A stretch of 64,000 nucleotides of DNA from the NCBI GenBank assembly GCA_947382645.1, contig CANDAE010000010.1, positions 52,097 to 116,096 on the forward strand, given 5' to 3'. The translations under genes and the position numbers were made by a program. Of this stretch, positions 1 to 64,000 are shown one piece after another (positions within the stretch are counted from its first letter, which is position 1; every line of letters begins with the position of its first letter). The stretch comes from an uncultured Lachnospiraceae bacterium. GTDB taxonomy: Bacteria; Bacillota; Clostridia; Lachnospirales; Lachnospiraceae. A model generated the notes under the pieces. That model was not told where the DNA came from, did no database searches, and worked only from the letters and a program-made list of their open reading frames with translations.

Positions 1-2
1 AT

Positions 3-443
3 GTAAAAACAGAAGTGGAATATACTACGGAAGAAGGTATTCCCTACGTGTGGCGTCCCGCGCAAATCTCCAGTTTTCAGGTTGGATATATTCTTCAGGT
101 TGCAAATGACGGTATCCGGCATAATCGCAGAGAATGCTTTCGTGTAGGAGTCTCCACCAGCGGAAAGCTGTTTGTAAACGGCAGAGGTGCAAAACCGGTT
201 ACCGTTCGTGATATCAGTCTTACAGGATTCTCCATCGCTGATAAAGTCAGGGATTTAAATTTTGAAGAAGGAGATCAGGCCAATCTTTATTTTGAGGATC
301 TGGGATATGTTCTTGACCTTTCAGGAACAGTAGTAAGAATTGAAAAACGCGACCACATGAATATATATGGATTCACCATTGGAAACATATGCAAAGACCT
401 GCCACCGTATATCAATGCAAAGCAAAGACATAACTGGAAGTGA
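3..443 (+). CDS. PilZ-domain (c-di-GMP-binding, YcgR-like) protein, 5'-partial
   Basis: Frame is open from the window edge. RRECFRV matches the PilZ RxxxR motif and DISLTGF matches D/NxSxxG. Confidence 0.8.
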   Translation, partial: VKTEVEYTTEEGIPYVWRPAQISSFQVGYILQVANDGIRHNRRECFRVGVSTSGKLFVNGRGAKPVTVRDISLTGFSIADKVRDLNFEEGDQANLYFEDLGYVLDLSGTVVRIEKRDHMNIYGFTIGNICKDLPPYINAKQRHNWK

Positions 444-457
444 CAGGCCTCTTGCCA

Positions 458-1102
458 TTATTCAATCTTAGAATATCCAAATGCATTGGCAAATGCATCT
501 ATTTTTTCTCCATTTTTGCAAAGAGAGCAGCCTTCCGGATTATATGTTTTATATTCCGGAATATCTGTTGTCGTAAAAAGAGAGTTAATTGGAATTCCCA
601 TTACACTATTGGCAGCGCTGAAAATTGCACTGATTCCACTGATCTTTGCGCCATAATAGCGAAGCGCCTGGGCTGCTTTTACGATTGTCTGCCCGGTAGT
701 TGCAGAGGCAAGCAATAAAAGCACATTTTTATCACGAATCATGGGAACCATATTTTCTCTGAACACAAGCTGGCCGGAATTAACGTATTCCGGAGTAACG
801 ATATAAATCGTTTTATGAGAATTCATGGAGTACACACCGGCTTTGGTCAAATCTTCTGCCAAAAATGCACCAATAATCTCACAGCCATCAATACAGACAA
901 TTGTATCTACAATAGTAGTTGCCAGAATCTGTCCGCTAAGCGCCTTTGCCGCTGCTGAAGCTTCACTGAGCCTGCACTTTAAGGTTGCCATATCAAGGAA
1001 ATAATTGACATGGGAATTGGGCGTTACAAAATGCCCGGGAATTGCCTTTAATACCACATCATGGTGCTCTTTTGATTTGATTTTTACAGCTTTACTCTGC
1101 AT
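458..1102 (-). CDS. Phosphoribosyltransferase-fold protein (orotate PRTase-like, degenerate PRPP loop)
   Basis: Type I PRTase-like sequence (YFLDM, VLLLLASATTG, GISAIF). Start moved to the ATG at 1102, which follows an AAGGAGG RBS. Confidence 0.65.
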   Translation of the reverse strand: MQSKAVKIKSKEHHDVVLKAIPGHFVTPNSHVNYFLDMATLKCRLSEASAAAKALSGQILATTIVDTIVCIDGCEIIGAFLAEDLTKAGVYSMNSHKTIYIVTPEYVNSGQLVFRENMVPMIRDKNVLLLLASATTGQTIVKAAQALRYYGAKISGISAIFSAANSVMGIPINSLFTTTDIPEYKTYNPEGCSLCKNGEKIDAFANAFGYSKIE

Positions 1103-1128
1103 AAACGTACCTCCTTTTAGAAACAAAT

Positions 1129-2853
1129 TTATTGCAATTTGAACTTATTTACTTCATCATTTAATTTTATGGAAATATTTTTGTTCAAATCTGCTTCTCC
1201 ACTGATATCTCTTACCCTCATAGTTAATTCTGATGACATTTCAGCTACATTTGTTATTCCCTGTGCGCTGTCTTCCATTGCATCATTTACCATAGAGACC
1301 GCATCCTTAATTCCATCAATGCTTTCCCGAAGCTTCCGGCTCTCTATGGCAAATTCTTCCATAAGACCGCCCATATTCCCCACATCATTCTGATAGCTTT
1401 CACTGGTTTCCAAAAGCTTTTGAAAACCTTCTATTGCTGTTTCACCCATAAAAGCAAGCATATTTTCCGCTTCCCTGGCAAGCTCTTCCACAGCTTCCGT
1501 CACATTATCGCTTACTTCACGAATCTGTGCTGCCGCCTGTGCGGAATTTGCCGCCAGTTTGCCAATTTCATTTGCAACTACTGCAAATCCCCTTCCGGCT
1601 TCTCCCGCCCTGGCAGCTTCTATACTTGCATTTAACGCAAGCAGATTTGTCTGTCCGGTAATGCTTATGATATTTGACGTCAATTCACCGATTTGCTCAA
1701 CTGTTCTGGACTTTTCTATTTTATCATTGACTGCCGCTGCCATAACCTGTGTCTTTTCATTGGCTTCTTTCTGGTTCTTAACAGCCGCCTGATAAATATC
1801 CGCTGCCTTCTTCATAATTTCTTCAGAGGAGCTTTGTCCTTCATCCGCCTTTTGGGAAATATCTTCAATTGCATGGTAGATGTCTCCAATGGAATCATGA
1901 ACCTGGCTTAAGGAGCAGCTTGTTTCTTCAACTGCCGCACTCATTTCCTCCATAGTTGCAGACACATCTGCAATATTTCCCTCCGCTTCAAAAAGGCTTT
2001 TTACTACATTTTTCGAAGAAACGCCCAACTGTTTTGAATTATCCGCAATATGAAGCATAATTGATCTGATATATTCCAGAAGTGCGTTAACATTTCCAGC
2101 AATCAGCTCCATTTCATCACCGGTTCGTATTTCCAGCTTTTGTGTCAGATCCCCTTCATTATGTACCAGTTCATATATTTTCTTATCTACCCGCTTAAGG
2201 CTCCTTGTAATGCTTCCTATAATCAGATATAGCAAGATAAGCGCTGCTGCCAGACAAATTGCTCCAAGTATAAATATCCATTGTCTTAATTGATTTAACT
2301 CATAAACCACATGAGACGCGTCATAATCACAGCCAAGAATTGCCGAAACTTTACCTTCCGAATCTAAAACAGGTTTATAAACCGAAATAAGATCCCCATC
2401 CTCTGTGGAATCAATGTAATCCTGTACATAAGCGTTTCCCTGAAAAACACTTTTCAGCTCTTCATACGGCGTATCAAACACATCCCCCGGCTGCATCTGC
2501 CCATCGCTTTCATCCGTATCTACTCCATAGTAGACCTGCTTTCCATCCGTATATAAGGTATACATATAAGCAATTCCAAAACTTTTCTGCATATTGCGCA
2601 TAACTGTCAGGAGCTTTTGGTATTCTTCCGTTTCCATACTGCCAGGCACAATTGCCTTCACCATATCGCCATCCACCATCTTTTGTGCGATTTCAGCCAC
2701 CATTCCGGCTTCTTCCACCCCTGTTGCAACCATCACGTTTTCCATGCGCTGAAAAGAATTAATTCCCATGACCAGGCAAATTCCAATCACTACTATGGTA
2801 ATTGGAAGCAGGATTTTAACCTTGATACTCATGATTCTTGATTTTTCCTTCAT
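1129..2853 (-). CDS. Methyl-accepting chemotaxis protein
   Basis: Two TM helices flank an extracellular sensor domain, followed by HAMP and the signalling hairpin [27 protein letters not shown]. Start placed at ATG 2853 after GGAGG; the longer ORF runs through a repeat element. Confidence 0.95.
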
Positions 2854-2864
2854 TTTTTCCTCCA

Positions 2865-2986
2865 TGCGGAGCTGTTTTTGCGAAGGCCGCGAGCCAAATT
2901 TCAAATTTGGCTCTGCGATATTGAGTTTGTGGCTCCGGCACAAACTCGTAGTTGAAAAATCAGCACATCAGTGTGATTTTTCAACC
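2865..2986. repeat. Three-hairpin dispersed repeat, copy 1 (122 bp; MITE-like or structured leader RNA)
   Basis: Matches 15800-15922 with 6 substitutions and 1 indel. Inverted repeats: gagccaaattt/aaatttggctc, gagtttgtg/cacaaactc and gttgaaaaatca/tgatttttcaac. Confidence 0.9.
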
Positions 2987-3086
2987 TTACTCCCATCTGC
3001 TCCTTTTAACAGGCACTTAAATACTCCCTTGTTATATTTTAACAAATTAGTCTGATAAAATCTATAGCTTCTTATTAATTTCCTAC

Positions 3087-3130
3087 AAAAAAGCAGCCTG
3101 CCCATATAACTATAAAAAGGACAAGCTGCT
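3087..3130 (-). terminator. Intrinsic terminator after the AhcY-family gene
   Basis: On the minus strand, agcagcttgtcc...gggcaggctgct is followed by a T run. Confidence 0.6.
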
Positions 3131-3137
3131 GATAACT

Positions 3138-4388
3138 TTATTCCAAAGTATAACTGTTTAAATATTTTTCCTGCTCAGGCGTAAGCACGTCAATCTCTTT
3201 TCCCAAAAATGCAAGTTTTCTCTTTGCCACATCCTGGTCTACTGATCTGGGCACGTCAATTAATTTTTCCGTAAGCTCACTTCCATGTTCAACCAGATAC
3301 TTTGCAGAAAGCGCCTGAATTGCAAAACTCATATCCATAATTTCCGCCGGATGTCCATCGCCTGCTGCAAGATTCACAAGTCTTCCCTCTGCAAGAACAA
3401 AGATCCACTGTCCGGTAGGCAGCTTATATCCCATAATGTTCTTTCTCTGCTCCCTGGTCTCCACCGCAATTTCACGAAGCCTTGCCATATCGATCTCACA
3501 GTCAAAATGTCCCGCATTACAAAGAATCGCGCCATCCTTCATTACCTTGAAATCTTCCTCGTCAATTACTTTATCACATCCGGTAACCGTTACAAAGAAA
3601 TCACCCACTTTGGCCGCTTCATTCATTGGCATAACATCAAATCCATCCATTACAGCTTCAATTGCCTTAATGGGATCGATTTCCGTTACAATTACTCTTG
3701 CTCCAAGTCCTTTCGCCCTCATGGCCGTGCCCTTACCACACCAGCCGTAACCTGCTACAACTACAATCTTGCCCGCCACAATCAGATTTGTGGTACGGTT
3801 AATTCCATCCCATACAGACTGGCCGGTACCATAACGATTATCAAATAAGTGCTTGCAGTCTGCATTATTTACACGAACCATCGGGAATTTCAATTCTCCA
3901 GCCTTATTCATTGCCTCCAGTCTGATAATTCCTGTAGTGGTTTCCTCGCAGCCGCCTATAATATTTGGAATCAGTTCCGGCATATGGGTGTGCACCATAT
4001 TCACCAGATCTCCCCCGTCATCAATAATAATATTGGGACCTGCCTCCAGCACGTGGCGGATATGAGTTTCATATTCCTCCGGCGTACAGTCATACCAGGC
4101 ATGAACTTCAAGCCCGGCTTTTACCAGTGCTGCTGCCACATCATCCTGAGTGGAAAGGGGATTGGAGCCTGTCACAAACATCTGCGCTCCGCCTGCCTTA
4201 AGCACCAGGCACAGATAGGCTGTTTTTGCCTCCAAATGTACGGAAAGTGCAATCTTTTTTCCCTCAAAGGGTTTCGTCTTTCCAAATTCTTCTTCCAAAG
4301 TCCGGAGAAGATCACAGTTTCTTTTTACCCATTCGATCTTACGCTCTCCTGATTCGGCTAAATTAATGTCTCTGATTTCACTGCTCAT
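3138..4388 (-). CDS. ahcY: Adenosylhomocysteinase-family hydrolase (short type; likely S-inosylhomocysteine-preferring)
   Basis: Motifs GSNPLSTQDDVAAAL, GCEETTTG, KHLFDNRYGTGQS, GYGWCGKG and GRLVNL. The nucleobase-binding motif reads HLEAK. Confidence 0.95.
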   Translation of the reverse strand: MSSEIRDINLAESGERKIEWVKRNCDLLRTLEEEFGKTKPFEGKKIALSVHLEAKTAYLCLVLKAGGAQMFVTGSNPLSTQDDVAAALVKAGLEVHAWYDCTPEEYETHIRHVLEAGPNIIIDDGGDLVNMVHTHMPELIPNIIGGCEETTTGIIRLEAMNKAGELKFPMVRVNNADCKHLFDNRYGTGQSVWDGINRTTNLIVAGKIVVVAGYGWCGKGTAMRAKGLGARVIVTEIDPIKAIEAVMDGFDVMPMNEAAKVGDFFVTVTGCDKVIDEEDFKVMKDGAILCNAGHFDCEIDMARLREIAVETREQRKNIMGYKLPTGQWIFVLAEGRLVNLAAGDGHPAEIMDMSFAIQALSAKYLVEHGSELTEKLIDVPRSVDQDVAKRKLAFLGKEIDVLTPEQEKYLNSYTLE

Positions 4389-4508
4389 TTTTCATTTCCT
4401 CCAATAAAATTAAGATAGTCAGCCGAATTTTTATTATAGTGATGGTCGTCTGTCCTATCATCACTTTTTATGACAACTGCACAGCAGTTACATACTTGAT
4501 TAAGCAGA

Positions 4509-5810
4509 TTAATATTCTTTCTTGTCCAGTCCCATACGGACAATAATTTCATTGACTTTTTTATACACTAATTCTTCATCCAGCGTCAAGACTTTCCTCT
4601 CTTCCATTGTAACTTTTCCGTCAATGATAACTGTCTCCACCTCTGAGCCATTTGCAGAATAAGATAATCCTGCAATCAGATTGTTTCTGGGTGTCAGGGA
4701 AGGCGTATTCAAATTAAGAATTGCCATATCAGCCTTTTTTCCAATTTCCAAAGAGCCTGTCACCTCGGAAAGCCCAAGAGCTTTCGCCCCATTAATGGTT
4801 GCAATGCGGAACCCTTCTGCTGCACTGATGCATTGAGGCGTTTTCTTAACCCCCTTGTGAATCAACGTTAGTAAACTTAATTCGTGGAACAGATTCAGAC
4901 TGTTATTGCTGGCCGCTCCGTCTGTTCCAAGGCAGACATTAATCCCCTTTTCAAGCATGGCAGGTACTGGCGCAAACCCGTTGCCCAGCTTCATATTGCT
5001 GGCAGGATTGGTTACCACGCTCACATTTTTCGCCTTTAAAATCTCCATATCCCTTTCCGTAATCTGTACGCAGTGGGCAGCAATGGCAGGCACATCAAAC
5101 AAACCGTTTTTATCCGCCATTTCAATAGGAGAACACCCATATTTTTCTTTGATCTGCTCTATCTCGCTTTCACTTTCAGATAAATGCACATGAATCCCCA
5201 TATGATTCTTTTTTGCTTCCTCTGAGACAATGCGCATAAAGGCATCATCACAGGTGTAGGGAGCATGAGGCCCAAGCATAAAGGTTAATCTGTCACAGTC
5301 TTTTGCTGCATCCCTCTCCTCATATGCCTGTTTTAATCTGATCTGGCCTGCCTCGTTATCTCCGCTTCCAATCAGCCCCCGGCAGATGACTGCACGCATA
5401 CCTGATTCCTTCACCGCCCTTGTGGTCTGGTGAATATTCATCTGCATATCGTTAAAGCAGGTGGTACCACTTTTCATCATTTCAATAATTGCAAGACAGG
5501 CGCCCCAATAGGTATCCTCATCCGTCATCTGCTGTTCAATGGGATCAATGGTTCCAAACAGCCAGTCCATAAAGCTGAGGTCATCCGCCACATTTCTCAT
5601 AAAGGACATGTAAGAGTGAGTATGGCAGTTGATCAGTCCAGGAATCACAAGCCTGTCCTTTCCATCAATCACCTTATCCGGCAAAAAGCCTTCCGGCTTC
5701 GTTCCAATACCGGCAATCTTATCCCCTTCAATATAAATATCTGTTTCCCTGATTACATCTTTTTCTCCTTCCGGCAGAACCGCCAGAATGTTTTTTAATA
5801 AGATTCCCAT
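4509..5810 (-). CDS. mtaD: 5'-methylthioadenosine/S-adenosylhomocysteine deaminase (amidohydrolase)
   Basis: Motifs PGLINCHTH, GPHAPYTC, HVHLSE, AAHCV, NPASNMKLGNG and GTDGAASNN. Lies immediately upstream of the ahcY-family gene. Confidence 0.85.
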   Translation of the reverse strand: MGILLKNILAVLPEGEKDVIRETDIYIEGDKIAGIGTKPEGFLPDKVIDGKDRLVIPGLINCHTHSYMSFMRNVADDLSFMDWLFGTIDPIEQQMTDEDTYWGACLAIIEMMKSGTTCFNDMQMNIHQTTRAVKESGMRAVICRGLIGSGDNEAGQIRLKQAYEERDAAKDCDRLTFMLGPHAPYTCDDAFMRIVSEEAKKNHMGIHVHLSESESEIEQIKEKYGCSPIEMADKNGLFDVPAIAAHCVQITERDMEILKAKNVSVVTNPASNMKLGNGFAPVPAMLEKGINVCLGTDGAASNNSLNLFHELSLLTLIHKGVKKTPQCISAAEGFRIATINGAKALGLSEVTGSLEIGKKADMAILNLNTPSLTPRNNLIAGLSYSANGSEVETVIIDGKVTMEERKVLTLDEELVYKKVNEIIVRMGLDKKEY

Positions 5811-5987
5811 AGCACTTTCTCCATTCCACTATAATATATTTATGATTTATATCCCTTGCAGCCCATAAGGAATTATCCGTCTTGCTGCTTAAGCCCATTG
5901 AAGATGATATTCTCCATAAATTATACTTCATCCAAATAAATTATACAATTGATAATGAAGCTTTTTGCAAATAGCGGCATCAAAAGT

Positions 5988-6020
5988 AAAAAAGAGGTTC
6001 ACCAACTGTTCCGGTGAACC
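5988..6020 (-). terminator. Intrinsic terminator of the ROK/sugar operon
   Basis: Perfect 8-bp stem ggttcacc/ggtgaacc followed by tctttttt on the minus strand. Confidence 0.7.
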
Positions 6021-6066
6021 CCATACACTCCCGTCAAATAAAATTTCTACCAAAAAGTAATATTGT

Positions 6067-6921
6067 TTATTCAACAGAAGAAGCCAATTCCACGATCTTA
6101 TCTACCGCTGTTTTATTTGACACAATGGATACTTCAGGAAACTGCCTATAGTTTGGCAGCATTTCCAATATCACGTAATCATCATATCCTATTTTATTCA
6201 AAGACTGTGCAACTTCTTTAAAATCAACGTCTCCTGCAAACAGATCTACAAAAGCACCAAGCCCCGACTGCGAAGTACGATAATCAGATAAATGTATCTT
6301 TTTAATATCGGTGTCCAAAATTTCTATCCAGTCGCCGGGATACCCAATATACATAATATTCCCCACATCAAAATAAACCCCTACATTGGGTGAGCCTACT
6401 TCTTTGATCAAACGTTTCATTTCCAAAGGGGACAGCAGAAAACGGTTCCATACATTTTCTATCCCAATATTTACATTGGCTTTTTCTGCTTCAGGCGCCA
6501 GAATCTCCAATGCACTCCGACATCTGTCATATGCAATATCATACCTGACTCTTTCAGGTTCTGATGCAAAGTCACAGCCCACATAACCTGGTACAATCAG
6601 GATGGTATCTGCTCCCAGCAGATGTGCCGCTTCAATCTGTTTTTTTACAATGTCCATAGCTCTTTTTGCTGTTTTGGCATCATTTGATATCAGGTTATTT
6701 TCCCACAGTGCCCATACCCCCACACTTGGTATTTCCAATCCAAAGTCATCTGCCAGATTCTTTATTTCCTTTATTTGTGCAACCGTTGAATTAGGATTTA
6801 AATACCCGTTTTCACTTAAAACAGGTTCTGCTCCGTCATATCCCGCCGCTTTTATTTTACCAAAAACATTTTTTAAATCCGCATCTGTCGTAAAGGAAAA
6901 CAAACTTACTCCTGTCTTCAT
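6067..6921 (-). CDS. Sugar phosphate isomerase/epimerase (xylose isomerase-like TIM barrel)
   Basis: Metal-ligand pattern GIENVWN, YFDVGN, IHLSD and ILEM. Start placed after GGAGG. Confidence 0.85.
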   Translation of the reverse strand: MKTGVSLFSFTTDADLKNVFGKIKAAGYDGAEPVLSENGYLNPNSTVAQIKEIKNLADDFGLEIPSVGVWALWENNLISNDAKTAKRAMDIVKKQIEAAHLLGADTILIVPGYVGCDFASEPERVRYDIAYDRCRSALEILAPEAEKANVNIGIENVWNRFLLSPLEMKRLIKEVGSPNVGVYFDVGNIMYIGYPGDWIEILDTDIKKIHLSDYRTSQSGLGAFVDLFAGDVDFKEVAQSLNKIGYDDYVILEMLPNYRQFPEVSIVSNKTAVDKIVELASSVE

Positions 6922-6951
6922 TCCAACCTCCATAACTTTGTTTCAGCACAA

Positions 6952-7956
6952 TTAATAGGAAACCTTAATTTTTTCCCCAGTCTCTAAAGATGTCTGGATT
7001 GCTTCTATGGTGCAAAGTACGTTTCTTACATCCTCCATACAAATAACTTCAGATTCCCTATCCTTTTCCACACAATCCAGAAAATGAAGCAGTTCTGTTT
7101 GATAGGCATCCGTTTCATCAAGAGGAAGTACAATTACCGCCCCGTCTTCATAGATTTTTGTTTCCCTTTTTGCGCTTGCAACATCTTCTAAATTAGCTCC
7201 GGCCTTCATTATATAATCATAGACCTTTTTCTCGCCAACCAGACGAAGCTGCATAGTAAAAGGATATCCTTTTACCATTTCAATGATACCCTCGATTGTT
7301 GCACTGATTCCATTGGGAAAGCTCAGGATACTCATAACATGGTTCCAGCAGCCATATGTATTTTTCTGCCCTGCTGCATATACATATTCAGCTTTTCCAA
7401 GCAGATAACATATATAATCCACATCATGCAAATGTAAATCAAATAATCCCCCTCCGCTGTTTTCTACCCTTCTATACCATTCACTCCATGCCGGATGCTC
7501 TGACAATCTGGCTGCATAAACTGCCTTTAAATCTCCAAAGTCTCCGCTGTCATATCTCTTTTTAGCCTCCACATATTCCGGCCAGAAACGTACTACCTGC
7601 CCCACAAACATTCTTTTACCGCTTTGTCTGACTGCCTGCATCATCCCATCTAATTTTTTTACTGAGAAAGTAACCGGTTTTTCACAAAATACATGTTTCT
7701 TATATTTTGCTGCAATCATCACATATTCTTCATGTAAAAAGGTAGGCACGCAAATATCTATAACATCTGTTTCGCATTGCTTCAGTAAATCTTCTATCTC
7801 TTCAAAATAGGCACATTGAAATTCCTCTGCAAATTTTTCTCCGAGTTCTCTGTTTTTATCACATAGTCCAATTATCTGGGCATTCTCGGCCTTTTTATAA
7901 ATCTGGGCATGGGTTCTGCCCATAAATCCGGCTCCTATAATTGCTACTTTTATCAT
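6952..7956 (-). CDS. Gfo/Idh/MocA family oxidoreductase
   Basis: Motifs IIGAGFMGRTH, HVFCEKP and GGGLFDLHLHDVD. Confidence 0.92.
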   Translation of the reverse strand: MIKVAIIGAGFMGRTHAQIYKKAENAQIIGLCDKNRELGEKFAEEFQCAYFEEIEDLLKQCETDVIDICVPTFLHEEYVMIAAKYKKHVFCEKPVTFSVKKLDGMMQAVRQSGKRMFVGQVVRFWPEYVEAKKRYDSGDFGDLKAVYAARLSEHPAWSEWYRRVENSGGGLFDLHLHDVDYICYLLGKAEYVYAAGQKNTYGCWNHVMSILSFPNGISATIEGIIEMVKGYPFTMQLRLVGEKKVYDYIMKAGANLEDVASAKRETKIYEDGAVIVLPLDETDAYQTELLHFLDCVEKDRESEVICMEDVRNVLCTIEAIQTSLETGEKIKVSY

Positions 7957-7969
7957 ATCCTGCCTCCTG

Positions 7970-8917
7970 TTATTTGTTTTTCTTCATATTATTTAAATTG
8001 CTGAGTACTACCGCACATACAATAATTGCTCCCGTAATAATCGTCTGAATGTATGTTTCCACCTGTAAAATGTTCATTGCATTGCTGATGACACCCATTA
8101 AAATACATCCCAGAAATGCCCCGGAAATAGTGCCTTTTCCACCATCAAAAGTTACACCGCCTATAATTGCCGCCGTCAATGCATTGGTTTCATAACCGTT
8201 TCCGGCATTGGCTGTAATTGAATCTATTCTTGCTGAAAAAATAATTGCTGCTATGGCACAGAAAAATCCGGCAATTCCATAAATAATCACTTTATATTTT
8301 ACTATATTGATTCCTAATAAAAAGGCGTTTTTTTCATTGCCGCCAAGAGCAACAATACGCCGGCCAAATTTTGTTCTGTTCATAATTACATAAGAAATCA
8401 ACACCATCGCCATAAGCACAAACAGCATAACCGGAAAAACATCAAAGAGTTTCGTCTTTCCAATGGCATTAAATGCACCCCCAAAGCTCATAATCCTGCC
8501 GCTGGAAATCGTAAGCGCAAGCCCATAAAACATCTGGCTCGTTCCCAATGTGATAATAAGCGGAATACATTTACTTTTTGCTATGATAATACCATTCAAA
8601 ACGCCGCACAAAACTGCTGTTGCCAAGCCTGCCAAAACTGCCAGTACCACATTTCCATTTATACTGATAACCTGCGCCATTACCACGCCCGACAGCACCA
8701 TCATATTTCCAATTGACAGATCAATTCCGCCGCTGATTAAAAGCATACTCATGGCCATTGTCAAAATGCCAATTACCGATATCTGTTGAAAAATGGTAAT
8801 CAGGTTTTTAACTGCTATAAATCTGGGATTAATCATCGCCACAATGGCCACGATTGCCACAATCACAAAACTGAGTAAAATTCTCTGGTCCTTTAAAATC
8901 TTAATTTTATTTTTCAT
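7970..8917 (-). CDS. Monosaccharide ABC transporter permease (RbsC-like)
   Basis: Motifs GGIDLSIG, GRRIVALGGNEKNA and IAAAIIGG-like; hydrophobic throughout. Confidence 0.92.
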   Translation of the reverse strand: MKNKIKILKDQRILLSFVIVAIVAIVAMINPRFIAVKNLITIFQQISVIGILTMAMSMLLISGGIDLSIGNMMVLSGVVMAQVISINGNVVLAVLAGLATAVLCGVLNGIIIAKSKCIPLIITLGTSQMFYGLALTISSGRIMSFGGAFNAIGKTKLFDVFPVMLFVLMAMVLISYVIMNRTKFGRRIVALGGNEKNAFLLGINIVKYKVIIYGIAGFFCAIAAIIFSARIDSITANAGNGYETNALTAAIIGGVTFDGGKGTISGAFLGCILMGVISNAMNILQVETYIQTIITGAIIVCAVVLSNLNNMKKNK

Positions 8918-10430
8918 CTTTTTTCACTCCCAACGCACGTTTTATAATATTTTGTTCCGTAATTGCTTCTCCTTCCAGTTCTCCATCAATTGCCCCGTCT
9001 CTTATGACAAGAACCCGGTCACTCATTGAAATCAGTTCCGGCATGTCAGAGCTTATCATAATAATGCATTTTCCCTGTTTTGTAAGCTTTGACATCTGTT
9101 TATAAAACTCCGCTTTTGCATTGATGTCAATTCCCCGTGTCGGCTCATCAAAAATATATATTTCCTGCTCAATAAAAAGCCATTTTGCCAAAACTACTTT
9201 TTGCTGATTTCCACCGGATAAATATACTGCTTCCGTCCAAACAGAGGGGGTTTTAATACACAAATCAGTCACCAGCTTTTCTACATAAGGCGGAAACTTC
9301 TTTATTTGTATAAAAAATCCCTTTATTTTCTCTCTCAATCCAATGACCGTAATATTCTCAAGTACGGAATTATGGAGCATCAAGCCCAGTTTCTGTCGGT
9401 CTTCTGTAATGTGGGCAAAGCCTGCCCTGATACTGTCCTGCGGATTTTTTATGGTTACCGCTTTGCCGTGTATTTTAATTTCTCCACCATATTTGCTGTC
9501 TGCTCCGGTCAGGGCCCGTACAATCTCCGTTCTTCCCGCACCGACCATTCCTGCAAATCCTACGATTTCACCTTTTCTTACCTGAAAACTGATCTTGGGG
9601 CTGTCCTTTGTTAACTGAAAATCTTTTACCTCCAAAAGCACTTCCCCAATGGATTGTTTTTCCTTTTGATAAAATGTTTCTACCGGCCGCCCCACCATGT
9701 CTGTGGTGATGGCCGCTATCTGAATATCGCGATTTTTGTTGTGATAAGTGTTGATGACTGCACCGTCTCGTATTACCGTTACTCTGTCTGCTATTTGTTG
9801 TATTTCATTCAGGAAATGGGAAATATATACGATACTGATTCCTTTTTCCGATATAGTCTTCGTTAATTTTAATACTTTTGCCGCATCTTCCACATTAAAC
9901 ATGGAGGTTGGCTCATCCATAATCAGAACCTTTGGCTCTACCGACAGGGCCTTTAATATTTTTACATACTGTTGATCGGAAACAGAAAGATTTTCTATCC
10001 TGGTCAACGGATTAATTTGTATGTTCAGTTCTTCTATCTGCCTTTGTGTTTCTTTCAACATTTCTTTAAATTTCACAAATCCAAAACGATTTGCCTTTTC
10101 ATTTCCAACATAAATATTTTCTACTACATTCATACCTGGAACCAAATCGTTTTCCTGGTAAACAATGTTAATTCCCAATTCTTTTGATAAGTTGGGAGTC
10201 AATGTCTCATAGGATTTTCCTTCTACCTCTATGCTTCCCGACGTAGGCCGATATGCTCCGCTTAAAACTTTCATAAGCGTAGACTTTCCCGCACCATTTT
10301 CACCTACCAGGCAGTGTATCTCTCCCTTATACAAATCAAAAGTAATACCGGACAATGCATATACGCCTGAAAACTCCTTCTTAATTTCATTCATTTTTAA
10401 AATAGGTTTGCTGTTGTAATCAATATCCAC
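8907..10430 (-). CDS. Monosaccharide ABC transporter ATP-binding protein (RbsA/MglA-like, two NBDs)
   Basis: Motifs GENGAGKST, LSGGNQQKV and DEPTRGID. GTG start after GGAGG. Confidence 0.95.
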   Translation of the reverse strand: MDIDYNSKPILKMNEIKKEFSGVYALSGITFDLYKGEIHCLVGENGAGKSTLMKVLSGAYRPTSGSIEVEGKSYETLTPNLSKELGINIVYQENDLVPGMNVVENIYVGNEKANRFGFVKFKEMLKETQRQIEELNIQINPLTRIENLSVSDQQYVKILKALSVEPKVLIMDEPTSMFNVEDAAKVLKLTKTISEKGISIVYISHFLNEIQQIADRVTVIRDGAVINTYHNKNRDIQIAAITTDMVGRPVETFYQKEKQSIGEVLLEVKDFQLTKDSPKISFQVRKGEIVGFAGMVGAGRTEIVRALTGADSKYGGEIKIHGKAVTIKNPQDSIRAGFAHITEDRQKLGLMLHNSVLENITVIGLREKIKGFFIQIKKFPPYVEKLVTDLCIKTPSVWTEAVYLSGGNQQKVVLAKWLFIEQEIYIFDEPTRGIDINAKAEFYKQMSKLTKQGKCIIMISSDMPELISMSDRVLVIRDGAIDGELEGEAITEQNIIKRALGVKKDEK

Positions 10431-10558
10431 TATTCTGCCTCCAAAAAACCATCGCCCGAAAACAATGATTTTAAATATTTTGCGCTGTTACAATCTCCTA
10501 TATAGCAGAAACTGCCTCAAAGCCGACTGGCCCTGAGACAGCTTTACTCTGTAATGAT

Positions 10559-11611
10559 TTATTTTCCTGATACAAATTCATATGCTGCTTCATAATCATC
10601 CCAGGCAATAAACTCATCTAATTTATCAGCAGATACCGGAATAATCGGCAGTGAGATAAACTGTTCCGGTGTTTTTCCTTCCACCACTGCATCATATAAG
10701 TTCTGGAATGTCTGAACTCCCTGAATGGAAACAGGTGCTGTCATATTTGCTGCCTCAATGCCATCCTGCAGCATTTTGTAATCATCTGGAGATCCCCCTG
10801 TAGATACGATCGGAATATTTTCCATTCCTGCATCCTGCAGTGCCTGGTAGCATCCCTGCGCCATCATGCCATTGTTTGCAAAAACATAATCAAACTCTTC
10901 TCCTGACGCAATCAGATCAGTGGTCACATTATAAGCTTTATCTGTCAGCCAATCACCATGCAGAGTTGCCGCGATTTCCACTTTATCGCCAAATTCTTCT
11001 ATTGCACGGTCCACACCCTCCTGATATTTTTCATATACACCTGCCCCCTGCTGTCCTGCACAGAAAAATACTTTTGCACCAGGATGTACTTCTGAAATAT
11101 ACTTAATTGCTTCATATCCAATCTGATCATATTCGCAGGCAACACTGGCAATATAATCTCCCGGATCCGCAACGTCCATCTTAAAGTTCTCTACAGTGAC
11201 CGGAATTCCTGCTTCATTTGCCATCTTTACCAACTGTGCTCCCTGCTCTGTGGAAATCGGGAAAATAGAAATGCCATCAACGCCCTGCTGAATCAGAGAT
11301 TCCATTGCTGTCACAGAGTCTTCCAGACTGTTTTTAGAATCTAACACAACAGTTTCTACATTTACATCCGCCTGGGTTGCAGCATATTCAAATGCCTTTG
11401 CTGAATACTCATTCCAAATATCTGTCATATCATAAGCGATATACCCAAATGTATAACTGTCTTTCGCCTCTGCATCTGACTCCTGTGCTTCTGTTTCTGC
11501 TGCAGGCACCTCCTCTGTCACTGACGGCGCTTCCGGTTCACTTTTACCTCCACATGCCATCAACGAACATGCCATTACTGCACTGAGTAATACTGCTGTC
11601 ATCCTTTTCAT
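10559..11611 (-). CDS. Sugar ABC transporter substrate-binding lipoprotein
   Basis: Lipobox LMAC, an acidic E/A-rich linker and a periplasmic binding protein type 1 fold. Start at 11611 after GGAGG. Confidence 0.9.
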   Translation of the reverse strand: MKRMTAVLLSAVMACSLMACGGKSEPEAPSVTEEVPAAETEAQESDAEAKDSYTFGYIAYDMTDIWNEYSAKAFEYAATQADVNVETVVLDSKNSLEDSVTAMESLIQQGVDGISIFPISTEQGAQLVKMANEAGIPVTVENFKMDVADPGDYIASVACEYDQIGYEAIKYISEVHPGAKVFFCAGQQGAGVYEKYQEGVDRAIEEFGDKVEIAATLHGDWLTDKAYNVTTDLIASGEEFDYVFANNGMMAQGCYQALQDAGMENIPIVSTGGSPDDYKMLQDGIEAANMTAPVSIQGVQTFQNLYDAVVEGKTPEQFISLPIIPVSADKLDEFIAWDDYEAAYEFVSGK

Positions 11612-11673
11612 TTTTTGTCCTCCTGTAATTTTCTTTTCCTTTATCAAAAACACTATTGTGTCTTTTGAACTGC

Positions 11674-12486
11674 TTATACTGCAAAACCTTTTTCTTTTAA
11701 GTACTGATAAGAATCCAATACTGCCTGATTTACCTCATCAATATCCCTGGCTCCCTCTTTCGTAAACTCAATCTCTATGCTAAAAGGACAGTCATTATTA
11801 TCCCTTTCAAGATTTTCAAAAATTTTCTGGAAGTTTACCGTTCCCTTTCCAAGGGCCGGGAAATCCCATTCCTGTTGTCCGCCTCTTTTATCTTTCAAAT
11901 GCATATATGCAATCTCATTTTTACAGTTTTGCATGTCCTCTTCCGGTTTTACTCCGCCATAAAAAATTGCGTTTGCTGTATCATAATTGATTTGCACATG
12001 TTCAGAATCAATTAAATCGACTATTTCTTTCAAAATCTTTCCATTACAATGCTCTCCGTGAATTTCCAATACAAGCATCATCCCTGCATCTTCCAGCAGG
12101 GGAATGAGAGATCTGATGTTCTCTGCCAATATCTCATTACCTGTTACTTCTTTATCTTCCAGGTGTGCTTCTCCCACAGAGGAAACGATATACTTGCATC
12201 CAAAAAATCTTGCCAGTTCTATGTTTTCCATAAAATCCTGCAGTCTTTCTTTATCCATTAGATTACAATGCCCACTTAACGCAAAAGGTATGATAGAAAG
12301 CTCCTGCATTTTCTTCTTTAGGCCGACAAGATAAGCAAATGACTGTGTTGGAAAAACATGCTCAGTCCATCCCTTCGTTGCCGTCAGCTCAATATAGCGA
12401 AAGCCCGCTTTATATATTCCCTCCAATGCTTCTTCTATGGAATAACCATGATAGCAATTTGAATTAACGCCTATAATCCGTTTCAT
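11674..12486 (-). CDS. Sugar phosphate isomerase/epimerase (TIM barrel)
   Basis: Motifs LVLEIH, NYDTAN, MHLKDK and SIEIE. Confidence 0.85.
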   Translation of the reverse strand: MKRIIGVNSNCYHGYSIEEALEGIYKAGFRYIELTATKGWTEHVFPTQSFAYLVGLKKKMQELSIIPFALSGHCNLMDKERLQDFMENIELARFFGCKYIVSSVGEAHLEDKEVTGNEILAENIRSLIPLLEDAGMMLVLEIHGEHCNGKILKEIVDLIDSEHVQINYDTANAIFYGGVKPEEDMQNCKNEIAYMHLKDKRGGQQEWDFPALGKGTVNFQKIFENLERDNNDCPFSIEIEFTKEGARDIDEVNQAVLDSYQYLKEKGFAV

Positions 12487-12514
12487 GCCTGCATTTCCTC
12501 TCTGCCCAATTTGC

Positions 12515-13714
12515 TTAATATAGGAATAATTTATCTGTCATATCTTCTAAAAATTTATAATGCATATCCATATAATACTTTGCGGCTCCCTGTAAAAGAG
12601 CTTCTTCTTTCAGTCTGGTGAATCGAATATCAACCTTGGAAACAAATTGCTGGAAGCCTGTTGCCCTGACATTCTTTTGCAGTTCCTCCAAAAAAATATC
12701 TCCCAGTTTTCTGCCCATACCTCCGATTACAACACTTTCCGGATTAAACATGGCAATCAGATTGCTCAGTGCATAACCTAAATCAATTACCAGGGAATCT
12801 ATAATTCTCAGGGCGCCCTGATTTCCTTCCGCTGCCAGGTTCCCCACATCCTTAAAAAGAATTGGAGCATATTCCTGAAATATTTCTTCCGCATTGCACT
12901 CTTTTGCTATTTGGGGAAGTGCAAGTTCTCCAATACGATGTTCCAGACAGCCTCTGTTTCCGCAAACACATTTTTCACCATTCCTGTCCACTGAAAAATG
13001 TCCAAACTGGGTTCCCATACCAGTGGCTCCCTTGAGAATATTTCCTTCATAAACCAGTGCCGCACCAACACCTTCATTCATATTCAAATATACATAATTT
13101 CTTCCCTTCATATCTCCGAAGGCATTTTCCGCATAAGCAAGACATGCTGTATCATTAAATACGGACAAAGGGTACTCCTGTATCCTGGTTCTCAGTTCCT
13201 GAATCACCTTTTGTTTTTCATCCAGCGAAAGAACCATAGAAATAATTTCTTCCGCTTCACTGTCTATCATACCCGGAACTACCAGACAAATCCCCAGCAC
13301 CTTTTTATTTCCGCACCTTTGTTCAATACATTCCTTGACCTGTTTTTCAATTTGAGCGGCATAGTTTTCCCCTGTCTTAACTTCGGTTTCATTCACATGC
13401 TCTACTTCAAAAGAAGAAGTCACAATTGCTGTTTCTAAAATCCTTTTCCTCCAATTGATTACCAGAAAACAGTTTCCTTCGCTGTTTACTACCAGACTAT
13501 TAGGCTTTCTGCCCTGTCTGTTACTTTCCACACTGCCTTCGTCTGTAATATAGCCTTCCTGAATCAGTTCATCAACCAGAGCAGATACCGTCGTTTTACT
13601 CAAATTTGTAATATTGGCCAACTGGATTCTCGAAATACCCGGATCAGCATTAATTAGCATATAGATATTTTTCTTATTTATGGCTTTTATTGTTTGCTGA
13701 CTATATACTCCCAT
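12515..13714 (-). CDS. ROK family transcriptional repressor (XylR/NagC-like)
   Basis: N-terminal HTH ISRIQLANITNLSKTTVSALVDELI and C-terminal GTQFGH...CVCGNRGCLE. Confidence 0.93.
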   Translation of the reverse strand: MGVYSQQTIKAINKKNIYMLINADPGISRIQLANITNLSKTTVSALVDELIQEGYITDEGSVESNRQGRKPNSLVVNSEGNCFLVINWRKRILETAIVTSSFEVEHVNETEVKTGENYAAQIEKQVKECIEQRCGNKKVLGICLVVPGMIDSEAEEIISMVLSLDEKQKVIQELRTRIQEYPLSVFNDTACLAYAENAFGDMKGRNYVYLNMNEGVGAALVYEGNILKGATGMGTQFGHFSVDRNGEKCVCGNRGCLEHRIGELALPQIAKECNAEEIFQEYAPILFKDVGNLAAEGNQGALRIIDSLVIDLGYALSNLIAMFNPESVVIGGMGRKLGDIFLEELQKNVRATGFQQFVSKVDIRFTRLKEEALLQGAAKYYMDMHYKFLEDMTDKLFLY

Positions 13715-13797
13715 ATCTTGCCTCCAAACAGTCTGAAAAACCATTTTAAACATATAGCTTCCAGACTTTTTTCTCTTTTATTGTATACCCTCGTTAT

Positions 13798-13822
13798 TTA
13801 GTTTGTTCAGCGACCTTACTAA
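13798..13822. promoter_or_regulatory. Candidate ROK/XylR-type operator
   Basis: The 25-bp imperfect palindrome TTAGTTTGTTCAGCGACCTTACTAA upstream of the ROK gene resembles my recollection of the Bacillus xyl operator (TTAGTTTGTT...AACAAACTAA). Confidence 0.5.
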
Positions 13823-13892
13823 TTAATTAGAGACTAACATATTTGCATAATAAATGCAATATTTTTTTATATTTTTTTTTATTTTTGAAAGT

Positions 13893-13920
13893 AAAAAACA
13901 CCAGCCATTTCTGACTGATG
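13893..13920 (-). terminator. Intrinsic terminator after the 2-hydroxyacid dehydrogenase gene
   Basis: Minus strand reads catcagtca-GAAA-tggctggtg-tttttt. Confidence 0.7.
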
Positions 13921-13931
13921 CTTTACAGCTT

Positions 13932-14891
13932 TTATAAATTTACTATATTTCTATCCCTGCCATTTAAAAAGGCTTCGATATTTTTACAGGTCTCAAGCAC
14001 ACACCTTCTTCTTGCTTCCGTGCTTGCCCAGGCCAGATGAGGGGTGATGATCAGTTTGCTGCTGTCTTTTATTTTACTCAAGGGATTCGATTCCTTCATA
14101 GGCTCCGTACCTGTTACATCAAGGCCTGCTCCTGCAATATACCCTTCTGTCAAGGCGGTATAAAGATCTTCGTCATTTACCACGGGACCTCTTGCAACAT
14201 TCACTAAAACAGCAGTTTTTTTCATTTTTCTCAGTGCTTCCAAATGAATCAGATTTCTGGTTCTTTCACTTAACGGACAGTGAAGTGACAAAAAATCTGA
14301 TTCCTTAAGCAGGGTATCAAAATCAACTCTCTCATATTCCGTGCAGGTACTTTGCCCGGATGCGGAATAAAAAATAACCCTGCAGCCAAAAGCCCTGGCA
14401 ATTCCCGCCACTTTTCTTCCAATATTTCCCATGCCAACAATCCCCCAGTTCTTTCCGGAAAGCTCCGTAAAGGGAATATCAAAATTTGAAAAGCGGTCCT
14501 GCGACGCATATGCGCCGGATTTTACATATTCATCATAATGGCGGAGCTTTTCCAGTACATAAAAGCACAAGGCAAAGGTATGCTGTGCCACTGCATCTGT
14601 GGAATAATTCACCACATTGGCTACCTTAATTCCCCTGCTTTTGCAGTAAGCAAGGTCAACATTATCATAACCCGTTGCAAATTCACAAATCAATCTTACA
14701 TCAGGTGCATCTTTCAATGTCTCTTCATTTAAAGGCGCCTTGTTGGCAATGATAATTTCCGCGTCTTTTATTTTTTCCTTCACATCAGCTGCCGTCGTAT
14801 TTGGATAGGAGGTTACATCTCCAAATGCACTTATTTCATCTACAGATGTGTCAAGCCCCACACTGTTTCTTTCCAAAATGACTATTTTCAT
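13932..14891 (-). CDS. D-isomer specific 2-hydroxyacid dehydrogenase (glycerate dehydrogenase/HprA-like)
   Basis: Motifs ATGYDNVD, GIVGMGNIG, LHCPL, NVARG, GLDV and TPHLAW. Confidence 0.9.
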   Translation of the reverse strand: MKIVILERNSVGLDTSVDEISAFGDVTSYPNTTAADVKEKIKDAEIIIANKAPLNEETLKDAPDVRLICEFATGYDNVDLAYCKSRGIKVANVVNYSTDAVAQHTFALCFYVLEKLRHYDEYVKSGAYASQDRFSNFDIPFTELSGKNWGIVGMGNIGRKVAGIARAFGCRVIFYSASGQSTCTEYERVDFDTLLKESDFLSLHCPLSERTRNLIHLEALRKMKKTAVLVNVARGPVVNDEDLYTALTEGYIAGAGLDVTGTEPMKESNPLSKIKDSSKLIITPHLAWASTEARRRCVLETCKNIEAFLNGRDRNIVNL

Positions 14892-14970
14892 GTATCTGTC
14901 TCCCTGCCTTTTTATTTCCTTTCATTATATAAAAATAATTTTCATTTGAACAGATATTATATTCACAATT

Positions 14971-15783
14971 TTATAGAGAGGTTGCATCTACTGCCCATGC
15001 AAGGGCTTTATTAATGTGTCCGTTCCATATATACCACTCGTGGGTGCCCGGTGTTTCTTCATAGTAAAAAGATGCGTTTTCTTTTTTTAAAAATTTGTTA
15101 AGCGCCCTGCTGTGTTCCAGCACAAAGTCCTCTGTTCCGCAGGTCAGATAAATGTCAGGAATTTCTTCTTTGTCTTTTTTCAGCCTTTGATAAAGTATTT
15201 CCAGGTTTACCTCTGACTGCAGTAATTCTTTTGGCGAACCAAACATGGTGTTACAATAATCCTTCGTCATGCCATTCTCAAGAAAGAAATTTTTCTGTTC
15301 ATTGTAACCATAGCATACAATTCCAGGCGCCATAGATAAAATCTTACTGAATGTTTTATGGTTGCGCATTCCCAAATACAGGGCGCCAAAGCCTCCCATT
15401 GAAATTCCACCGATAAAGGTATCTTCTCTTTTGTCTGATACTGCCCGAAAGGTATCCCTTGTATAGTTTACGAATTCTTCCGCCACAAATTGTTCATAAT
15501 AAGCTTCTCGTTTTTTGCTGTCAAGGTAAAAAGAATTTTCACCTGCCGGCATAAATGCAGCTACATTATATTTAAGGCAAAAAGTTACAATCTGTGTGTA
15601 ATGAAGCCAGTCCGTGTGTCCTCCTGAATAACCTGACAGAAGATAAATTGTCTTCATTGGTCTTTTGTAACATTCGGAAATGCACTCGGGATGAACTGCC
15701 GCCCCATCTGTGGGTAAAATTCCTGTTGCAGGCACATAACGCCCTAATTTTTCAGAATAAAAATTAAATTCAAAAACTGCCAT
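14971..15783 (-). CDS. Alpha/beta-hydrolase esterase (acetylesterase/EstA-like)
   Basis: Nucleophile elbow GGISMGG, plus CGTEDF and GTHEW. Confidence 0.88.
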   Translation of the reverse strand: MAVFEFNFYSEKLGRYVPATGILPTDGAAVHPECISECYKRPMKTIYLLSGYSGGHTDWLHYTQIVTFCLKYNVAAFMPAGENSFYLDSKKREAYYEQFVAEEFVNYTRDTFRAVSDKREDTFIGGISMGGFGALYLGMRNHKTFSKILSMAPGIVCYGYNEQKNFFLENGMTKDYCNTMFGSPKELLQSEVNLEILYQRLKKDKEEIPDIYLTCGTEDFVLEHSRALNKFLKKENASFYYEETPGTHEWYIWNGHINKALAWAVDATSL

Positions 15784-15799
15784 TTATTATTTTCCTCCA

Positions 15800-15922
15800 T
15801 GCCGGAGCTGTTTTTGCGAAGGCCGCGAGCCAAATTTGAAATTTGGCTCTGCGATATCAAGTTTGTGGCTCCGGCACAAACTCGTGGTTTAAAAATCAGC
15901 ACATCAGTGTGATTTTTAAACC
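15800..15922. repeat. Three-hairpin dispersed repeat, copy 2 (123 bp), flanked by 10-bp direct repeats ttttcctcca
   Basis: Near-identical to 2865-2986. The 10-mer ttttcctcca occurs at 15790-15799 and 15923-15932. Confidence 0.9.
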
Positions 15923-15978
15923 TTTTCCTCCAATTCTTTTGTATAACTTCTATAAGCCAAACCCAGTCTGCCCTGATT

Positions 15979-16644
15979 TTAAAAACCACTCTCCTGCCAA
16001 TTGCCGTCTGCAGCAAGAGAAAAAATATCCGAAAACTTATGTATTGGATAATCTGTTTTCTCATAAGCTGCTGCATCACCAAGTCCGGCACAGGGAAATC
16101 CTCCTGCTATAGCCGCATCTATTCCAGATCTGGCATCCTCTACTACCAGACACTGCCCCGGTTTACATCCCAAATATTCTGCTGCCTTTAAGAATACTTC
16201 TGGCGCCGGCTTTGAGCGACTAATATTATTTCCGTCAGAAATTGCATCGAATATTTCCAGCAATCCAATTTTCTCTAAAATAAAACGCGCATTTTTGCTG
16301 GAAGAGCCGATTGCTATCCCTATGTTTCTTCTTTTCAGCTCATTTAATGTCTCTGCTACCTCCTCTGAAACATCTTTCGGTGACATTTGGCAAAGCAGAT
16401 TTCTGTAAATATTATTTTTCTTTTCTGAAAGCTTCTGTTTTTCTTCTTCTGTCATATTTCCCTGATATTGTTCCAAAATGATCTCAAGACTTTCCATCCT
16501 GCTTACGCCTCTTAATCTGTCATTAATGGCTTCATCAAAATATACTCCAATTTCATCAGCAATCTGCTTCCATGCCATATAATGATATTTGTCCGTATGG
16601 CAGATCACTCCGTCCAGATCAAAAATTATTCCTTTATACTGCAT
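15979..16644 (-). CDS. pgmB: Beta-phosphoglucomutase (HAD)
   Basis: Motifs FDLDGVI, LRGVSRMESL, SKPAPEVF and VVEDA. Directly follows a GH65 gene. Confidence 0.92.
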   Translation of the reverse strand: MQYKGIIFDLDGVICHTDKYHYMAWKQIADEIGVYFDEAINDRLRGVSRMESLEIILEQYQGNMTEEEKQKLSEKKNNIYRNLLCQMSPKDVSEEVAETLNELKRRNIGIAIGSSSKNARFILEKIGLLEIFDAISDGNNISRSKPAPEVFLKAAEYLGCKPGQCLVVEDARSGIDAAIAGGFPCAGLGDAAAYEKTDYPIHKFSDIFSLAADGNWQESGF

Positions 16645-16674
16645 ATCATTTTCATTCCTCTCTACCCATCTAAA

Positions 16675-18966
16675 TCATTCATCCTTCTGTGTTTTATACA
16701 GCCTGATTTCATCCTCCACCAGCACAGGTCTGCCATATAAATGAACTTCTACCGGCTTCCCTTCCAGTCTGTGAATCCGGCAGCCTTCTTTGTCAACCTT
16801 GACTTCCAGTCTCGTTCTCTGATACTGAAAGCGGAATTGATAGCTTTTCCACTTATCCGGTATGCGGGGAGATAAATATAATCCTGACTCTTTGATTCTC
16901 AAACCTGCAAATCCGTAAACAATGGCCATATAATTACCTGCCATATTTGCTGTGTGGATTCCGTCTTTTGTATTTTTGTGTGTGTTAAATAAATCCAGCT
17001 TCGCCGACTCTCCAAAGTAGTCATAAGCCTTCTCAACCATTCCAAGTTTTGCCGCCATAATGCTGAAAATACAGGTAGAAAGAGAAGAATCATGAGTTGT
17101 CACGCCCTCATAATATAAAAAGGAGCTGCGTATGGTGGAAAGCTTTTGATAATCCTCTAAAATAAAGTGTGCCAATACGGTATCCGCCTGTTTGCACACC
17201 TGTTTCCGGTAAAGCGCAAGGGGATGATAGTGGAGTAAAAGAGGATAATTTTCTTTCGGTGTATTGGCGAAATCCCATTTCTTTTTCTTTAAAAAGGAAT
17301 CATCCTGGGGATTAATGTCCAACTCCTCGTCATAGGGGAGGTACATGTTCTCTGCCGCCATCTTAAATTCATCTATTTCCTCCGGCTGGAAATTTATTTT
17401 TTTGCATAATGCTTTCCATTTTCCTTCCGCCATTAATAATTCTTTACACTTCACCGCCCATTCCAGATTGTATTTGGCAAGCAGATTTGTATAATAATTG
17501 TTGTTCACCATACAGGTGTACTCATCCGGTCCGGTTACATCCTGAATGTGAAACTGTCCATCCACATAATTTCCCACATCCGCCCAGAGACGGGCGGTTT
17601 CCAGCAAAATTTCTGCTCCCTGCCCGCATAAAAATTCCATATCATTTGTGGCTAAATAGTAGGACGCCACAGCATAGGCAATATCGCCGCTGATATGATA
17701 AGCCGCGGTGCCTGATGGAAAGTAGCCGGAACATTCCTCTCCGTTTATGGTTCTCCAGGGGTATAATGCTCCCTTTTTATGCCCCAGCTTTCTGGCATTC
17801 TCCCTTGCCTGATTCAATGTCCCGTACCGGAAGGAAAGCAATGCTTTTGCAAGTTCCGGCTGAGTAATGGTAAAGCAGGGGAGCGCATACATTTCCGTAT
17901 CCCAGAAAAAGTGACCTTCGTACCCTTCTCCGCTTAATCCTTTTGCCGCCATATTGCTGTAACGGTCTTTGCCTGCGGACTGTAAAAGTGCATACTGATT
18001 ATAGTGAACAGCACTGTTCAGCTCCTCGTCGCCTTCTATTTCCAGATTGCTTTTCTCCCAATAATCCGAAAGGTATTCTTCCTGTTCGCGGTAAAGTTCC
18101 TCCACCGGCTGCCGCATTACATTTCTTAAGCCTTTTTCCGTTTCTTCTTCCGGATTTCCACATCTGATGGAATCTGAAAACCAACTGTACTTATTAAATC
18201 GCAGAGTTTTTCCTTTTACTGATTTTCCCGTTATTTTATGTATTACTTTTTTGTCTTTTACAACTGTCTGCTTCTCAAAGCCAGCAGGAACCCCATGTCC
18301 TACTCCACTGCACAGGCTAAGTCCGGATCGGGACGTTTTCGCCAAAATCAGGGAAATATCATCCTGACAGCGGGGTGTGCCTGCAAACAAATACTGTGTT
18401 TTTTCTCCTGCCACCCTCGGATCTGACGGATCACAGAAATTTTCCACTTCTCCAATGTGTGAAGAAATAAGACATACTTCTCCCTCATAATTGTGGCAGG
18501 TCAACGTTATTTCCTGCAAAAAAAGAGGAAGTGTTACAAAAGATGTCATCCTGCAAAACTGTAATGAAATTTCTTTTCCTTCCGGTGAAACCCATGCTAT
18601 TTTCCGCAGAGTTACGCCTTTCTTTAAATCAACAGACCTTTTTACTTCTTTTACAGTTCCGTGAAACAGGGAAAACTGCTCGTCTCCCAGCCAGATTTCC
18701 ACACTTTGGGTATCTGCAACGTTAAGCATGGTCTGCTTTTTTTCAATCAGACCGCAAAGGGCTTCCGCCTGCTTCATATCCGTAATGTCGTAGAATCCAT
18801 TGATATATTGTCCTCTGATACTGGTATATTCTGCCGGGTATCCTTCCTCGTAAGCGCCTCTTACTCCAATGTAACCATTTGCATTGTGAAAAATAGTTTC
18901 ACCCAGCAAAAGCGCTTCCTGGCTTTTAGCATTTCCCTCTATCTCATAAAAAAACTGCTTTTCCAT
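16675..18966 (-). CDS. Glycoside hydrolase family 65 alpha-glucoside phosphorylase
   Basis: Motifs NGYIGVRG, AKGLSGEGYEGHFFWDTE, VTGPDEY, KQAD and HDSSLS. Confidence 0.95.
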   Translation of the reverse strand: MEKQFFYEIEGNAKSQEALLLGETIFHNANGYIGVRGAYEEGYPAEYTSIRGQYINGFYDITDMKQAEALCGLIEKKQTMLNVADTQSVEIWLGDEQFSLFHGTVKEVKRSVDLKKGVTLRKIAWVSPEGKEISLQFCRMTSFVTLPLFLQEITLTCHNYEGEVCLISSHIGEVENFCDPSDPRVAGEKTQYLFAGTPRCQDDISLILAKTSRSGLSLCSGVGHGVPAGFEKQTVVKDKKVIHKITGKSVKGKTLRFNKYSWFSDSIRCGNPEEETEKGLRNVMRQPVEELYREQEEYLSDYWEKSNLEIEGDEELNSAVHYNQYALLQSAGKDRYSNMAAKGLSGEGYEGHFFWDTEMYALPCFTITQPELAKALLSFRYGTLNQARENARKLGHKKGALYPWRTINGEECSGYFPSGTAAYHISGDIAYAVASYYLATNDMEFLCGQGAEILLETARLWADVGNYVDGQFHIQDVTGPDEYTCMVNNNYYTNLLAKYNLEWAVKCKELLMAEGKWKALCKKINFQPEEIDEFKMAAENMYLPYDEELDINPQDDSFLKKKKWDFANTPKENYPLLLHYHPLALYRKQVCKQADTVLAHFILEDYQKLSTIRSSFLYYEGVTTHDSSLSTCIFSIMAAKLGMVEKAYDYFGESAKLDLFNTHKNTKDGIHTANMAGNYMAIVYGFAGLRIKESGLYLSPRIPDKWKSYQFRFQYQRTRLEVKVDKEGCRIHRLEGKPVEVHLYGRPVLVEDEIRLYKTQKDE

Positions 18967-18996
18967 TTTTCCTAATTCCTTTCTTGTACCTGCACA

Positions 18997-19125
18997 GTGA
19001 AATCCCCCGCAGCAAGCTACGGGGCATCATAGCTTGAATGCGCAGCAAGCTGCGGGGTATTTCACCCTCGCGGCAGTCGCCAAGGTCATGCAAGCATGAC
19101 TTTGGCTCGTTGCTCGCGGAAATTA
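18997..19125. repeat. Palindromic intergenic element (PATE/IS200-IS605-end-like)
   Basis: A 16/17-bp inverted repeat (18997-19013 vs 19049-19065), an internal direct repeat gcagcaagct, and a third hairpin ccaaggtcatgc-aa-gcatgactttgg. Confidence 0.65.
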
Positions 19126-19150
19126 ACCAGAGACACAGGCACGCAGTTAA

Positions 19151-19954
19151 TTATAAATTTTCAATCCGGTAAGCAATGGAAATGCGCCCGTGAAACCACA
19201 TTTTTCCACTTCCCAGATTGGTATTTATATTTTCTCCTGCCTGGGGCATTTCCAAAATCTGCTTTGCGCATTCTTCGTATTCTTCCAGATAATCCAAATC
19301 CAGAGGAAATTTATGATGCCCCGGCCAGATTCTGTCAAAACTGTTTTTTTGCTTCTTTAACAATTGAATGCTTTGTAGAAATTCTTTGACAGATGCCGAG
19401 TGGGGAAGGAAGAGCAGTATCCCCTGATCACATACCGTATCTCCGGAAAATAAATTTCTTCTTTCCTGATCAAACACACATATGCTTCCCTTTGTGTGCC
19501 CCGGTGTTGCAATCATTTCCAAAGCGCGCTTTCCCAGATCAATAATCTGTCCATTCTTAAGGGGCAAATAAGGAACCCTCTGCCCTGCATGGGACAATTC
19601 CTCAATTTCATTTTCCGTAAGTGGAAGAGCAAATTCCTGTAAAAATCCTTTAATCATCTCTTTTCGGAATTCTATATTTGTGTGTTCTTTTAAAACCTCC
19701 TGATCCTCTTCCATCAGATACCGGCTTTCAAACTGGCAGTTTCCTCCAACATGATCTAAATGCCCGTGGGTATTAATAACCATAACCGGCTTTTTGGTCA
19801 GCTCCTCTACACACTCCCTAAGCCCCGGCATCCCCATCCCGGTATCAATTAAAGCAGCCTTTTCTTCTCCCTCCAGCAGATACATATGACATTTAAAACA
19901 GTCTTCAATTCTCCAGGTGCATTCATCTATCTGCATTACTTGATAAAAGCTCAT
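19151..19954 (-). CDS. MBL-fold metallo-hydrolase
   Basis: Motifs NTHGHLDHVGG, TPGHTKGS, LFSGD and WPGH. Confidence 0.9.
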   Translation of the reverse strand: MSFYQVMQIDECTWRIEDCFKCHMYLLEGEEKAALIDTGMGMPGLRECVEELTKKPVMVINTHGHLDHVGGNCQFESRYLMEEDQEVLKEHTNIEFRKEMIKGFLQEFALPLTENEIEELSHAGQRVPYLPLKNGQIIDLGKRALEMIATPGHTKGSICVFDQERRNLFSGDTVCDQGILLFLPHSASVKEFLQSIQLLKKQKNSFDRIWPGHHKFPLDLDYLEEYEECAKQILEMPQAGENINTNLGSGKMWFHGRISIAYRIENL

Positions 19955-19970
19955 ATGATCCCCCATTTCT

Positions 19971-20771
19971 TTACTTAATTTCCTTTTTTAAATCTGTCAT
20001 ATTAAAATTGATTTCCTGCCCTTTAACAGCTTCATCATAACGCAGCAATTCTACCTTATACTGTTTGCAGAGCATTACATTCTTGTAATCTGTTAAAAAA
20101 CGGTAATCCAATTCACGTGCTCTGGCCACCCTTTCTCCACTGAATTCCCTGTTTCCCGTTAACTTCATTTCCTTTCCATATTTTGCAGGATGCATGATAA
20201 ACAGATACTGCCCATCCATTTTTTTAAGTGTCTTTTCAAACAAATATGGTTTTTCTGCATAAAGATCATTTCCTGGCAGAACACGATTATACCATTTATG
20301 ATCTATCAGACCTTCCTCTTCCATCATCCGGCTCATGGCTTCACTAAGCCCGGGTACATACACTTCCGGCAGCATATGGGAATCCATATATGAAATTTTA
20401 AATCCTGCCTTTCTTGCATCCTCCAATTGATATTTATATTCCGTAATGATTTCTTCCAGCTTCGGCATATGTACACGGAATTTTTCAGGCGACTGATAAA
20501 AAACCCCTCTTTCATCTATCAGACTTGATACTTTTTCCTTTGGTGCAGCCGGTCCCCAGGTCACCTGATCCCACTCGGAATTAATGCAGCCATGCAGGCC
20601 AAAACAAATCTCCTTTTTATCCGACAGCATTTCTGCTGCCTCCTCCAGGTATTCTCCGCAGGCCATTATAGATACATTTTTAATAAATCCTGCTTCTGCC
20701 GCCTCATAAATTGCTTCATTTGCCGCATGTGAACTGCCGCAGTCATCTGCTCTTGTTATAATTGCCTTCAT
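19971..20771 (-). CDS. ChbG/YdjC/HpnK family carbohydrate deacetylase
   Basis: Motifs TRADDCG, GLHGCIN, YMDSHM and MHP. Confidence 0.85.
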   Translation of the reverse strand: MKAIITRADDCGSSHAANEAIYEAAEAGFIKNVSIMACGEYLEEAAEMLSDKKEICFGLHGCINSEWDQVTWGPAAPKEKVSSLIDERGVFYQSPEKFRVHMPKLEEIITEYKYQLEDARKAGFKISYMDSHMLPEVYVPGLSEAMSRMMEEEGLIDHKWYNRVLPGNDLYAEKPYLFEKTLKKMDGQYLFIMHPAKYGKEMKLTGNREFSGERVARARELDYRFLTDYKNVMLCKQYKVELLRYDEAVKGQEINFNMTDLKKEIK

Positions 20772-20807
20772 ATAACCCCTCCATTCTAAATTCATTTGCC
20801 TATGGTT

Positions 20808-21662
20808 TTATCCCTTTACTGCACCGTCCGCCATGCCCTTAATAATCTGCTTTTGAAATAGTAAAAAGAAAATAAGGGCCGGTAAAATTGATAACATCAA
20901 AGCTGCCATAATCAAATCCCAGCGGTTTAAATAGGTACCATAAAAGACGCTCATGGATAATTGAATCGTCTTCAGCTTTTCCGAATTAATCATAATAAGG
21001 GGCAGCATAAAATCATTAAATACCCCCAGCATATTAATAATTGCAATTGTTGCCGTAATGGGCTTTAAAATGGGAAATACCACATAAAAGAAAGCCTGGA
21101 ACTGGCCGCATCCGTCAATTAAAGCAGCTTCTTCAAGTTCTCTGGAGACACCTTTTATAAAACCGCAATACAAAAACATTGCCATTGGCATCAAAAACCC
21201 CCAGTACATAACAACCATTCCGTATAAAGTATTTACGATATGCAGATTTCTTGCCACAATCACGACAGGTACCATTAACACCTGAAAAGGAATTGCCATT
21301 GTAAATAAAATTCCATAGTAAATTACATTACTTATTTTATTTTTTACTCTTGTCACCTTATAAGCCGCCATAGAGCCAAACAAAATAATTCCCATCACAG
21401 CGGAAGCAGATACAAAAATGGTATTGGCAAACTTCCGGAAAAAGTTCATTTTGGAAACAGCTTCCCTGTAATTTCCAAAACTCCATTTTTCAGGCAGTGC
21501 AAGCATATCAAGCAAAATTTCTCCATTTCCTTTAAAACTGTTTACAAAAATTAAAACCATAGGAAACATCATAAAACAGGCTAATACCACAAGTACTGCT
21601 TCCACACAAAAAAGTCCCATGCCATACTTCCTTCTTTTTCCACCTTTTCCCTGTTTCATCAC
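20808..21662 (-). CDS. Carbohydrate ABC transporter permease (MalG-like)
   Basis: EAA loop ELEEAALIDG and FNDFMLPLI. Confidence 0.93.
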   Translation of the reverse strand: MMKQGKGGKRRKYGMGLFCVEAVLVVLACFMMFPMVLIFVNSFKGNGEILLDMLALPEKWSFGNYREAVSKMNFFRKFANTIFVSASAVMGIILFGSMAAYKVTRVKNKISNVIYYGILFTMAIPFQVLMVPVVIVARNLHIVNTLYGMVVMYWGFLMPMAMFLYCGFIKGVSRELEEAALIDGCGQFQAFFYVVFPILKPITATIAIINMLGVFNDFMLPLIMINSEKLKTIQLSMSVFYGTYLNRWDLIMAALMLSILPALIFFLLFQKQIIKGMADGAVKG

Positions 21663-22549
21663 ATCTCTACCTCCTTCCTCCTAGTTGTCTTTACCTGAAT
21701 AATTGCCACAATTCCAATTACTACGGAAAAGATAACAGCTTTTGCAGAGGCATAAGATAATTGATCTGCATTAAAAGCATCAAGAAAAATCTGATATGCA
21801 ATGGTTTTGGTGGTTCCATATGGTCCGCCTCCTGTCAGTGCATAATTTAAGTCAAACGCCTTTAAACTGTTCACAATACTTAAAAACAGGCAGATGGTAA
21901 TGGAGGGACGAATCAGCGGCAATATGATTTTCGTAAAGCGGTCTTTAAACCCTGCCCCGTCAATCTCCGCCGCCTCCAAAATATCAGATGGCACCCCCTG
22001 CAGTCCGGCCAGATAAATAATCATATAGTAGCCTGTTCCCTGCCAAAGACTGACGATCACCAGGGAAAGAAAAGCTGTACCGGGGTATGCCAGCCAGTTT
22101 TTTTCAAACATTCCAATTCCAAAGGTCTTTCCCAAAAAGGGAAGAAATGAACCAATAATAAAATTCCATAAATAGCCCACTGTCGCAGTACCAATCACAA
22201 TCGGCATAAAGTAAACAGCCCGAAGAATTCCCTTTAATTTCAGCTTCATATTTAAAAGCATTGCCAGCGCCAGTCCCAAAACGTTATAACCGGCCACCAT
22301 CACCAATGCAAATTTTAATGTAAAACCAATGGTTCCCAAAAAACCTTTATCCGACAATGCATTTACATAGTTTCTTAATCCCACAAAATTTGAGCTGATG
22401 CTGATTCCGTTCCAGTCCCGGCAGGAATAATAAAGCCCTATGAACAGTGGTACGAAAATAAAAAGAATGCTGAGCAAAACCGCTGGTGCCACAAACACCG
22501 CATATATTAAATTATTTTTTGTTTTTAAGGTTGTTTTTTTTGACCTCAT
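21659..22549 (-). CDS. Carbohydrate ABC transporter permease (MalF-like)
   Basis: Motifs FVGLRNY, YLAGLQGVP, EAAEIDGA and TGGGPYGTT. Confidence 0.93.
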   Translation of the reverse strand: MRSKKTTLKTKNNLIYAVFVAPAVLLSILFIFVPLFIGLYYSCRDWNGISISSNFVGLRNYVNALSDKGFLGTIGFTLKFALVMVAGYNVLGLALAMLLNMKLKLKGILRAVYFMPIVIGTATVGYLWNFIIGSFLPFLGKTFGIGMFEKNWLAYPGTAFLSLVIVSLWQGTGYYMIIYLAGLQGVPSDILEAAEIDGAGFKDRFTKIILPLIRPSITICLFLSIVNSLKAFDLNYALTGGGPYGTTKTIAYQIFLDAFNADQLSYASAKAVIFSVVIGIVAIIQVKTTRRKEVEM

Positions 22550-22613
22550 ACTTTTTCTCCTTAAAGGGAAAGCTGCCGCAATATTTCCTGCAGCAGCCCG
22601 CCGATATTTCTTC

Positions 22614-23930
22614 TTATTCTGTTGCGGAAGAAGAGGCTACTCTGCCATCCCACAGTTCCTGCAATGCCCTGCAGGTTGCTTCCCGATCCGCTGCTCCTGC
22701 TGCATATGCCTGTAAGGGTTCCGCCTGATCCGTATTAAATCCGGAAGGCCATTCTTCTGCGCCCAGTCCGTCATAAGACATTCCATCAGCCATATACTGA
22801 TTCATATCCATATACAAAGGTCCTATATCTGATAAATCCAATGTGTCATAGGGAGCTGCAATACACACCTTTTCAACCAGATATTTCTGTGCATTGTCCA
22901 CAAACCACTGTAGAAAGGCCTTTGCTTCCTCTTCATGTTTGGAAGTATTTGAAATACTTAAAAATCTGGTAGTGGAAACCTGCAGTTTTGTCTGGGAAGG
23001 ATCATCTGTAAGAGGAACCGCAAACAAACCGATATTCATATCAGGATTGATATTTAAAAGCGTATCCGTATACCAGGTTCCCTGTTTTACCATAGCAATT
23101 TCTCCGTTGACAAAGGAGTTGATCTGGTCATCAAAATGGTGCCCTATGGACTCTGCTCCCCAGCCATATTCCAGCGTCAGATCATAAAAATCAAAAAAGC
23201 TGTCCATGTATTTCATGTTGGAAAATGTTTCTTCTTTTGCAGAAAGTCTCTCCGAAGTTTCCAATGCACCTTCATAAGTAAAAGGAATTCCTAAAATATG
23301 CATCAAAAATCCCCAGTCTCCCCACGCTTCACCAAAAGCCTGAATGCCTGCCGCCTGCAGTTTTTCACAGGTTTCCTTTAATTCGCTGATTGTTTCAGGT
23401 ACTTTTTCAATTCCGGCCGATTCAAATAAATCTTTGTTATATATGATACCGCTGCCCTCCATTGCATAAGGAAGACCATATATTTTACCTTCATAGCTTC
23501 CTCCATTTAAAGAAGCCTCATAAGCATGCTCTGTCCATGCTTCTCCTGAAAGGTCCATGCATCTTTCGTACCAGGTATCGTAATCGCCGCCTCCCAAGTC
23601 AAAAATATCCGGTGCTTCTCCGGAAGCAAAACGGGCTTTTAACACGGTGTAAGGCTCATCTCCCGGAATTTCCCACTCCAGAGTTACACCTGTTTCTTCC
23701 TTATAATCTTTACAAATCTGCTCTACCATTTCTGTATATCCTGCAGTTCCCTGATATACCGTAAGTACAACGTCCTCACTTTGCGCCTGACTTGTGCTGC
23801 TTTCGGATGTGTTTGAACTCCCTTCTGCATTTGATAAATTTTCCTTTGCAGTATCAGCACTGCATCCTGCCAAAACAGAAAATGTTAAGGCTGCTGCTGC
23901 CAGACAGCTAATCACTTTTTTTACTTTCAT
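22614..23930 (-). CDS. Oligosaccharide ABC transporter substrate-binding lipoprotein
   Basis: Lipobox LAGC, GEAPDIF, GKIYGLP and IYNKDLFE. Start after GGAGGG. Confidence 0.92.
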   Translation of the reverse strand: MKVKKVISCLAAAALTFSVLAGCSADTAKENLSNAEGSSNTSESSTSQAQSEDVVLTVYQGTAGYTEMVEQICKDYKEETGVTLEWEIPGDEPYTVLKARFASGEAPDIFDLGGGDYDTWYERCMDLSGEAWTEHAYEASLNGGSYEGKIYGLPYAMEGSGIIYNKDLFESAGIEKVPETISELKETCEKLQAAGIQAFGEAWGDWGFLMHILGIPFTYEGALETSERLSAKEETFSNMKYMDSFFDFYDLTLEYGWGAESIGHHFDDQINSFVNGEIAMVKQGTWYTDTLLNINPDMNIGLFAVPLTDDPSQTKLQVSTTRFLSISNTSKHEEEAKAFLQWFVDNAQKYLVEKVCIAAPYDTLDLSDIGPLYMDMNQYMADGMSYDGLGAEEWPSGFNTDQAEPLQAYAAGAADREATCRALQELWDGRVASSSATE

Positions 23931-24093
23931 AATTTTATCCCTCCATCTCCGGATACTTTTTACTCCTGTAAGCTGCAAGTCATTGCTGCCTGGAAATTTT
24001 CCGTATCCTGTTTGATGTTTTTATTATAAAATTCATCCCTCAAGTGCTCTACAGAACATCCGAACCTCTTTCCAGCACAATTTGAAACCATAT

Positions 24094-25635
24094 TTATTCA
24101 GATTGTCCTCTTCTGTACCGGGCAGGTGTCTGCCCTGTATATTTTTTAAAAACTCTTCCAAAATAATTTTCATCTTCATAACCAACCATTTCCGCCACCT
24201 GTACCACACTTCTTTTTCCTGTTTTCAGTAATTCACAGGCTTTTTCCATCCGCATCTTTGTAATGGCGGTTACAATGGTCATATGATATTTGTTTTTAAA
24301 AATTCTTGCCACATATTGTGGCGTCTGAAAAAGATCCGCCGCAATAGTTGAAAGCGTTATATCTTCTGAATAATGCTCCTTGATGTAAGCATATATTATC
24401 TCCGCAGGTTCTTCCTTTATCCGGAAGTAATCCATAAGCAGGTCAAGACGTTTTAGCACTTCTTTTTCCCATAAATCAATGTCATTAATCCACAGAGAAA
24501 GAAGTTCCGTAGGAACCTCCCTCTCCTGTCTGGCGGCAAGCCGTCCAAGCAGAAGATTCATGTCGGCAGTACATCTTTGCAGTTCCTGTAATTTCAACGC
24601 CCCTCCCCTCTTTAAGCCGCTACAGTAATCTCTAATAATTTTTTTAAGCATTTCTCTGTCCTTGCTTTCCAAAACGCTTATCATTCGCAATTCCAGACTC
24701 AATGCCCCGTCACTCTGCACAGGATTTTTTTCTGCCAGAGAAGCTATCGTGCCGCATCCCCAAACATTTCTTTGACGTAAAATTCCATTTTGTTCCCCTA
24801 ATATATTCTTTAAGTCTTTCAGCTCCACAGGTTCCAGACTCACTACCCAGGTAATCTTTAGTCCAACAGCTTCTTCTATCTTCTTTTCAAAAATCTTCAT
24901 TTTATCTGAAACCTTAAAGGAATTCAATTCTTCTTTCTGTAAAAAAAACTGCCAGTTAAATTCATCTACATAAATATCCTGTTTGAAAAAATAAAGTTTA
25001 AAAATGTCACGCATAACATTTCCTACAGTAAAAAAACAAAGTTCTCTGTCACCCTCATATTTATTCTCTATGACTTCTGAGGCATTCCGGCTCAAAACAG
25101 ATACCAGTAAAAATTTTCCATTTCCGGCACCCAGCTTTACAAATGCTTCCTCTGTCTGCTCCCTGCTCACCCCTTCTCCTCTGCAAAAACTCTGCAAAAT
25201 CTGATTAGCCATAACAATCCCCATTTGTTCATGTTGTCTGTTCTTAACAGCCTCTTCTTTTTCTCCCCGAATTTTTAAAATAGCTTTTTCCAGCGCATTT
25301 ACCAGAGTTTCCTTTCCGAAGGGCTTTAAAATATAATCAACTCCGTTAGCCAGCAGTGTGGCATAAACATAGGAAAAATCGCTGTACCCGCTGATTGCAA
25401 TTACCTGAATTTTAATCTGACGCTCCGTAATTTCTTTCAGAAGCTCTCTTCCGCCCATCACCGGCATTTCCATATCACAAAGTAAAATTTCCGGCTTTTT
25501 TTCCTCAATTATTTTCAGGGCTTCTATCCCATTTGTTGCATAATAAACTTCCTGCACTTCATAACTCTCCCAATCGATCATCAGCTCAATGGCTTCTCTC
25601 ATATGAACTTCATCATCAACAATTATTACTTTCAT
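24094..25635 (-). CDS. Two-component response regulator, receiver plus AraC HTH (YesN-like)
   Basis: Motifs IIVDDE, CDMEMP and YILKP, with a C-terminal AraC HTH (YFGRVFKKYTGQTP). Confidence 0.93.
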   Translation of the reverse strand: MKVIIVDDEVHMREAIELMIDWESYEVQEVYYATNGIEALKIIEEKKPEILLCDMEMPVMGGRELLKEITERQIKIQVIAISGYSDFSYVYATLLANGVDYILKPFGKETLVNALEKAILKIRGEKEEAVKNRQHEQMGIVMANQILQSFCRGEGVSREQTEEAFVKLGAGNGKFLLVSVLSRNASEVIENKYEGDRELCFFTVGNVMRDIFKLYFFKQDIYVDEFNWQFFLQKEELNSFKVSDKMKIFEKKIEEAVGLKITWVVSLEPVELKDLKNILGEQNGILRQRNVWGCGTIASLAEKNPVQSDGALSLELRMISVLESKDREMLKKIIRDYCSGLKRGGALKLQELQRCTADMNLLLGRLAARQEREVPTELLSLWINDIDLWEKEVLKRLDLLMDYFRIKEEPAEIIYAYIKEHYSEDITLSTIAADLFQTPQYVARIFKNKYHMTIVTAITKMRMEKACELLKTGKRSVVQVAEMVGYEDENYFGRVFKKYTGQTPARYRRGQSE

Positions 25636-27371
25636 TCCTGCTCCTTATTTTCTTTTGCTATTACAAACTCAACTGTTGTTTCCACTTTGGGTATACTTTG
25701 AATTTCCCAGTCAAATCTTTCTTCATAATAAATACTGCATCTTTGCAGCACATTTAATAAGCCAATTCCATGATCCGAGGCCGCAGTAAATTCATAATTT
25801 TTATAGGCTTCCTTCAATTTTTGTATCTGCTCCCTGCTCATACCAATTCCATTATCAATAACCCGTATCTGGTATTTATCCGGTTTTTCATTAATGGAAA
25901 TCATAATAGTTCCTGTTCCGTCCTTTTTGTCAATTCCATGCTTAATGCTGTTCTCCACAAGAGGCTGTAGAATCATTTTGGGAATAAGCAGGCTGCCTGC
26001 CTCTTTGGGATAATGAAGCATAAAATGGAGTCTTCCGGCAAATCTTCCCTCCTGCAGCGCAATATAGTTTTCAATATGCTTCAACTCTTTTTTAAGGGTA
26101 ACAATATCCTCTCCGGTATTCATTGTATATTGGAACAGTTCTCCTAACTGCGTCAACTGCATTGAAACTTCCTGGCAATGATGTTTCAGTGCAGTCGTGC
26201 TGATATATTGCAGCATATTATATAAAAAATGCGGATTGATTTGTGCCTGCAGCATTTTAAAACGGGATTTTGTCACCTCTAACTGATAACGATAATTTTT
26301 ATTGATCAGCTCATCCAGGTTTGTCATCATTTCCGCATACTTGTTTTCCAGAATTCCCAGCTCATCTTTGCGGTTTGATTTCGACTTATATACAAATTCG
26401 GGTTTTTGTTTAACCGCTTCCATATTATTAAGCATTCTTCTCACCGGAGAAATAAACAGATTAAACACCAGAAACAAAAATACTACGGATACTGCCAACA
26501 GACAGGCCTGTACTGCCATTGCCCCAATGACGACTCTCTCGGCAGGATCTGTAAACCAGTGATTATCTACAAACATAATAAGACGAACCTCTTCTCCTTT
26601 ATAGAAATCTCTTTTCAGAAAAAACATTCCCTTTGCTCCGTCCAATGTTCCTTTGGTATAATGTTTTTCTAAAAGTTCTTTTTCTGCATAATCGGCATTT
26701 TCAAAAAAACCTGACGTATAAATCAGTTCTCTGCCATCTTCTCCAAGGCAGACCATAACCACATTGTCTTTATACTGTCCGCATAATGTTTTTGTCACCT
26801 CCTGTAATTCTTTTAAATCTGCAAAAATGCGCATACTGACAGCAGTGTCATAAGATGGAACATTCTGAATATCCATATTGTAAATTAAATAAACTGGATT
26901 TCCCACTTCGTCTCTTCCCACCTGAAAAATATCTCCACTCCGCTCCGGATATTGATACTCTCCAATTTCCATCCTTCTTTGTGCATTCGCATAAACGCCA
27001 TTAATGACCTCCCCATTTTTGCAGTACATCACAATACGAAAAATTGCAGGCGCTTTATCACTGACAGCTTTGCCGTATTTACGTACCATATAACGCTCTA
27101 CATCTGTAAACTTTGTTTTTCGATTTAATATTCTGACAACATCCGGATTTTCAAATAAATTCATAGGCGCCTGTTCTATCCTGCGGATAAAATTTATTGT
27201 CTCCTCCATGCCAATTCCCATCATGCTTTCATTCCAGTCAATAATCTGCTGCTGCATCATATGGTAATTCTGCCTGTATGCAATCACATTAGATATGATA
27301 CTTGGCAAAATAATAACCAACATTAGTAGTGCAATCAGTTTCATAAAAAGGCTGTTTTTAATTTTATCCAT
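25632..27371 (-). CDS. Sensor histidine kinase (YesM/LytS-like)
   Basis: Motifs LQAQINPHFLYN, LQPLVENSIKHG, DNGIG and GIGLLNV, with two TM segments. Confidence 0.93.
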   Translation of the reverse strand: MDKIKNSLFMKLIALLMLVIILPSIISNVIAYRQNYHMMQQQIIDWNESMMGIGMEETINFIRRIEQAPMNLFENPDVVRILNRKTKFTDVERYMVRKYGKAVSDKAPAIFRIVMYCKNGEVINGVYANAQRRMEIGEYQYPERSGDIFQVGRDEVGNPVYLIYNMDIQNVPSYDTAVSMRIFADLKELQEVTKTLCGQYKDNVVMVCLGEDGRELIYTSGFFENADYAEKELLEKHYTKGTLDGAKGMFFLKRDFYKGEEVRLIMFVDNHWFTDPAERVVIGAMAVQACLLAVSVVFLFLVFNLFISPVRRMLNNMEAVKQKPEFVYKSKSNRKDELGILENKYAEMMTNLDELINKNYRYQLEVTKSRFKMLQAQINPHFLYNMLQYISTTALKHHCQEVSMQLTQLGELFQYTMNTGEDIVTLKKELKHIENYIALQEGRFAGRLHFMLHYPKEAGSLLIPKMILQPLVENSIKHGIDKKDGTGTIMISINEKPDKYQIRVIDNGIGMSREQIQKLKEAYKNYEFTAASDHGIGLLNVLQRCSIYYEERFDWEIQSIPKVETTVEFVIAKENKEQE

Positions 27372-27547
27372 GTAAAATATCCTCTCTGATCTTAAAAGCA
27401 GAATTTGCTGTATCACGGCATATACAGAATCATTTTACTAAAACTGCTCAAGGCAAAACAGGGAATATCTGAACCTGTTTTACGTACAATTTGAATTATT
27501 TTTCATTTCTTATTACTAGTCTTAACCAGGAAATCGGCACTGAATTC

Positions 27548-27576
27548 TTGACTTTTAAATTATTTAGTCATAGAAT
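27548..27576 (+). promoter_or_regulatory. sigmaA-type promoter of the phosphonate cluster
   Basis: TTGACT, 17-bp spacer, TAGAAT. Confidence 0.7.
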
Positions 27577-27617
27577 TAATTACATCATTTTCATCCGGCA
27601 GAAAGGACATTATAATT

Positions 27618-27872
27618 ATGAAAAAAATAGGACTGGCAGTCTTTAAATTTACGTATTTTTTTACATGCTTCTTTTTCCTGTTCAGTAATACCGCATTTGC
27701 ATATATTGATCCGTCTGCAGTCACTTATGTGATTCAGGCTGTCGCAGGTATTTTCATTGCTGTAGGCGCTGCATGTACCGTTTACAGACACAAAATTGCA
27801 AAGTTTTTTCGAAAGATGAAGAAAAAACACAATAAAAAGAAACAGGAGAAGGAACAGGAGTCCCATGAATAG
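27618..27872 (+). CDS. Small membrane protein (signal peptide, YIDP motif, TM helix, basic tail)
   Basis: AAAGGA RBS; predicted AFA|YIDP cleavage site; hydrophobic VIQAVAGIFIAVGAACTVY; K-rich C-terminus. Overlaps the next gene by 8 nt. Confidence 0.75.
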   Translation: MKKIGLAVFKFTYFFTCFFFLFSNTAFAYIDPSAVTYVIQAVAGIFIAVGAACTVYRHKIAKFFRKMKKKHNKKKQEKEQESHE

Positions 27873-29808
27873 TATAATTAATCTGATCGGTGATATTCTG
27901 GGATGGCTGATGTATTTCAGTTATCATCTCCTGCATAATTATTTCTGGTCGATTTTATTTTTTACTTTTTTAACAAAAATTCTTTTATTTCCGGTTTCTC
28001 TAATGGTACAGAAAAATTCCATTAAGATGGTAAAGCTCCAGCCGGAAATTAATTTTATTAAAGCGAAATATTTTGGAAATGGCGAAAAAATATCAGAGGA
28101 ACAATATGAATTATATAAACGGGAACACTACCAGCCTTTAGCGGACTTAATTCCCCTGATTCTTCAACTTGTCCTTCTAATGGGTGTTATTAACGTCATT
28201 AATGATCCGGTAAAACATATTTTTCGAGGCGGCGCCGGAACATTAAATACCATGTTTGGCGGGATAGATTTGTCTTCCATCCCCATAGAAACAAGAGGAA
28301 TTACATATTTAATTCCTCTTATTGCTGCATTTTCCGCCTGGTTTATGTGTTTTATTCAAAACCGCATTAATGTGCTTCAATCCGAACAAAATAAATTCAA
28401 TCAATACGGCACTATGCTGTTGTCCATTGGCTTATCCCTGTATTTAGGCTTCTTTGTAAAAACCGGGGTTGGTATTTACTGGACATTTAGTAATTTACTT
28501 TCCATTGCTCAGTTATATTTACTTAACATCATTATGAATCCCAAAAAATATATTGATTATGATGCATTGGAAAAAAGCCGGAAAGAGCTTGCCGAAAGCT
28601 CGGCCTTTCACAAATCTTCACAGAAAAAATTATTTGATAAGGATCCTTACCGCAGGAAAGAGAAAGCCGACTATAAACGATTTTTCAAAGATTATGAAAT
28701 GCAGATTGTCTTTTATTCTGAGAAAAACGGGTTTTACAAATATTTTCAAAATATCATTGAAACCCTGTTAAAAAAATCAAACGTAATCATCAATTATATT
28801 ACAAGTGATCCGAAAGATCAGGTATTTCAAATGGAAAGCGACCGCTTCCGTCCTTTTTATATTGGCGAGCATAAATTAATTGTTCTTATGATGAAACTGG
28901 AAGCAGATCTGGTAGTTATGACCACTCCTGACCTGGAAAATTTTCATTTAAAACGCTCTCTGGTTCGAAAGGACAACGAATACATTTACGTTCCCCATGA
29001 TGTTAACAGCCCGAACCTTACTTTTCATAAAGATGCGCTGGATCATTTTGACACCATTTTTTCTTCCGGTTTTTTATGCACAAAGGAAATTCGAAAAAGG
29101 GAAGAATTATATCACCTGCCTTCCAAAAATATCATTGAATGGGGCTCCGGCGTAATTGACAATATGATTTTTGCATACGAGAATATGGATAAGCGCCGAA
29201 AAACTGTTCGGGAAATTCTGATTGCGCCTTCCTGGCAAAAGGACAATATTTTATCTTCCTGTATAGAAGAAATACTGGATTATCTGGGGGGACTTGGATA
29301 TAAAATTATTTTAAGGCCTCATCCTCAGTTTGTCCGCCATGAGGAAAGCCGGCTTGAATACCTGCGCCAAAAATATCATATGGATTCCCGTGATGACATG
29401 GAATTACAGACAGACTTTTCTTCCAACAGCACCATCTATGAAGCCGATCTTGTCATTACGGACTGGTCAAGTATTGCATTTGAATACTCCTTTGCAACAC
29501 TGAAACCATCTTTATTTATTAATACGCCAATGAAGATTATGAATGAAGACTATGAAGAGCTGGGAATTACCCCTATTGATATAGAGCTTCGCAATAAAGT
29601 GGGCAGAAGCGTTGAACTGGAAAGTTTAAAGGATTTGCCGAAAATTATACATGAATTACTAACCAGCAATGAATTTTCAAGAGAAAGCCTTCACAAAATC
29701 CGTGAAAAATATATTTATAATATTGGCTCCAGTGGAGAAAAAGGCGCAGATTATATTCTTGAAAGACTAAAGTATTATAAGAAAAAACATGAAGAGGAAG
29801 ACGACTGA
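27865..29808 (+). CDS. YidC/Oxa1 insertase domain fused to a CDP-glycerol glycerophosphotransferase (TagF/TagB-like) domain
   Basis: N-terminus: LTKILLFP...KLQPEI...ELYKRE...LIPLILQL...GVGIYWTFSNLLSIAQ (YidC core). C-terminus: ILIAPSW, LRPHPQ and ADLVITDWSSIAFEY (Glyphos_transf). Confidence 0.85.
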   Translation: MNSIINLIGDILGWLMYFSYHLLHNYFWSILFFTFLTKILLFPVSLMVQKNSIKMVKLQPEINFIKAKYFGNGEKISEEQYELYKREHYQPLADLIPLILQLVLLMGVINVINDPVKHIFRGGAGTLNTMFGGIDLSSIPIETRGITYLIPLIAAFSAWFMCFIQNRINVLQSEQNKFNQYGTMLLSIGLSLYLGFFVKTGVGIYWTFSNLLSIAQLYLLNIIMNPKKYIDYDALEKSRKELAESSAFHKSSQKKLFDKDPYRRKEKADYKRFFKDYEMQIVFYSEKNGFYKYFQNIIETLLKKSNVIINYITSDPKDQVFQMESDRFRPFYIGEHKLIVLMMKLEADLVVMTTPDLENFHLKRSLVRKDNEYIYVPHDVNSPNLTFHKDALDHFDTIFSSGFLCTKEIRKREELYHLPSKNIIEWGSGVIDNMIFAYENMDKRRKTVREILIAPSWQKDNILSSCIEEILDYLGGLGYKIILRPHPQFVRHEESRLEYLRQKYHMDSRDDMELQTDFSSNSTIYEADLVITDWSSIAFEYSFATLKPSLFINTPMKIMNEDYEELGITPIDIELRNKVGRSVELESLKDLPKIIHELLTSNEFSRESLHKIREKYIYNIGSSGEKGADYILERLKYYKKKHEEEDD

Positions 29809-29852
29809 CATTTATCCTGGCTGATTATGAACAAAAATAAAGGAGAATCTAC

Positions 29853-30983
29853 ATGCAGATAGAAAGAAAAATATTATTAAATCCCGGACCTGCAACTACA
29901 ACAGATACTGTAAAAATGGCACAGATTGTACCTGACATCTGCCCAAGAGAAAAAGAATTTGCTTCCATGATGAAGCAGATGAGAGAAGATCTGGTCCGTA
30001 TTGTTCATGGCAGCCCTGATAAATACACTTCCGTCCTTTTCTGCGGTTCCGGAACCATTAATATTGATGTGTGTTTGAACTCACTTCTTCCCGAAGGAAA
30101 AAAGATATTAATTGTCAATAATGGTGCCTACAGCGCCCGGGCAGCGGAAGTATGTGAATATTACCATCTGCCATTTATCAATCTTAGATTTCCGGTGGAT
30201 GAACTGCCTGATTTGGCTCAAATTGAAACTGCGTTAAAAGAAAATCCGGATATTGCTCTGGTTCATACCACCCACAATGAAACCGGCACAGGTATCTTAA
30301 ATCCTATTCGGGAAATTGGCGCTCTGGTTCATAAATATCATGCTGTTTTTACGGTGGATACTACATCTACTTATGCCATGCGTCCAATTAACATAGAAGA
30401 AGACCAAATTGATTTTTGCATGGCTTCCGCCCAGAAGGGGCTTATGGCAATGACAGGACTGTCATTTATTGTTGGCAATAGGGAAATAATTAAAAAATCA
30501 GCTGAATATCCTAAACGTTCCTATTACTGCAACCTGTATCTGCAATATCATTTTTTTGAAACAACAGGAGAAATGCACTTTACTCCTCCCGTTCAGACAA
30601 TCTATGCCGCACGTCAGGCAATCAGGGAATACTTTGCAGAAGGAGAAGAGACGAAATGGCAGCGGCACTTAAGCGTTTTTCATGCCATTCATGAAGGACT
30701 TGACAGGCTGGGATTTAAAGATATTATTAAAAGAAAGTGGCAGGCAGGGCTTGTTGTTTCTGTCAGGTATCCGGATGATGCCAACTGGGATTTTGAAAAA
30801 ATTCATGACTATTGTTATGACAGAGGTTTTACAATTTATCCTGGAAAAATTTCCTCCCAGAACACTTTCAGATTATGCGCATTAGGCGCTATCACCACAG
30901 AAGATATTAAAAACTTTTTTGACATATTTGAGGAAGCCCTGAAAAAATATGAGATAAAAATTCCTGTTCAATATAATGATTAA
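29853..30983 (+). CDS. aepZ: 2-aminoethylphosphonate aminotransferase (PLP, class V)
   Basis: Motifs LLNPGPATT, NNGAYSAR, HNETGTGILNP, SAQKG and FTPP. Lies beside pepM. Confidence 0.92.
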   Translation: MQIERKILLNPGPATTTDTVKMAQIVPDICPREKEFASMMKQMREDLVRIVHGSPDKYTSVLFCGSGTINIDVCLNSLLPEGKKILIVNNGAYSARAAEVCEYYHLPFINLRFPVDELPDLAQIETALKENPDIALVHTTHNETGTGILNPIREIGALVHKYHAVFTVDTTSTYAMRPINIEEDQIDFCMASAQKGLMAMTGLSFIVGNREIIKKSAEYPKRSYYCNLYLQYHFFETTGEMHFTPPVQTIYAARQAIREYFAEGEETKWQRHLSVFHAIHEGLDRLGFKDIIKRKWQAGLVVSVRYPDDANWDFEKIHDYCYDRGFTIYPGKISSQNTFRLCALGAITTEDIKNFFDIFEEALKKYEIKIPVQYND

Positions 30984-31018
30984 CTGTTTTTAGTCCACAG
31001 AAAAGGAAATACAATAAA

Positions 31019-32314
31019 ATGAAAAAAGTATACACATGTTTCTGTACGGATGTGATCCATGAAGGCCATCTTAATATTTTAAAAGAAGCAAACAAATACG
31101 GTGATGTCACTGTAGGTATTCTCAGTGATGCCGCAATGATAAAGTACAACCGTTTTCCCACCATTTCCATTGAAGAGCGGAAAACAATTGTAAAAGAAAC
31201 CGGACTGGTTTCAAACATTATCATTCAGAACGAAATTATGTACGATAATGTCTTAGCACAGCTAAAACCCGACTACGTAATTCATGGCGATAACTGGTGC
31301 AAAGGTCCGGAAAGTGCAATCAGAACCAACGTAATTAATAATTTAAATAAATATGGCGGAAAACTGATTGAAATTGGTTACACTTATAATGAAAATGTCC
31401 GGAAAATTGACGATAACATAAAAGAAAAGCTTGCAATGCCTGAATTCAGAAGAAAACGTCTCCGCCAGCTTTTAAAATTATGCCCCATTGTAAAAGCAAT
31501 TGAGGCTCACAGCGGACTTACAGGGCTGATTGCGGAAAAAACAGTTGTTGAACACAACGGAGAATTAGATCAGTTTGATGCCATGTGGCTGTCGAGCCTT
31601 TGTGACTCTACTGCCAAAGGCAAACCTGATATTGAGCTTGTGGATATGTCCTCCAGAATACGCACCATTGACGATATTATGGAAGTAACTACAAAACCTG
31701 TTATTTTAGACGGAGATACCGGCGGTCTGGTGGAACATTTTATTTATAATGTGCGCACCTTAGAGCGCATGGGCGTATCGGCAGTGATTATTGAAGATAA
31801 AACCGGGCTTAAGAAAAATTCCTTATTTGGCACGGAAGTGGCACAGACACAGGATTCCATTGAAAACTTTTGCGAAAAGATTCGCGCCGGAAAAAATGCA
31901 CAGAGAACAGAAGAATTCATGATTATAGCCAGAATTGAAAGCCTGATTCTTGAAAAAGGCCAGGAAGATGCTCTTAAACGTGCTTTTGCATATGTGGATG
32001 CAGGCGCTGACGGTATTATGATTCATTCCAGAAAATCATTGCCTGACGAAATTTTTGCCTTTTGCGACGCTTTTAGAGCAAAAGATTCACATACACCCAT
32101 TGTTGTGGTTCCAACATCCTTCAACTGCGTGACAGAAGCAGAACTGATTAAGCATGGAGTAAATATTGTAATTTACGCAAACCAGTTAACGCGCAGCGCT
32201 TTTCCGGCCATGCAGAATACTGCCATAGATATTTTAAAAAACCACAGAGCTTTGGAAGTGGATTCCAGACTAATGCCTTTTAAAGAAATTATCACCTTAA
32301 TTGATGACATATAA
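31019..32314 (+). CDS. aepX: Phosphoenolpyruvate mutase with N-terminal cytidylyltransferase domain
   Basis: PepM signature EDKTGLKKNS and EAHSGLTG; N-terminal HxGH motif (DVIHEGH). Confidence 0.96.
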   Translation: MKKVYTCFCTDVIHEGHLNILKEANKYGDVTVGILSDAAMIKYNRFPTISIEERKTIVKETGLVSNIIIQNEIMYDNVLAQLKPDYVIHGDNWCKGPESAIRTNVINNLNKYGGKLIEIGYTYNENVRKIDDNIKEKLAMPEFRRKRLRQLLKLCPIVKAIEAHSGLTGLIAEKTVVEHNGELDQFDAMWLSSLCDSTAKGKPDIELVDMSSRIRTIDDIMEVTTKPVILDGDTGGLVEHFIYNVRTLERMGVSAVIIEDKTGLKKNSLFGTEVAQTQDSIENFCEKIRAGKNAQRTEEFMIIARIESLILEKGQEDALKRAFAYVDAGADGIMIHSRKSLPDEIFAFCDAFRAKDSHTPIVVVPTSFNCVTEAELIKHGVNIVIYANQLTRSAFPAMQNTAIDILKNHRALEVDSRLMPFKEIITLIDDI

Positions 32315-32327
32315 AGTGAGTAAAATT

Positions 32328-33038
32328 ATGAGCAAAGAAATTGGTATCATTATGGCAGCAGGGCTTGGAAGCAGAATGCACCCTGTCACAAAAACAATTC
32401 CCAAGCCTCTCGTAAAAGTATTTGGAAAACCTCTTATTGAAACTGTCATTGATGGCCTTTTAAAAAGAGGTGTTACGGAGATTTATGTTATTGTAGGCTA
32501 TTTAAAGGAATGTTTTTCCGGATTGTGCGATAAATATCCACAGATTACATTAATTACAAATCCCGATTACCTTGTGAAAAATAATATTTCTTCCATTTAT
32601 GCTGCCAGAAATGTTTTAGGCAAGGCCAATTGTTTTATCTGCGAAGCAGACTTGTTGATTTCCGATTCATCCGTATTTGAAAAAAAATTAAGCAGTTCCT
32701 GCTATTATGGCCGGATGATGGCCGGTGTTTCTGACGATTGGATCTTTGAATTAAAGGACGGTTATATTTCCAGAGTCAAAAAAGGTGGTAAAGATACCTA
32801 CAACATGGTGGGTATCTCCTACTTTACAAAAAAAGACAGCCTGATTTTAAAGGAAAAAATTGAGGAAGCATACCGCCAGGAGCAAAATTCCAATTTGTAT
32901 TGGGATGAGGTAGTGGACTTAAATCTGAACGAACTTAAACTTAAAATTGAGCCTGTAGAAGAAGGACAAATTATCGAAATTGATACGGTAGAAGAATTGC
33001 TTGCAATTGATCCAAATGCAGGAGAACAGGAGTGCTGA
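32328..33038 (+). CDS. LicC/PntC-like NTP transferase (probable AEP cytidylyltransferase)
   Basis: Motifs IIMAAGLGSRM, PKPLVKV, NNISS and EIDT. Sits between pepM and ppd. Confidence 0.8.
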   Translation: MSKEIGIIMAAGLGSRMHPVTKTIPKPLVKVFGKPLIETVIDGLLKRGVTEIYVIVGYLKECFSGLCDKYPQITLITNPDYLVKNNISSIYAARNVLGKANCFICEADLLISDSSVFEKKLSSSCYYGRMMAGVSDDWIFELKDGYISRVKKGGKDTYNMVGISYFTKKDSLILKEKIEEAYRQEQNSNLYWDEVVDLNLNELKLKIEPVEEGQIIEIDTVEELLAIDPNAGEQEC

Positions 33039-33040
33039 AA

Positions 33041-34189
33041 ATGAAAGCTGACTTTTTCTTACATAAAATAAATGAAATGGGCATTCAAACTATTGTCGGA
33101 GTGCCTGATTCCACATTAAAGCAGCTATGTGACGAAATTCAACTGGATGCCGGAAAAAATTTCCGTCATTACGTAACTGCAAACGAAGGGGCTGCTGTCG
33201 CCCTTGCTTCCGGTGAATATCTTGCCACAGACAGGCCATGCTGTGTCTATCTGCAGAACTCCGGCATTGGCAATATAATTAATCCGGTTGCTTCTATCAC
33301 CAACAGGGAAGTATATGGAATTCCAATGCTTTTTGTAATTGGCTGGCGGGGTGAACCGGGCAAAAAGGATGAACCCCAGCATGTCTATCAGGGAAAAATT
33401 ACCTGCAAATTACTGGAAGTAATGGACATTCCTTATTCCGTTATTGATTCTGAAACCACAAACGAGGAACTTGATACGATTCTTGCAAACGCAGATTCTC
33501 ACCTTTCAAATGAAATGCAATATGCTTTGGTAGTAAAAAAAGACACTTTTGAAAAGGGTTCTTCCTTTACCTGGGATAATGGCTATGCGCTTGTACGCGA
33601 ACAGGCCTTAAAAACAATTCTTGAGGAGGTATATGAAGATTCTTACCTTATATCCACCACTGGAAAAATTTCCAGGGAGCTGTACGAGCAGAGCAACCAG
33701 CTTTTTGGCAGTCATGAGCGGCTTTTTATGTGCGTTGGAGGCATGGGGCATGCATCCATGATCGCATATGGTATGGCACAGGCAGATAAAACGAAAAAAA
33801 TCGTCTGTATAGATGGAGACGGGGCCCTTATGATGCATATGGGTTCTTTGGCATTTATTGCAAAACAGGCTCCTGAAAATTATTTGCATATTGTAATCAA
33901 TAATGCTTCCCACGAATCAGTAGGCGCTATGCCTACCGGTTTTTCGGGCCAGACTTACGCTCAAATTGCAAAAGCATGCGGATATCCTCATGTCACTACC
34001 GTTTACACGAAAGAAGATCTTAAGGCAGCTTTACAGAAGGCTAAAAAAATGCAAAAACTTTCTTTCATTGAGGTTATGGTATCTCTGGATTCCAGAAAGG
34101 ATTTAGGCAGGCCTTTGGAAAGTGCAAGGGAAAACAGGATTCAATTTATGAATACCTGTATTAATCAATATAAGGGAGATTTTAAATGA
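33041..34189 (+). CDS. aepY: Phosphonopyruvate decarboxylase (ThDP)
   Basis: Motifs GVPDSTLK, ANEGAAV, YLQNSGIGN, DEPQH, GGMGHAS, DGDGALMMHMG and HESVG. Confidence 0.95.
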   Translation: MKADFFLHKINEMGIQTIVGVPDSTLKQLCDEIQLDAGKNFRHYVTANEGAAVALASGEYLATDRPCCVYLQNSGIGNIINPVASITNREVYGIPMLFVIGWRGEPGKKDEPQHVYQGKITCKLLEVMDIPYSVIDSETTNEELDTILANADSHLSNEMQYALVVKKDTFEKGSSFTWDNGYALVREQALKTILEEVYEDSYLISTTGKISRELYEQSNQLFGSHERLFMCVGGMGHASMIAYGMAQADKTKKIVCIDGDGALMMHMGSLAFIAKQAPENYLHIVINNASHESVGAMPTGFSGQTYAQIAKACGYPHVTTVYTKEDLKAALQKAKKMQKLSFIEVMVSLDSRKDLGRPLESARENRIQFMNTCINQYKGDFK

Positions 34190-35895
34190 AAGAAAAACTG
34201 AAAAATTGGGGCATCGGTTTTTTGATATGCTTTTTATTTGCCTTTATGCTTTTGATTTTCGGCCCGGCAGAAATTTATTTTGTAAATGTAGCTGAATTTA
34301 AATTTGTGTATGGTGAGTTTGTATGGCTCCTGTCCGGAATTGCCATAATCAGTTCCGCTGTCATAAGTTTTCTTGCTGCATTTCTTCCGCCTGTAGTAAG
34401 AAAAATTATATGGTCTGTTTTCTTCGGGCTGTCTGTTGCCGGTTATGCACAAATTATGTTTATCAATGAAGGGCTGGATCTGCTTGGAATGAATCCGGAA
34501 GGCTATCAATCCGGTATTGGACAGGCTGTTTTCAATGGCTTTCTATGGCTGGCGCTGCTTGCTCTTATTATTTTTCTGGCTTTATGGAAGGAAAAAATCT
34601 GGCAAAGCATCATTTGCTTTGGAGCAGTTTTTTTAATAGGCATTCAATCGGTTGCCTGGATTTCATTGATGTTATCGGCTGAAGAAATTGCATACAAATA
34701 CGAAGAAGGCGAATGGTCTCTTTCAGGTGAAGACCAGTTCAAAGTATCCTCTGGCAAAAATATTATTGTATTTGTACTGGATTATTTCAGCAATCAATAT
34801 ATAGAACCAACAATGGAACAGTACCCTGATCTGCTTGACGGTTTGAATGATTTTACCTACTACAGCAACACTGACTGCACCTATTTCGGCACATATCCAT
34901 CACTGGCACATATGCTGTCAGGCTCGGAACCTGATCCTTCAATTTCAATTAATGACTGGACCTCAAAAATATGGCAGGACGAAAAAACAGTGGGATTTTA
35001 TCAGGCTTTGCATGATCAGAATTATGTGGTAAATGTTTATACTCCGGATAAAAACATGCTTTGCGGCATGAACAGTGCAGAAATATTAAACCAAAATTTT
35101 TCCAACGTTACCAATGCCGGACAGGACTTTAATGTAAACTACGTCCTTCTTGCAAAAACAATGATTAAAATGTCAGCTTACCGTATGTTTCCATATGCAT
35201 TAAAACCTTATTTCTATGCAAATGTCAGCGAGTATTCTGAAATTATTACTCCGAAAAGCAGAGGAGTAAGCCATGAAAACCACCGTTATTATGGACATTT
35301 ACTGGAAGAAAAGCTTTCAACAGATGACAAATCAAATTATTATATATTCCAGCATTTGTCGGGAACTCATGTCTATGAAACAGACATAACAGGTGAATAT
35401 GCAGAAAACTCTTCTCTGGAAAAAACCGCAAAGGGCTGTATGGTCATCATGGAGGAATATTTAAATCAATTAAAAGAACTTGGAGTTTATGACGATGCCA
35501 CTATTATTATAACAGCAGATCATGGAGGTTCAAGGGACTCACAGGTTATATTTTTTATGAAAAATGCTCATGAATCCCATGAAGAAATGCTTATCAGCAA
35601 TGCTCCTATTGGTTTAACAGAATTTCAGGCGACTATTGCACAATCTGCCGGAATTGATTATTCACCTTATGGACCAGCAGTCAGCGATATCTCTCCCTCT
35701 ATACCCAGGGAAAGAACTGTATGGGTTCGTTTGTATGTTGATACCCTGCCCTCTGTTCCAAAATATTCCGGCGAAGGAGAAAGTGTATCCAATGCCTACT
35801 GCGGCTTTACCTATACGGGAGATATCAACGATCTATTCGAAAAATATGATGATGGACCAGATATTATCATTCCGGAAACAGACGGATTTTTCTAA
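34186..35895 (+). CDS. Multi-TM alkaline-phosphatase-superfamily protein (LtaS/EptA-like phospho(no)transferase)
   Basis: About 5 N-terminal TM helices, then VFVLDYF, GTYPSL (Thr at the nucleophile position), HLSGTH and IITADHG. Confidence 0.75.
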   Translation: MKEKLKNWGIGFLICFLFAFMLLIFGPAEIYFVNVAEFKFVYGEFVWLLSGIAIISSAVISFLAAFLPPVVRKIIWSVFFGLSVAGYAQIMFINEGLDLLGMNPEGYQSGIGQAVFNGFLWLALLALIIFLALWKEKIWQSIICFGAVFLIGIQSVAWISLMLSAEEIAYKYEEGEWSLSGEDQFKVSSGKNIIVFVLDYFSNQYIEPTMEQYPDLLDGLNDFTYYSNTDCTYFGTYPSLAHMLSGSEPDPSISINDWTSKIWQDEKTVGFYQALHDQNYVVNVYTPDKNMLCGMNSAEILNQNFSNVTNAGQDFNVNYVLLAKTMIKMSAYRMFPYALKPYFYANVSEYSEIITPKSRGVSHENHRYYGHLLEEKLSTDDKSNYYIFQHLSGTHVYETDITGEYAENSSLEKTAKGCMVIMEEYLNQLKELGVYDDATIIITADHGGSRDSQVIFFMKNAHESHEEMLISNAPIGLTEFQATIAQSAGIDYSPYGPAVSDISPSIPRERTVWVRLYVDTLPSVPKYSGEGESVSNAYCGFTYTGDINDLFEKYDDGPDIIIPETDGFF

Positions 35896-36011
35896 AAAAA
35901 CGTAACTATATAAACAACGTACGCTGCCTTCATAAGGCATCCTATGTTAATAAAATCATGTAAGTCTTTTCTGCATGGAAAGGGCTTATGTGGGAAAGCA
36001 CAGGTATAACA

Positions 36012-37325
36012 ATGAACATAGTTTTATTATCCGGCGGCTCAGGCAAACGATTATGGCCGCTATCCAACGATATTCGTTCCAAACAGTTTATTAAAATTTT
36101 CAAAACACCGGAAGGCGGCTATGAATCTATGGTGCAGCGCGTTTATCATCAGATTCGTAAGGCTGATGAAAATGCCACCATCACCATTGCCACATCCAAA
36201 ACACAGGTATCTGCAATTCACAATCAATTAGGTGATAATGTGGGTATTTCCGTAGAGCCCTGCAGAAGAGATACCTTTCCGGCAATTGCCCTGGCAACCG
36301 CTTACCTTCATGATGTTCTGGGCATTTCCAGGGAAGAATCTGTGGTAGTCTGTCCCGTGGATCCTTACGTGGAGGATGATTATTTTGAAATGATTAAGAA
36401 ATTAAGTCTTCAGGCAGATAAGGGAGAAGCAAATCTGGTTTTAATGGGAATTGAACCTACCTACCCCAGTGAAAAGTATGGTTATATCATCCCGGAAAAC
36501 AGTAATTTTATCAGTGATGTTTCCTGCTTTAAAGAAAAACCTGATGTAAAAACTGCCAAAGAATATATTTCCCAGGGAGCTTTGTGGAATGGAGGCGTGT
36601 TTGCTTATAAGTTAAAGTACGTCCTTGATAAAGCACATGAATTAATTGACTTTACTGACTATGAAGATTTGTTTTCCAGGTATGAAACTTTAACTAAAAT
36701 AAGTTTTGACTATGCAGTGGTGGAAAAAGAAAGTAAAATTCAGGTAATGCGTTTTTCCGGCCAGTGGAAGGATCTGGGCACCTGGAATACCCTGACGGAA
36801 GCAATGGAAGAGCCTAATGTTGGAGAAGCTGTAATGAATGAAACATGCAGCAATGTTCACATTATTAATGAACTTGATGTTCCCATTCTTGCGATGGGAT
36901 TATCTGACGTAGTTATCTCAGCCAGCCCGGATGGCATTCTGGTTTCAGATAAAGAGCAGTCAAGTTACATTAAGCCTTTTGTTGATAAATTTGACCAGCA
37001 GATTATGTTTGCAGAAAAATCCTGGGGAAGTTTTCGGGTACTGGATGTAGAATCAGGCAGTATGACCATAAAAGTTATTTTAAACCCGGGACATAAAATG
37101 AACTATCACAGTCATAAACACAGGGATGAAATCTGGGTAGTTATCTCCGGCACAGGACATACTGTTGTAGACGGAATGGAACAAAAAGTCAGCGCCGGTG
37201 ACGTAATCACCATGCAGGCCGGATGTCGTCATACTATTTTTGCCGATACAGAATTAAAGCTGATCGAGGTTCAATTAGGCAAGGAAATCAGTGTTCATGA
37301 TAAACAAAAATTTGCACTTGAATAA
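36012..37325 (+). CDS. manC: Mannose-1-phosphate guanylyltransferase with C-terminal cupin
   Basis: Motifs LSGGSGKRLWPLS, VEPCRRDT, YGYI, FKEKP, SFDYAVVE, WKDLGTW and EKSWG...H. Confidence 0.88.
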   Translation: MNIVLLSGGSGKRLWPLSNDIRSKQFIKIFKTPEGGYESMVQRVYHQIRKADENATITIATSKTQVSAIHNQLGDNVGISVEPCRRDTFPAIALATAYLHDVLGISREESVVVCPVDPYVEDDYFEMIKKLSLQADKGEANLVLMGIEPTYPSEKYGYIIPENSNFISDVSCFKEKPDVKTAKEYISQGALWNGGVFAYKLKYVLDKAHELIDFTDYEDLFSRYETLTKISFDYAVVEKESKIQVMRFSGQWKDLGTWNTLTEAMEEPNVGEAVMNETCSNVHIINELDVPILAMGLSDVVISASPDGILVSDKEQSSYIKPFVDKFDQQIMFAEKSWGSFRVLDVESGSMTIKVILNPGHKMNYHSHKHRDEIWVVISGTGHTVVDGMEQKVSAGDVITMQAGCRHTIFADTELKLIEVQLGKEISVHDKQKFALE

Positions 37326-38301
37326 CCCCTTTTTATTAAAACCGGCAGGAAAAGATTATCTGTGGGGCGGCCGCCGGTTAAATGACGATTTTTCAAAAGG
37401 CATTGATATGACGCCGCTGGCGGAAACCTGGGAATGTTCTACCCATCCTGATGGCCTCAGTATCATAAACAGCGGAGTTCATAAAGGCGCTTTTCTTTCT
37501 GACGTGCTGCAGGCACACCCTGAATATTTGGGCCTGCATTCCATGTCCCAAAAAGAGCTTCCAATCCTGATTAAATTTATTGATGCAAAAGATGATTTGT
37601 CTGTACAGGTGCATCCGGACGACGCTTACGCAATGGCCCATGAAAAAGGCGCCAACGGAAAAACAGAAATGTGGTACGTTATGGATGCTTCAAAAGACGC
37701 TAAGCTCATCTACGGTCTTTCCCACACTGCCGATAAGGAAACCATAAAAAAAGGAATTGAAGAGGGAACCCTTGAAAAGTACCTTCAAAAAGTACCTGTT
37801 AAAAAAAATGATGTTTTTTCCATAGAGCCCGGCACCATACATGCCATTGGTGCAGGTGCCCTGATTGCAGAAGTACAGGAAAATTCAAATATTACTTACC
37901 GCCTGTATGATTATGACCGTATAGATAAAACAGGGCATAAAAGAGCTCTGCATATAGAAAAAGCTCTTGATGTGGCTAATTTAAACGGAATCGAAGCACC
38001 AAGACAAAATTTAAGGGTATTAAAATATCAGCCCGGTTGTGCTGTTGAGTTTTTATACCGCTGTAAATATTTTCAAGTGGAACGTATGCTGGTAAATACG
38101 GAGCGGATTCGTGAAATGGTTCCCTTTGCCACCACCGAACTTTCCTTTGAAGTACTGCTGTGCATGGATGGCTGCGGAAGTATATCCTTCGGAAAAAATG
38201 AAATGCTCCACTTCTTTCGCGGCGACTGTATTTTTGTACCTGCAAGCTCTGTTTCCATTAAAATTCATGGCAGTGCACAATTCTTAAAGGTAGGCTGTTA
38301 G
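37291..38301 (+). CDS. manA: Mannose-6-phosphate isomerase, class I
   Basis: Motifs KDYLWGG, LPILIKFIDA, LSVQVHP, GKTEMWY, GTIHAIG and EVQENSNITYRLYDY. Exact start uncertain. Confidence 0.92.
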   Translation: MFMINKNLHLNNPFLLKPAGKDYLWGGRRLNDDFSKGIDMTPLAETWECSTHPDGLSIINSGVHKGAFLSDVLQAHPEYLGLHSMSQKELPILIKFIDAKDDLSVQVHPDDAYAMAHEKGANGKTEMWYVMDASKDAKLIYGLSHTADKETIKKGIEEGTLEKYLQKVPVKKNDVFSIEPGTIHAIGAGALIAEVQENSNITYRLYDYDRIDKTGHKRALHIEKALDVANLNGIEAPRQNLRVLKYQPGCAVEFLYRCKYFQVERMLVNTERIREMVPFATTELSFEVLLCMDGCGSISFGKNEMLHFFRGDCIFVPASSVSIKIHGSAQFLKVGC

Positions 38302-38322
38302 AAAAAATCAGAAAAAAAGTAT

Positions 38323-38351
38323 TTGACTTTTAAATTTTTCAGTGATATTAT
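38323..38351 (+). promoter_or_regulatory. sigmaA promoter of the trp operon (extended -10)
   Basis: TTGACT, 17-bp spacer, TATTAT, with TG at the extended position. Confidence 0.8.
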
Positions 38352-38369
38352 GTAAAAAATTAATAACAC

Positions 38370-38651
38370 CTAAACCGTTGATGCGGAGATAAAGGTGATG
38401 ATGCTCCCACAGAGAGCCCGGATTGCTGAGAACGGGCGGAAAACAAATCATCAAATGGACCGCTGAGGGTGCAGTGAACAATAGTTGCTTCGTAACTATT
38501 CAGTATTCTGCAACGTAAGGCATACGTCAGTTGCCAGGGATATGATGGTATCCCGTAAGCGTACAGCATGGGCTGTAAATCAAGGTGGCACCGCGGATAT
38601 AGTATACTTATTCGTCCTTGACAGAAATACTTCTGTCAGGGGCGTTTTTTT
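38370..38651 (+). ncRNA. T-box riboswitch (tryptophan specifier)
   Basis: AG box (acagagagc), GCTGAG, a UGG specifier at 38456-38458, T-box AAGGTGGCACCGCG at 38582-38595, and a terminator cgtccttgacag...ctgtcaggggcg-TTTTTTT upstream of trpE. Confidence 0.92.
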
Positions 38652-38670
38652 GTGTAAGAAAGGAGACATT

Positions 38671-40131
38671 ATGATACAACCTGAAATCAATGTACTAAAA
38701 GAGCTTCAAAAAGAAAATAAATACAAAACAGCTCCTGTCAGCATGGAAATTCTGTCCGATTTAAGAACTCCCATTGAAGTTCTTAAAATAATAAAAGGGA
38801 TTTCCACCCACTGTTATTTACTGGAATCTGTTTCTGACCACGAAAAATGGGGGCGCTACACCTTTTTAGGATATGATCCCAGCCTGGAAATCACATGCCA
38901 GAACGGACACATGAAACTGGGAGAATCTTCTTTTGAAACCACTGATCCGGGAAAATACATCCGACAGATATTAAGTGAGTACAAAAGTCCCCGATTCCCA
39001 CACCTTCCTCCTTTTACCGGAGGACTGGTAGGATATTTTTCCTATGATTACTTAAAATACTCAGAGCCTTCTTTAGATTTAAACGCAGTTGATACAGAAA
39101 GGTTTAAGGATGTAGATTTAATGCTGTTTGATAAGGTAATTGCTTTTGACAATTTCAGACAGAAAATTATTTTAATTGTTAATATTCATCTTGAACGTTT
39201 AGAAGATGAATACAAACGGGCGTCTGCCGAATTGAATAAAATGGCAGAACTGATAAAGGCAAGCAAACCTGTTTCCGGCTTTTCCGGCAGATGTACTTCT
39301 GACTTCCATCCTTTGTTTCAAAAAGAAGAGTACTGCGCTATGGTGGAAAAGGCCAAACATCACATTAAGGAAGGCGATATTTTTCAGATCGTTCTCTCCA
39401 ACCGCTTTGAGGCTGATTTTGAAGGAAGCCTCTTAAATGCCTACCGGCTTCTTCGAACCCTGAATCCTTCGCCCTACATGTTTTACTTTTCCAGCAGTGA
39501 TTTGGAAGTGGCAGGCGCTTCACCGGAAACTCTGGTTAAACTCAAAAATGATACTCTTTATACATTTCCTTTGGCAGGCACCCGCCAAAGAGGCAGGACG
39601 CCGGAAGAAGATAAAGCACTGGAAAAAGAGCTCTTAGCCGATCCAAAAGAATTAGCCGAGCATAACATGCTGGTGGATCTTGGAAGAAATGACATTGGAA
39701 AAATCAGCAAATTTGGAACTGTAAAAGTAGAGAAATACCTTAGCATCGAAAAGTATTCCCATGTGATGCATATTGGTTCTACTGTACGGGGACAAATCAG
39801 AGAAACAGAAGATGCCCTGTCAGCAATTGATGCTATTCTTCCTGCAGGCACGCTCTCCGGCGCACCAAAAGTCAGGGCCTGCCAGCTCATTAATGATCTG
39901 GAAAACAACAAGCGGGGAATTTACGGAGGGGCAATCGGCTATCTGGACTTTACCGGCAACCTGGACACCTGTATTGCCATCCGGATTGCCTACAGGAAAA
40001 ACGGGAAAGTATTTGTAAGAAGCGGCGCCGGAATTGTAGCCGACTCCGTTCCCGAAAAAGAATATCAGGAGTGCATAAACAAGGCGGCAGCAGTAATCAA
40101 TGCATTAAAATCCATAGAGGAGGTGGAATAA
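38671..40131 (+). CDS. trpE: Anthranilate synthase component I
   Basis: Motifs LLESV, GRYTFLG, GDIFQIVLS, NPSPYM, KELAEHNMLVDLGRND and PAGTLSGAPKVRA. Start after AAAGGAG. Confidence 0.97.
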   Translation: MIQPEINVLKELQKENKYKTAPVSMEILSDLRTPIEVLKIIKGISTHCYLLESVSDHEKWGRYTFLGYDPSLEITCQNGHMKLGESSFETTDPGKYIRQILSEYKSPRFPHLPPFTGGLVGYFSYDYLKYSEPSLDLNAVDTERFKDVDLMLFDKVIAFDNFRQKIILIVNIHLERLEDEYKRASAELNKMAELIKASKPVSGFSGRCTSDFHPLFQKEEYCAMVEKAKHHIKEGDIFQIVLSNRFEADFEGSLLNAYRLLRTLNPSPYMFYFSSSDLEVAGASPETLVKLKNDTLYTFPLAGTRQRGRTPEEDKALEKELLADPKELAEHNMLVDLGRNDIGKISKFGTVKVEKYLSIEKYSHVMHIGSTVRGQIRETEDALSAIDAILPAGTLSGAPKVRACQLINDLENNKRGIYGGAIGYLDFTGNLDTCIAIRIAYRKNGKVFVRSGAGIVADSVPEKEYQECINKAAAVINALKSIEEVE

Positions 40132-40712
40132 TGATTTTACTAATTGACAATTATGACAGTTTTTCCTACAACCTGTTCCAATTAATTGGTTCCTTAAATC
40201 CGGATATTAAAGTCATTAGAAATGATGCTGCTTCTGTAAAGGAAATTGAGGAAATGAAACCGGAAGCAATTATCATTTCCCCCGGCCCGGGCAGACCGGA
40301 GGATGCAGGAATCTGTGTTGATGCTGTAAAAGAATTAGGAAACAAAATCCCCATTCTGGGCGTCTGTCTGGGGCATCAGGCCATTTGTATGGCTTATGGC
40401 GGAACGATCTCCTATGCCAGAGAACTAATGCATGGAAAGCAGTCCGATATGACACTTGACAGAAGCAGTCCCATTTTTCAGGGATTGCCTGATCGAATAC
40501 CTGTTGCAAGATATCACTCTCTTGCACTTGTTGAAGAAACCCTTCCTGAATGCCTTACGATAACCGCAAGAACTGACAATGGAGAAATTATGGCTATCCA
40601 GCATAAAGCATATCCTGTGTATGGCCTGCAGTTTCATCCTGAATCTATTCTTACTCCGAATGGGAAATCTATTGCAGCTAATTTTTTAAAGCAGGTTAAA
40701 GTCTGCAAATGA
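40131..40712 (+). CDS. trpG: Anthranilate synthase component II (glutamine amidotransferase)
   Basis: Motifs [24 protein letters not shown] and QFHPES. TAATG overlap with trpE. Confidence 0.97.
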
Positions 40713-40782
40713 AAAAATAAAAGGAAATGTAACTGAAAACTCTAATGTGAATGCCCGGCAAAGCGGGCGGAAAGGAGCAATA

Positions 40783-41799
40783 ATGATTAAAGAAGCAATC
40801 GTAAAAATTGTTGATAAACAGGATTTGACTTATGAAGAGGCTTATGCTGTCATGAATGAAATTATGAGCGGAGAAACTTCTCCTACACAAAATGCAGCTT
40901 TTCTGGCGGCTTTATCCACCAAAAGCACCAAATCAGAAACCATACATGAAATAGCCGGATGTGCCGCCGCCATGAGAAGCCATGCGCTTAAAGTAACTCA
41001 TAATATGGATGTTCTGGAGATTGTTGGTACAGGTGGTGACGGTTCCCACAGTTTTAACATTTCCACTACCTCCGCATTAGTTGCTGCAGCAGGAGGTATT
41101 AAAGTAGCAAAGCATGGCAACCGTGCCGCTTCCTCTAAATGCGGAGCGGCAGACTGTCTGGAAGCCCTCGGTGTTAATATTGATCTTACCCCTGAAAAGT
41201 GTAAAGAGCTTCTTGAAAAAGCCGGAATCTGCTTTTTATTTGCGCAAAAGTATCATACCTCTATGAAATACGTAGGTTCTATCCGTAAGGAGCTTGGTAT
41301 ACGAACCGTATTCAATATTTTAGGTCCTCTGACCAACCCTGCTTCCCCTTCCATGCAGCTTCTGGGGGTTTATGATCCCTCTTTGGTAGAGCCCCTTGCA
41401 AGAGTGCTTTCAAACCTGGGAGTAAAAAGAGGCCTTGTGGTCTATGGACTTGACAAAATGGATGAGATTTCTGCAAGCGCGCCCACTGCTGTCTGTGAAA
41501 TAAATAATGGTGAGTACGCAAGCTATACCATAAAACCGGAAGACTTTGGCCTGACCTCCTGCCATAAAGAAGAACTTACAGGCGGCACTCCGGAGGAAAA
41601 TGCAGCTATCACACTTTCTATTTTAAAAGGAGAAAAAAGCCCCAAAAGAAACGCAGTTCTTCTAAATGCCGGCGCTGCCCTTTATATCGGAGGAAAAGCT
41701 GACAGTATGAAAGACGGTATTTTGTTGGCTGCAGAATTAATTGACAGTGGTAAAGCACTTACAACACTAGAAGCCTTCAAAGAAATAAGCAATTCCTGA
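40783..41799 (+). CDS. trpD: Anthranilate phosphoribosyltransferase
   Basis: Motifs [23 protein letters not shown] and [13 protein letters not shown]. Confidence 0.97.
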
Positions 41800-41854
41800 A
41801 AAACCTTTTTCCTATGCTGAGACTTTATAAAAAATGAAAGGATTTCATATCAGA

Positions 41855-42679
41855 ATGGCAACTATTTTAGACACAATTGCAGAATATACAAAAGAACGGG
41901 TTAAAAAGGAAAAAGAAGTTTGCTCTCTGACAAAAATAAAAAGTGAAGCTTTATCTATGAACTGCAATACAGGTTTTCCTTTTGAAAAAGCCCTCTCCTC
42001 ACAGGGCATCAGCTTCATCTGCGAGTGCAAAAAAGCTTCTCCTTCCAAAGGGCTTATTGCTGAGGATTTTCCATATCTGAAAATTGCAGAAGAATATGAA
42101 GCTGCCGGCGCCTCCTGTATTTCCGTTTTGACAGAACCCAAATGGTTTCTGGGAAAAAATGAATATTTAAAAGAAATTGCAGAGCATGTTTCCATCCCCT
42201 GTATCCGCAAGGACTTTGTTGTGGATGAGTACATGATCTATGAAGCAAAGCTGTTGGGTGCCAGTGCAGTTTTGTTAATCTGTTCACTGCTTCCCACTGA
42301 GCTTTTGACGGATTACATTGAAATTTGCAATCGGCTTGGTTTATCCGCCTTGGTGGAAGCACATGATGAACAGGAAATTGCTTCTGCCATAAAAGCGGGC
42401 GCACGTATCATAGGAGTCAATAACCGAAATTTAAAAAATTTTTCTGTAAATGTATGTAACAGCCAAAAACTCCGCACCCTGGTTCCTGAAAGTATTCTTT
42501 TTGTGGCGGAAAGCGGAATTAAAAACCGTAAGGATATAGAAGTTTTAGAGAAAGCCCATGTAGATGCCGTTTTGATTGGAGAAGTACTTATGAAAGCCCA
42601 GGATAAAAAAAGAATGATAAATACTCTAAAAGGCTTAGAGCCTGAAAGTTTTGCAGGTATAGAATCCTTAAAGTTGTAA
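41855..42679 (+). CDS. trpC: Indole-3-glycerol phosphate synthase
   Basis: Motifs ECKKASPSKG, ISVLTE, RKDF, LVEAH and GVNNRNL. Confidence 0.97.
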   Translation: MATILDTIAEYTKERVKKEKEVCSLTKIKSEALSMNCNTGFPFEKALSSQGISFICECKKASPSKGLIAEDFPYLKIAEEYEAAGASCISVLTEPKWFLGKNEYLKEIAEHVSIPCIRKDFVVDEYMIYEAKLLGASAVLLICSLLPTELLTDYIEICNRLGLSALVEAHDEQEIASAIKAGARIIGVNNRNLKNFSVNVCNSQKLRTLVPESILFVAESGIKNRKDIEVLEKAHVDAVLIGEVLMKAQDKKRMINTLKGLEPESFAGIESLKL

Positions 42680-42784
42680 GAGCGTTAATTTATGTGCAAT
42701 CTTAAGGTAATAAAAAAGCAGGATTTCCTGCAGAAAATACCCTGCACAAAGTGTGGATAAAGTAACATTCAAAGGAGTAAAGTC

Positions 42785-43387
42785 ATGACGAAAATAAAAA
42801 TTTGCGGTTTGCAGTCACCGGAAGATATTTCCTGTGTAAATCAATTAAAACCAGATTATATTGGTTTTGTGTTTTTACAGGGAAGAAAAAGATATGTTTC
42901 CCCAAAGGATGCTTTAGCCCTGCGGGCGCTTTTAGATCCTTCTATCCAAAGCGCAGGTGTTTTTGTAAATGAATCAATTGAAAATATTGTTCCCCTTTTA
43001 CAAAGTCAAACCATACAAATTGTGCAGCTTCACGGACAGGAAGACGCTTCTTACGTCCAAAGGCTTAAATCTTTGTATCACTGCCCTGTTATCAAGGCAT
43101 TTATCATAAATACCAAAGAAGATATTCAAAAAGCACTGAATTTTCCTGCTGACTATCTTCTTTTGGATAGCGGCTTAGGAACTGGAAAAACCTTTGACTG
43201 GTCACTAATCCAAAATATAAAACGCCCCTTTTTTCTGGCAGGCGGATTAAATGCGGAAAACGTAGCACAGGCCATATCCATGACACACCCTTATGGAGTA
43301 GATACCAGCTCTGGAGTGGAAACCAGCCACCGAAAAGATGCTGCAAAAATAGAAGCCTTTATCCGCTCTGTCCGCAATATTCAGTGA
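42785..43387 (+). CDS. trpF: Phosphoribosylanthranilate isomerase
   Basis: Motifs KIKICG, QLHG, LLDS, FLAGGL and GVDTSSGVE. Confidence 0.96.
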
Positions 43388-43466
43388 ATCAAATATCTCA
43401 CGCAGGCTGTTCTCTGGCGGATTGCCCGCGAAAATAAAAAATAAAGAGAAAAAGAGAGGAAAATTT

Positions 43467-44657
43467 ATGTCAAATGAAAAAGGACGCTTCGGAGTTCATG
43501 GCGGTCAATACATTCCTGAAACTCTCATGAATGCAGTGATTGAACTGGAAGAAGCTTATAACCATTACAAAAATGATCCTGAATTTAATCAGGAGCTTAC
43601 CACTTTATTTAATGAATATGCGAACCGCCCCAGCCGCCTTTACTATGCGGAAAAAATGACCAGAGATTTGGGCGGCGCAAAAATTTATCTAAAAAGAGAA
43701 GATTTAAATCACACCGGCTCTCACAAAATTAACAATGTATTGGGGCAGGCCCTTTTAGCCAAAAAAATGGGAAAAACCAGATTGATTGCGGAAACCGGCG
43801 CCGGACAACATGGGGTTGCAACTGCAACTGCCGCCGCACTGCTTGGCATGGAATGCGTTGTTTTTATGGGAGAAGAAGACACAAAAAGGCAGGCCCTTAA
43901 CGTATACCGAATGCGGCTTTTAGGCTCTGAGGTTATTCCTGTCAGAACAGGAACCGCCACCTTAAAGGATGCTGTTTCCGAAGCAATGCGGGAATGGACC
44001 AGCCGGATTGATGACACCCACTATTGCCTTGGCTCTGTTATGGGGCCTCATCCCTTTCCTACTATTGTGAGAGATTTTCAGGCTGTTATCTCCAGGGAAA
44101 TCAAGCAGCAGCTTATGGAAAAAGAAGGACGTCTGCCTGATGTGGTGATGGCGTGTGTAGGTGGTGGCAGCAATGCTATGGGTACTTTCTATCATTTTAT
44201 TGGTGATAAAAATGTAAAGCTGATTGGATGTGAAGCTGCCGGACGGGGAACTGACACCTTTGAGACAGCAGCAACTATTGCTACCGGCCGCCCTGGAATT
44301 TTTCATGGAATGAAGTCCTACTTTTGTCAGGATGAATATGGACAGATTGCTCCGGTTTATTCCATTTCCGCCGGTCTTGATTACCCCGGCATCGGACCGG
44401 AACATGCTTATCTTCATGATACAGGTCGGGCTCAATATGTTCCTGTCACAGATGAAGAAGCGGCAAATGCCTTTGAATACCTTTCACGCACAGAAGGCAT
44501 TATACCTGCTATCGAAAGCGCACACGCAGTGGCACATGCCATGAAGATTGCCCCCACATACGAAAAAGATAAAATTATTGTCATTACCATTTCCGGGCGG
44601 GGCGATAAAGACTGTGCTTCCATTGCACGTTACAGAGGGGAGGATATTAATGAGTAA
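43467..44657 (+). CDS. trpB: Tryptophan synthase beta chain
   Basis: Motifs [29 protein letters not shown] and [11 protein letters not shown]. Confidence 0.98.
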
Positions 44658-45441
44658 TATTAAAAAGGCTTTTGCAAATGGCAAAGCATTTATTCCGTTT
44701 ATTACCTGTGGTGATCCCGATCTTGACACCACAAAAGAAATTATACGCGCTATGGCGGCAAATGGTGCTGACCTGATAGAGCTTGGTATTCCCTTCTCCG
44801 ATCCAACCGCAGAAGGGCCGGTTATTCAGGGCGCAAATCTGCGCGCATTAAAGGGGGGCGTAACCACAGACAAAATTTTTAACATGGTAAAAGAACTCCG
44901 TCAGGATTTAAGCCATCCGTTAACTTTGCCAATGGTGTTTATGACTTATGCCAACGTGATATTTTCCTATGGCGCAGAGAAATTTATCAGTACCTGTTCG
45001 GAAATTGGGATAGATGGATTGATTTTGCCTGATCTTCCCTTTGAGGAAAAGGGAGAATTTGATGAAGTCTGCCAAAAATATAACATTGATCTTATTTCCT
45101 TAATTGCGCCTACTTCTGAAAACAGAATTGCCATGATTGCCAAAGACGCGAAAGGATTTATTTACATTGTATCCAGCCTTGGCGTCACCGGCGTAAGAAA
45201 TGAAATTCGTACGGATATTGCTTCTTTGGTAAAACTGGTTCGGGAAAATTCTTCTGTCCCCTGCGCAGTAGGTTTCGGCATCTCCACCCCTGAGCAGGCC
45301 GCTAAAATGGCCGGAATCTCTGATGGCGCAATCGTCGGCTCCGCAATTGTCAAACTGGTGGCGCAGTATGGAAAAGATGCCGCCGGACCGGTTGGGGAAT
45401 ATGTGAAGAAGATGAAGGATGCGGTAAGAAATCATATTTAG
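44650..45441 (+). CDS. trpA: Tryptophan synthase alpha chain
   Basis: Motifs [31 protein letters not shown] and GAIVGSA. Confidence 0.97.
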
Positions 45442-45701
45442 TCTGGCTGCTTTCGATTGATCATATGAACGTCTCCTTCGATTTAAGATTATCTTACGAT
45501 ATTCTTCTCATAACGAAGGAGGCATTCTGTGAATTTCTTTATTAGTTTCTTTGTTAGTCTTTAGGATTTCTTTGTTAGTTTCTTTATTGGTTTTTTGATC
45601 CCATTTGCAATTTTGTATATTTTTGTATATGTTCATTCATTTCATTTTCCCTGCCTGTTCAAATATTTATCAAACTTATCTTTTCTACCTGTAATTAAAT
45701 A

Positions 45702-47423
45702 CTAACTTTGCTCAATTTTAAATAATTTACTGTTTTGAGAAAGTTCAACTGCAATATGCGCTTTATTTAATACTTTTTCCGGCAGCTTATCCTTTAAAAT
45801 GGAAATTATCAGTTGGATATTTTTATCCTTAACAAATTCTGCCATCTTAATTAACTGATTATCATGCATAAGCTCTTTTTTGTCATTAAGTAAAAAACGT
45901 AAACATGGTAACTGTTCCTCGTCCGAAAACAATAAATATGCTAAATCAAAGCATAAGATTTCTCCTTGTTTTTTTCCAGAGCTCATATTTGCGTTGAACG
46001 CATTAAATTTATAATATTGTTGTCCTTTTTTATTTATTATTTGCTGATATGTAAGTCCATACGCTTCGCCGTATAATTCCTGCGAAATAGCAGAAAAAAT
46101 TTTATTAAATTTTTTCAATTGCTCTTTTAAAAGAGCCTCAAAATCTCCGGAAAAGAGATAACTATCAATACTTTCAATCTGTTCATTGAGTATACTTATA
46201 TTTCCCTCCACCTCTTCCAATTGTGAGATTACACTTTCATATTCGCCTTTAATCCTATACTTTTCATTTAATTCAAAAATAACTTTCTCTAATTCCTCAA
46301 ATGAATCTCCTTTTGCAATTCTTTCTGTTAATTCTTTCTCTTGCTTTAATAATACTGTTAATTCATTTTGTAATATTGCTAATTTTGCCAACAATCCCGG
46401 TAAGTCTTTTGCAATATACTTAGCCTTTTCTACAATCATATTATTGTGGTATTCGACCAAATCTTCAAATGTTTTTTGTATTCCATTAATACGATCACTT
46501 ACTTCCTTATATAACATTTTCAGCTGTTCCATATCAATTTGAGAAATACTTTTTTCTAAGCTTCGTTTTGAATCTTCAATTAAACCTTTACGAATTTCTA
46601 ATTTACTGATCAATGAACTTGTTTTATTAATGTTGTATCTGACAATATTGAGCTGCTCTAAATCTTCTTCCAATGTTTCATTTAAGTTAAAAGAAATCTT
46701 TCTTTCATTAAGCAAATTAATTTCATCATTAACCATATCTAATGCAATTTCATAAGTCGTTTTCGTCTGCTTTTTTTCCAACCGTTCTTTAAAAATTATT
46801 TCTTGATTAATTTTTGATATCAATGCCTGCTTCTTTGCTCCTTCATCAAAAGAACATCCCAGCAAGTATAAGTATAGCGTCTCATATTCTATATCAGTAG
46901 TAAATTTATCCAATGTCTTTAATGTATTATTGATGCTATCGTCTTTATATCGTATATTATGTGAAATGATCTGTCGAAATGTTGGTTTCTCAACCTCCTT
47001 ATTCGGCATAATCTTTTTTTCTAATTCTTTTTCAAAATCCTTCTCCAAAATCGAGTTCCCATTAATTTTTCTAATAGCTTTTTTACCTTGCAAAAAATTT
47101 CTTTGAATCTTTAATATCTTCGCATTTGGATCATTCAGATTTTCTGTTAAAATCAGTTTTACTTCTATCTCCTCATCAACCAAAAAATTTTTAACAATAT
47201 CATACTCCTCATTCTTGTTTTCCGTATCTGTATAAATTATTTTTCCCTTTGCTCCTAAGCAAAAATCAATAAGTTTCAAAACAGTTGTTTTTCCCACATT
47301 GTTTCCTGTTGATTTTGTATTTTCAAAAGGAGTATCATCAATAATCAAATTTAGTCCTGAACAAAAATCTATTTCCCGAATTATTTCTGTTGGTTTTTCT
47401 ATTATAAGCTTTTTTATGAACAT
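45702..47423 (-). CDS. ABC-three-component/Lamassu-type SMC-like ABC ATPase (DUF2326-like, LmuB-like)
   Basis: Walker A variant GNNVGKTT at the N-terminus, a long coiled coil, and C-terminal MSSGKKQG signature with FLLND/HD. Confidence 0.8.
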   Translation of the reverse strand: MFIKKLIIEKPTEIIREIDFCSGLNLIIDDTPFENTKSTGNNVGKTTVLKLIDFCLGAKGKIIYTDTENKNEEYDIVKNFLVDEEIEVKLILTENLNDPNAKILKIQRNFLQGKKAIRKINGNSILEKDFEKELEKKIMPNKEVEKPTFRQIISHNIRYKDDSINNTLKTLDKFTTDIEYETLYLYLLGCSFDEGAKKQALISKINQEIIFKERLEKKQTKTTYEIALDMVNDEINLLNERKISFNLNETLEEDLEQLNIVRYNINKTSSLISKLEIRKGLIEDSKRSLEKSISQIDMEQLKMLYKEVSDRINGIQKTFEDLVEYHNNMIVEKAKYIAKDLPGLLAKLAILQNELTVLLKQEKELTERIAKGDSFEELEKVIFELNEKYRIKGEYESVISQLEEVEGNISILNEQIESIDSYLFSGDFEALLKEQLKKFNKIFSAISQELYGEAYGLTYQQIINKKGQQYYKFNAFNANMSSGKKQGEILCFDLAYLLFSDEEQLPCLRFLLNDKKELMHDNQLIKMAEFVKDKNIQLIISILKDKLPEKVLNKAHIAVELSQNSKLFKIEQS

Positions 47424-47641
47424 AACTCAACTTCTCCCTTTTCATTAACCTGCGCTACATTAATTAAATACAGCCAATCAAGACATAAAATAAATGTGGA
47501 AAAAGACATCTCTCGTTTTTCTTTTATTCTTTGATACAAACTAAAAATTGACTGTCTTCCTGTTTCTTTTAACTCCTTAAGGAGCATTGCTCCATTATAA
47601 TAAATACATAATTCTGGCTGCATATTATCTGGTAACAGCAT
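47414..47641 (-). CDS. ABC-three-component middle component (LmuC-like), 75 aa
   Basis: Small gene overlapping both neighbours, with a GGAGGG RBS and the LCLDWLYLI motif. Confidence 0.7.
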   Translation of the reverse strand: MLLPDNMQPELCIYYNGAMLLKELKETGRQSIFSLYQRIKEKREMSFSTFILCLDWLYLINVAQVNEKGEVELCS

Positions 47642-48599
47642 AGTCATATCCCTCCGGATTCTTAAATATTTTACAACGGGTAAAGGCATCAACTACCAGA
47701 ATTGATACACACATTTCCAATTCATCATATGGAATTTCTATATAATTCCTGCTGTTCATTATCCTATCAACCAAACCATCTATAATAGATAAAAACAATT
47801 CGTTAGTGTCTTTTATTTTTATAGAAAGATTTACATATTCTTGGCGAATAGTAGACAAAACAGATAAACTTTTATTTACACCCTGTTTATCAAATTCTTC
47901 ATATTTTTCATTTATTCTGCTATAGTAAACTTTATAGTCATCAATAACAGGCTGCACCATTGACAATTCATTAAAATCTATTTTCCTTTGTATTTCAAAA
48001 GAATTTATTTCCGGATATTCACTGGGTGGGGTTAAATCATCTTGAAATAATATATTGATAATGCCAGCTAAATTAGAATCAACTTTAACCATATCAACAG
48101 AACATCCCAATTCATCTTTTATAAATTCATACAACAGATATTGCTCCTTAATTTCCATATTTATTAATATATTCAATATGGATTTAATATCATATATATC
48201 ATCCTTCGGGGAAAATTCAATATGATATGGATTAGAAAATGAAGCTGTTCTTAATTTATCTGCCATCCCAGAAATTGCAACAAATTTAAATTGAAAATCT
48301 TTATAATTTTCTAATATTTTCTTTTTCAAAGAACTTTCTATTTTCTGCTTTGAGCAGGTCGCTGACACTTGAACAACTACTTTGTTTTTAAAATCAATTA
48401 AATCAATTCCTTCCATATTTTGACTAATGGCATTAATATTTTCCAAATTATATCCCAATAAATGATTCATAAGCTCAGCAAAAAATGATTCTGAATAGAT
48501 ATTTAAATCCAATAAATTTATTTTACCCCTAATATATACACGATAAGATAAAGTATTTAATTTTTCTTCTATGTAATTAAAATATATGCTCCGATTCAC
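47625..48599 (-). CDS. SMEK-domain effector with ABC-3C C-terminal domain (LmuA-like)
   Basis: N-terminal NLLDLNIYSESFFAELMN...GIDLID...VQVSAT and C-terminal ILVVDAFTRCKIFKNP. GTG start after AAGGAGG. Confidence 0.72.
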   Translation of the reverse strand: MNRSIYFNYIEEKLNTLSYRVYIRGKINLLDLNIYSESFFAELMNHLLGYNLENINAISQNMEGIDLIDFKNKVVVQVSATCSKQKIESSLKKKILENYKDFQFKFVAISGMADKLRTASFSNPYHIEFSPKDDIYDIKSILNILINMEIKEQYLLYEFIKDELGCSVDMVKVDSNLAGIINILFQDDLTPPSEYPEINSFEIQRKIDFNELSMVQPVIDDYKVYYSRINEKYEEFDKQGVNKSLSVLSTIRQEYVNLSIKIKDTNELFLSIIDGLVDRIMNSRNYIEIPYDELEMCVSILVVDAFTRCKIFKNPEGYDYAVTR

Positions 48600-48734
48600 T
48601 TTATCCTCCTTTCGAAGCCCTCTTCGTCTGTTTATTAATATAAGAAAATTATATCATGTAATATGTCCAATAGAATGGGCTCAATACAGTTACTTAACTA
48701 AATTTTATGCCATTTTTATTTCAATACATAATAC

Positions 48735-49601
48735 TTAATCTTCAATACAGATTCCAAAATCATTTAAATATTTATCTATTTTATTAGCTCCATTTTCTTT
48801 CCAAAGATCCACGCTTCTTTTGTTAACCCCCTGCCAATTACCATTGTATGCTACCTTAAAATATTTCTCGCAATCCTTAATAATCATTAAGTCTCTAAGC
48901 ACCCCAATAAAAGTAGCTACATGATTTTGAAAAATACTTTCATATTTGTTTAAATCAATTTCTAAATCTTGTATAGTTTTATATCCGAATTTAATTACTT
49001 CCGCAATAATTTCCTCTGATATTATTGGCCCTTCCACAAATGGTCTAATATTTGTCGTACCTTCAAATCTTTTTAACATATATTGTTCCAGTGACTTTGA
49101 ATTTATACTCAAATTAAAATCACCTTTTGATAATGCTTTTTCCGTTTTCTTTGCATATTCGTCGATATCTTTCGATAACTTATCAAATTCGTAATCCATC
49201 AGTTCTAAGGCACCTGCCACCAGATAAAACCTTCTTTTTATTTCATTTGGCAGTACCCCTGCAAATTTGTAATTTTTATCATGTTCAATTTCTGCCCACG
49301 CATGTTGAAGCAAGGTTCTTACCTGCACTTCACATTTTAAATTCTCATATTCTTTATATTCAACTAATTCCAGACGCTTTTTGCTTAATTGCAATACGTA
49401 ATGAACAGATAAATATCCCACTTTATCTGTTGCCAGCATATCAGCTTTATTACCAGAATTGCCTTTATCAATAAGAAATTCATCCTGTAATATTTTGCAT
49501 ATGTCTGAAACATCCTGATTTGTATATGCAATAATCCTGATACCCGATATATCCATTATTTGCTCAATTGGATTAGTATACTTTTCATTTTTACAAATCA
49601 A
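48735..49601 (-). pseudogene. RelA/SpoT-type small alarmone synthetase, apparently 5'-truncated
   Basis: Contains DISGIRII, GYLSVHY, EVQVRT and HAWAEIEHD, but lacks the N-terminal helices and RxKxxxS motif. No RBS; an in-frame TGA lies immediately upstream, inside the 3' end of the ATPase gene. Confidence 0.7.
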
Positions 49602-50844
49602 GACTATTCATATTTAATAAAAAGTCATATATACTCATTATAAGTATTCCTTCCTCTGTATACCAGGGAGCAGGAGTATCTTTTACAATAATAATCTTCT
49701 TAAATGAATCGTTAATTCGAAGCAGCGAATTTGATTCCTGTTTCATTTTATTTGGATCCGGAATTGCAAAGGCAGACTGTATATAGTAACGTTTTGAACC
49801 TTTATTACATACAAAATCCACTTCCAACTGCTTACGTACAAATTTGTCATTTTTATCCTTTTGATTCACTATTACTAATCCAATATCCACATTAAAATTC
49901 CTTATAAGAAGTTCATTGAAAATAATATTTTCCATCGTATGATTTTCTTCTATCTGACGAAAATTAATTCTCACATTTCGAAGCCCTACATCTGTAAAAT
50001 AATATTTTTGCGGTGTATCAATATATTTTTTTCCTTTTATATCGTACCTGACTGCTTTATCTACAATAAATGCATCACACAAATAATCAAGATAATTCTT
50101 TACAGTATTCGTACTAAGTTTTTTCTGTTTTTTTGACTGAAAAGTATCGGCCAGTTTTTTAGGGTTCGTCAGGGAACCAATACCTGATGACAGAATATCT
50201 ATCAGTTCTTCAAATTCTTCTTTATTTTTGATTTTATGCCTTCCTACAAGATCATTAATATAGGTTTCTTTAAATAAATTTTTAAGAAATTCTATTTTTT
50301 GCTCCGGAGAAGGAAGTAAAACTACTGGCGGAAGCCCCCCATATAAAACATATTCATTCCAGCCATCATATTTATTACCATCATATACAGACATAAATTC
50401 AGAAAAAGAAAGTGGATACATATGAAGTTCATCTCCACGTCCACGAAACTCAGTAATTATATCTTTAGAAAGGAATTTTGCGTTACTTCCGGTTACATAA
50501 ACATCCACATTTTCTATTCGTATTAGCCCATTTAATACGGATTCGAATTCTCCAAGTAATTGAACTTCATCCAAAAGAATATAATACATCCTGTCATCAA
50601 TAATTTTGCTTTTAATATACGGGTAAAGAACTTCCGGATTACGGAACTGTCTATTTTCAAAAGAATCAAAAGCAATCTCTAAAATATGTTCTTTATCAAT
50701 CCCATTTTCTAAAAGATATTTTTTGTATAGGTGAAACAGCAAATATGATTTTCCACAACGCCTTATACCTGTTACAACTTTAATTAAACCGTTGTGCTGT
50801 TTCATAATAATTTTGTTCAAGTAATAATCTCTCTTTATTTCCAA
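49591..50844 (-). CDS. AAA+ ATP-binding protein with DUF4143-like C-terminus
   Basis: Motifs TGIRRCGKS, LLDEVQ, VTGSNAK, EFRGR, KYYFTDVGLRN and EVDFV. TTG start after GGAGG. Confidence 0.88.
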   Translation of the reverse strand: MEIKRDYYLNKIIMKQHNGLIKVVTGIRRCGKSYLLFHLYKKYLLENGIDKEHILEIAFDSFENRQFRNPEVLYPYIKSKIIDDRMYYILLDEVQLLGEFESVLNGLIRIENVDVYVTGSNAKFLSKDIITEFRGRGDELHMYPLSFSEFMSVYDGNKYDGWNEYVLYGGLPPVVLLPSPEQKIEFLKNLFKETYINDLVGRHKIKNKEEFEELIDILSSGIGSLTNPKKLADTFQSKKQKKLSTNTVKNYLDYLCDAFIVDKAVRYDIKGKKYIDTPQKYYFTDVGLRNVRINFRQIEENHTMENIIFNELLIRNFNVDIGLVIVNQKDKNDKFVRKQLEVDFVCNKGSKRYYIQSAFAIPDPNKMKQESNSLLRINDSFKKIIIVKDTPAPWYTEEGILIMSIYDFLLNMNSLDL

Positions 50845-50900
50845 TACAACACCTCCATTGAAAATTTCTGCATATATAATACTATATTTTCAATATAGAT

Positions 50901-50929
50901 ATTGTATGAGAGATATAAGAAAAAGTCAA
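50901..50929 (-). promoter_or_regulatory. sigmaA promoter of the AAA/DUF4143 gene
   Basis: Minus strand TTGACT, 17-bp spacer, TACAAT. Confidence 0.7.
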
Positions 50930-50946
50930 ATTAGTTTTTCTAATTT

Positions 50947-50985
50947 TTATGGCATATTTAGAATTTAATTCCAAATATGCCATAA
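50947..50985. terminator. 13-bp perfect inverted repeat between the ABC permease and the defence islet
   Basis: ttatggcatattt / aaatatgccataa. The U-tract is weak, so the terminator role is uncertain. Confidence 0.45.
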
Positions 50986-51006
50986 CTTTATTAGAAGATA
51001 TTCACT

Positions 51007-53328
51007 TTATTCCCTAATCAACGAATAAGCCGATATCTTCCTGATCGGCAAGGCCAGACACACGCTGATTACAAAATCGATTGCTATCTGACAGATAGCA
51101 AAAAGCATAAGAAACACAAAAGAAACCTCCAGATTATTTTTCATGGCGCCAATCATCTGAAAAAGCATTCCATTGATCACCGGCATATACCATAATCCCG
51201 CCACTGCTGAAATAAGTATGGCGGCAGCAGATACAGGCAGAAAGCTTCCGGCAATCTGCAGGATCAACTGAATATTAGAATATCCAATTGCCTTATAAAT
51301 ACCAAGCTCCTGTTTTCTCTTTATGATTAATGACTTAATCATCATATAAAGTACTAAAAAGATAATCAAAATAGTAACAAGGAAAATGGCTGCAATGATG
51401 CCTTCCACCATGTCTGAATAAATTCTCTGTGAAGATTTTGCCATTTTATCATAATTGACCACACTGATTATATCCCTTTCATATTTCTTTTCAATCTCCT
51501 CCACAAACCTTTCCACATCTGCCTTTTCATTCAGGTAAAGGTATAAGGACTGGCTTTGGTATGTACTGTCCAAATTTAAATATCCTTCATTGGTAAGCTC
51601 CAAAACCTCCCCCTGATAATTGACGCTTTGAATATAGCCTACAATATCATAAGTACAGTCTGAATTTCCATTTTTAATTGTAATCTTATCTCCAATGGAA
51701 TAATCCGAGGCCAGCCCACTTCCAACTGCAATCTCATTTTCCTTTTCCGGATTTCTTCCTTCATAACATAAATCATTGGAAACAAGAGAAAAGTCCTGGG
51801 CAATAAAGGCTGTTACGGTTTTTTCCTTTACTTCCAGTTTTACAGAAGCATATTCCAGCACCTGCTCTACTTCTGAGATATCCAGCATCTCCTTTTTCAT
51901 TTTTTCAAATCTATCCGGCTTTACTGTCAGAATAATACTGGGCATTTCCTCCGATAAAGTACTTGTAAAATGCTCCGGCTCTATCACCACATTGTAAAAC
52001 AACGTTCCGGCAAATGCAGCCAGAACCATCATCAAAAAAGATACAAGAAAAAGCAACACATTCTGTTTCGCTGAAACCGCTATCTGTTTTAAAATCAGAT
52101 TAACGTGCAGACTTCCGGCTGCCTCATCCAGTGGAAAATAATTTCTCCGGCCCCTTTTTCCTCCGCTGTTCCCTCTGATTGCGTCAATGGGAACCAGTTT
52201 TTTAATCCTTTTCGCTGCCAAGTAAGTAAAAAATAATGTAACTCCAATAAGTATCAAAAGAACCAAAATAAGCGCGCCTGTGTCAAAGCCTGGCTGAAAG
52301 GAAAACCCTGACTGAAGAGCAAGCATTTGCACCAGACCGGGCAGTAATCCATAGGAGAGTAAAATTCCTGCCAGCGCGCTTATTCCCCCCACAATCATAT
52401 AGGGAAATATGACTGCCATCAAAAGCATAGTCCCTGTGTAGCCCATCGCCTTTAAAACTCCCATTTGAGTTATCTCTTCCTCTATACTGTTTTGAATACG
52501 AAACTTGCAGAGAAACATGCTTACCAGCAAAACCACAAAGGAAAATGCCATCAGGATAAGAACTGTCAAGTCACATACCATTGTTCTTGTCTGCTTCGCC
52601 GAAGCACTGTCCAACATGGAAACCAGATGAATCCCCTTATTAGAAAGCATTTCATTAATCTGACTTTTCGTCTCATCCACATCCCCATTTGTCATAAGGG
52701 AATATTCTATTACCTGATTTCCTTCTTTTTCCCCTGCAAATGTTTGATAAGCATCCTCCGGCAGATATGCACATAACAGCCCGCTTCCTGCATTTCCATA
52801 CTGCATTTCCTCCAAAATACCGGCTACGTGAAAAGCATATTCTGTTCCATCTACTTCATATACAATCTCATCTTCCAGACTATACTCTCCAAATTCTGCC
52901 ACAAATAGAGGAATGAAAACAGTTGCTTCAAATGACTTATTGCTTTCTTTTACTATTTCATATTGATTCAGGTGATGTATTTCATCCATATTATAAAAAA
53001 TCGTATTCATGGCAAAATCTACACCCCGAAACTCTTTTATAACCGCAGAAGTAAAAATGCCTTCTTTGCTTTCTACCCTCTCCACTCCTTTCAGATCAGA
53101 CAGTTCTCTTTTCAATGAAGCTGTATTCTGAACTTTTGGAATGCAAAAATACAAACCTGCTGTACTTAAATCATCTGATTTCCGGTCATATGCTCTATCC
53201 ATCTGAAAAGATAAAACCAATGCCAGATTTAAGATAAAAGCTGTAAGCAGAATAATGATTCCAAAGGACAAGTACTGTCCCTTATCCTTTTTCAGATTAT
53301 GTATTACCATCCTTCCGATTTTCCCCAT
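51007..53328 (-). CDS. FtsX/MacB-family ABC transporter permease (duplicated architecture)
   Basis: Two repeats of TM-extracellular-3TM, with GVLKAMGY and GIYKAIGY. Confidence 0.9.
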   Translation of the reverse strand: MGKIGRMVIHNLKKDKGQYLSFGIIILLTAFILNLALVLSFQMDRAYDRKSDDLSTAGLYFCIPKVQNTASLKRELSDLKGVERVESKEGIFTSAVIKEFRGVDFAMNTIFYNMDEIHHLNQYEIVKESNKSFEATVFIPLFVAEFGEYSLEDEIVYEVDGTEYAFHVAGILEEMQYGNAGSGLLCAYLPEDAYQTFAGEKEGNQVIEYSLMTNGDVDETKSQINEMLSNKGIHLVSMLDSASAKQTRTMVCDLTVLILMAFSFVVLLVSMFLCKFRIQNSIEEEITQMGVLKAMGYTGTMLLMAVIFPYMIVGGISALAGILLSYGLLPGLVQMLALQSGFSFQPGFDTGALILVLLILIGVTLFFTYLAAKRIKKLVPIDAIRGNSGGKRGRRNYFPLDEAAGSLHVNLILKQIAVSAKQNVLLFLVSFLMMVLAAFAGTLFYNVVIEPEHFTSTLSEEMPSIILTVKPDRFEKMKKEMLDISEVEQVLEYASVKLEVKEKTVTAFIAQDFSLVSNDLCYEGRNPEKENEIAVGSGLASDYSIGDKITIKNGNSDCTYDIVGYIQSVNYQGEVLELTNEGYLNLDSTYQSQSLYLYLNEKADVERFVEEIEKKYERDIISVVNYDKMAKSSQRIYSDMVEGIIAAIFLVTILIIFLVLYMMIKSLIIKRKQELGIYKAIGYSNIQLILQIAGSFLPVSAAAILISAVAGLWYMPVINGMLFQMIGAMKNNLEVSFVFLMLFAICQIAIDFVISVCLALPIRKISAYSLIRE

Positions 53329-53329
53329 A

Positions 53330-54097
53330 TTACCACCCCATCTTTGCTAAAAATATGTCAAGCTTATCTTTTCTTTTTTCATCTCCGTCAGAAAAACCTT
53401 CCAAATCACATTCTCCAAAAATCTGTCCATCCTTTAAATAAATAATCCGGTTTCCCCGAAGCGCGCTCTTTTTATCATGGGTTACCATGATAATGCTTTG
53501 ACCATTACAATGCAGTTTCGTGAACACATCCAAAACCGCATCAGAATTGCCGGAATTAAGTGCGCCTGTAGGTTCATCGGCAAACAACACCTCCGGCCGG
53601 TTAATGACAGCTCTTACAATCCCGGCTCTCTGCGCCTCCCCACCGGAAATCTGGGAAGAAAATTTCTTTTGTGTTTCTTCCGGAATATTCACCAGTTCAA
53701 ATAATTCCGAAGCTTTTTTCGTAATTTCCTTCCGGTTTTTATTTACCAGCGCACCTGCGGTAATCACATTGTCCATCAGACTCATTTTTTCCAAAAGATA
53801 AATCTGTTGAAAAACAAAACCACAATTTTTCCTCCGAAACACTGCAAGCTGGTCGTCATTTAGCTTTGTAATGTTCTTACCATTAAATTTAATTTCTCCT
53901 GCAGTTGGGCGGTCCATCCCGGAAAGTGCATACATTAATGTAGATTTTCCGGCTCCTGAGGAACCCATAATTACGGTAAAATCTCCTTTATAAATATCCA
54001 GGTTCAGCTGATCAAAAATATCCTGAGATCTGTCTTTGGTGGTAAAACTTTTCTTTAAATTTTTTGCTGATATAATTGCTTCTTTTTTCTTTTTCAC
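53330..54097 (-). CDS. ABC transporter ATP-binding protein (LolD/MacB-like)
   Basis: Motifs GSSGAGKST, ISGGEAQR, ADEPTGAL and VTHD. Confidence 0.93.
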   Translation of the reverse strand: MKKKKEAIISAKNLKKSFTTKDRSQDIFDQLNLDIYKGDFTVIMGSSGAGKSTLMYALSGMDRPTAGEIKFNGKNITKLNDDQLAVFRRKNCGFVFQQIYLLEKMSLMDNVITAGALVNKNRKEITKKASELFELVNIPEETQKKFSSQISGGEAQRAGIVRAVINRPEVLFADEPTGALNSGNSDAVLDVFTKLHCNGQSIIMVTHDKKSALRGNRIIYLKDGQIFGECDLEGFSDGDEKRKDKLDIFLAKMGW

Positions 54098-54109
54098 TCT
54101 TGCACCCCT

Positions 54110-54991
54110 TTATAGATTTGAAGTATAGATAACCAGTTCACTTTTAATACCATTTAATTCAATTCTGTTATCAGAATCCTCATCTGCAAAACATGTGGTT
54201 TTCTGCCCGTCCTTTTCATAGGAAATACTTGTTTTGATTCCCTTTGACTGGGCAGCAAATGCGGTTTTTTCCGGCAAACGAATTCTTGATGTTGCGGAAA
54301 CCTGATTAATTTCTACTGATCCGTTCAAAGAATTACAGATAATATTCATATCCAGATTACAGTTTATTTCCACAACCCCAATTACCCCATCTAAAATCAT
54401 ATTTTTTGTTTTTGTATCAAGTTCAATTTTTTCACATTCCAAAGAACGTATTTCAATATTTTCAGCATTGACGGACAGCTCAATCTTGCCAATGTATTTA
54501 TTTGGAAGCTGTACAAATATTGTAAGTGCTCCTTTTGCATCCGCCTCTGTTATTCCATTTTTTCTTGTAATATCCAAATCAATACGGTTTTTAATGTCAT
54601 CAATTTTAAGCTTAAAATCATTCTGCAATGTCGATAAGGTATTAGAAGCCAGCCGGACTCGCACCTTTTCTCCCTCATATCCTGACATAATCAGTGCATT
54701 GGCGCCTCCCAGTTTCATATCGAACCTCTTGGAAAAATCAATATCATATTCTGTAACACTTTCAAATAAGTAATCCCTCAGCTGTGTAATATTTTTTTCA
54801 TTAGACAAAAGCTCATCAATTGAAACATGAAACAATGTGGAAACAGCCATAATATTTTCAATATCCGGAATTCCCGCATTTGTCTCCCATTTTGTAATTG
54901 CCTGTCTGGACACTCCCAGTTTTTCTGCCAGTTTTTCCTGTGACATTCCCGCCTGCCTGCGGATTGTCTTTAATTTTTCACCAAATGTCAT
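54110..54991 (-). CDS. XRE-family HTH regulator with C-terminal beta-rich domain
   Basis: GMSQEKLAEKLGVSRQAITKWE...PDIEN. Confidence 0.88.
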   Translation of the reverse strand: MTFGEKLKTIRRQAGMSQEKLAEKLGVSRQAITKWETNAGIPDIENIMAVSTLFHVSIDELLSNEKNITQLRDYLFESVTEYDIDFSKRFDMKLGGANALIMSGYEGEKVRVRLASNTLSTLQNDFKLKIDDIKNRIDLDITRKNGITEADAKGALTIFVQLPNKYIGKIELSVNAENIEIRSLECEKIELDTKTKNMILDGVIGVVEINCNLDMNIICNSLNGSVEINQVSATSRIRLPEKTAFAAQSKGIKTSISYEKDGQKTTCFADEDSDNRIELNGIKSELVIYTSNL

Positions 54992-55034
54992 TCTTATCCT
55001 CCTGTTTTTCATTTAACTGAATATGTTAATTCAC

Positions 55035-55072
55035 ATGATAGAAAAATGCACTTTCCATAACAAGAAAGTGCA
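55035..55072 (-). promoter_or_regulatory. sigmaA promoter overlapped by a 9-bp inverted repeat (candidate XRE operator)
   Basis: Minus strand TTGTTA-17-TATCAT (55063-55035). TGCACTTTC-N8-GAAAGTGCA at 55047-55072 brackets the -35 element. Confidence 0.6.
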
Positions 55073-55119
55073 GATTACATAAATGATATTTTTGCTACTT
55101 TACGTGGCATTTATGGTTT

Positions 55120-56421
55120 TTACGCGCTTTGTACCGCTTCTATCTGACAAATGGAGTCAAAAAACGCATCCACCACTACCGGATCAAAATGTGTGCCGGA
55201 TTCTTCTCTGATAATGCTGTATGCTTTCTCAACCGGCATGGCGCTTTTATAGCATCTCTTAGATACAAGTGCATCAAATACATCTGCTACCGCCATAATC
55301 CTTGCACATAAAGGAATATTTTCTCCTGCAATTTGATAAGGATAACCTTTTCCATTCCACCACTCATGATGGTATGCCGCCATATCTATTGCAATATTTA
55401 AGTAAGAGGACTCGCCCAATTGCTGTTTGGCACGCAGCAAAAGATCTCTCCCTTCCGCCGCGTGGCTTTTCATGATTTCAAATTCTTCCTCTGTCAGTCT
55501 TCCCGGTTTATTCAGTATAAGATCTGAAACATGAATTTTTCCAATATCATGAAGGGGCGCCGCAACGATCATGTCCGCCATGTACTGGTCTGTCAAAATA
55601 TCCGGGAATGCTCCCTGCTTTCTTAATGTTTTTGCGATAGCCTCCACATACCTGGCAGTGCGTCTTATATGACCGCCTGTGTTGCCATCTCTGCTTTCCA
55701 CGATATCCGCCATTGTGGTAATAATGTTAAACTGCATATCCGATACCTGCTCATGATAATAAGATCGTTTATTTCCCTGCACAATCAGCACAATAATTGT
55801 GATTGTCAGTATAAAAGCAGTAATTCCCATAATACACATATTTAATGCATATTGGCTGGTAAAAAATTTCTCTTTTGTATCTTCTACATTAGCAACCGCC
55901 ATATTGGAAAAAACCAGCATCAAAATACCAACTGCGCAAAGCAGCCACCGCTCCCAATTATGTAAATGCCGGTGATTCATTTCTTTTTGAAAAAAATCCC
56001 GCCAGCTTTTACCTTTTATATAAAACAATATCAATAAAAAAGCTGTCAATCCCATTATGGCAAAGCTATATAATTGTTTTCCCTCTGCTGACAAAATTAA
56101 TAAACGCACCGGCAATATTAAAATTGGAACAAGCAGCCCATCTATAATTCCAGGAATTGGAACACATAAAAGAAATCCCCGCAGTCTGTGCGTTTTCCTT
56201 GCAAAGCTGATATTTACTCCCACTGTAAGCAAAACAAGCAGTGTTGCGTAATCTTTACCAGAAAAAATATAAACAAGAAAAATAAGAAGCAGACTGGCCA
56301 GATAAAAAAGCTTCTGTTTTTTTAATTCCAGGTCATTTTCAAGAAATACATATTTTTTAATCAAAAAGGCGCCTGCATATACAATAAAAATTTCCAGAAT
56401 ATCATTGACAGCACTCATCAT
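55120..56421 (-). CDS. Membrane-bound HD-GYP phosphodiesterase
   Basis: About 7 TM helices, then ESRDGNTGGHIRR, LHDIGKI, HHEWWNGKGYP and ARIMAVADVFDAL. Confidence 0.9.
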   Translation of the reverse strand: MMSAVNDILEIFIVYAGAFLIKKYVFLENDLELKKQKLFYLASLLLIFLVYIFSGKDYATLLVLLTVGVNISFARKTHRLRGFLLCVPIPGIIDGLLVPILILPVRLLILSAEGKQLYSFAIMGLTAFLLILFYIKGKSWRDFFQKEMNHRHLHNWERWLLCAVGILMLVFSNMAVANVEDTKEKFFTSQYALNMCIMGITAFILTITIIVLIVQGNKRSYYHEQVSDMQFNIITTMADIVESRDGNTGGHIRRTARYVEAIAKTLRKQGAFPDILTDQYMADMIVAAPLHDIGKIHVSDLILNKPGRLTEEEFEIMKSHAAEGRDLLLRAKQQLGESSYLNIAIDMAAYHHEWWNGKGYPYQIAGENIPLCARIMAVADVFDALVSKRCYKSAMPVEKAYSIIREESGTHFDPVVVDAFFDSICQIEAVQSA

Positions 56422-56654
56422 TTGTCCACACCCTTCCTCCATAAACATTTTTATAGGAGAACCAATCAAATACATAACTGTATTATTATACCTGAACCTA
56501 TTTATTATTACCAGAAACTTTTCGTTGCAATGCAATTTACCGCAATAACTTGTCCATAAAATCGCAACGAATGTGTATGGGACTGCACGAAGAGCACATA
56601 TCAGCATAGACGAACTGCTGTATCTATGTTATAGTAATAATCGAGGTGGCTTTT

Positions 56655-57065
56655 GTGCGGAAGATAGAACGGTATATAATCAGTTTCATAATTGTATTAT
56701 CCATGCTGATTTCCGGAATGTGCTTTGATAATTATAAAGCAGATTCCTCTTTGGATTACACGCCCTTTTCATCTCCCGCAGCCAGCATTTCTTCCTGCAG
56801 CACTGATGCGGCAGACAGTGCAATCTGCACCACAGAAATGCTTGGCATCCATAATATTTCCTATGTACGACCGATTACCAGACAAAGCTCTGGTTTAAGG
56901 AAAGATATCAAAGCATCCTTTGAGTTTTTATGTGAAAAAGCACAGTCTCATTTAAATTCTAATTTTCTTATGGCAACAGGCATTATGCAGTTTCCCAGGC
57001 TATACTTTCAGGCTGTCGTCTCAAATTATATCCACAATACAGATGGTAAAAAAAGAATGGCATAG
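56655..57065 (+). CDS. Hypothetical protein with N-terminal signal/TM segment
   Basis: GTG start 7 nt after GAGGT; hydrophobic IISFIIVLSMLISGMC; ends YIHNTDGKKRMA. Confidence 0.55.
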   Translation: MRKIERYIISFIIVLSMLISGMCFDNYKADSSLDYTPFSSPAASISSCSTDAADSAICTTEMLGIHNISYVRPITRQSSGLRKDIKASFEFLCEKAQSHLNSNFLMATGIMQFPRLYFQAVVSNYIHNTDGKKRMA

Positions 57066-57156
57066 CTACTCTTATTGCCTATGAATCCATAGGCTTATTT
57101 GCGTACCCAAATTTTAGCAGTTTTTAAAATATGTTTTATTTTATGGAGGTAATGTT

Positions 57157-57309
57157 ATGTCATTATATAATATTATAATACTTTTGATTGGTATTGTCGG
57201 CGCAATTGTGGGCATCGGCTCTACACTGGCTATTATTGTTTCTCTTTTTGGAACACTTGGATATAAAATTCACAGAAAAATTAAATATGGAATTTCTTTA
57301 TATAAATAA
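57157..57309 (+). CDS. 50-aa small membrane protein (not in the ORF track)
   Basis: GGAGGT RBS and ATG at 57157. Translation MSLYNIIILLIGIVGAIVGIGSTLAIIVSLFGTLGYKIHRKIKYGISLYK; a hairpin follows. Confidence 0.75.
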   Translation: MSLYNIIILLIGIVGAIVGIGSTLAIIVSLFGTLGYKIHRKIKYGISLYK

Positions 57310-57312
57310 TTC

Positions 57313-57340
57313 AAAAAGCTGCCGCGTAAACCGCGGCAGC
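57313..57340. terminator. Terminator between the convergent small-protein gene and pgi
   Basis: Perfect stem gctgccgcg/cgcggcagc with a T run on the minus strand. Confidence 0.8.
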
Positions 57341-57373
57341 CTTACATTCCAGGATTTTTATTAACTTTGCAAT

Positions 57374-58720
57374 TTATAATCTCTTAAGCAGTTCTTCCCT
57401 CTGTGCCTCATAGCCGGGCTTTCCAAGAAGTGCAAACATATTCTTCTTATAACTTTCCACACCGGGCTGATTGAAAGGATTTACGCCAAGTAAGTATCCG
57501 CTGACGCCGCATGCAAACTCAAAGAAATAAAATAACTGCCCCAGGTAAAATTCACTCACTTCAGGTACTTTAACCATCAGGTTGGGAACCTGTCCGTCCG
57601 TATGAGCAAGAATGGTTCCATTCATGGCGCTCTTGTTTACGAAATCAACGCTCTTGCCTGCCAGGTAATTAAGCCCGTCAAGATCCACTGCTTCTTCCTT
57701 GAGAACAATCTCTTCTCTGCTGGTTTCAATGTTGATTACCGTTTCAAACATATTTCTTGAGCCATCCTGAATGAACTGCCCCATAGAATGTAGATCAGTA
57801 GTCAGATCCACGCTGGCAGGGAAAATACCTTTCTGATCTTTGCCTTCGCTCTCTCCATAGAGCTGCTTCCACCATTCGGAAACATAATGAACGCTGGGTT
57901 CATAGTTTGCAAGAATTTCAATACATTTTCCTTTTCTTAAAAGAATATTCCGAAGAGCAGCATATTTCAGCGCATCATTTTCTTCAAAGGAAGCTTCCAG
58001 AGCGGCCTTGCGTCCTGCCTGAGCTCCTTCCATAAGTTTATCAATATCTGCTCCGCTTACAGCAATCGGAAGTAAACCAACAGCAGTAAGAACGGAAAAA
58101 CGTCCGCCTACATCATCCGGAACTACGAAGCTTTCATAGCCTTCTTCCGTAGCAAGATTTTTTAAAGAGCCTCTTGCCTTATCTGTTGTGGCATAGATTC
58201 TCTTTGCTGCTTCTTCCTTGCCATATTTCTTTTCCATCATTTCCTTAAACACACGGAATGCAATTGCAGGCTCTGTAGTAGTGCCTGACTTACTGATCAT
58301 ATTAATGGAGAAATCTCTGTCTCCAATTACATCCATTAAATGTTTAATATAGGTGGAGCTGATAGAGTTTCCTACAAAATATATTTCAGGAGTTTTTCTG
58401 ATTTCCTTACTTACTGTGTTATAAAAGCTGTGTCTTAAAAATTCAATGGCTGCCCTTGCTCCAAGGTAGGAACCGCCAATGCCAATCACCAGCAAAACCT
58501 CTGAATCGCTCTGGATTTTGGCTGCTGCCTTTTTAATTCTGTCAAACTCTTCCTTGTCGTAATTTTCAGGAAGGTCAATCCATCCAAGGAAATCATTACC
58601 TGCACCTGTTTTGGAAACCAATAATTCTTTTGCATCCAGAGCCAGCTTCTTCATGGATTCAACTTCCTGATCCTGAATAAAGGAAGCTGCTTTGGAGTAA
58701 TCAAATGTTACTTTGTTCAT
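57374..58720 (-). CDS. pgi: Glucose-6-phosphate isomerase
   Basis: Motifs [38 protein letters not shown] and [12 protein letters not shown]. Confidence 0.98.
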
Positions 58721-58837
58721 AATGTACACTCCTTTTTATAAAATAATATTTTTTACCATATTAACCAATTTTTAGTGTAACAAATAGATTGGTCTTTTTC
58801 AAGAACTTTGCTTAAACAGTTCCACCAGGCATAGCAC

Positions 58838-60067
58838 TTAATCCCCAATATAGTATTCTTCCAGCGTCATATTTCCATCCAGAAAACGATAAAACTCCTC
58901 GTCAAATTCATAATCCTTACCTTCATATTCTCCGGCAAGCTCTTTCGCTTCCTCCACCCTGCCATTTGCCACAAGTGCAACTATGTAAGTATCCACAACA
59001 TAATTGCCCTCCTCATACAGTTCATAAGCGCGCAGTGCATAGTCAAGGCCCTTTTCCAGATTGCCTTCCACCAGCTCCAATGTTGCATAAGAACGCAGCA
59101 CCGCATAATCTTCTTTATTTACTGCATAAATTTCCTCAAGTATCTGCCTTGCCTGTTCCAGCTCTCCCTGCCTGCGGTAATAGGTTGCAATCTGTGCCTG
59201 TGCATCAAAATAATAAGGGTTAATCTCAATGCATTCCTTTAAATAATTCATTCTCGCTTCATCATCTGCCGTCATACTGCCCAGACAGTAATAAACAAGC
59301 GCCTGATCATAATTTTTACTTCCAATGTATACTGACATGGCTTCACAATATTGCTCCATAGCTTCATAGGGATCTCCATCTTCGCCAATATCTTCATACA
59401 CCTGTTCTACAAGTTCATCACTTAAATCACAGGTATCATAATATATATTAAGCTTATCCACATATCCAATCACTTTCCGGTATTGTTTATCGGAAATGTC
59501 TCTTTCCGCAATATATTGATTGATTGCATAAGACGCATAGTCATAATACCCATACTTCATGCCAATATCTGTAAGACGAAATGCTGTATTGATATCTTCC
59601 GGATCTTTTTCCAATGCGTCGAGCAATTCATTCATTTCCGTCAGAATATATCCATTTTCTGCTGTAAGAGACGTACTTTCCTGCCCTTTATCCGGCTCCT
59701 GTACATCCTCATTTTCCGACATATCCCTGGCTTCTGAGGAATCTTTCGATTCTAATACATCTTTGGTATCTGAAATCTCTTCGAGCGCAGCTTCCGCCTC
59801 CTGCGTATGCTGCTTTTTTAACGCGCCTACAGCCAGTAAGACGCCGGCAGCACAAATACAAACCACCGCTGCACCAGCCCCTATGCAAAGTATCCGCCGC
59901 TTCTTCTTCCTGATTAGTTCTTCTCTGCATTCTTTACACAAAACAGATTTGGGATCTTCACTCCGGTCTATGGCTCTGCGCTTACAATTTTCACAAAGTC
60001 CCTGTCCCATATTTCCAAATGGATCTCCTGTGTATCCTGCCCACCATTCATTATCCCTGTTTTCCAT
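58838..60067 (-). CDS. Zinc-ribbon, TM, tetratricopeptide-repeat protein
   Basis: CENC...CKEC, one TM helix, an acidic linker and C-terminal TPR-like helices. Confidence 0.7.
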   Translation of the reverse strand: MENRDNEWWAGYTGDPFGNMGQGLCENCKRRAIDRSEDPKSVLCKECREELIRKKKRRILCIGAGAAVVCICAAGVLLAVGALKKQHTQEAEAALEEISDTKDVLESKDSSEARDMSENEDVQEPDKGQESTSLTAENGYILTEMNELLDALEKDPEDINTAFRLTDIGMKYGYYDYASYAINQYIAERDISDKQYRKVIGYVDKLNIYYDTCDLSDELVEQVYEDIGEDGDPYEAMEQYCEAMSVYIGSKNYDQALVYYCLGSMTADDEARMNYLKECIEINPYYFDAQAQIATYYRRQGELEQARQILEEIYAVNKEDYAVLRSYATLELVEGNLEKGLDYALRAYELYEEGNYVVDTYIVALVANGRVEEAKELAGEYEGKDYEFDEEFYRFLDGNMTLEEYYIGD

Positions 60068-60130
60068 TTTCTCCCTTCCTTTCTCTCATGCATCCCGACA
60101 ATACAAATATATAATAAAAAAGTTTGCATT

Positions 60131-60694
60131 TCATAACATATTTTTATTATAAACCGCTCTCTCCCCACCAATAAACTTCCCTCTTGTTCTGGCACATACC
60201 AAATGTGCATGGCCGATTTCTTTTATATGAATGCGTACTGGAACCGCCACCTCCATAAGATGCATACCAATCAGCGTATCTCCGATATCCATTCCTGCCT
60301 GCCCGCTGATGTGCTCTACCACCACCGGTTCAGAAAATCTTTTATAAGCTGTGGTTCCAAAGGAACCTCCTGCTTTCGGCTGGGGAACCACATTTACAAC
60401 AGGAAGCCGCTCTCTTCTTGCCAGCTCTTTTTCAATAACTAACGCCCTGTTTAAATGCTCGCAACATTGTGCTGCCAGATAAAGCTTCTTTTCCAATACC
60501 ACCTGATAAATACCTTCAAACACTGCCTCCGCTGTTTCCAGACTGGAAGAGGTGCCGATTCTTTCTCCCGTCACTTCACTGGAAGAGCATCCCACAACTA
60601 AAATATCCCCTTCCAATAAATGCGCCTGTTCAATAAGCAGTCTGGTCGCCTGCCCTGCCTGCTTATTTATTTCTTTTAAAAATTCTTCTTCCAT
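60131..60694 (-). CDS. TIGR01440/UPF0340 (YwlG-like) protein
   Basis: Motifs VVGCSSSEV, AAQCCEHLNRALV, PKAGGS and DIGDTLIGMHL. Confidence 0.9.
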   Translation of the reverse strand: MEEEFLKEINKQAGQATRLLIEQAHLLEGDILVVGCSSSEVTGERIGTSSSLETAEAVFEGIYQVVLEKKLYLAAQCCEHLNRALVIEKELARRERLPVVNVVPQPKAGGSFGTTAYKRFSEPVVVEHISGQAGMDIGDTLIGMHLMEVAVPVRIHIKEIGHAHLVCARTRGKFIGGERAVYNKNML

Positions 60695-60728
60695 GTAATA
60701 TTTCCTTTCTCAATTTTAACAGTTTTTT

Positions 60729-63700
60729 CTACCGATAGAAAGCATATCCTTTTACTTCCCTGACAAAACCATTTTCTTCCAGAATTTTTGCTGCCTCATC
60801 AGGGTATTCTTTTACCTGAATTCTCTTTTTATCTTTAAAAATCTGTCCTTTTTTATACTCTTCCACAAATAATTTTACTGCTTCTTCTAAATACTTATCC
60901 TCAAAAACCCGCAGCGTTTTTCCCTGTTTTTCAAAAACTGCAACAGGATTTCCTCCTTTGAGAGCCGCCGCTGAGCCCGATATATTAAGGAAGTTTTTAC
61001 CTTCTTTGTGGGGAAGAAGTTTTCCCCATATCTGCATGGGATCTGCTCCGTTCAGCCAGACCATATCACTTTCTGCATGAGACAATGCAGCGGTTACTCC
61101 GCCAAAATCTTTTCCTCTGATAAACTGTGCCCCGGACAGTCCTTCCACAAAATATCCTCTTCTTACCTGTCCCGTATACTCCTGAATCCGTAAAAGATTT
61201 AGCGCCTCCTGCCAGGACAAACCATATGCAGCAGCGCTTTCCCGGCAGAGAATCAGGTACCTGTCAAAGCATCTCTCCATCTGCTCCTGCACTGTAAGAG
61301 GACGAAGCGGTCTCACCAAATCCCACCGTCCTGCCTGCAGCGCTTTCACACGGGCTCCCACCCGCACTCTGGCAGCAGATTTTTTTATTTTCTCCTGACC
61401 AAGCCACTGGAGCACCGGCACAAAGCTGTCTGCACACACAATGCCTTTTTCCATAAGAGCTAAAAGAGTATCATAAGGCGATTCCCCTTCCAGAACTCCA
61501 CTTAGCGCCTGCATAAAACTGGCTCCCCGTCTGGATAAAGCCCGTACCAGCAGCTTTTCCTTTTCCGAAAGACTCTCCCAGTCAATTTCCGGTTCTTTCT
61601 CCCAATCAATCCCATCCATACGGTCAAAACGAACTTTCCCACCCTCTTCCATATGCCAAAAATATTCCCCGGCAGATAAAAAGGCATCCAACTGACTTTC
61701 CCTGTAATTTTTTACCCTGGAGGGAAAGAGTACTTCCTCCCATAAAGCTGCCGGAAAAGCTGTTCCCGCAAAGGAGGATACCGTCATTTTTAAACTCTCT
61801 TCGGATGGTGCAGAACGATGCACACGGGAAGCAAGCAGTGCTGCGTAAGCCTGCGGCGGACAGGTGGAAATTTCCTCCCTGCGGTTTTTTAATGTTTTAT
61901 TTCTGGCACGCTTATATAATTGGGCATGATAATAGACAACAACCTTATCTTCCTTTTCTTCATCCAAAGATTCTTCCTGAGAAACAATTTCTTCATTTTC
62001 ACATAATATTTTAAGCAGTTCCAGGGCTTTTTCTTCCTTCCAGTTATAACGGAGCGCCACCTGACGCGCGCTTGCCCCTCCCCGATATCTTAACATACGC
62101 CGGATAACAGAACACGCCTCTTCTCTGTTTCCTTCCTCCAGCGCCCCATGATAATCCGCTTCCTGTTCCGCCGCAATCCAAAGCCCCTGCTCCAGGTAAA
62201 GGACGCGGCCTTCTTTGCTCAAATTTTCAAGCCACTCCACCGGAATATCCAGATCTCCGGCCGCCAGATCTCCCTCTGTCATTAAAAGGGAATGAAGCTG
62301 CTTTTCATCTGTCGGAAGCTTTTCTCTTTTTTGAACCAGGGAAAGCTCCAGAGCGCCCGGTCTTACCATTTCCTCCTGCTTTAGCGCATCTGCAACTGCA
62401 GCATGAACGCCTCTGGGCGTCGGCGCATAATCATACATAACTGCTGCCTCCTGCCCCCACTGTAAAGGAAGGGACATGGGAGAAGGCGTCTTTGTGTAAA
62501 CCTCGCGCACCAGAACTTCTCCCGATCTGATTTTTTCAAGCAGCTCCCGTACACCTGCACCGTCCCAAATCTGTTCCATGCACTCTCTTTTTGTCTCTCT
62601 GATCAGAGGATGGTTTTTCTCTCTTACCACCTGATCCAGCATTTCCGCACTCCGAAGCCGCTGCATCCAAAGGGGCTGCCTTCCATTTCCTTTTGCTCCC
62701 ATCATAAGTGCTCTACCGCAGTTATAACGAAATGCCATGTTAAAAACAGGTGCGGAGGGAAGCATGGCGGTTAAAACTGTTTCTACTGTTTCAGGATCAA
62801 TTCTGTTAAGCAGACCTTCCGGCATTACCTGATCCCCATAGGAATAAAGTAAAAATCCATCCTCCTCATCCACACTGCCTACATTCATTTTAAGTTCTAT
62901 TTCCGCTTCCTGCGCTGCAAGCAGTGCCAGGGGCGCATTAATCCGCCTCCCAAAAACGGAATGGATCATTAACTGGCTGTTTCCGGACTGATCCCGAAAA
63001 TGCTCCGCCAAAATAGTTTTATCATCAGGCAGCCCGCCTGTGGCGGCAATCTGCCTTTTCAAATATCCTTCCGAAAGCAGTGCCGCAGATTCATCCAGCC
63101 CCAGCTTAACAAGGGCATCTTTTAAGTTTCCCTCCTCTTCTGCTTTGGAAAGACTGCGCAATATTTTTCCAAAATAAATTCCGGTTTCCTTGTTCCGCCC
63201 TTTCAACTCCCCCTTCCAGAAGGGAAGCCTTGCACCCTCCACCGGCGCCTGTGTAACCGTCACTGTATCTCTTCCAATATTTACTACTTTCCATGCAAAA
63301 GCGCCTAATATAAAACGATCCCCTTTTTGCGTCTCATAGACAAACTCCTCATCTGCCTCTCCTACTTTTACCCCTTCCTCCGTACGAACCGTGTAAAGCC
63401 CCTTGTCAGGAATCGTTCCACCTGCTGAAATGGCAAGCATTCTGCTGTAACCATCTCCTTCCACCTTTTCATGAATCCTGTCGTACAAAATTCTGGGGCG
63501 GACCGGAACATCTCTTTTATGCTCATAATCCCCTGCCAGCATTTGAAGCACTTCTTTTACATCCTCTTTTGTAACTTCGGAAAAAGACCATGCTCTTTGC
63601 AGAATTTCCATCACATCATCCACTTCATAGCCCTTAAATGCCGCCATAGAAACCAAATGCTGGGCCAGCACATCAAAACACCCTCTGGGAGGATTCATTA

Positions 63701-63998
63701 ATTCCACTTTCCCTTCTCTGGCAAGCTGCGCGGTCATTCCACTTAAAATGCACTCCGCCGCTGTTCTGGGAAATAAATACATCACGCTGGTGCGTGAGGG
63801 GTTATGCCCTGCACGCCCTAACCTCTGCATTGTCCCGGAAATGGTACGGGGACATCCCACCTGCAGCACCTGATCGATTTCTCCCACGTCAATTCCCAGT
63901 TCCATAGAAGAAGTAGCGCACAAAAGCCGCAGCTTTCCTTCCCTTAAAGACTCCTCCACTTCCTGACGCTGTTCTTTGGAAAGGCTTCCGTGATGCAC
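60729..63998 (-). CDS. lhr: Lhr-family DEAD/DEAH helicase, 5'-partial
   Basis: Motifs HHGSLS, ATSSMELGIDVG, QRLGRAGH, DVLAQH, AGGTIPD and C-terminal RRGYFVEGLSGAQF. Continues beyond the window. Confidence 0.9.
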   Translation of the reverse strand: MHHGSLSKEQRQEVEESLREGKLRLLCATSSMELGIDVGEIDQVLQVGCPRTISGTMQRLGRAGHNPSRTSVMYLFPRTAAECILSGMTAQLAREGKVELMNPPRGCFDVLAQHLVSMAAFKGYEVDDVMEILQRAWSFSEVTKEDVKEVLQMLAGDYEHKRDVPVRPRILYDRIHEKVEGDGYSRMLAISAGGTIPDKGLYTVRTEEGVKVGEADEEFVYETQKGDRFILGAFAWKVVNIGRDTVTVTQAPVEGARLPFWKGELKGRNKETGIYFGKILRSLSKAEEEGNLKDALVKLGLDESAALLSEGYLKRQIAATGGLPDDKTILAEHFRDQSGNSQLMIHSVFGRRINAPLALLAAQEAEIELKMNVGSVDEEDGFLLYSYGDQVMPEGLLNRIDPETVETVLTAMLPSAPVFNMAFRYNCGRALMMGAKGNGRQPLWMQRLRSAEMLDQVVREKNHPLIRETKRECMEQIWDGAGVRELLEKIRSGEVLVREVYTKTPSPMSLPLQWGQEAAVMYDYAPTPRGVHAAVADALKQEEMVRPGALELSLVQKREKLPTDEKQLHSLLMTEGDLAAGDLDIPVEWLENLSKEGRVLYLEQGLWIAAEQEADYHGALEEGNREEACSVIRRMLRYRGGASARQVALRYNWKEEKALELLKILCENEEIVSQEESLDEEKEDKVVVYYHAQLYKRARNKTLKNRREEISTCPPQAYAALLASRVHRSAPSEESLKMTVSSFAGTAFPAALWEEVLFPSRVKNYRESQLDAFLSAGEYFWHMEEGGKVRFDRMDGIDWEKEPEIDWESLSEKEKLLVRALSRRGASFMQALSGVLEGESPYDTLLALMEKGIVCADSFVPVLQWLGQEKIKKSAARVRVGARVKALQAGRWDLVRPLRPLTVQEQMERCFDRYLILCRESAAAYGLSWQEALNLLRIQEYTGQVRRGYFVEGLSGAQFIRGKDFGGVTAALSHAESDMVWLNGADPMQIWGKLLPHKEGKNFLNISGSAAALKGGNPVAVFEKQGKTLRVFEDKYLEEAVKLFVEEYKKGQIFKDKKRIQVKEYPDEAAKILEENGFVREVKGYAFYR

Positions 63999-64000
63999 CC

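Follow-up and report, generated by a model that had tools for sequence, protein, structure and literature searches.

A three-hairpin repeat with its own Shine-Dalgarno sequence lies directly upstream of unrelated genes in Lachnospiraceae

Repeats that adjoin start codons

Neisseria REP2 (CREN) and Borrelia IR-A/IR-B are dispersed intergenic repeats of 120-150 bp (Delihas 2011, PMC3184786). REP2 and IR-A are present in tens of copies per genome, lack terminal inverted repeats, form internal stem-loops and lie directly upstream of unrelated ORFs, to which they bring a ribosome-binding site (RBS) and also a promoter and an ATG, and in Neisseria the genes that REP2 repeats mark have been reported to be co-regulated as a set (PMC3184786). 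Judged by these descriptions, REP2 and IR-A appear to be the closest functional analogues of the element studied here, which resembles them in size, in having internal stem-loops and no terminal inverted repeats, in adjoining ORFs and in carrying an RBS. In contrast to REP2 and IR-A, the element has no promoter-like site, and the ATG and the spacer (4-10 nt) belong to the host gene. In addition, it is built of three hairpins with a putative loop-tail pseudoknot, and it is found in a different phylum.

TD-1 and TD-2 have been reported in Treponema denticola only, where TD-1 overlaps reverse complements of TD-2 and lies 5' of unrelated genes; Shine-Dalgarno (SD) supply and insertion sites are not described for them (Weinberg et al. 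2007, PMC1950547). The element is likewise multi-copy and three-hairpin and, like TD-1, stands 5' of unrelated genes, but its host phylum differs, and its match to TD-2 is below threshold and on the antisense strand only.

The IS110/IS1111 family uses a DEDD recombinase that a bridge or seek RNA guides, and IS110-type mini-elements whose ends are intact can be mobilised by supplying the enzyme and the RNA in trans (PMC11187229). With this family, to which IS900, IS901 and IS902 belong, the element shares insertion in a single orientation at a defined sequence, with neither terminal inverted repeats nor added bases. In contrast to IS110/IS1111, it has no transposase gene, and what links the two is a hypothesis of mobilisation (see below). 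IS900-type elements reportedly use the slot between the RBS and the start codon, as Doran and co-workers are said to have described in 1997. The MIRUs of mycobacteria, in the account ascribed to Supply and co-workers from the same year, are said to be short repeats that are intergenic within operons, oriented with the flanking genes and arranged in variable tandem arrays, and were reportedly proposed to act via small overlapping ORFs. Like MIRUs, the element follows the orientation of its genes and leaves translation of the next cistron possible, but it consists of hairpins, brings an SD of its own and lacks a conserved reading frame. Pneumococcal BOX and enterobacterial REP/BIME and ERIC repeats resemble the element in being modular, hairpin-forming and intergenic, with modules that may be present, absent or duplicated, and they are co-transcribed, as the element presumably is; in contrast to it, they have no fixed relation to start codons, stand in either orientation or behind stop codons, and supply no SD.

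Two copies in the window and their family

The window, a 64,000-nt stretch of a contig from an uncultured Lachnospiraceae bacterium, contains two copies of the repeat, both in subfamily A. Copy 1 (2856-2988, minus strand, reaching from an AAGG/TTG junction on the 5' side as far as the SD and A-run of the element), which is the 100% reference copy, has an element of 122 bp whose sense strand is the minus strand. It lies upstream of a gene for a methyl-accepting chemotaxis protein (MCP) of 574 aa (1129-2853, minus strand, ATG at 2853; HAMP/MCPsignal in Pfam). The element consists of hairpin 1 (H1; 2950-2986; 12-13 bp, stem GGTTGAAAAATCA/TGATTTTTCAAC, with the conserved YUGAUR loop), hairpin 2 (H2; 2923-2947; 9 bp, stem GAGTTTGTG/CACAAACTC, with the loop CCGGAGC at 2932-2938, which is complementary to the tail) and hairpin 3 (H3; 2888-2917; 3 + 10 bp with a bulged A, (CGC)aGAGCCAAATT/AATTTGGCTC(GCG)). 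These are followed by the tail segment GCUCCG (2867-2872), which contains an anti-SD-like CUCC, and by the SD GGAGG (2859-2863), which is carried by copy 1 and stands 5 nt 5' of the start codon, with five A's between it and the MCP ATG at 2851-2853; all of these features are on the minus strand. A 604-aa TTG-started ORF, listed from 2943, extends into copy 1 and is a trap for gene callers.

Copy 2 (15791-15924, minus strand) is placed in the same way before an esterase gene, with H1 at 15886-15922, H2 at 15859-15883 (loop 15868-15874), H3 at 15824-15853, the tail GCUCCGGC at 15801-15808, the element SD at 15794-15798 and the esterase ATG at 15781-15783, all on the minus strand. The sequence-only reading had described two three-hairpin copies that differ by 6 substitutions and 1 indel; both copies and all three hairpins are present, and the difference is exactly that in the alignment of the two elements. 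The compensatory pair that it had assigned to hairpin 3, counted on the plus strand, is also present and belongs to H1 on the sense strand, where GGTTG...CAAC in copy 1 corresponds to GGTTT...AAAC in copy 2 (a G-C to U-A change). In addition, the centre of the H3 loop shows a G/C change between the copies.

Far from being limited to two randomly oriented copies that lack covariation, as the sequence-only reading had allowed for, the family has 24 BLAST and 32 nhmmer matches in this genome, 16 of the 32 being full length, which fall into three subfamilies (A, B and C), and its covariation is strong (see below). All 32 nhmmer matches are oriented with the downstream ORF. Every match with a 3' end is followed 2-16 nt further on by the start codon of a same-strand ORF, these ORFs ranging from 88 to about 2000 aa, and the conserved 3' end ...ATGGAGG stands 4-10 nt from the start codon in all copies. 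For 17 of the 32 matches, a co-directional upstream ORF stops within 100 nt. The downstream products (Pfam) are YqeY, a Phd antitoxin, OppC, an exonuclease, ATP synthase beta, dehydroquinase, P5C reductase, Ham1, DnaJ and PPTase, besides the MCP and the esterase; they are unrelated to one another, and the housekeeping genes behind the element include atpD, dnaJ, aroQ and proC. This lack of relation, together with orthologous genes in relatives that do not have the element, lends no support to the earlier proposal of a cis-regulatory leader acting as a gene-specific regulator; a general effect of the element on the mRNA may exist. Copies elsewhere in the genome are 94-97% identical to copy 1, an identity that speaks for recent spread rather than for leaders conserved since ancient times.

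A pattern scan of species-representative genomes gave more than 119 matching stretches, nearly all of them in Lachnospiraceae, and a search of 80 of these loci with the covariance model R1 returned 85 further copies from many Lachnospiraceae genera. Cultured carriers of the family include Parablautia intestinalis D8-82 and Bianquea renquensis NSJ-32, with copies in L060 and in L044/L065. Among the copies, each of the modules H1, H2 and H3 may be present, absent or duplicated, with H3 as the modular stem that varies most in the family; the subfamilies differ by a GT in the H2 loop and by variable H3 inserts, and decayed and truncated copies are common. The unpaired motifs YUGAUR (H1 loop) and UGAU(G/C)GCAGA (between H2 and H3) are kept across genera. 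The 5' end of the element reads GGTTGAAAAATC or AGTGTGAAAAAT, and the 3' end reads GCTCCGG(A/C)ATGGAG. No blastn match to the element was found in plasmid and phage collections, and a full-text literature search returned no published description of this hairpin repeat family. As an explanation of the whole, we consider it likely that copy 1 belongs to a family of dispersed non-coding repeats, modular in build and about 110-170 nt long, that occurs widely in Lachnospiraceae. The leader of the MCP gene is then probably a genomic hitch-hiker, probably once mobile, rather than a control element special to a chemotaxis gene.

Comparison with Rfam gave nothing at the gathering threshold in the window. 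Below that threshold, all A-subfamily copies match the full RF03162 (TD-2) model (1-98/98) on the antisense strand with 33.0-38.7 bits (E = 1.2e-4 in a 261-nt search), 10-15 bits short of the gathering score of 48.7, and have the stems GAGUUU/AAACUC and UGAAAA/UUUUCA in common with it. One weak Spd-sr07 match was seen besides TD-2. The full-length antisense match with its common stems, and the report that TD-1 overlaps TD-2 reverse complements 5' of unrelated genes (PMC1950547), could mean that the repeat is a member of TD-2/TD-1, that is, an independently transcribed structured ncRNA gene, possibly antisense. We regard this as quite improbable, since the scores stay under the gathering score, the B and C subfamilies have no TD-2 match, and no TD-1 match is among the matches listed, where the best sense-strand clan match is TD-2 with 19 bits. 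Furthermore, neither copy has a consensus match to a promoter-like (sigma-70-like) or terminator-like site, and the strict orientation and the abutment on start codons are what an insert transcribed with its gene would show, rather than an sRNA gene.

Insertion sites and fold of the element

The other earlier proposal, a mobile element that is non-autonomous and for which RBSs are the target or the cargo, is supported by a repeat that is multi-copy, co-oriented and SD-supplying and whose site occupancy differs between species. The esterase junction is element-free in four relatives (L156-L159; 86-89% amino-acid identity), where the empty sites read ...AAAGGAGGAAAAT(A/C)AAAAATGGCA, and the spacer and ATG of the filled junction align with these empty orthologous sites. 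By the same comparison, the native SD of the esterase gene (GGAGG; 15927-15931, minus strand) now lies ~135 nt upstream, displaced by copy 2. The aroQ junction contains the element here and lacks it in L067. In the other direction, about 10 of 15 junctions that are filled in other species read as empty here, with orthologous flanks, and several others read as remnants. Some of the "empty" sites could be deletions, and several sites here look like degraded remnants. The expectation of empty-site alleles thus held for other species, in which empty orthologous junctions were found, but not within the species, as all same-species contigs are filled at the three loci compared (ahcY-MCP, HAD-esterase and holA-yqeY). 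The presence or absence of the element between species points to its mobility.

The 5' flanks of the copies suggest where it went. GGAG or GAGG occurs in the 5' flank of 43 of 84 copies, compared to 9/84 and 3/84 in control windows, which is in line with the claim that RBSs are targeted. At copy 1, an SD-like GGGAG (2990-2994, minus strand) stands in the 5' flank and is a displaced older RBS or the tail of an older related element; the GCAGATGGGAGTAA at this flank resembles the D-type tail GCAGATGGGTATAA. In the filled and empty pair L039/C17, the native GGAGGCAATAA has its orthologue, in decayed form, in the 5' flank GACGGTAATAG, and the 3' GGAGGATTA is the conserved end that belongs to the element itself. 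The A copies all terminate in CATGGAGGAA irrespective of the 5' flank, which varies (GGGAGTAA, GGGTATAA, GGGAGAAA, AGAAGAAAA and others), and the 3' CATGGAGGAAAA is common to every A copy.

An identical 10-nt TGGAGGAAAA flanks copy 2 at 15790-15799 and at 15923-15932, which is what a classical MITE from a DDE transposon would leave if TGGAGGAAAA were a target-site duplication. This origin is very improbable. All A copies have the 3' TGGAGGAAAA as their conserved end, and the 5' one is explained by the empty orthologues, in which the native SD of the esterase gene happens to be GGAGGAAAA already; TGGAGGAAAA was rejected as a target-site duplication. Moreover, the element has no terminal inverted repeats, its 5' end GGTTGAAAAATC and 3' end GCTCCGGCATGGAGG being unrelated, and no target-site duplication was found in the filled and empty pairs, where the 3' SD is constant within a subfamily and the 5' flanks are variable. 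The sequences on the two sides of the element clearly differ in the L039/C17 pair.

We propose that each copy inserted, in a specific orientation, into the few bases between the SD of a gene and its start codon. Insertion would displace the old SD to about 130 nt upstream, where its decay may be tolerated, and the 3' end of the element, ...GCUCCGG-C/A-AUGGAGG-AAAA, would provide a replacement SD at the normal spacing of 4-10 nt. Because the SD comes with the element, the insert would be tolerated even before atpD, dnaJ, aroQ and proC.

The conservation of structure, and not of sequence alone, that had been suggested from the two copies is borne out in the family, with strong covariation in all three hairpins. 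In the alignment, 95.3% of cells are paired and 33 of 44 pairs show double changes, which none of 500 shuffles equalled and for which slid controls reached at most 45%; double changes occur in 13/13 pairs of H1 (helices 1-2) and in 12/13 pairs of H3 (helices 6-7). The H1 pattern has 0 matches expected by chance (100 shuffles). The predicted fold of the element RNA has -55.1 kcal/mol, compared to -33.3 ± 3.8 kcal/mol for shuffles (z = -5.7).

The H2 loop is complementary to the CUCC-containing tail just 5' of the SD, over 8 bp in copy 2 and over 6 bp in copy 1, where 1 nt is deleted. The tail has an alternative partner in the SD 5 nt downstream, and the two pairings are mutually exclusive. The loop-tail pairing alone is 93.1% paired, compared to at most 41% when slid, its covariation being essentially that of one R:Y position (G-C 46, A-U 19, G-U 12), as the search pattern fixed most of the H2 loop. 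This complementarity and covariation suggest a pseudoknot. Its loop:tail duplex is predicted at -16.5 to -18.9 kcal/mol, compared to -3.4 to -5.0 kcal/mol for the local CUCC:GGAG hairpin, and the predicted probability that the SD is unpaired rises from 0.32 to 0.49 with the pseudoknot strands blocked. Counts of G-U versus A-C were 77:58 and 37:22, an excess too small to assign the selected strand, or RNA over DNA. We infer that the element is co-transcribed with its gene and would fold into three independent hairpins, and that the H2 loop would then pair with the tail and sequester the anti-SD-like sequence, which would mask the SD if it were free. By capturing this sequence, the pseudoknot would make the SD available in any genomic context.

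The same features could also serve a translational regulon controlled in trans, in which the repeat is kept as a cis-regulatory leader and the loop-tail pairing, acted on by a protein, a small RNA or temperature, unmasks the SD and co-regulates the carriers. The unpaired motifs YUGAUR and UGAU(G/C)GCAGA conserved across genera, the two mutually exclusive tail pairings and the prediction that the SD is mostly paired without the pseudoknot (P(unpaired) 0.25-0.32) would fit such a regulon, as would the report that Neisseria REP2 marks co-regulated genes (PMC3184786). However, we consider a regulon unlikely. The downstream genes have no common function and include constitutive housekeeping genes, orthologues in related species do without the element, the 94-97% identity within the genome suggests recent spread, and many copies are decayed or truncated. 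In addition, the masking hairpin is far less stable than the pseudoknot, which would make "on" the default state.

Translation of the element itself, as a mini-ORF that couples cistrons in the way proposed for mycobacterial MIRUs, is extremely improbable. A frame of 27 codons does open in A copies, at a TTG that follows the displaced SD by 6 nt, and about half of the copies stand at cistron junctions. However, the frames end inside the element, in the H3 loop in A and in the tail in B, and that of C is out of frame with the gene; the subfamily indels (GT in the H2 loop, variable H3 inserts) are not multiples of three, and the stem substitutions are compensatory and not synonymous. A small coding ORF was rejected on the same grounds, namely internal stops, frame-breaking indels between subfamilies and compensatory changes.

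Candidate mobiliser and consequences for the host

For the dispersed repeat that we favour, the absence of terminal inverted repeats and of target duplications points to a site-specific recombinase or a single-stranded DNA transposase supplied in trans. The most attractive candidate would be an SD-targeting enzyme of the IS110/IS1111 type. Motif scans and tblastn with an approximate pseudo-consensus, a weak negative, found no DEDD/IS110 enzyme in the genome or in the fetched loci. Similarly, for a Y1 HUH transposase or a RAYT, as an IS200/IS605-derived element (PATE) or a REP/RAYT system would need, the best match of an approximate IS608 TnpA in tblastn of the genome had E = 0.49, also a weak negative. 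No multi-copy IS-like repeat was found in the genome, and none of about 150 copies is a full-length element with its 5' and 3' modules around a long insert. Since no such enzyme is detectable in the genome, the copies here are probably fossils.

A bolder version of this idea, which we consider speculative and rather unlikely, is that the family is the transposase-less progeny of an RNA-guided system (bridge or seek RNA, IS110-type) that targets the slot between SD and start codon, the conserved and covarying complementarity of the H2 loop and the 3' end serving as a guide-to-donor match in addition to, or instead of, an mRNA pseudoknot. If this is true, a natural RNA-guided system in gut Lachnospiraceae would have rewritten the translation-initiation regions of about 1% of genes, housekeeping operons among them, and should the mobiliser prove to be an RNA-guided recombinase programmed for SDs, this family would provide a natural, and rare, example of a non-autonomous partner.

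The repeat also matters for annotation. Start codons can be mis-called, as with the 604-aa ORF that runs into copy 1, short-read assemblies break within the element, and in RNA-motif searches the copies resemble riboswitch or sRNA candidates and can be mistaken for gene-specific regulators. As a compact natural "portable RBS with insulating structure", the element is testable in synthetic operons. For the host, insertion would be made harmless by replacing the signal that it displaces; about 1 gene in 100 in this genome is translated from an RBS donated by the repeat, and many gut Lachnospiraceae are apparently alike.

Copies 1 and 2 and the repeat family in the source genome

Copy 1 of the element (2856-2988) comprises three perfect or near-perfect hairpins, numbered 5′ to 3′ on the minus (sense) strand: H1 of 12-13 bp (2950-2986), H2 of 9 bp with the loop CCGGAGC (2923-2947) and H3 of 3 + 10 bp with a bulged A (2888-2917). 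A 24-nt tail follows, then the Shine-Dalgarno (SD) sequence GGAGG (2859-2863), five A's and an ATG (2851-2853) that opens a 574-aa protein with HAMP and MCPsignal domains. Copy 2 lies upstream of the esterase gene (15791-15924). Pairwise alignment confirmed the two copies, the hairpins, and the six substitutions and one indel inside the element that had been read from the sequence alone, among them the compensatory replacement of G-C by U-A in H1 and the changed loop of H3 (hairpins 3 and 1 of that reading). The H1 pattern has 0 expected occurrences in shuffles, and copy 1 folds more stably than its dinucleotide shuffles by 5.7 standard deviations; the stability of the antisense strand is nearly as great, as expected because the stems are palindromic. 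The element is not a chance feature.

We searched the 3.70-Mb source genome (61 contigs) and obtained 24 matches with BLAST, the check that the sequence-only reading had proposed, and 32 with nhmmer. Sixteen copies are full length and form three subfamilies. Subfamily A has the H1 5′ arm GGTTGAAAAATCA, the H2 5′ arm and loop GAGTTTGTG-ccggagc, the H3 5′ arm GAGCCAAATT and the tail GCTCCGGCATGGAGG; the same parts are GGTTGAATAAATT, GAATTTGTG-ccgaagcgt, GAGCGAAAT and CGCTTCGGAATGGAGG in subfamily B, and AGTGTGAAAAATCACAC, TATTTGTG-ccggagcgt, GACGCAAAT and CGCTCCGGAATGGAG in subfamily C. Copy 1 shares 94-97% identity with the other A copies. One or two modules are missing from other copies, and the family is therefore modular: H3 is absent on contigs C18 and C48, H2 at C1:162 kb, only H1 and the tail remain at C3:70 kb, the C53 copy is reduced to its two ends, and the C21 and C25 copies to the tail. 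Every match that keeps the 3′ tail is followed 2-16 nt later by the start codon of a long same-strand ORF, and 17 of the 32 matches are at cistron junctions, with the stop codon of an upstream ORF in the same direction at most 100 nt away. The proteins encoded downstream have no relation to each other (YqeY, Phd/YefM antitoxin, OppC, exonuclease, ATP synthase beta, type II dehydroquinase, P5C reductase, Ham1, DnaJ, phosphopantetheinyl transferase, MCP and esterase), so that a leader shared for regulation, one of the two initial proposals, is not supported. What looked like a two-copy leader is a repeat family, and the element is not tied to any gene function. We found no conserved reading frame in element sequences across subfamilies, no promoter-like or terminator-like site inside the element in a consensus scan, and no terminal inverted repeats at the element ends in the copy alignment.

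Several neighbouring features were also recorded. A mechanical ORF list places the MCP start at TTG 2943 (604 aa), reading through H2 and H3; the start called in other assemblies is the SD-preceded ATG at 2853 (574 aa). Directly past the ahcY stop codon lies a terminator-like hairpin, AGCAGCTTGTCC...GGGCAGGCTGCT followed by TTTTTT (3086-3130, minus strand), which the consensus scanner overlooked because its loop exceeds 8 nt; if it is functional, copy 1 lies within the 5′ leader of the MCP gene itself instead of at a junction between cistrons. A shorter related repeat, the D type (GGTTGAATAAAAATGCGTATTCAACC-TATTGATTTG-CACGCGCGCAGCAGCGCGCAG-ATGGGTATAA), abuts A or B copies in tandem at C13 ~36340-36411, C15 ~21200-21285 and C2 ~138040-138110 of the source genome, and the 5′ flank of copy 1, GCAGATGGGAGTAA (2989-3000), is similar to its tail. 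At an ATG in the first D-type loop, gene callers wrongly extend the N terminus of two unrelated proteins (MRIQPIDLYARS...). A sub-threshold Rfam match to Clostridiales-1 (31.4 bits versus a gathering score of 48; locus L002 1152-1317, C13 ~36063-36228, minus strand) lies upstream of the D-type and A-type tandem copies and an antitoxin gene. An ordinary FMN riboswitch (113 bits, locus L016 2539-2684, C27) lies ~1 kb from a C-subfamily copy, and the Streptococcus sRNA family Spd-sr07 gave a single sub-threshold match (37 bits versus 55) on H1 of copy 2 (locus L006 1598-1654, sense), with none for other copies. Two minus-strand SD/start regions share a 40-nt direct repeat of 70% identity (11596-11635 and 26775-26814), probably through chance similarity of ribosome-binding regions.

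Spread and covariation of the element

A pattern scan of species-representative genomes with the H2 core TTTGTGCCGRAGC(N0-2)CACAAA returned at least 119 stretches. Among the matches listed, nearly all were from Lachnospiraceae (Acetatifactor, Roseburia, Eisenbergiella, Kineothrix, Lachnospira, Cuneatibacter, Parablautia intestinalis, Fimimorpha), a few were from other Clostridia (Bianquea renquensis, an Anaerovoracaceae MAG) and one was from a 'Bacteroidales' MAG. Plasmid and phage collections gave zero matches. A covariance model built from 12 source-genome copies (R1) found 85 copies in 80 of the H2-core loci, most with a start codon and an ORF of at least 60 codons ~20 nt or less from the tail by a crude ORF test. 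In most foreign copies of the alignment, an AUG in the tail (GGA-AUG-GAG) lies 12 nt upstream of, and in frame with, the real start (e.g. ATGGAGATTAATATG). This distance probably reflects the preferred SD-to-start spacing, and the in-frame AUG invites start mis-calls of 4 codons. Same-species short-read (Logan) contigs L147-L155 and L162-L163 stop ~35 nt upstream of the esterase or yqeY start codons, inside the repeat; the family fragments assemblies.

In the 85-copy alignment, which was fitted to H1-H3 and so favours them, 95.3% of the cells of the three hairpins and the pairing between the H2 loop and the tail are paired, and 33 of 44 pairs have changed on both sides; 0 of 500 shuffles reach these values, and pairing falls to 33-45% when the 3′ partners are slid. 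Almost every pair of H1 and H3 has changed between lineages, and the H3 tip also takes extra hairpins. The conservation of structure claimed from two copies thus holds across the family, which has 32 source-genome matches, same-strand ORFs and covarying stems, not two randomly oriented copies free of covariation. The loop-tail pairing, to which the alignment was not fitted, is 93.1% paired alone versus 41% or less after sliding. The position that varies is G-C in 46 copies, A-U in 19, G-U in 12 and other in 4, and each of the two states is found with several different H1/H3 backgrounds; since the search pattern fixed the remaining loop positions, this covariation essentially comes down to one pair and 7-9 complementary nt.

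The tail carries CUCC (CUUC in B) 5 nt 5′ of the SD, and so has two possible partners, the SD or the H2 loop. Pairing of CUCC with GGAG yields -3.4 to -5.0 kcal/mol and pairing with the H2 loop -16.5 to -18.9 kcal/mol. The SD is mostly paired in the nested-only model (mean unpaired probability 0.32; 0.25 for tail and SD alone), and its unpaired probability rises to 0.49 when both pseudoknot strands are blocked. These calculations suggest that the pseudoknot would sequester the anti-SD-like sequence and keep the SD available. G-U versus A-C counts (77:58 nested, 37:22 pseudoknot) do not decide between sense-strand RNA and DNA as the selected form.

Insertion between the SD and the start codon

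Four metagenome contigs carry esterase orthologues (86-89% amino-acid identity) in the same HAD-esterase gene order, and between the two genes they have ...GATAAAGGAGGAAAATAAAAAATGGCA, with no element. At this junction the window has ...AATTGGAGGAAAA, then the element (GGTTTAAAAATCA...GCTCCGGCATGGAGGAAAA), then TAATAAATGGCA; the native SD is therefore on one side of the insert and the ATG on the other. Conversely, 17 foreign filled sites have orthologous flanks in the source genome, and of the 15 examined ~10 read as clearly empty there (e.g. L039 versus C17, L074 versus C31, L097 versus C5, L068 versus C3); several of the others resemble degraded remnants (e.g. C7:62.4 kb, C26:50.3 kb). The aroQ junction is filled in the source genome and empty in L067. 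In the L039/C17 pair the empty site is GACAGGAGGCAATAA directly before TCATGG, and the filled site is ACAGACGGTAATAG, the element (TGTGAAAAAT...GGAAATGGAGGATTA) and TCATGG. The decaying native SD thus makes up the 5′ flank, and the 3′ SD belongs to the element itself. Empty orthologous junctions, the repeat family and this 3′ SD support the initial proposal of a mobile element supplying RBSs.

The 3′ end CATGGAGGAA is common to all A copies and the 5′ flanks differ. Copy 2 is flanked by a perfect 10-nt repeat because the native SD at this site also reads GGAGGAAAA; with an identical native SD and a constant A-copy 3′ end, we rejected the repeat as a target-site duplication. GGAG or GAGG occurs within 14 nt at the 5′ junction in 43 of 84 foreign copies, versus 9 and 3 in two upstream control windows. 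Many of the SD-like 5′ flanks consist of a second family member's tail, so that copies lie in tandem or nested (e.g. C13:36.3 kb, C15:21.2 kb and C2:138.1 kb in the source genome). At the three junctions checked in same-species assemblies the insert was always present, with no element-free allele; these copies are fixed and no recent movement is visible.

Insertion in one orientation, at a targeted sequence, without duplication or inverted repeats, excludes ordinary DDE transposition. We infer that three candidates remain: a DEDD recombinase of the IS110/IS1111 type with a bridge or seek RNA as its guide, an HUH/Y1 single-strand transposase, or template switching at SD microhomology. IS900-type members reportedly insert between the RBS and the start codon, a finding said to go back to Doran et al. 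in 1997. For the hed ORF of an IS900-type element, dependence on host signals has been mentioned (PMC8141618), and IS110/IS1111-type mini-elements with intact ends are mobile given enzyme and RNA in trans, with no added bases (PMC11187229). We found no IS-like multi-copy sequence in the source genome, no Y1 or IS110 homologue in the genome or compared loci (a weak negative from approximate queries and motif scans), and no long version among ~150 copies (also a weak negative). These negatives fit fossil copies.

Relation to described repeats

The proposed Rfam check gave no match at the gathering threshold (Rfam 15). At permissive thresholds all A copies matched the whole TD-2 model (RF03162) in antisense at 33-38.7 bits versus a gathering score of 48.7, and B and C copies did not match it. 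Both TD-1 and TD-2 were reported from Treponema denticola alone, as motifs present in multiple copies, with TD-1 positioned upstream of unrelated genes and overlapping TD-2 reverse complements (PMC1950547). With scores below the gathering score the element is not a TD-2 member, and TD-1/TD-2 are plausibly distant relatives. The nearest functional counterparts described are Neisseria REP2 and Borrelia IR-A. These 120-150-bp repeats have internal stem-loops and no inverted termini, lie immediately 5′ of genes and carry the RBS (PMC3184786); they are said to carry a promoter and ATG too (PMC3184786), whereas the Lachnospiraceae element lacks both. MIRUs, BOX, REP/BIME and ERIC share single features (operon location, modular hairpins, co-transcription). 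Our full-text literature search found no description of this Lachnospiraceae family. The element is of a known kind, the RBS-bearing structured intergenic repeats, and its distinctive features are the landing slot from SD to ATG, the replacement of the SD and the putative pseudoknot from loop to anti-SD. A general effect of the element on translation is possible.

Follow-up and report, generated by a model that had tools for sequence, protein, structure and literature searches.

Probable recent insertion of a structured Lachnospiraceae repeat at the Shine-Dalgarno sequence of an esterase gene

Introduction

How does a gene come to carry its Shine-Dalgarno (SD) region twice, with hairpin-forming DNA in between? 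The question is raised by the junction of a pgmB-like gene and an esterase gene in an uncultured Lachnospiraceae bacterium, within a stretch of 64,000 nucleotides (assembly GCA_947382645.1, contig CANDAE010000010.1, positions 52,097 to 116,096 of the forward strand) that we call the window and by whose positions we number. An initial annotation, made from the letters alone, had read the junction as the second of two copies of a miniature element that targets ribosome-binding sites (RBSs) and duplicates its target. Here, we compare this copy with its counterpart elsewhere in the window, with orthologous junctions in relatives and with further members of the same family.

Results

A 123-nt element lies between two copies of the esterase SD region

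All genes of the pgmB-esterase region are on the minus strand. The pgmB-like ORF (15979-16644) stops 46 nt short of the distal repeat of copy 2, and the esterase-family ORF (14971-15783, 270 aa) starts 10 nt past the proximal GGAGG. On the plus strand, ttttcctcca at 15790-15799 recurs at 15923-15932, and the sense (minus) strand thus reads TGGAGGAAAA both times; the coordinates bear out the perfect repeat that had been annotated at the two ends. Between the repeats are 123 nt (15800-15922) in which no ORF is found, giving the sense order ...AAGAAT-TGGAGGAAAA-(123 nt)-TGGAGGAAAA-TAATAA-ATG. The features of this copy and of copy 1 are as follows.

15781-15783, minus strand: ATG start codon of the esterase; homologues in relatives use the same ATG
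15790-15799, minus strand: gene-proximal direct repeat TGGAGGAAAA of copy 2, holding the working SD (GGAGG, 15794-15798); single in the empty site of relatives
15800-15922, minus strand: inserted element of copy 2, 123 nt; missing in strains with 98% identical flanks
15800-15808, minus strand: 3' tail of copy 2, GCUCCGGCA, complementary to the hairpin-2 loop, with an anti-SD-like CUCC inside
15817-15824, minus strand: pyrimidine 'b box' of copy 2, GGCCUUCG, with CCUUC, just 3' of hairpin 3
15824-15853, minus strand: hairpin 3 of copy 2, CGCAGAGCCAAAUUU-C-AAAUUUGGCUCGCG; covariation
15858-15884, minus strand: hairpin 2 of copy 2, with the loop CCGGAGC at 15868-15874; covariation
15886-15922, minus strand: hairpin 1 of copy 2, GGUUUAAAAAUCACAC...GAUUUUUAAACC; carries a compensated U-A for G-C
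15923-15932, minus strand: distal direct repeat TGGAGGAAAA of copy 2, now a redundant SD copy
2855-2996, minus strand: copy 1, of the same family, before a methyl-accepting chemotaxis protein (MCP) gene (1129-2853)
2855-2864, minus strand: proximal repeat of copy 1
2865-2986, minus strand: body of copy 1
2987-2996, minus strand: degenerate distal repeat of copy 1, ATGGGAGTAA

The complementarity annotated between the hairpin-2 loop and the 9 nt just 5' of the SD is exact: TGCCGGAGC (the loop and two stem bases) is the reverse complement of the tail GCTCCGGCA, which stands directly 5' of TGGAGG. A scan of 15650-16100 with a sigma-70-like consensus revealed no promoter-like or terminator-like site in copy 2.

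Copy 1 is 95% identical to copy 2 over 122 nt. Its distal flank, ATGGGAGTAA, is degenerate and its tail is short by one G (GCTCC-GCA), both as annotated. The tail deletion (window 2865-2873) is specific to this strain, GCA_021769385.1 keeping an intact GCTCCGGCA there (L168:1160-1200). A TTG-started frame of 604 aa (1129-2943) runs through copy 1, and one 86% homologue in the protein database is 605 aa long instead of 574.

Close relatives carry an empty site with a single SD

An esterase homologue 98% identical to that of the window occurs on 22 contigs from separate samples and in one NCBI assembly. The ten of these contigs that we inspected all lack the element and carry a single TGGAGGAAAA, reading ...AATTGGAGGAAAATAAAAAATG, that is ...GAATTGGAGGAAAATAAAAAATGGCAG..., ...TATACAAAAGAATTGGAGGAAAATAAAAAATGGCAG...; the two flanks match the window at 98.1% (2.8 kb) and 98.4% (2.5 kb) identity. 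The orthologous pgmB-esterase spacers of near-identical strains thus hold the empty site that the initial annotation had predicted. On the relative, the alignments of the two flanks share 10 nt, so the window has gained the 123 nt together with a second TGGAGGAAAA. Orthologues at 86-87% and at 76% protein identity likewise lack the element and have one SD. From these comparisons, insertion in the lineage of the window, and recently, is the parsimonious reading. In the spacer past the proximal repeat (15781-15789), the window has TAATAAATG and all ten empty-site contigs have TAAAAAATG, a single substitution adjoining the insertion.

Hairpin 1 of copy 2 reads GGTTT...AAACC, as against GGTTG...CAACC, and this compensated pair is unique among the copies of the genome; the donor of the recent insertion is therefore absent from the assembly. 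Copy 1 is present in two relatives (L168 and L169) and missing in a third (L170), at 90% protein identity. Copy 1, with its tail intact, is found in a relative assembly whose esterase site is empty; copy 1 therefore predates the split between the two strains, and copy 2 postdates it. The native site that matches copy 1 in the 90% relative (GGGGGTATTAAAATG) resembles the distal flank, unlike the proximal repeat.

At other loci, the copy at oppC is missing in relatives at 92% protein identity, and a relative at 97% has a remnant there. The element is found at none of 80 dnaJ loci from metagenomes, none of which has alignable spacers. A second clean empty site was not found: atpD and yqeY gave only filled contigs, identical to the window's own genome over the region compared, and the only relatives with empty MCP (90%) and oppC (92%) loci are too distant to decide the matter. 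A clean, near-isogenic empty site is thus available for one insertion only, copy 2.

Both copies belong to a multicopy family spread across Lachnospiraceae

A 29-nt core pattern matches the window twice and none of 100 shuffles. The genome to which the window belongs (3.7 Mb, 61 contigs) gave 33 BLAST matches and 30 hits with a covariance model built from 15 copies, or about 30 copies in all. They form three subfamilies, whose hairpins differ by compensated changes, along with truncated forms, and copies before unrelated genes are 93-96% identical over 135 nt. Other forms in this genome have insertions in hairpin 3, lack hairpin 3, are truncated at the 5' end or are mini copies of about 30 nt.

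Spread beyond this genome was counted by a pattern scan of one genome per species, with the pattern constraining the hairpin-2 loop. It returned at least 119 stretches from about 75 assemblies, and stretches from about 75 other genomes, mostly Lachnospiraceae, hold at least 132 copies (88 + 44) by the model. Carriers among the matches listed are Acetatifactor, Roseburia, Eisenbergiella, Kineothrix, Lachnospira, Parablautia and Cuneatibacter, as well as a few other Clostridia. The plasmid and phage collections gave no match to the element, and a literature search with its own sequences returned no paper. Rfam gave only sub-threshold matches for copy 2, among them Spd-sr07 at 37 bits (threshold 55), and no family at gathering score for 10 further loci with copies.

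In the mini copies, the start of hairpin 1 is joined to the tail (GTTGAAAAATCA followed by GCTCCGGCATGGAGG). A second type of derivative, in which the start of hairpin 1 is joined to the spacer (GGAGGAAAGGTTGAATAAAAATG), recurs at several loci. Such mini derivatives or remnants lie at the following positions (the first three in contigs of the window's own genome, G000).

C53:3365-3390, mini derivative or remnant
C2:97407-97432, mini derivative or remnant
C44:23549-23695, mini derivative or remnant
L253:575-603, mini derivative or remnant

Deletion at A-rich microhomologies, or excision that left a footprint, may account for them. A BLAST match on contig C44 that had seemed confined to hairpin 1 proved to be a mini copy (hairpin 1, tail and SD) before a transporter gene of the other strand.

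A second, shorter repeat module, GGTTGAATAAAAATGCGTATTCAACC-TATTGATTTG-CACGCGCGCAGCAGCGCGC-AGATGGGTATAA, occurs at L003:1430-1498 (G000 contig C13:36342-36410). It comprises two hairpins, shares its first 8 nt with the main element and has an SD-like end, ATGGGTATAA. One main-type copy follows the module directly, and another (the copy in L007) precedes it; because it adjoins main-type copies in this way, the family looks modular, like BOX elements.

Copies abut start codons in a single orientation

Among the matches listed, copies share the orientation of the gene that follows them without exception, and end ...GCUYCGG-(A/C)A-UGGAG(G/A)-N4-6-AUG. In other genomes, 111 of the 127 copies listed have an ORF of at least 60 aa within a few nt, the start of the ORF falling at exactly +1 of the model end in 78 of the 127; of the other 16, most likewise show an ATG at that point. 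In the window's own genome, 30 of 31 copies listed precede an ORF. The downstream genes are unrelated to one another (atpD, dnaJ, aroQ, proC, argC, rdgB, yqeY, ybaK, MCP, ABC transporters, esterase), and most copies lie 0-65 nt past an ORF of the same strand, that is, inside operons. Multicopy, and abutting both SD and start codon, the family answers to the initial description of an RBS-targeting miniature element; what had looked like a target-site duplication may instead be a shared recombination core.

The distal junction is very often marked by TAA or TAG directly before hairpin 1 (for example TAAGG, window 2985-2989), and TGA occurs in the first 9 nt of the hairpin. At several copies in the window's own genome, the stop codon of the upstream ORF falls exactly at the distal junction. 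Where an SD falls within the 3' end of the gene upstream, it could in this way be targeted with the loss of only a few C-terminal residues. At the other end, CATGGAGGAAAAAATG places an in-frame ATG 12 nt ahead of the real start in many copies (MEEKM...). We considered a leader peptide, reading ATG GAG GAT AAG ... or beginning with TTG/GTG at the start of hairpin 1, and rejected it, as frames and lengths differ between subfamilies.

Flanking repeats fit a shared core as well as duplication

The initial annotation had called for the flanks of all copies to be tabulated. In the 86 copies that could be parsed, good repeats of 8-10 nt are present in about 20, with distal and proximal sequences matching at 8 or more of 9-10 positions; in many others the two sides disagree and the proximal one hardly varies. 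Several copies have atypical repeat pairs of their own: TGAGGTGTA/TGGGGTGTA in L051, GAGGACA in L082, GGGGATA on both sides in C51 and CGGGGAG in C27. True flank pairs score above pairs permuted within subfamilies (mean 0.88 against -0.08 +/- 0.20; 0 of 1000 permutations). Many canonical copies combine a variable, native-looking distal flank with a near-constant proximal TGGAG(G/A)..., and left and right repeats are discordant in many of them (L033, L079, L138, L140). With the proximal repeat near-constant and the distal one variable, a staggered-cut duplication is indistinguishable from a shared recombination core.

A complete tail from another copy is found in some distal flanks, evidence of tandem insertion; tandem copies have one repeat common to the adjoining units. 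The element has no terminal inverted repeats (TIRs), as its two 25-nt ends agree at 7 of 25 positions, against a shuffled mean of 9.2. Simple staggered-cut duplication does not fit all copies. Judged by their sequences, the copies fit staggered-cut duplication of a preferred TGGAG..., recombination through a short core common to the end of the element and its target, or homology-guided insertion.

Three hairpins and a loop-tail pairing covary across subfamilies

The sense strand of copy 2 has a predicted folding energy of -57.6 kcal/mol (z = -6.05). The antisense strand folds nearly as well (z = -5.2), as expected of hairpins. In an alignment of 88 copies outside this genome, pairing holds in 95.1% of cells, a count that includes related copies. 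Changes on both sides are seen in 32 of 44 pairs, which 0 of 500 shuffles match and from which slid controls are far off, with independent events fewer than cells. In hairpin 3, double changes affect 9 of 10 pairs and three pairs of a basal extension.

The loop-tail pseudoknot, a 7-bp pairing of the CCGGAGC loop with the GCUCCGG tail, had been left out of the covariance model, and the search pattern constrained the loop only. This helix is 94.3% paired, and its variable pair is G-C in 49 copies, A-U in 20, G-U in 12 and A-C in none (counts that include related copies). The hairpins overall show G-U (76) about as often as A-C (69), from which resident copies seem to decay neutrally, the fold being selected in propagating lineages. 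By these comparisons, the three hairpins and the loop-tail pairing are kept through compensatory changes between subfamilies.

The minimum free energy fold of copy 2 prefers an alternative 13-bp helix that reaches into the SD. Since hairpin 2 itself covaries, the pseudoknot is favoured over this helix. The initial annotation had allowed for either a pseudoknot or an alternative fold at the RBS: the pseudoknot is upheld by covariation across subfamilies, and the covariation of hairpin 2 speaks against the alternative-fold switch.

The insertion is predicted to alter SD accessibility

Insertion has left the distance from SD to ATG unchanged and a redundant SD copy upstream of the element. In nested-structure predictions for the empty allele, four of the five SD bases are unpaired with probabilities of 0.85-0.99, and the first G with 0.02. 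For the filled allele, such predictions, whose models leave the pseudoknot outside, give 0.17-0.88, and the value is predicted to fall below 0.05 if the pseudoknot takes up the tail and the SD pairs with the CCUUC box. On these models, the element leader probably lowers the accessibility of the SD, or makes it dependent on the fold, relative to the empty allele. The CCUUC of the b box is anti-SD-like and might, as a weak prediction, pair with either GGAGG. A closing helix of the distal repeat with the b box gives only a weak copy-specific signal (7 of 300 permutations), and the proximal SD gives none (65 of 300). The redundant distal SD could compete for the CCUUC box.

Discussion

We consider it probable that copy 2 arrived recently, as an insertion of a structured, non-autonomous interspersed repeat of Lachnospiraceae whose family enters SD regions a few nt ahead of start codons, in one orientation only. 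Under the mechanism that we propose, propagating (master) copies would need the fold, with a trans-acting enzyme recognising them in folded, single-stranded form, while individual resident copies would decay neutrally. A single-stranded folded intermediate, as in IS200/IS605-type elements, would explain why the fold is kept in master copies only. For integration, the target SD would have to resemble the sequence around the element's own 3' end (TGGAG...), which would account for repeats that are perfect at matching targets and mismatched elsewhere. In mRNA, the element would form a highly stable leader whose two anti-SD-like boxes, CUCC (tail) and CCUUC (past hairpin 3), would stand beside the SD. 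A more specific version, which we think doubtful, has the element homing to SDs by nucleic-acid guidance: anti-SD boxes (CUCC; CCUUC/CCUCC) would pair with GGAGG targets in the folded single-stranded intermediate and, once resident, boxes and pseudoknot would regulate translation in portable form, open to exaptation by the host.

Three other explanations have to be weighed against insertion by such an element. If the element were ancestral at the pgmB-esterase junction, the 'empty' sites would be precise deletions between the 10-bp direct repeats. Recombination between such repeats can excise the intervening DNA exactly, and deletion derivatives of the family exist (mini copies, the L253 remnant). 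Yet relatives at each of three nested distances (protein identities of 98%, 86-87% and 76%) are empty with one SD, and to empty ten of ten inspected contigs from separate samples by repeated precise deletions is far less parsimonious than one insertion; we regard an ancestral element as very improbable indeed. A host leader RNA is unlikely, if less extremely so. By this account, a cis-acting regulator (riboswitch-like, thermosensor-like or a platform to which a global regulator of translation binds) is kept before a regulon, the pseudoknot is its switch, and mobility is incidental or nonexistent. The position of all copies 5' of genes and in their orientation, the strong covariation of the hairpins and the loop-tail pseudoknot, the anti-SD-like boxes beside the SD and the alternative 13-bp helix into it would all suit such a regulator. 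Instead of the coherent gene set expected of a riboswitch-type leader, however, copies 93-96% identical over 135 nt precede functionally unrelated genes; their presence differs between strains with 98% identical flanks, 0 of 80 orthologous dnaJ loci have one, and G-U about equals A-C in the hairpins, so that structure is not purified at resident loci. Nor does the element match any Rfam family. A role as leader RNA is compatible with insertion of a mobile repeat only as a secondary, exapted one.

The remaining explanation concerns how copies spread. Homologous recombination or gene conversion at SD-like microhomologies, or template switching during replication, could have moved them with no dedicated transposition enzyme, the 10-bp repeat being the microhomology. 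A near-constant proximal and native-like distal repeat, the absence of TIRs, tandem copies with one repeat between units and internal deletions at A-rich microhomologies are all in keeping with this, but microhomology alone leaves unexplained why the orientation is strictly single, why the 5' junction always falls on the first base of hairpin 1 and why three hairpins are kept by compensatory change across many genera. We hold this route to be improbable, and prefer insertion of a structured element recognised through its fold.

So far as we can tell, the family, its wide spread in Lachnospiraceae and the direct evidence of insertion at an SD with regeneration of the site are new. Among described elements, Neisseria REP2 and the Borrelia IR sequences, compared here by description, come nearest, followed by the TD-1 and TD-2 motifs. 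REP2 and Borrelia IR-A/IR-B are RBS-bearing repeats without TIRs that lie immediately upstream of ORFs (PMC3184786). Like the Lachnospiraceae element, REP2 is 120-150 bp long, present in tens of copies, free of TIRs and built of internal stem-loops, and adjoins ORFs to which it supplies an RBS. However, REP2 is described as bringing a promoter and the ATG as well (PMC3184786), whereas in the Lachnospiraceae element no sigma-70-like promoter is found and the ATG is the gene's own. REP2 has two stem-loops, in contrast to three and a pseudoknot here, and the taxa are unrelated; the two are set apart by description. The review that treats REP2 describes no SD duplication or empty site (PMC3184786). 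TD-1 and TD-2 (the latter Rfam RF03162, clan CL00124) are confined to one spirochaete species, Treponema denticola, and TD-2 overlaps the reverse complement of TD-1 (PMC1950547). They too are multi-hairpin motifs with tens of copies per genome, TD-1 usually lying 5' to a wide array of genes (PMC1950547). The paper on the TD motifs mentions neither a link to the SD nor insertion polymorphism (PMC1950547). TD-2 is the best sub-threshold structured match to the plus strand of copy 2, at 34.6 bits against a gathering score of 48.7, and copy 2 is not a member.

The element is short, non-coding, multicopy, intergenic, structured and probably co-transcribed with its neighbours, as are MITEs and the Correia, RUP, BOX, ERIC and bcr1 repeats, some of which modulate expression. 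Copy 2 is MITE-like in its flanking direct repeat and presence/absence polymorphism. Of the features by which MITEs are recognised, the element is small, non-coding, multicopy and polymorphic for presence, but has no TIRs; it differs from MITEs and similar repeats also in its one orientation, its fixed position at the start codon and a repeat that is the SD itself. In palindrome-associated elements derived from IS200/IS605, and in REPIN/RAYT systems, hairpins rather than TIRs define the elements, and insertion is orientation-specific, by way of a short target motif recognised with internal sequence. These elements make no duplication, and their end hairpins are alike; those derived from IS200/IS605 enter 3' of a fixed target of 4-5 nt, with a Y1 HUH transposase in the genome. 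In the Lachnospiraceae element, by contrast, the three hairpins are unrelated in sequence, and the left flank, though SD-like, varies.

The filled and empty alleles can serve as strain-level markers and as a natural experiment on leader structure and translation. The family also bears on gene calling: its ATGGAGGAAAAAATG ends make in-frame upstream ATGs that mislead gene callers, and false N-terminal extensions are possible. Small interspersed repeats are widespread among bacteria, and one that lands precisely on the SD and regenerates it would show how a selfish element can enter operon junctions and the leaders of housekeeping genes (atpD, dnaJ, aroQ) with expression spared, and would give gut Lachnospiraceae a natural means of rewriting translation-initiation regions gene by gene.

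Follow-up and report, generated by a model that had tools for sequence, protein, structure and literature searches.

A YidC/Oxa1 core joined to a TagF-like transferase: a widespread gene set, most likely for decorating the cell envelope with aminoethylphosphonate

Why should the fold of a membrane protein insertase be joined in a single chain to a TagF-like transferase, directly ahead of genes for the synthesis of 2-aminoethylphosphonate (AEP)? The question is raised by an open reading frame of a rodent-gut Lachnospiraceae bacterium, in a stretch of 64,000 nucleotides that was analyzed as a whole (the window). A preliminary description, made from the letters of the DNA, had seen here one intact reading frame of 647 aa, consisting of a YidC core and a TagF-type half. 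The reading frame was confirmed, and both halves were upheld by HMM searches, by an AlphaFold2 model with a mean pLDDT of 91.1, and by Foldseek. The fusion is composed as follows:

27865..29808, + strand: fusion ORF, uninterrupted, 647 aa
27865..28539, + strand: full YidC/Oxa1 core, aa 1-225, with five transmembrane helices and a cytoplasmic hairpin
27976-27978, + strand: codon of the groove lysine Lys38, within 'FTFLTKILLFP'
28540..28689, + strand: basic helical linker, aa 226-275 (secondary structure from the model, with a pLDDT dip at aa 254-258)
28690..29808, + strand: TagF-like GT-B phosphotransferase domain, aa 276-647, with the motifs APSWQ, RPHPQ and TDWSSIAFEY

The N-terminal half matches 60KD_IMP (PF02096) at aa 26-221 (E 1.7e-30, 106.6 bits against a cut-off of 35) over profile positions 1-162 of 163, and it exceeds the cut-off of the NCBIfam model for the YidC/Oxa1 C-terminal domain (TIGR03592, 94.5 bits against 84.3); a profile of the fusion family detects YidC structures with E-values of 1e-22 to 1e-24. 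The AlphaFold2 model, which was calculated from a 50-sequence alignment after a single-sequence model had been discarded (pLDDT 38), places the helices of the YidC domain at residues 26-68, 73-86, 91-113, 145-168, 177-197 and 200-223, and Foldseek matched the domain to 3wo6 (target TM 0.73) and 6al2 (probability 1.0). For the C-terminal half, the Glyphos_transf match (PF04464, aa 415-552, E 4.4e-7, 29.6 bits against a cut-off of 22.1) is modest and partial, covering profile positions 152-292 of 367; because this is the C-terminal lobe alone, the structural match is our basis for assigning a TagF fold to the domain as a whole. Relatives reach up to 52 bits and positions 12-292 with the same profile. 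The top Foldseek matches are TagF (3l7j, E 6e-10) and the TagF-like capsule polymerase Bcs3 (8qoy), followed by generic GT-B enzymes, and the motifs of the C-lobe align with TarL (8va1, E 6e-6). H378 and H486 are invariant, and the histidine of the N-lobe has no residue-level alignment to H444 of TagF. As the five transmembrane helices run from outside to inside, the GT-B domain is predicted to be cytoplasmic. Sequence identity in the linker is about that of the flanking domains among relatives.

The GT-B fold is thus shared with TagF, TarL, TarF and the capsule polymerases (3L7I-3L7M, 8VA1, 8QOY), and the C-lobe motifs APSW, RPHP and TDWSxIxxEY of the fusion have APTF, KMHP and SDYSSLIYEY as their TarL counterparts, but overall identity to TagF/TarL is about 15%, and the fusion is attached to the membrane by a YidC fold, whereas TagF and TarL use an amphipathic membrane-binding domain. 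With the Gram-positive YidC proteins (B. halodurans YidC2, 3WO6/3WO7; B. subtilis SpoIIIJ/MisCA and YqjG/MisCB) and the E. coli core, the fusion shares the five-helix core, the cytoplasmic hairpin, the positive charge in TM1, and the threonine, glutamine, aromatic residue and asparagine of the groove. In contrast to these insertases, it lies outside the rnpA-yidD-yidC-jag context, it lacks both a lipoprotein signal and a ribosome-binding tail, its C-terminus runs into the 370-aa enzyme, and 75 of its 77 close relatives have lysine, not arginine, in the groove. The canonical rnpA-yidD-yidC-jag-mnmE locus is present on a separate contig of the genome (C16), as the idea of the preliminary description requires, and the fusion is therefore a YidC paralogue. 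In two relatives (G070 and G032) the fusion is the only PF02096 match and appeared to be the sole YidC, but jag is absent there as well, so that an assembly gap is likelier than a loss of the canonical gene. An apparent split version with separate YidC-like and TagF-like genes (P0198) was rejected, as it lies on a frameshifted contig of 2x coverage.

The lysine had been noted before as a replacement of the groove arginine, and our alignments agree: Lys38 aligns with the groove arginines of E. coli and B. halodurans YidC, which we take to be R366 and R72, respectively (numbering per Kumazaki et al., 2014). Among 78 aligned sequences the position is lysine in 75 and arginine in 2, with one gap, and in 14 diverse members (A1) it is lysine in 9 and arginine in 5. 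The groove residues T34, K38 (as K/R), Q101, W206 and N210 are at least 95% conserved, and the groove, K38 included, is conserved as strongly as the catalytic motifs; median identity is 58% for the YidC domain and 58% for the catalytic domain. We infer from this pattern that the YidC domain keeps a working groove.

Members of the fusion family occur in Clostridia and beyond, in no fewer than 589 species genomes, with cultivable carriers such as Lachnospiraceae bacterium A4 (AEP type) and Lachnospira eligens (Lic type) among them, and its proteins are publicly annotated only as 'membrane protein insertase YidC', a label that conceals the cassette from pathway predictions. The gene set is widespread but unstudied: that no comparable system is known to have been characterized had been suggested before, and our literature searches, which combined YidC with phosphonate, TagF or the Pfam names, likewise found no paper on the YidC-TagF architecture, nor did we find another case of a YidC fold joined to an enzyme.

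Immediately upstream of the fusion are two further features:

27548..27576, + strand: promoter-like TTGACT-17-TAGAAT, a consensus match, located in the 200-nt gap that follows a divergent histidine-kinase gene
27618..27872, + strand: micro-protein gene, 84 codons, its end overlapping the ATG of the fusion by 8 nt

The fusion had been described as the head of an operon behind a clear promoter. The former does not hold, since the 84-codon gene precedes it; of the latter, the consensus-like site stands, but it sits before the micro-protein gene, and a promoter scan yielded 36 matches against 34.3 in shuffled sequence, which is no excess. Of two sequencing runs inspected for this region, one labeled RNA-Seq (X4) gave a single 38-kb contig of flat, DNA-like depth, and the other (X23) gave low, fragmentary coverage over both divergent operons, amid which one contig covers part of the junction between micro-ORF and fusion (27684-28259).

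The micro-protein consists of a signal-peptide-like leader ending in AFA, the stretch Y29-IDPSAVTYVIQAVAG, a transmembrane helix, and a tail that is both basic and acidic. It is procoat-like, with a nearly invariant core YIDPSxxTYxIQ, and a Pfam search with it gave no match. Of 77 loci, 71 have a homologue next to the fusion, as do 49 of the 50 that are fully flanked, a pairing with one specific micro-protein that again sets the fusion apart from the YidC insertases. Y1, D3, P4, S5, Y9, Q12, A20 and G22 of the mature protein are invariant, T8 is nearly so (70/71), and the invariant polar residues share one helical face. A dedicated signal peptidase I gene is found in 15 loci. Leader, short acidic translocated stretch, transmembrane helix, basic cytoplasmic tail and a gene beside a YidC are features that the micro-protein has in common with M13 procoat, Pf3 coat, MifM and DltX. 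A general role as a MifM-like regulatory leader was rejected, because the micro-protein gene is located 3' of the fusion in 18 of 71 loci, and a MifM-like sensor is also disfavored by the fact that the membrane core is the conserved part and the tail is not.

Downstream, the fusion is followed by the AEP genes and further genes on the same strand:

29853..30983, + strand: AepZ/PhnW-type 2-aminoethylphosphonate aminotransferase (TIGR03301, 459.7 bits against 360.8)
31019..32314, + strand: PEP mutase with an N-terminal PF01467 cytidylyltransferase-like domain (TIGR02320, 410.4 bits against 319.55)
32301..33038, + strand: LicC/PntC-like nucleotidyltransferase, the presumed maker of CMP-AEP (specificity inferred from PMC6697681)
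33032..34189, + strand: phosphonopyruvate decarboxylase (TIGR03297, 450.4 bits against 312.5)
34186..35895, + strand: LtaS/EptA-like membrane protein, 569 aa, with an N-terminal hydrophobic region and an outward-facing alkaline-phosphatase-superfamily domain
35988..38301, + strand: ManC-like and ManA-like genes (GDP-mannose supply), a possible operon tail

The order aepZ-aepX-pntC-aepY was thus read correctly at the outset, with the aminotransferase, the PEP mutase and the decarboxylase above their NCBIfam cut-offs and a LicC/PntC-like third gene. ManC and ManA were dropped as members of the cassette, as relatives do not retain them next to the fusion. The trp operon begins at 38485. As a functional unit, the set first described was right about the AEP genes but left out the nearly obligate micro-protein and the LtaS-like partner.

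Whether the fusion is dedicated to phosphonates, as had been proposed, is answered differently by close and distant relatives. PEP mutase (Ppm) is present in 39 of 77 loci, essentially all of them orthologues with at least 53% identity, and in a sample of 151 genera it occurs in 5 of 7 fusion genomes and in 11 of 144 others (Fisher p = 1.3e-4). The linkage to pepM therefore stands for close relatives; specificity for phosphonates does not, since distant members adjoin other supply genes, either LicA/LicC-like (phosphocholine) or NTP-transferase-aminotransferase genes (amino-alcohol-phosphate). A head-group supply set accompanies 43 of the 50 fully flanked loci (28 AEP, 7 LicA/LicC-like, 7 NTP-transferase-aminotransferase, 1 PntC-like only), and none was found nearby in the other 7; in one protein (P0154), a choline-kinase-like domain is itself fused to YidC-TagF. 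CMP-AEP is made by PntC enzymes, and the 2019 paper on these enzymes called the subsequent steps enigmatic (PMC6697681); in later literature we found nothing on CMP-AEP transferases. As in the Lic (LicA/LicC/LicD, TacF) and Pnt pathways, a LicC-family cytidylyltransferase of the cassette would activate the head group before its transfer to a surface polymer, but the transferase differs from LicD in having the fold of TagF.

With LtaS, EptA/MCR-1, OpgB, GacH and PptA, the partner protein shares a hydrophobic N-terminus (here the first 170 aa), an outward domain, and a conserved threonine with an Asp-His metal site. It differs from this group in its borderline match to Sulfatase (PF00884, 24.3 bits against 25, or 26.5 when neighboring matches are counted) and its weak similarity to LtaS (E 0.007). 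Across 60 homologues, conservation is at least 90% for the residues LD198-199, T236, H390/H395 and DHG445-447, in agreement with a threonine nucleophile and an Asp/His metal site after the N-terminal membrane domain. The gene adjoins the fusion in 49 of 77 loci, and none was found nearby in 17 of the 50 fully flanked loci. In five proteins (P0122, P0123, P0136, P0138 and P0151) the LtaS-like module is fused to YidC-TagF, and some proteins carry all modules in one chain; both orders of these single-chain fusions occur and are topologically consistent, one of them being YidC-TagF-[leader-YIDPS-TM]-sulfatase.

A further comparison is offered by TagF-like homologues that have no YidC domain (G005, G051 and others). 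In its place they carry a single N-terminal YIDPG transmembrane helix: they begin with YIDPGTGS, the helix follows, and G16 and A20 are common to them and the micro-protein.

We conclude that the gene set most likely attaches AEP to the cell envelope. As to the division of labor within it, we see about an even chance that the fusion transfers the head group of CMP-AEP and that its YidC domain serves to insert the micro-protein and to hold it. The fusion would then be the cytoplasm-facing transferase of a conserved three- or four-part cassette for envelope decoration, in which the TagF-like domain would move AEP from CMP-AEP onto a hydroxyl of a putative membrane-associated acceptor and release CMP. 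Such a transfer would follow the chemistry of TagF with CDP-glycerol or of FtaD with CDP-N-methylthreonine, and as AEP lacks a free hydroxyl, decoration and not polymerization would be expected of the enzyme. FtaD of Clostridioides difficile is a TagF-like CDP-N-methylthreonine:GlcNAc phosphotransferase whose gene lies beside that for the maker of its CDP donor, and which places one small phospho-head group on the hydroxyl of a sugar (bioRxiv 10.64898/2026.02.12.704994); unlike the fusion, it is soluble, stands alone and acts on a flagellin glycan, with no YidC domain, micro-protein or LtaS-like partner. The main task of the YidC domain would be to insert and then hold the YIDPS micro-protein, as suggested by co-occurrence and sequence features, and the micro-protein, procoat-like and with a short acidic stretch that would be translocated, resembles a classic YidC substrate. 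YidC domain and micro-protein together may stand in for the N-terminal YIDPG helix of the YidC-less homologues. The LtaS-like protein would work on the outer face of the same pathway, where it would probably take the head group off a lipid-linked intermediate and pass it to the final polymer of the wall or membrane.

Could the YidC domain do more than insertion? We regard it as rather unlikely that the YidC/Oxa1 fold and the YIDPS micro-protein form a transmembrane hand-over device, by which phosphono- or phospho-alcohol head groups, either lipid-linked or carried on the micro-protein tail, would pass from the TagF-like enzyme to the LtaS-like transferase. In the lipid-linked form, which gives sharper shape to the flipping groove first proposed and which by itself we consider unlikely, the TagF-like domain would load an inner-leaflet lipid with AEP, the YidC groove would scramble or flip the AEP-lipid outward along a path that the micro-protein helix, with its polar face (Y1, S5, T8/Y9, Q12), would continue across the outer leaflet, and the LtaS-like enzyme would unload it onto a surface polymer. 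Enzymes of the LtaS/EptA type use lipid head groups as donors, so that an AEP-lipid made inside must cross the membrane, which favors such a path. It is also in line with the conserved groove residues and buried K/R, with the placement of the invariant polar residues of the micro-protein on one helical face, and with the single-chain fusions, in which cytoplasmic, membrane and outward-facing modules are linked in an order that agrees with their topology. An indirect precedent is the scrambling of phospholipids by E. coli YidC in vitro and by B. subtilis MisCB in simulations (PMC11047089). Against it, an insertase or holdase of the micro-protein predicts the conservation of the groove equally well, and the YidC-less YIDPG homologues also occur in ppm clusters and have an LtaS-like gene within about 10 kb in 8 of 24 loci, several of these directly adjacent. 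A conduit formed by YidC is therefore not required for the chemistry, and YidC is not needed for the pairing with LtaS-like genes, even if such neighbors are commoner with fusions (49/77 loci) than with YidC-less homologues (8/24).

The opposite view, that the YidC domain only tethers the transferase and its groove is idle, appears quite improbable to us. AEP would then be added in the cytoplasm to a lipid-linked glycan that is exported by a flippase of the Wzx/TacF type, and the LtaS-like gene would be independent. The single transmembrane helix that replaces YidC in G005, G051 and other homologues speaks for this view, as does the cytoplasmic site of action of LicD and FtaD (PMC6697681; bioRxiv 10.64898/2026.02.12.704994). 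The conserved groove argues against a passive anchor: the membrane-buried K/R as well as T34, Q101, W206 and N210 are retained in essentially all fusions, and the YidC domain has evolved no faster than the catalytic domain. A mere tether also does not account for a micro-protein that is nearly obligate, or for the covalent joining of LtaS-like and micro-protein modules to YidC-TagF in several lineages.

Still more doubtful is the combination of a second general insertase (YidC2-like) with a conventional teichoic-acid enzyme, which would use CDP-glycerol, perhaps supplied by the PF01467 domain, to prime or extend a glycerol-phosphate polymer, with AEP being added by other enzymes. The best structural matches are indeed the polymerases TagF and Bcs3, the fusion is the sole Glyphos_transf protein above cut-off in the genome, and the PF01467 domain has a weak likeness to glycerol-3-phosphate cytidylyltransferase (TIGR01518, 25 bits against a cut-off of 165). 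But the fusion of PF01467 to Ppm is common in phosphonate clusters in general, where it accounts for 23.6% of Ppm proteins (PMC6697681), and members outside ppm clusters have no PF01467 gene and yet keep the LicC-like gene. Furthermore, neither a tagD/tarD equivalog nor tarIJ was found in the cassette; together with the PntC/LicC-like genes, this suggests donors that cannot be polymerized, and the context of the fusion family, unlike that of TagF/TarL, would supply CMP-AEP, CDP-choline or amino-alcohol donors of this kind.

Least probable of all is a DltX-like protein carrier, in which an invariant Tyr, Ser or Thr of the YIDPS tail would be transiently phosphonylated in the YidC groove near the TagF-like domain and then offered outside to the LtaS-like enzyme: the 12-residue outer-face motif (Y1, D3, S5 and Y9 invariant, T8 in 70/71) is conserved beyond the need of a plain anchor, D3 could pair with K38, and the dedicated signal peptidases of 15 loci would leave the tyrosine N-terminal, but the motif is predicted outside the membrane and the active site in the cytoplasm, a tail that cycles across half a bilayer has no precedent in YidC, and the hydroxyl positions differ in the YIDPGTGS of the YidC-less homologues.

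Decorations with AEP and phosphocholine affect the encounters of gut bacteria with host immunity, phages and antimicrobial peptides, and the fusion family provides a concrete candidate for the step that uses CMP-AEP. The nearly obligate micro-protein and the single-chain fusions with LtaS-like modules constitute a natural system in which to ask whether insertase grooves do more than insertion. If head groups were handed over through the YidC fold, an insertase fold would for the first time have a dedicated role in the translocation of small molecules or lipids, and a new route of Gram-positive envelope decoration would be defined. Elsewhere in the same genome, four tandem LicD-family genes adjoin a flagellin gene (contig C24), and these could be alternative users of CMP-AEP.

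The open reading frame at 27865–29808 (+) encodes 647 aa without interruption, and profiles, structural modeling, Foldseek comparison and a TarL motif alignment showed that the preliminary description was correct in assigning a YidC core and a TagF-like half to this single chain. In Pfam, 60KD_IMP matches residues 26–221 with 106.6 bits (cut-off 35) and Glyphos_transf residues 415–552 with 29.6 bits (cut-off 22.1), and the NCBIfam model TIGR03592 also scores above its cut-off. A single-sequence AlphaFold2 prediction was unusable (pLDDT 38) and was replaced by an alignment-based model (50 sequences), which reached a pLDDT of 91.1 and in which five long helices and a hairpin are joined through a helical linker to a two-lobed Rossmann-type domain. 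When this model was compared with the PDB, TagF (3l7j) was the top match, followed by the TagF-like capsule polymerase 8qoy, and further matches were generic GT-B enzymes and the YidC structures 6al2 and 3wo6 (target TM 0.73). A profile made from the C-terminal domain pairs APSW, RPHP, and TDWSxIxxEY with the matching motifs of TarL (8va1); for the catalytic His of the N-lobe, no alignment between the fusion and TagF was obtained. By profile and fold, the protein is a member of both the YidC and the TagF family, and either activity is only predicted. A separate canonical yidC, expected near rnpA and jag, is indeed present as a second PF02096 gene (451 aa) on contig C16 of the window's genome, flanked by rnpA, yidD, jag, and mnmE, and the fusion, with about 33% identity to canonical YidC over the core, is thus a paralogue. 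In the whole genomes of two relatives (G070 and G032), the fused gene is the only PF02096 match, and as jag is absent there too, the rnpA–yidC–jag region is probably missing from these assemblies rather than from the organisms.

The gene order aepZ–aepX–pntC–aepY described directly 3′ of the fusion gene was found, with AepZ, Ppm, and Ppd exceeding their NCBIfam equivalog cut-offs.

Genes accompanying the fusion gene in the window
27618–27872 (+), micro-protein gene of 84 codons, stop 8 nt inside the fusion gene
29853–30983 (+), AepZ, the aminotransferase for aminoethylphosphonate (AEP)
31019–32314 (+), PF01467 cytidylyltransferase domain fused to PEP mutase (Ppm)
32301–33038 (+), LicC/PntC-like nucleotidyltransferase
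33032–34189 (+), phosphonopyruvate decarboxylase (Ppd)
34186–35895 (+), sulfatase-superfamily membrane protein of 569 aa (LtaS-like)
3′ of the LtaS-like gene and ahead of the trp operon, ManC-like and ManA-like genes
38485, start of the trp operon

Neighboring genes overlap at four junctions (Ppm/PntC, PntC/Ppd, Ppd/LtaS-like, and the micro-ORF/fusion junction, where the overlap is 8 nt) and are separated by only 35–44 nt at two (fusion/AepZ and AepZ/Ppm). The fusion gene had been placed at the operon head behind a promoter, but the first gene is the 84-codon ORF; a promoter-like match does exist ahead of that ORF, at 27548–27576, as the sole good one in the intergenic gap, in a scan whose matches were overall no better than chance. 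Divergent from the cassette, 22614–27416 (−) encodes a YesM-like histidine kinase, an AraC-type response regulator, and a sugar-binding ABC component, which showed no association with the cassette in relatives. The AEP core holds two cytidylyltransferase folds, the free LicC-like gene and the PF01467 domain on Ppm, a type of domain borne by 23.6% of Ppm proteins (PMC6697681).

The architecture is real and widespread, and any mechanism for it is a prediction. A word-indexed search scored 8000 candidates, of which the best 120 are 65–100% identical over the 647-aa query, all with the YidC domain and nearly all with the TagF-like domain; where these homologues carry a name in the source, it is 'membrane protein insertase YidC'. 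An exhaustive search gave 528 matches below 1e-30 among 50%-identity representatives, and at least 589 fusion-type loci were found with one genome per GTDB species. The best 80 of these are mostly from Lachnospiraceae of mouse, rat, ruminant, and human gut, and include Oscillospiraceae, Acutalibacteraceae, Ruminococcaceae, and Acetivibrionales as well as the cultured carriers Lachnospiraceae bacterium A4, Lachnospira eligens, and Eubacterium sp. CAG:248. ORFs around the fusion gene were clustered over these 80 loci, and neighbors were counted on 77; with few exceptions, the commonest ones share one strand with the fusion gene.

Neighbors of the fusion gene in 77 loci
LtaS-like sulfatase-family genes, 49 loci (62 copies)
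PntC/LicC-like genes, 44 loci
CT-Ppm, 39 loci
AepZ, 38 loci
Ppd, 34 loci
Signal peptidase I, 15 loci
NTP-transferase fused to a class I/II aminotransferase, directly 3′ of the fusion gene, 12 loci
LicA-like choline-kinase genes, about 10 loci, including L. eligens

Fifty loci have flanks of 6 kb or more on both sides. Of these, 28 carry head-group genes of the AEP type, 7 of the Lic type, and 7 of the NTP-aminotransferase type, 1 has just a PntC-like gene, and 7 have no head-group gene; an LtaS-like gene is present in 33. The constant neighbor over AEP, Lic, and amino-alcohol contexts is the LicC-family nucleotidyltransferase. The linkage to pepM held for the closer relatives: orthologues of at least 53% identity lie almost throughout in AEP clusters, whereas Lic-type or amino-alcohol-type settings predominate among the more distant members. 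When 151 genera of the window's family were sampled evenly, 7 carried the fusion, and Ppm is found in 5 of these versus 11 of the 144 others (Fisher p = 1.3e-4). The NTP-transferase–aminotransferase protein (605 aa and CobD-like at L048:2133–3953, directly 3′ of the YidC–TagF gene as in 11 other loci) may supply a CDP-amino-alcohol-phosphate head group. In the closest relatives, with 84–86% identity (L026–L029 and L042), the LtaS-like gene directly follows pntC, and Ppd was not found within the fetched loci; in the window, ppd separates the two genes.

The micro-protein reads MKKIGLAVFKFTYFFTCFFFLFSNTAFA | YIDPSAVTYVIQAVAGIFIAVGAACTVYRHKIAKFFRK... and is made up of a leader with an A-x-A cleavage site, a short acidic stretch, a transmembrane helix rich in small residues, and a basic tail. 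It has no Pfam family, and its gene is present in 49 of the 50 full-flank loci, located just 5′ of the fusion gene in 53 loci and just 3′ in 18. The mature core (with YIDPSxxTYxIQ, numbered from its Tyr) is far more conserved than the enzymes, with Y1, D3, P4, S5, Y9, Q12, A20, and G22 in 71 of 71 loci and T8, A15, and A23 in 70. The protein bears the marks of a YidC-only substrate: two hydrophobic segments on either side of a short acidic loop or, in leaderless versions, an N-tail. Signal peptidase I (S26) genes occur mostly where the micro-protein gene lies 3′ of the fusion gene (L057, L061, L083, L085, L086, L091–L093, L095–L097, L100, and L102–L104), which suggests a dedicated cleavage that leaves Tyr as the N-terminal residue.

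By the Rosetta-stone argument, single-chain fusions place the four modules in a single process. Representatives have the order YidC–TagF–sulfatase (P0122, P0136) or sulfatase–YidC–TagF (P0123, P0138, P0151), and one carries a choline-kinase-like C-terminal domain (P0154). In P0122, P0140, P0152, and P0162, the TagF domain is separated from the sulfatase module by the micro-protein module, a hydrophobic leader followed by AYIDPS or AYVDPS and a transmembrane helix. All orders are consistent with one topology, with the YidC N-terminus outside, TagF inside, and YIDPS and the sulfatase outside. P0133 (943 aa) has about 310 aa extra N-terminal to the YidC domain, and in P0151 (1545 aa) a DUF7024 region separates the sulfatase and YidC modules. 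YidC-less TagF-like proteins, 25–28% identical to the C-terminal domain of the fusion, start with M..YIDPGTGSMLF and a transmembrane helix, and this N-terminus is homologous to the micro-protein core; G16 and A20 are common to both, and P0175 is intermediate. The helix of these enzymes is plainly hydrophobic, whereas that of the micro-protein is Ala/Gly/Gln-rich, as would be expected for helix–helix packing. They occur in ppm clusters (G005, G051, G329, G361) and Lic-type clusters; in 8 of 24 loci an LtaS-like gene is no more than about 10 kb away, and in several it is directly adjacent. As they keep both the TagF-like domain and the YIDP helix, these are the constant parts of the enzyme lineage, and the YidC domain is an addition or replacement that coincided with the helix turning into a separate gene.

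Across 78 fusions, T34, K38, Q101, W206, and N210, which align with known E. coli YidC groove residues, are almost invariant (position 38 is K in 75 and R in 2), and the same degree of conservation holds for C162, Q165, N166, N169, Q172, E174, and Q175, where TM3 meets the cytoplasm. Because the groove is conserved, YidC-less homologues exist, and the free micro-protein is the tightest correlate of the YidC domain and resembles a YidC-only substrate, we rank an insertase or holdase first: the YidC domain would insert or hold the micro-protein. A conduit for the head group ranks second; against its being necessary, the YidC-less homologues do without the domain. A passive anchor comes third, since median identity is 58% for both the YidC domain and the catalytic domain, the groove and TM3-end residues hardly vary, and a charge buried in the membrane needs a function to persist.

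CMP-AEP is made by PntC-type enzymes, and the later steps were left without assignment (PMC6697681). In C. difficile, the TagF-like FtaD uses a CDP donor to place one small phospho-head group on the hydroxyl of a sugar (bioRxiv 10.64898/2026.02.12.704994). The simplest reading is that the fusion would be a CMP/CDP-X:acceptor phospho(no)-X transferase in which X is AEP in the window, so that the TagF-like domain would pass AEP from CMP-AEP to an acceptor. The LtaS-like partner retains the Thr and the Asp-His site of head-group transferases. Such transferases draw head groups from outer-face lipids, which makes a lipid-linked intermediate an attractive hypothesis. The closest working likeness of the fusion, as a head-group decorating transferase, would be FtaD or LicD, and LtaS/EptA represent the type of partner coupled to it. 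No described counterpart of the YidC fusion or of the obligate micro-protein was found in the literature searched; the preliminary description, too, had named no characterized system like the fusion. The window's genome also contains four tandem LicD-family genes directly 3′ of a flagellin gene (contig C24:13295–17043; L125:8188–12164), with a ribulose-phosphate epimerase and glycosyltransferases nearby; this locus probably serves flagellin-glycan decoration, and its LicD proteins could be other users of CMP-AEP or of CMP/CDP-activated head groups.

Follow-up and report, generated by a model that had tools for sequence, protein, structure and literature searches.

The question raised by this locus is why a small membrane protein should be encoded directly beside an insertase that is fused to a transferase. 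In the 64,000-nucleotide stretch from an uncultured Lachnospiraceae bacterium that we analysed as a whole (the window), positions 27618–27872 on the plus strand hold an ATG-started open reading frame of 84 amino acids. As read from the sequence it consists of the consecutive parts MKKIGLAVFKFTYFFTCFFFLFSNTAFA, YIDPSAVTYVIQAVAGIFIAVGAACTVY and RHKIAKFFRKMKKKHNKKKQEKEQESHE, and the same protein with its extracellular cap split out reads MKKIGLAVFKFTYFFTCFFFLFSNTAFA-YIDPSAVTY-VIQAVAGIFIAVGAACTVY-RHKIAKFFRKMKKKHNKKKQEKEQESHE. The first-pass annotation had described a hydrophobic leader ending in AFA, a YIDPS segment, a transmembrane (TM) helix, a basic tail and an overlap of 8 nt with the next gene, and all of these features are present when the sequence is read again. 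The stop codon TAG at 27870–27872 lies inside the gene of the YidC fusion, whose ATG is located at 27865, and the shared 8 nt are ATGAATAG. A Shine-Dalgarno-like AAAGGA (27602–27607, plus strand), likewise read from the sequence, precedes the ATG of the microprotein by 10 nt, and the sigma-70-like TTTTCA-17-TATAAT that a scan returned at 27588–27616 is no better than expected from shuffled sequence.

To begin with, the open reading frame is coding and conserved. We found 204 homologues at E<=0.01 among the 90% clusters and 533 among the 50%-identity cluster representatives, those with named sources coming nearly all from Lachnospiraceae. Their core AYIDPSAVTYxIQAVAGxxIAxGAxxTxxRHKI is almost invariant and its synonymous codons vary freely. 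In an HMM-based alignment of 29 diverse members, with overall identity down to 55%, the residues A28, Y29, D31, S33, A34, V35, T36, Y37, I39, Q40, A41, V42, A43, I47, A48, G50, A51, T54, R57, H58, K59 and I60 are invariant and P32 is nearly so. The conservation of the YIDP peptide, on which the first-pass annotation had made its reading depend, is thereby borne out, and the peptide is near-invariant also in the enzyme-fused form of the module described below. Among 82 distinct DNA versions the invariant core residues use two to four synonymous codons each; as these versions were picked by a motif regex, part of their invariance is due to ascertainment, and the two HMM-based alignments, of free and of fused modules, give the same invariant set. 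Invariant residues together with varied synonymous codons fix the plus strand and the reading frame and argue against the overlapping minus-strand open reading frames. The microprotein is thus encoded by a genuine gene under purifying selection, far beyond what chance would produce. Conservation is highest in the extracellular cap and the TM helix and lowest at the C-terminus, as judged from the same 29-member alignment and the codon table. The cap YIDPSAVTY (residues 29–37, 27702–27728, plus strand) is a nearly invariant hallmark of the family and is predicted to form the N-terminus of the mature protein, and the predicted TM helix that follows (about residues 35–56, 27720–27785, plus strand, placed by the alignment and the codon table) has an invariant face including the small residues A41, A43, A48, G50, A51 and T54. 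No significant family match was obtained in Pfam, NCBIfam, PHROG or the PDB sequence profile: all PHROG matches had E >= 0.0025 and were to unrelated membrane proteins, the M13 coat protein (2cpb) appeared in the PDB profile search at the chance level of E 0.82, and the YidD domain PF01809 had no match at E <= 0.1 in Pfam, so the microprotein is not YidD. It defines a protein family that lacks annotation and comprises hundreds of clusters, every one of them labelled hypothetical. A 78-aa open reading frame upstream of CotH in another locus (L004), considered as a possible paralogue, proved to be unrelated.

The leader (residues 1–28, 27618–27701, plus strand) is composed of an MKK n-region, the hydrophobic core KFTYFFTCFFFLF and the c-region NTAFA, and cleavage by signal peptidase I is predicted after Ala28. 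It shows the sequence features of a signal peptidase I substrate, as the n-region is positively charged, the h-region is hydrophobic, and both -1 and -3 are occupied by small uncharged residues. Position -1 before Tyr29 is Ala and position -3 is A, V or S in 82 of 82 copies, position -2 is bulky (H, F, Q or Y), and position -4 is frequently Pro or Thr; the rule for signal peptidase I cleavage is thus kept while the remaining leader drifts. Peptidase_S26 genes adjoin leader-bearing module genes in at least five arrangements and in several lineages, examples being the order microprotein, signal peptidase, YidC fusion with a 4-nt overlap (L091/L092), module before peptidase (L157/L160), peptidase before module (L071) and a peptidase on the opposite strand directly beyond the module (L144, L150–154). 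Some relatives, starting with MFNSIMVGG-YIDPS or MRPVMA-YIDPS, leave no room for a leader. Because such leaderless variants exist, the functional unit is the cap with TM helix and tail, and it would comprise the YIDPSxxTY cap, the helix with its invariant face of small residues, a juxtamembrane R-H/K-K and a basic-then-acidic tail. In the window the predicted cytoplasmic tail (27786–27872, plus strand) consists of the invariant RHKI, a Lys-rich stretch, the acidic end EQESHE and the stop TAG, its last 8 nt being those shared with the YidC fusion gene; in other clades the tail closes with a conserved acidic motif, either IEFKDVDD or, in free as well as fused forms, ESDD(I/L). The TM segment is helical in both AlphaFold models that we considered, a pseudo-fusion with the YidC fusion and a natural fusion to an LtaS-like enzyme. 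Cleavage after Ala28 would leave a protein with its N-terminus outside and its C-terminus inside, and this topology agrees with the fused forms, where a cytoplasmic linker, a multi-helix membrane domain and an LtaS-type catalytic domain that is necessarily outside come after the module.

M13 procoat (the gp8 precursor) and Pf3 coat protein are the classic YidC-only substrates. The procoat-like layout proposed for the microprotein holds up well, since leader, short external segment, TM helix and basic tail are arranged accordingly and A/V/S-x-A precedes Tyr29 in 100% of the copies. Like these coat proteins the microprotein is small, has a cleavable A-x-A leader as in procoat or, in some relatives, none as in Pf3, and combines a very short acidic exported segment with a single TM helix and a Lys-rich tail in a predicted N-out/C-in topology. 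In contrast to them it has no sequence relationship to either, its gene is chromosomal and part of a cell-envelope operon, and the module can be part of large enzymes. Furthermore, the exported segment has a length of only eight to nine residues and is itself the most conserved part of the protein, an indication that the protein has a function once it is inserted.

The constant genomic partner of the microprotein is the gene that it overlaps, which encodes a protein of 647 aa (27865–29808, plus strand) with a YidC (60KD_IMP) core and a TagF-like Glyphos_transf domain according to Pfam and NCBIfam (YidC-GT in the following). The YidC core was recognised as 60KD_IMP with E 1.7e-30 in Pfam and as yidC_oxa1_cterm in NCBIfam; a Foldseek search with the model of a homologue led to TagF (3l7k, E 6.9e-10) and to the YidC of B. 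halodurans (3wo6, target-normalised TM-score 0.74), and the Lys at the groove position is kept in at least 95% of the alignment rows. The homologues listed for YidC-GT itself were close relatives only, and metagenome loci served for the inverse test described here instead. Among 80 loci from distinct species that were found through the microprotein, YidC-GT is the next gene wherever enough downstream DNA is available, with a gap of -8 to +164 nt and once of 522 nt, mostly between -8 and +40 nt, and with 'TAA GAGGCGGTT ATG' as the commonest junction. As a set collected in this way is biased, the inverse test was based on 80 metagenome loci retrieved by the TagF-like domain alone. The microprotein is present in 47 of the 49 that have enough flank on both sides, and one of the two exceptions carries a frame-broken copy of it. 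Its position relative to YidC-GT varies, being upstream-adjacent in 29 loci, directly downstream in 23 (-62 to +55 nt) and one gene further downstream in 17, so that it lies 3' of YidC-GT in 40 of 69 independently retrieved loci. A linkage that survives such rearrangement indicates function and not an inherited operon layout. The microprotein accordingly looks like a dedicated partner of the YidC fusion, adjacent to it in essentially every locus even with inverted order, and the genomic side of the claim that it is the private partner of the insertase is well supported by both locus sets. The claim of translational coupling stands in part: the 8-nt overlap is real in the window, but it is a feature of this clade only, and roughly every second member of the wider family has the microprotein gene behind that of the fusion.

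A second partner had been overlooked in the first-pass annotation, as the module occurs also as N-terminal domain of LtaS-like transferases. In the search of the cluster representatives the microprotein matched residues 5–80 of PF00884 proteins of 640–705 aa with E 2e-11 to 1e-7. The first ~80 residues of these proteins are the module and the remainder is a multi-TM PF00884 enzyme, and in an alignment of 77 of them the module residues A, Y, D, P, S, Y, I, Q and G are invariant. Genes for the fused proteins are found directly against YidC-GT, overlapping it in two loci (L174, L176) and convergent with it in a third (L175), and in L088 such a gene belongs to the same cluster as YidC-GT. In other loci (L125, L131, L159) the order is YidC-GT, free microprotein and LtaS-like gene. 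The free microprotein of L131 aligns with residues 22–98 of the fused protein P0282 (E 2e-20) and the gene following it with residues 139–614 (E 3e-58), which makes them a clean fission/fusion pair, and no module-bearing LtaS-like gene was found in loci that have a free module. The window itself encodes an LtaS/EptA-like membrane transferase of 569 aa (34186–35895, plus strand) with a multi-TM N-terminal part and an alkaline-phosphatase-superfamily domain, for which PF00884 is marginally below the gathering cut-off (24.3 vs 25 bits). It aligns with residues 140–610 of P0282 (E 2e-32), and a check of this gene and its counterpart in L001 revealed no N-terminal module in either. The top fold matches of a fused LtaS homologue are PbgA/YejM, EptA, LtaS and MCR-1. 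A further protein of 907 aa (P0374) joins a YidC core directly to an LtaS-like enzyme. As the module is the N-terminal domain of LtaS-like enzymes, the extracellular transferase is at least as likely as YidC to be its physical partner. Microprotein, YidC-fused cytoplasmic transferase and LtaS-like extracellular transferase therefore seem to form one conserved unit, for which three independent kinds of genomic evidence speak. The trio is not absolutely obligatory at the level of single loci, since L093 has four module-LtaS paralogues (identified by module HMM matches) and LicD with no YidC-GT within 14.5 kb, and L114 has YidC-GT without a nearby module; moreover, about 40% of the microprotein loci contain no LtaS-like gene within 9 kb.

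The neighbouring genes suggest what this unit may transfer. Between YidC-GT and the LtaS-like gene the window carries the genes for head-group supply (29853–34189, plus strand; assigned by Pfam), namely an aminoethylphosphonate (AEP) transaminase, a cytidylyltransferase-PEP mutase fusion, a LicC-like NTP transferase and a phosphonopyruvate decarboxylase, and in most related loci the same AEP set of transaminase, cytidylyltransferase-Ppm, LicC-like NTP transferase and Ppd comes after the pair. About fifteen genome loci and many metagenome loci have a LicA/LicC-type choline kinase and cytidylyltransferase instead of the AEP set, and some loci with microprotein and YidC-GT carry Fe-ADH, indicating hydroxyethylphosphonate (HEP). 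The occurrence of the same pair with genes for AEP, HEP or phosphocholine shows that its use extends to head groups in general and is not restricted to phosphonate, and the proposed tie of the microprotein to phosphonate had to be given up, as the pair also serves phosphocholine (LicA/LicC) and hydroxyethylphosphonate clusters.

From these results we propose that the microprotein is a leader-processed small subunit of procoat/Pf3 type that bridges two enzymes, the YidC-TagF-like one and the extracellular LtaS-like transferase; we assign this reading a probability of roughly 55%. It would be made as a procoat-like precursor and inserted by a YidC-only route, possibly via its own partner YidC-GT; a YidC-only type of insertion is suggested because the exported segment is so short, and the leaderless relatives resemble Pf3 coat in this respect. 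Signal peptidase I would then remove the leader after Ala28 and release an N-out/C-in protein of 56 residues, with the eight-to-nine-residue YIDPSAVTY cap outside, one TM helix and the basic-then-acidic tail in the cytoplasm. LtaS- and EptA-type enzymes take their head group from lipid donors. The YidC-TagF-like fusion may use CMP-AEP or CDP-choline at the inner face of the membrane, and its YidC groove probably moves the product across and could carry a lipid-linked product outward, which is conceivable as YidC scrambles lipids in vitro (PMC11047089). The LtaS/EptA-like transferase would pass the head group to the final acceptor, and the mature helix with its YIDPS cap would sit at the outer leaflet between the two enzymes. 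The most likely role of the module would thus be that of a docking or hand-over helix coupling both of them there.

It is also possible, albeit rather unlikely, that the LtaS-like transferase is the sole partner of the module, which would then be one of its subunits or an extension of it and might form, for instance, a lid at the outer leaflet that binds the lipid donor or the head group, and that the adjacency of the module to YidC-GT reflects no more than shared operon membership or the use of the fused YidC as insertase. This idea draws on the fact that the module undergoes fusion and fission with LtaS-like enzymes and never with YidC-GT, and on the locus with four module-LtaS paralogues and no YidC-GT nearby (L093). 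The structure predictions point in the same direction. In the AlphaFold model of the module-LtaS fusion P0155 (mean pLDDT 89) the module reaches 57–86 and the membrane core 95–98, compared to a pLDDT of 35–46, below 50, for residues 23–88 (conserved cap, TM helix and tail) in an AlphaFold2 pseudo-fusion with YidC-GT, in which the enzyme has a mean of 80 and the leader helix 72–78. The pseudo-fusion was built from 32 in-frame loci of microprotein and YidC-GT with the stop codon read as Gly, giving 32 paired and 74 unpaired rows. The docking of the microprotein on the fused insertase, for which the first-pass annotation had suggested a co-folding test, was not predicted with confidence by this pseudo-multimer, a weak test given the 32 paired rows and the unnatural forced topology. 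However, in the clade of the window the free gene abuts YidC-GT and often overlaps it, with the LtaS-like gene five genes away, many loci with microprotein and YidC-GT contain no LtaS-like gene within 9 kb, and the linkage to YidC-GT survives inversion of the gene order. We therefore prefer the microprotein as a link between both enzymes over a role confined to the extracellular one.

The second alternative, which we regard as improbable, is a covalent shuttle analogous to DltX, with Tyr, Ser or Thr of the cap carrying the phospho(no)-head group as an ester from the membrane enzyme to the LtaS-like transferase. In the variant put forward by the first-pass annotation the TagF-like domain would modify the cap in the cytoplasm and the fused YidC would flip it outward; alternatively the cap might relay the group on the outer surface. 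The membrane microprotein DltX passes D-Ala from DltB to DltD by means of an invariant Tyr near its extracellular end, and DltX-type motifs are fused to enzymes in related pathways (PMC12148441). There are similarities, as the microprotein is also encoded in an operon for envelope-polymer modification, has an invariant Tyr next to its predicted extracellular end and is proposed here to act between a membrane enzyme and an extracellular transferase, as DltX does with an equivalent motif that is enzyme-fused in sister pathways (PMC12148441). Y29, S33, T36 and Y37 are invariant at the predicted outer surface, free and enzyme-fused forms of the module exist, and the operon combines one membrane transferase with one extracellular transferase. 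The translocation of short acidic tails is moreover the native activity of YidC, and the cap is exactly such a tail. However, the active site of the TagF-like domain faces the cytoplasm, on the other side of the membrane from the extracellular cap, and YidC is not known to have a tunnel like that of DltB. A carrier that is modified and then inserted could be used only once, which makes little sense for a module fused to an enzyme of 650–700 aa, and in LtaS/EptA-type enzymes it is normally a Thr of the enzyme itself that takes over the head group of a lipid. The motifs differ as well, YIDPSxxTY in the microprotein compared to FxYxxF in DltX; the latter is absent from the microprotein, whose exposed terminus would be the N-terminus and whose C-terminus is variable and predicted to be cytoplasmic, in contrast to the extracellular C-terminus that bears FxYxxF in DltX. 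Finally, the partner folds are YidC-TagF-like and alkaline-phosphatase-superfamily here but MBOAT and SGNH for DltX, and the chemistry would be that of a phospho(no)diester instead of an acyl ester. If true, a cap carrier would do with phospho(no)-esters what the DltX shuttle does with acyl groups, and an insertase domain would for the first time be seen to export a small-molecule modification.

That the fused insertase does no more than insert the microprotein, which would have an unrelated function of its own, or that the microprotein is a relic of a phage coat, seems very unlikely to us: its topology is procoat/Pf3-like and M13 coat was matched, if at chance level, but there is no significant similarity to coat families or PHROGs, a phage context is absent, and the invariant cap and single helix face together with the LtaS-like fusion argue for a role inside the head-group pathway. 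Least credible is a leader peptide like MifM of B. subtilis, encoded upstream of yidC2, in which the small open reading frame would sense membrane-insertion capacity and control the downstream YidC paralogue by ribosome stalling; although in this clade a small membrane-targeted open reading frame lies immediately 5' of a YidC-family gene and overlaps it, and its family has acidic C-terminal ends loosely like the DEED that forms part of the MifM motif, we rejected this option because the microprotein is found 3' of YidC-GT in so many relatives, conservation peaks in cap and TM helix and not at the C-terminus, where no arrest motif is conserved, the folding of the junction RNA does not exceed that of its shuffles (z = 0.31) and yields no hairpin that would mask the Shine-Dalgarno sequence, and the module also exists as an enzyme domain.

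The adhesion of bacteria and their recognition by the immune system are shaped by the phosphocholine and aminoethylphosphonate that their surfaces carry. The literature that we searched gives no account of the way in which Lachnospiraceae and related gut Firmicutes attach these groups, contains nothing specific on phosphocholine machinery in Lachnospiraceae, and in its open part has no mention of the YidC-TagF fusion or of the microprotein. The pathway around the microprotein seems to be a variant of the Lic/Pnt decoration pathways (LicA/LicC/LicD; PntC; PMC6697681), with which it shares CMP-AEP and CDP-choline as donors and the decoration of surface glycopolymers. It differs from them in that most of its loci lack LicD as transferase and instead have the TagF-like domain on a YidC core, the microprotein and LtaS-like enzymes, and the survey of these pathways mentions no genes of the YidC, glycerophosphotransferase or sulfatase families (PMC6697681). 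The trio may therefore mark an undescribed three-part machine that decorates the surface of gut Firmicutes with aminoethylphosphonate or phosphocholine. It gives a handle on the role of a YidC/Oxa1 core joined to a small-molecule transferase, which might act as an insertase for a private subunit or as a scramblase for a lipid-linked product, and on whether envelope modification relies in general on microprotein relays of the DltX kind, with the invariant nine-residue cap offering obvious targets for point mutants. Besides the free and the LtaS-fused module we observed a form of ~190 aa that bears an acidic linker behind the module and has a coiled coil at its C-terminus.

Several of the related loci carry an extra signal peptidase I (Peptidase_S26) gene that directly adjoins a gene for a leader-bearing module, that is the YIDPSxxTY cap, TM helix and cytoplasmic tail behind a leader. 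Such genes were found at L091:6448-6966, L157:7465-7932, L071:8448-8966 and L144:7460-7948 (minus strand) and also in the loci L150-L154, in several differing gene arrangements. The adjoining peptidase genes suggest a dedicated processing enzyme for the leader-bearing modules. Leaderless variants of the microprotein are encoded at L115:4196-4420, L125:7205-7429, L131:7220-7459, L133:9003-9221 and L140:1599-1823, and no adjoining Peptidase_S26 gene was seen beside them. Several leaderless variants retain V-x-G/A directly before the invariant Tyr (MVGG-Y, NVAG-Y and MVGA-Y), a pattern that would fit the removal, even here, of a very short propeptide to expose an N-terminal Tyr.

On the cytoplasmic side, about 25-30 residues beyond the TM helix, a second conserved tail motif was identified in L131, L144, L150, P0201 and P0206 as well as in the consensus of A3, the alignment of 77 fused module-LtaS proteins. 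It reads KLGIDENxNKEVESDD(I/L) in free modules and ESDDLxFxDP in fused ones; the C-terminal IEFKDVDD of another clade possibly corresponds to it, and the motif itself may be a cytoplasmic contact site. Longer forms of about 190-220 aa (P0135, P0144, P0151, P0165, P0240 and L091:5867-6451) continue from the module into an Asp/Glu-rich linker, behind which the C-terminus carries a conserved coiled-coil motif, ENRELRRLLAEERQKVE.LK.ALHICT.

In P0374 (907 aa) a 60KD_IMP/YidC core is joined directly to a multi-TM LtaS-like enzyme of the alkaline phosphatase superfamily, and thus YidC cores occur joined to either of the two transferases in the proposed decoration system, the TagF-like one in the cytoplasm or the LtaS-like one outside. 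A YidC-Glyphos_transf fusion at L088:7407-11177 (1347 aa by the gene call of the collection; the gene extends past the locus end) bears in addition a long C-terminal LRR_5 region. In one species, 522 nt (L015:9256-9777) are inserted between the microprotein gene and the gene for the YidC-Glyphos_transf fusion; the insert contains repeated units (…TTTGAAAGCCCGCTAAAGCGGGCGGATGGGAGTAAACGTGAGAAGAGTTTCTAA…) along with a stretch of N, and resembles a repeat element or a gap in the assembly.

Regarding the wider neighbourhoods, a sortase-domain protein gene (L093:1612-2376) shares its cluster with four module-LtaS paralogues, LicD and a cytidylyltransferase. In the window, two genes at 24094-27416 on the minus strand lie divergent from and just upstream of the microprotein gene; judged by their translated sequences, one product is a histidine kinase of 594 aa and the other an AraC-type response regulator of 513 aa, and a sugar ABC transporter adjoins this pair.
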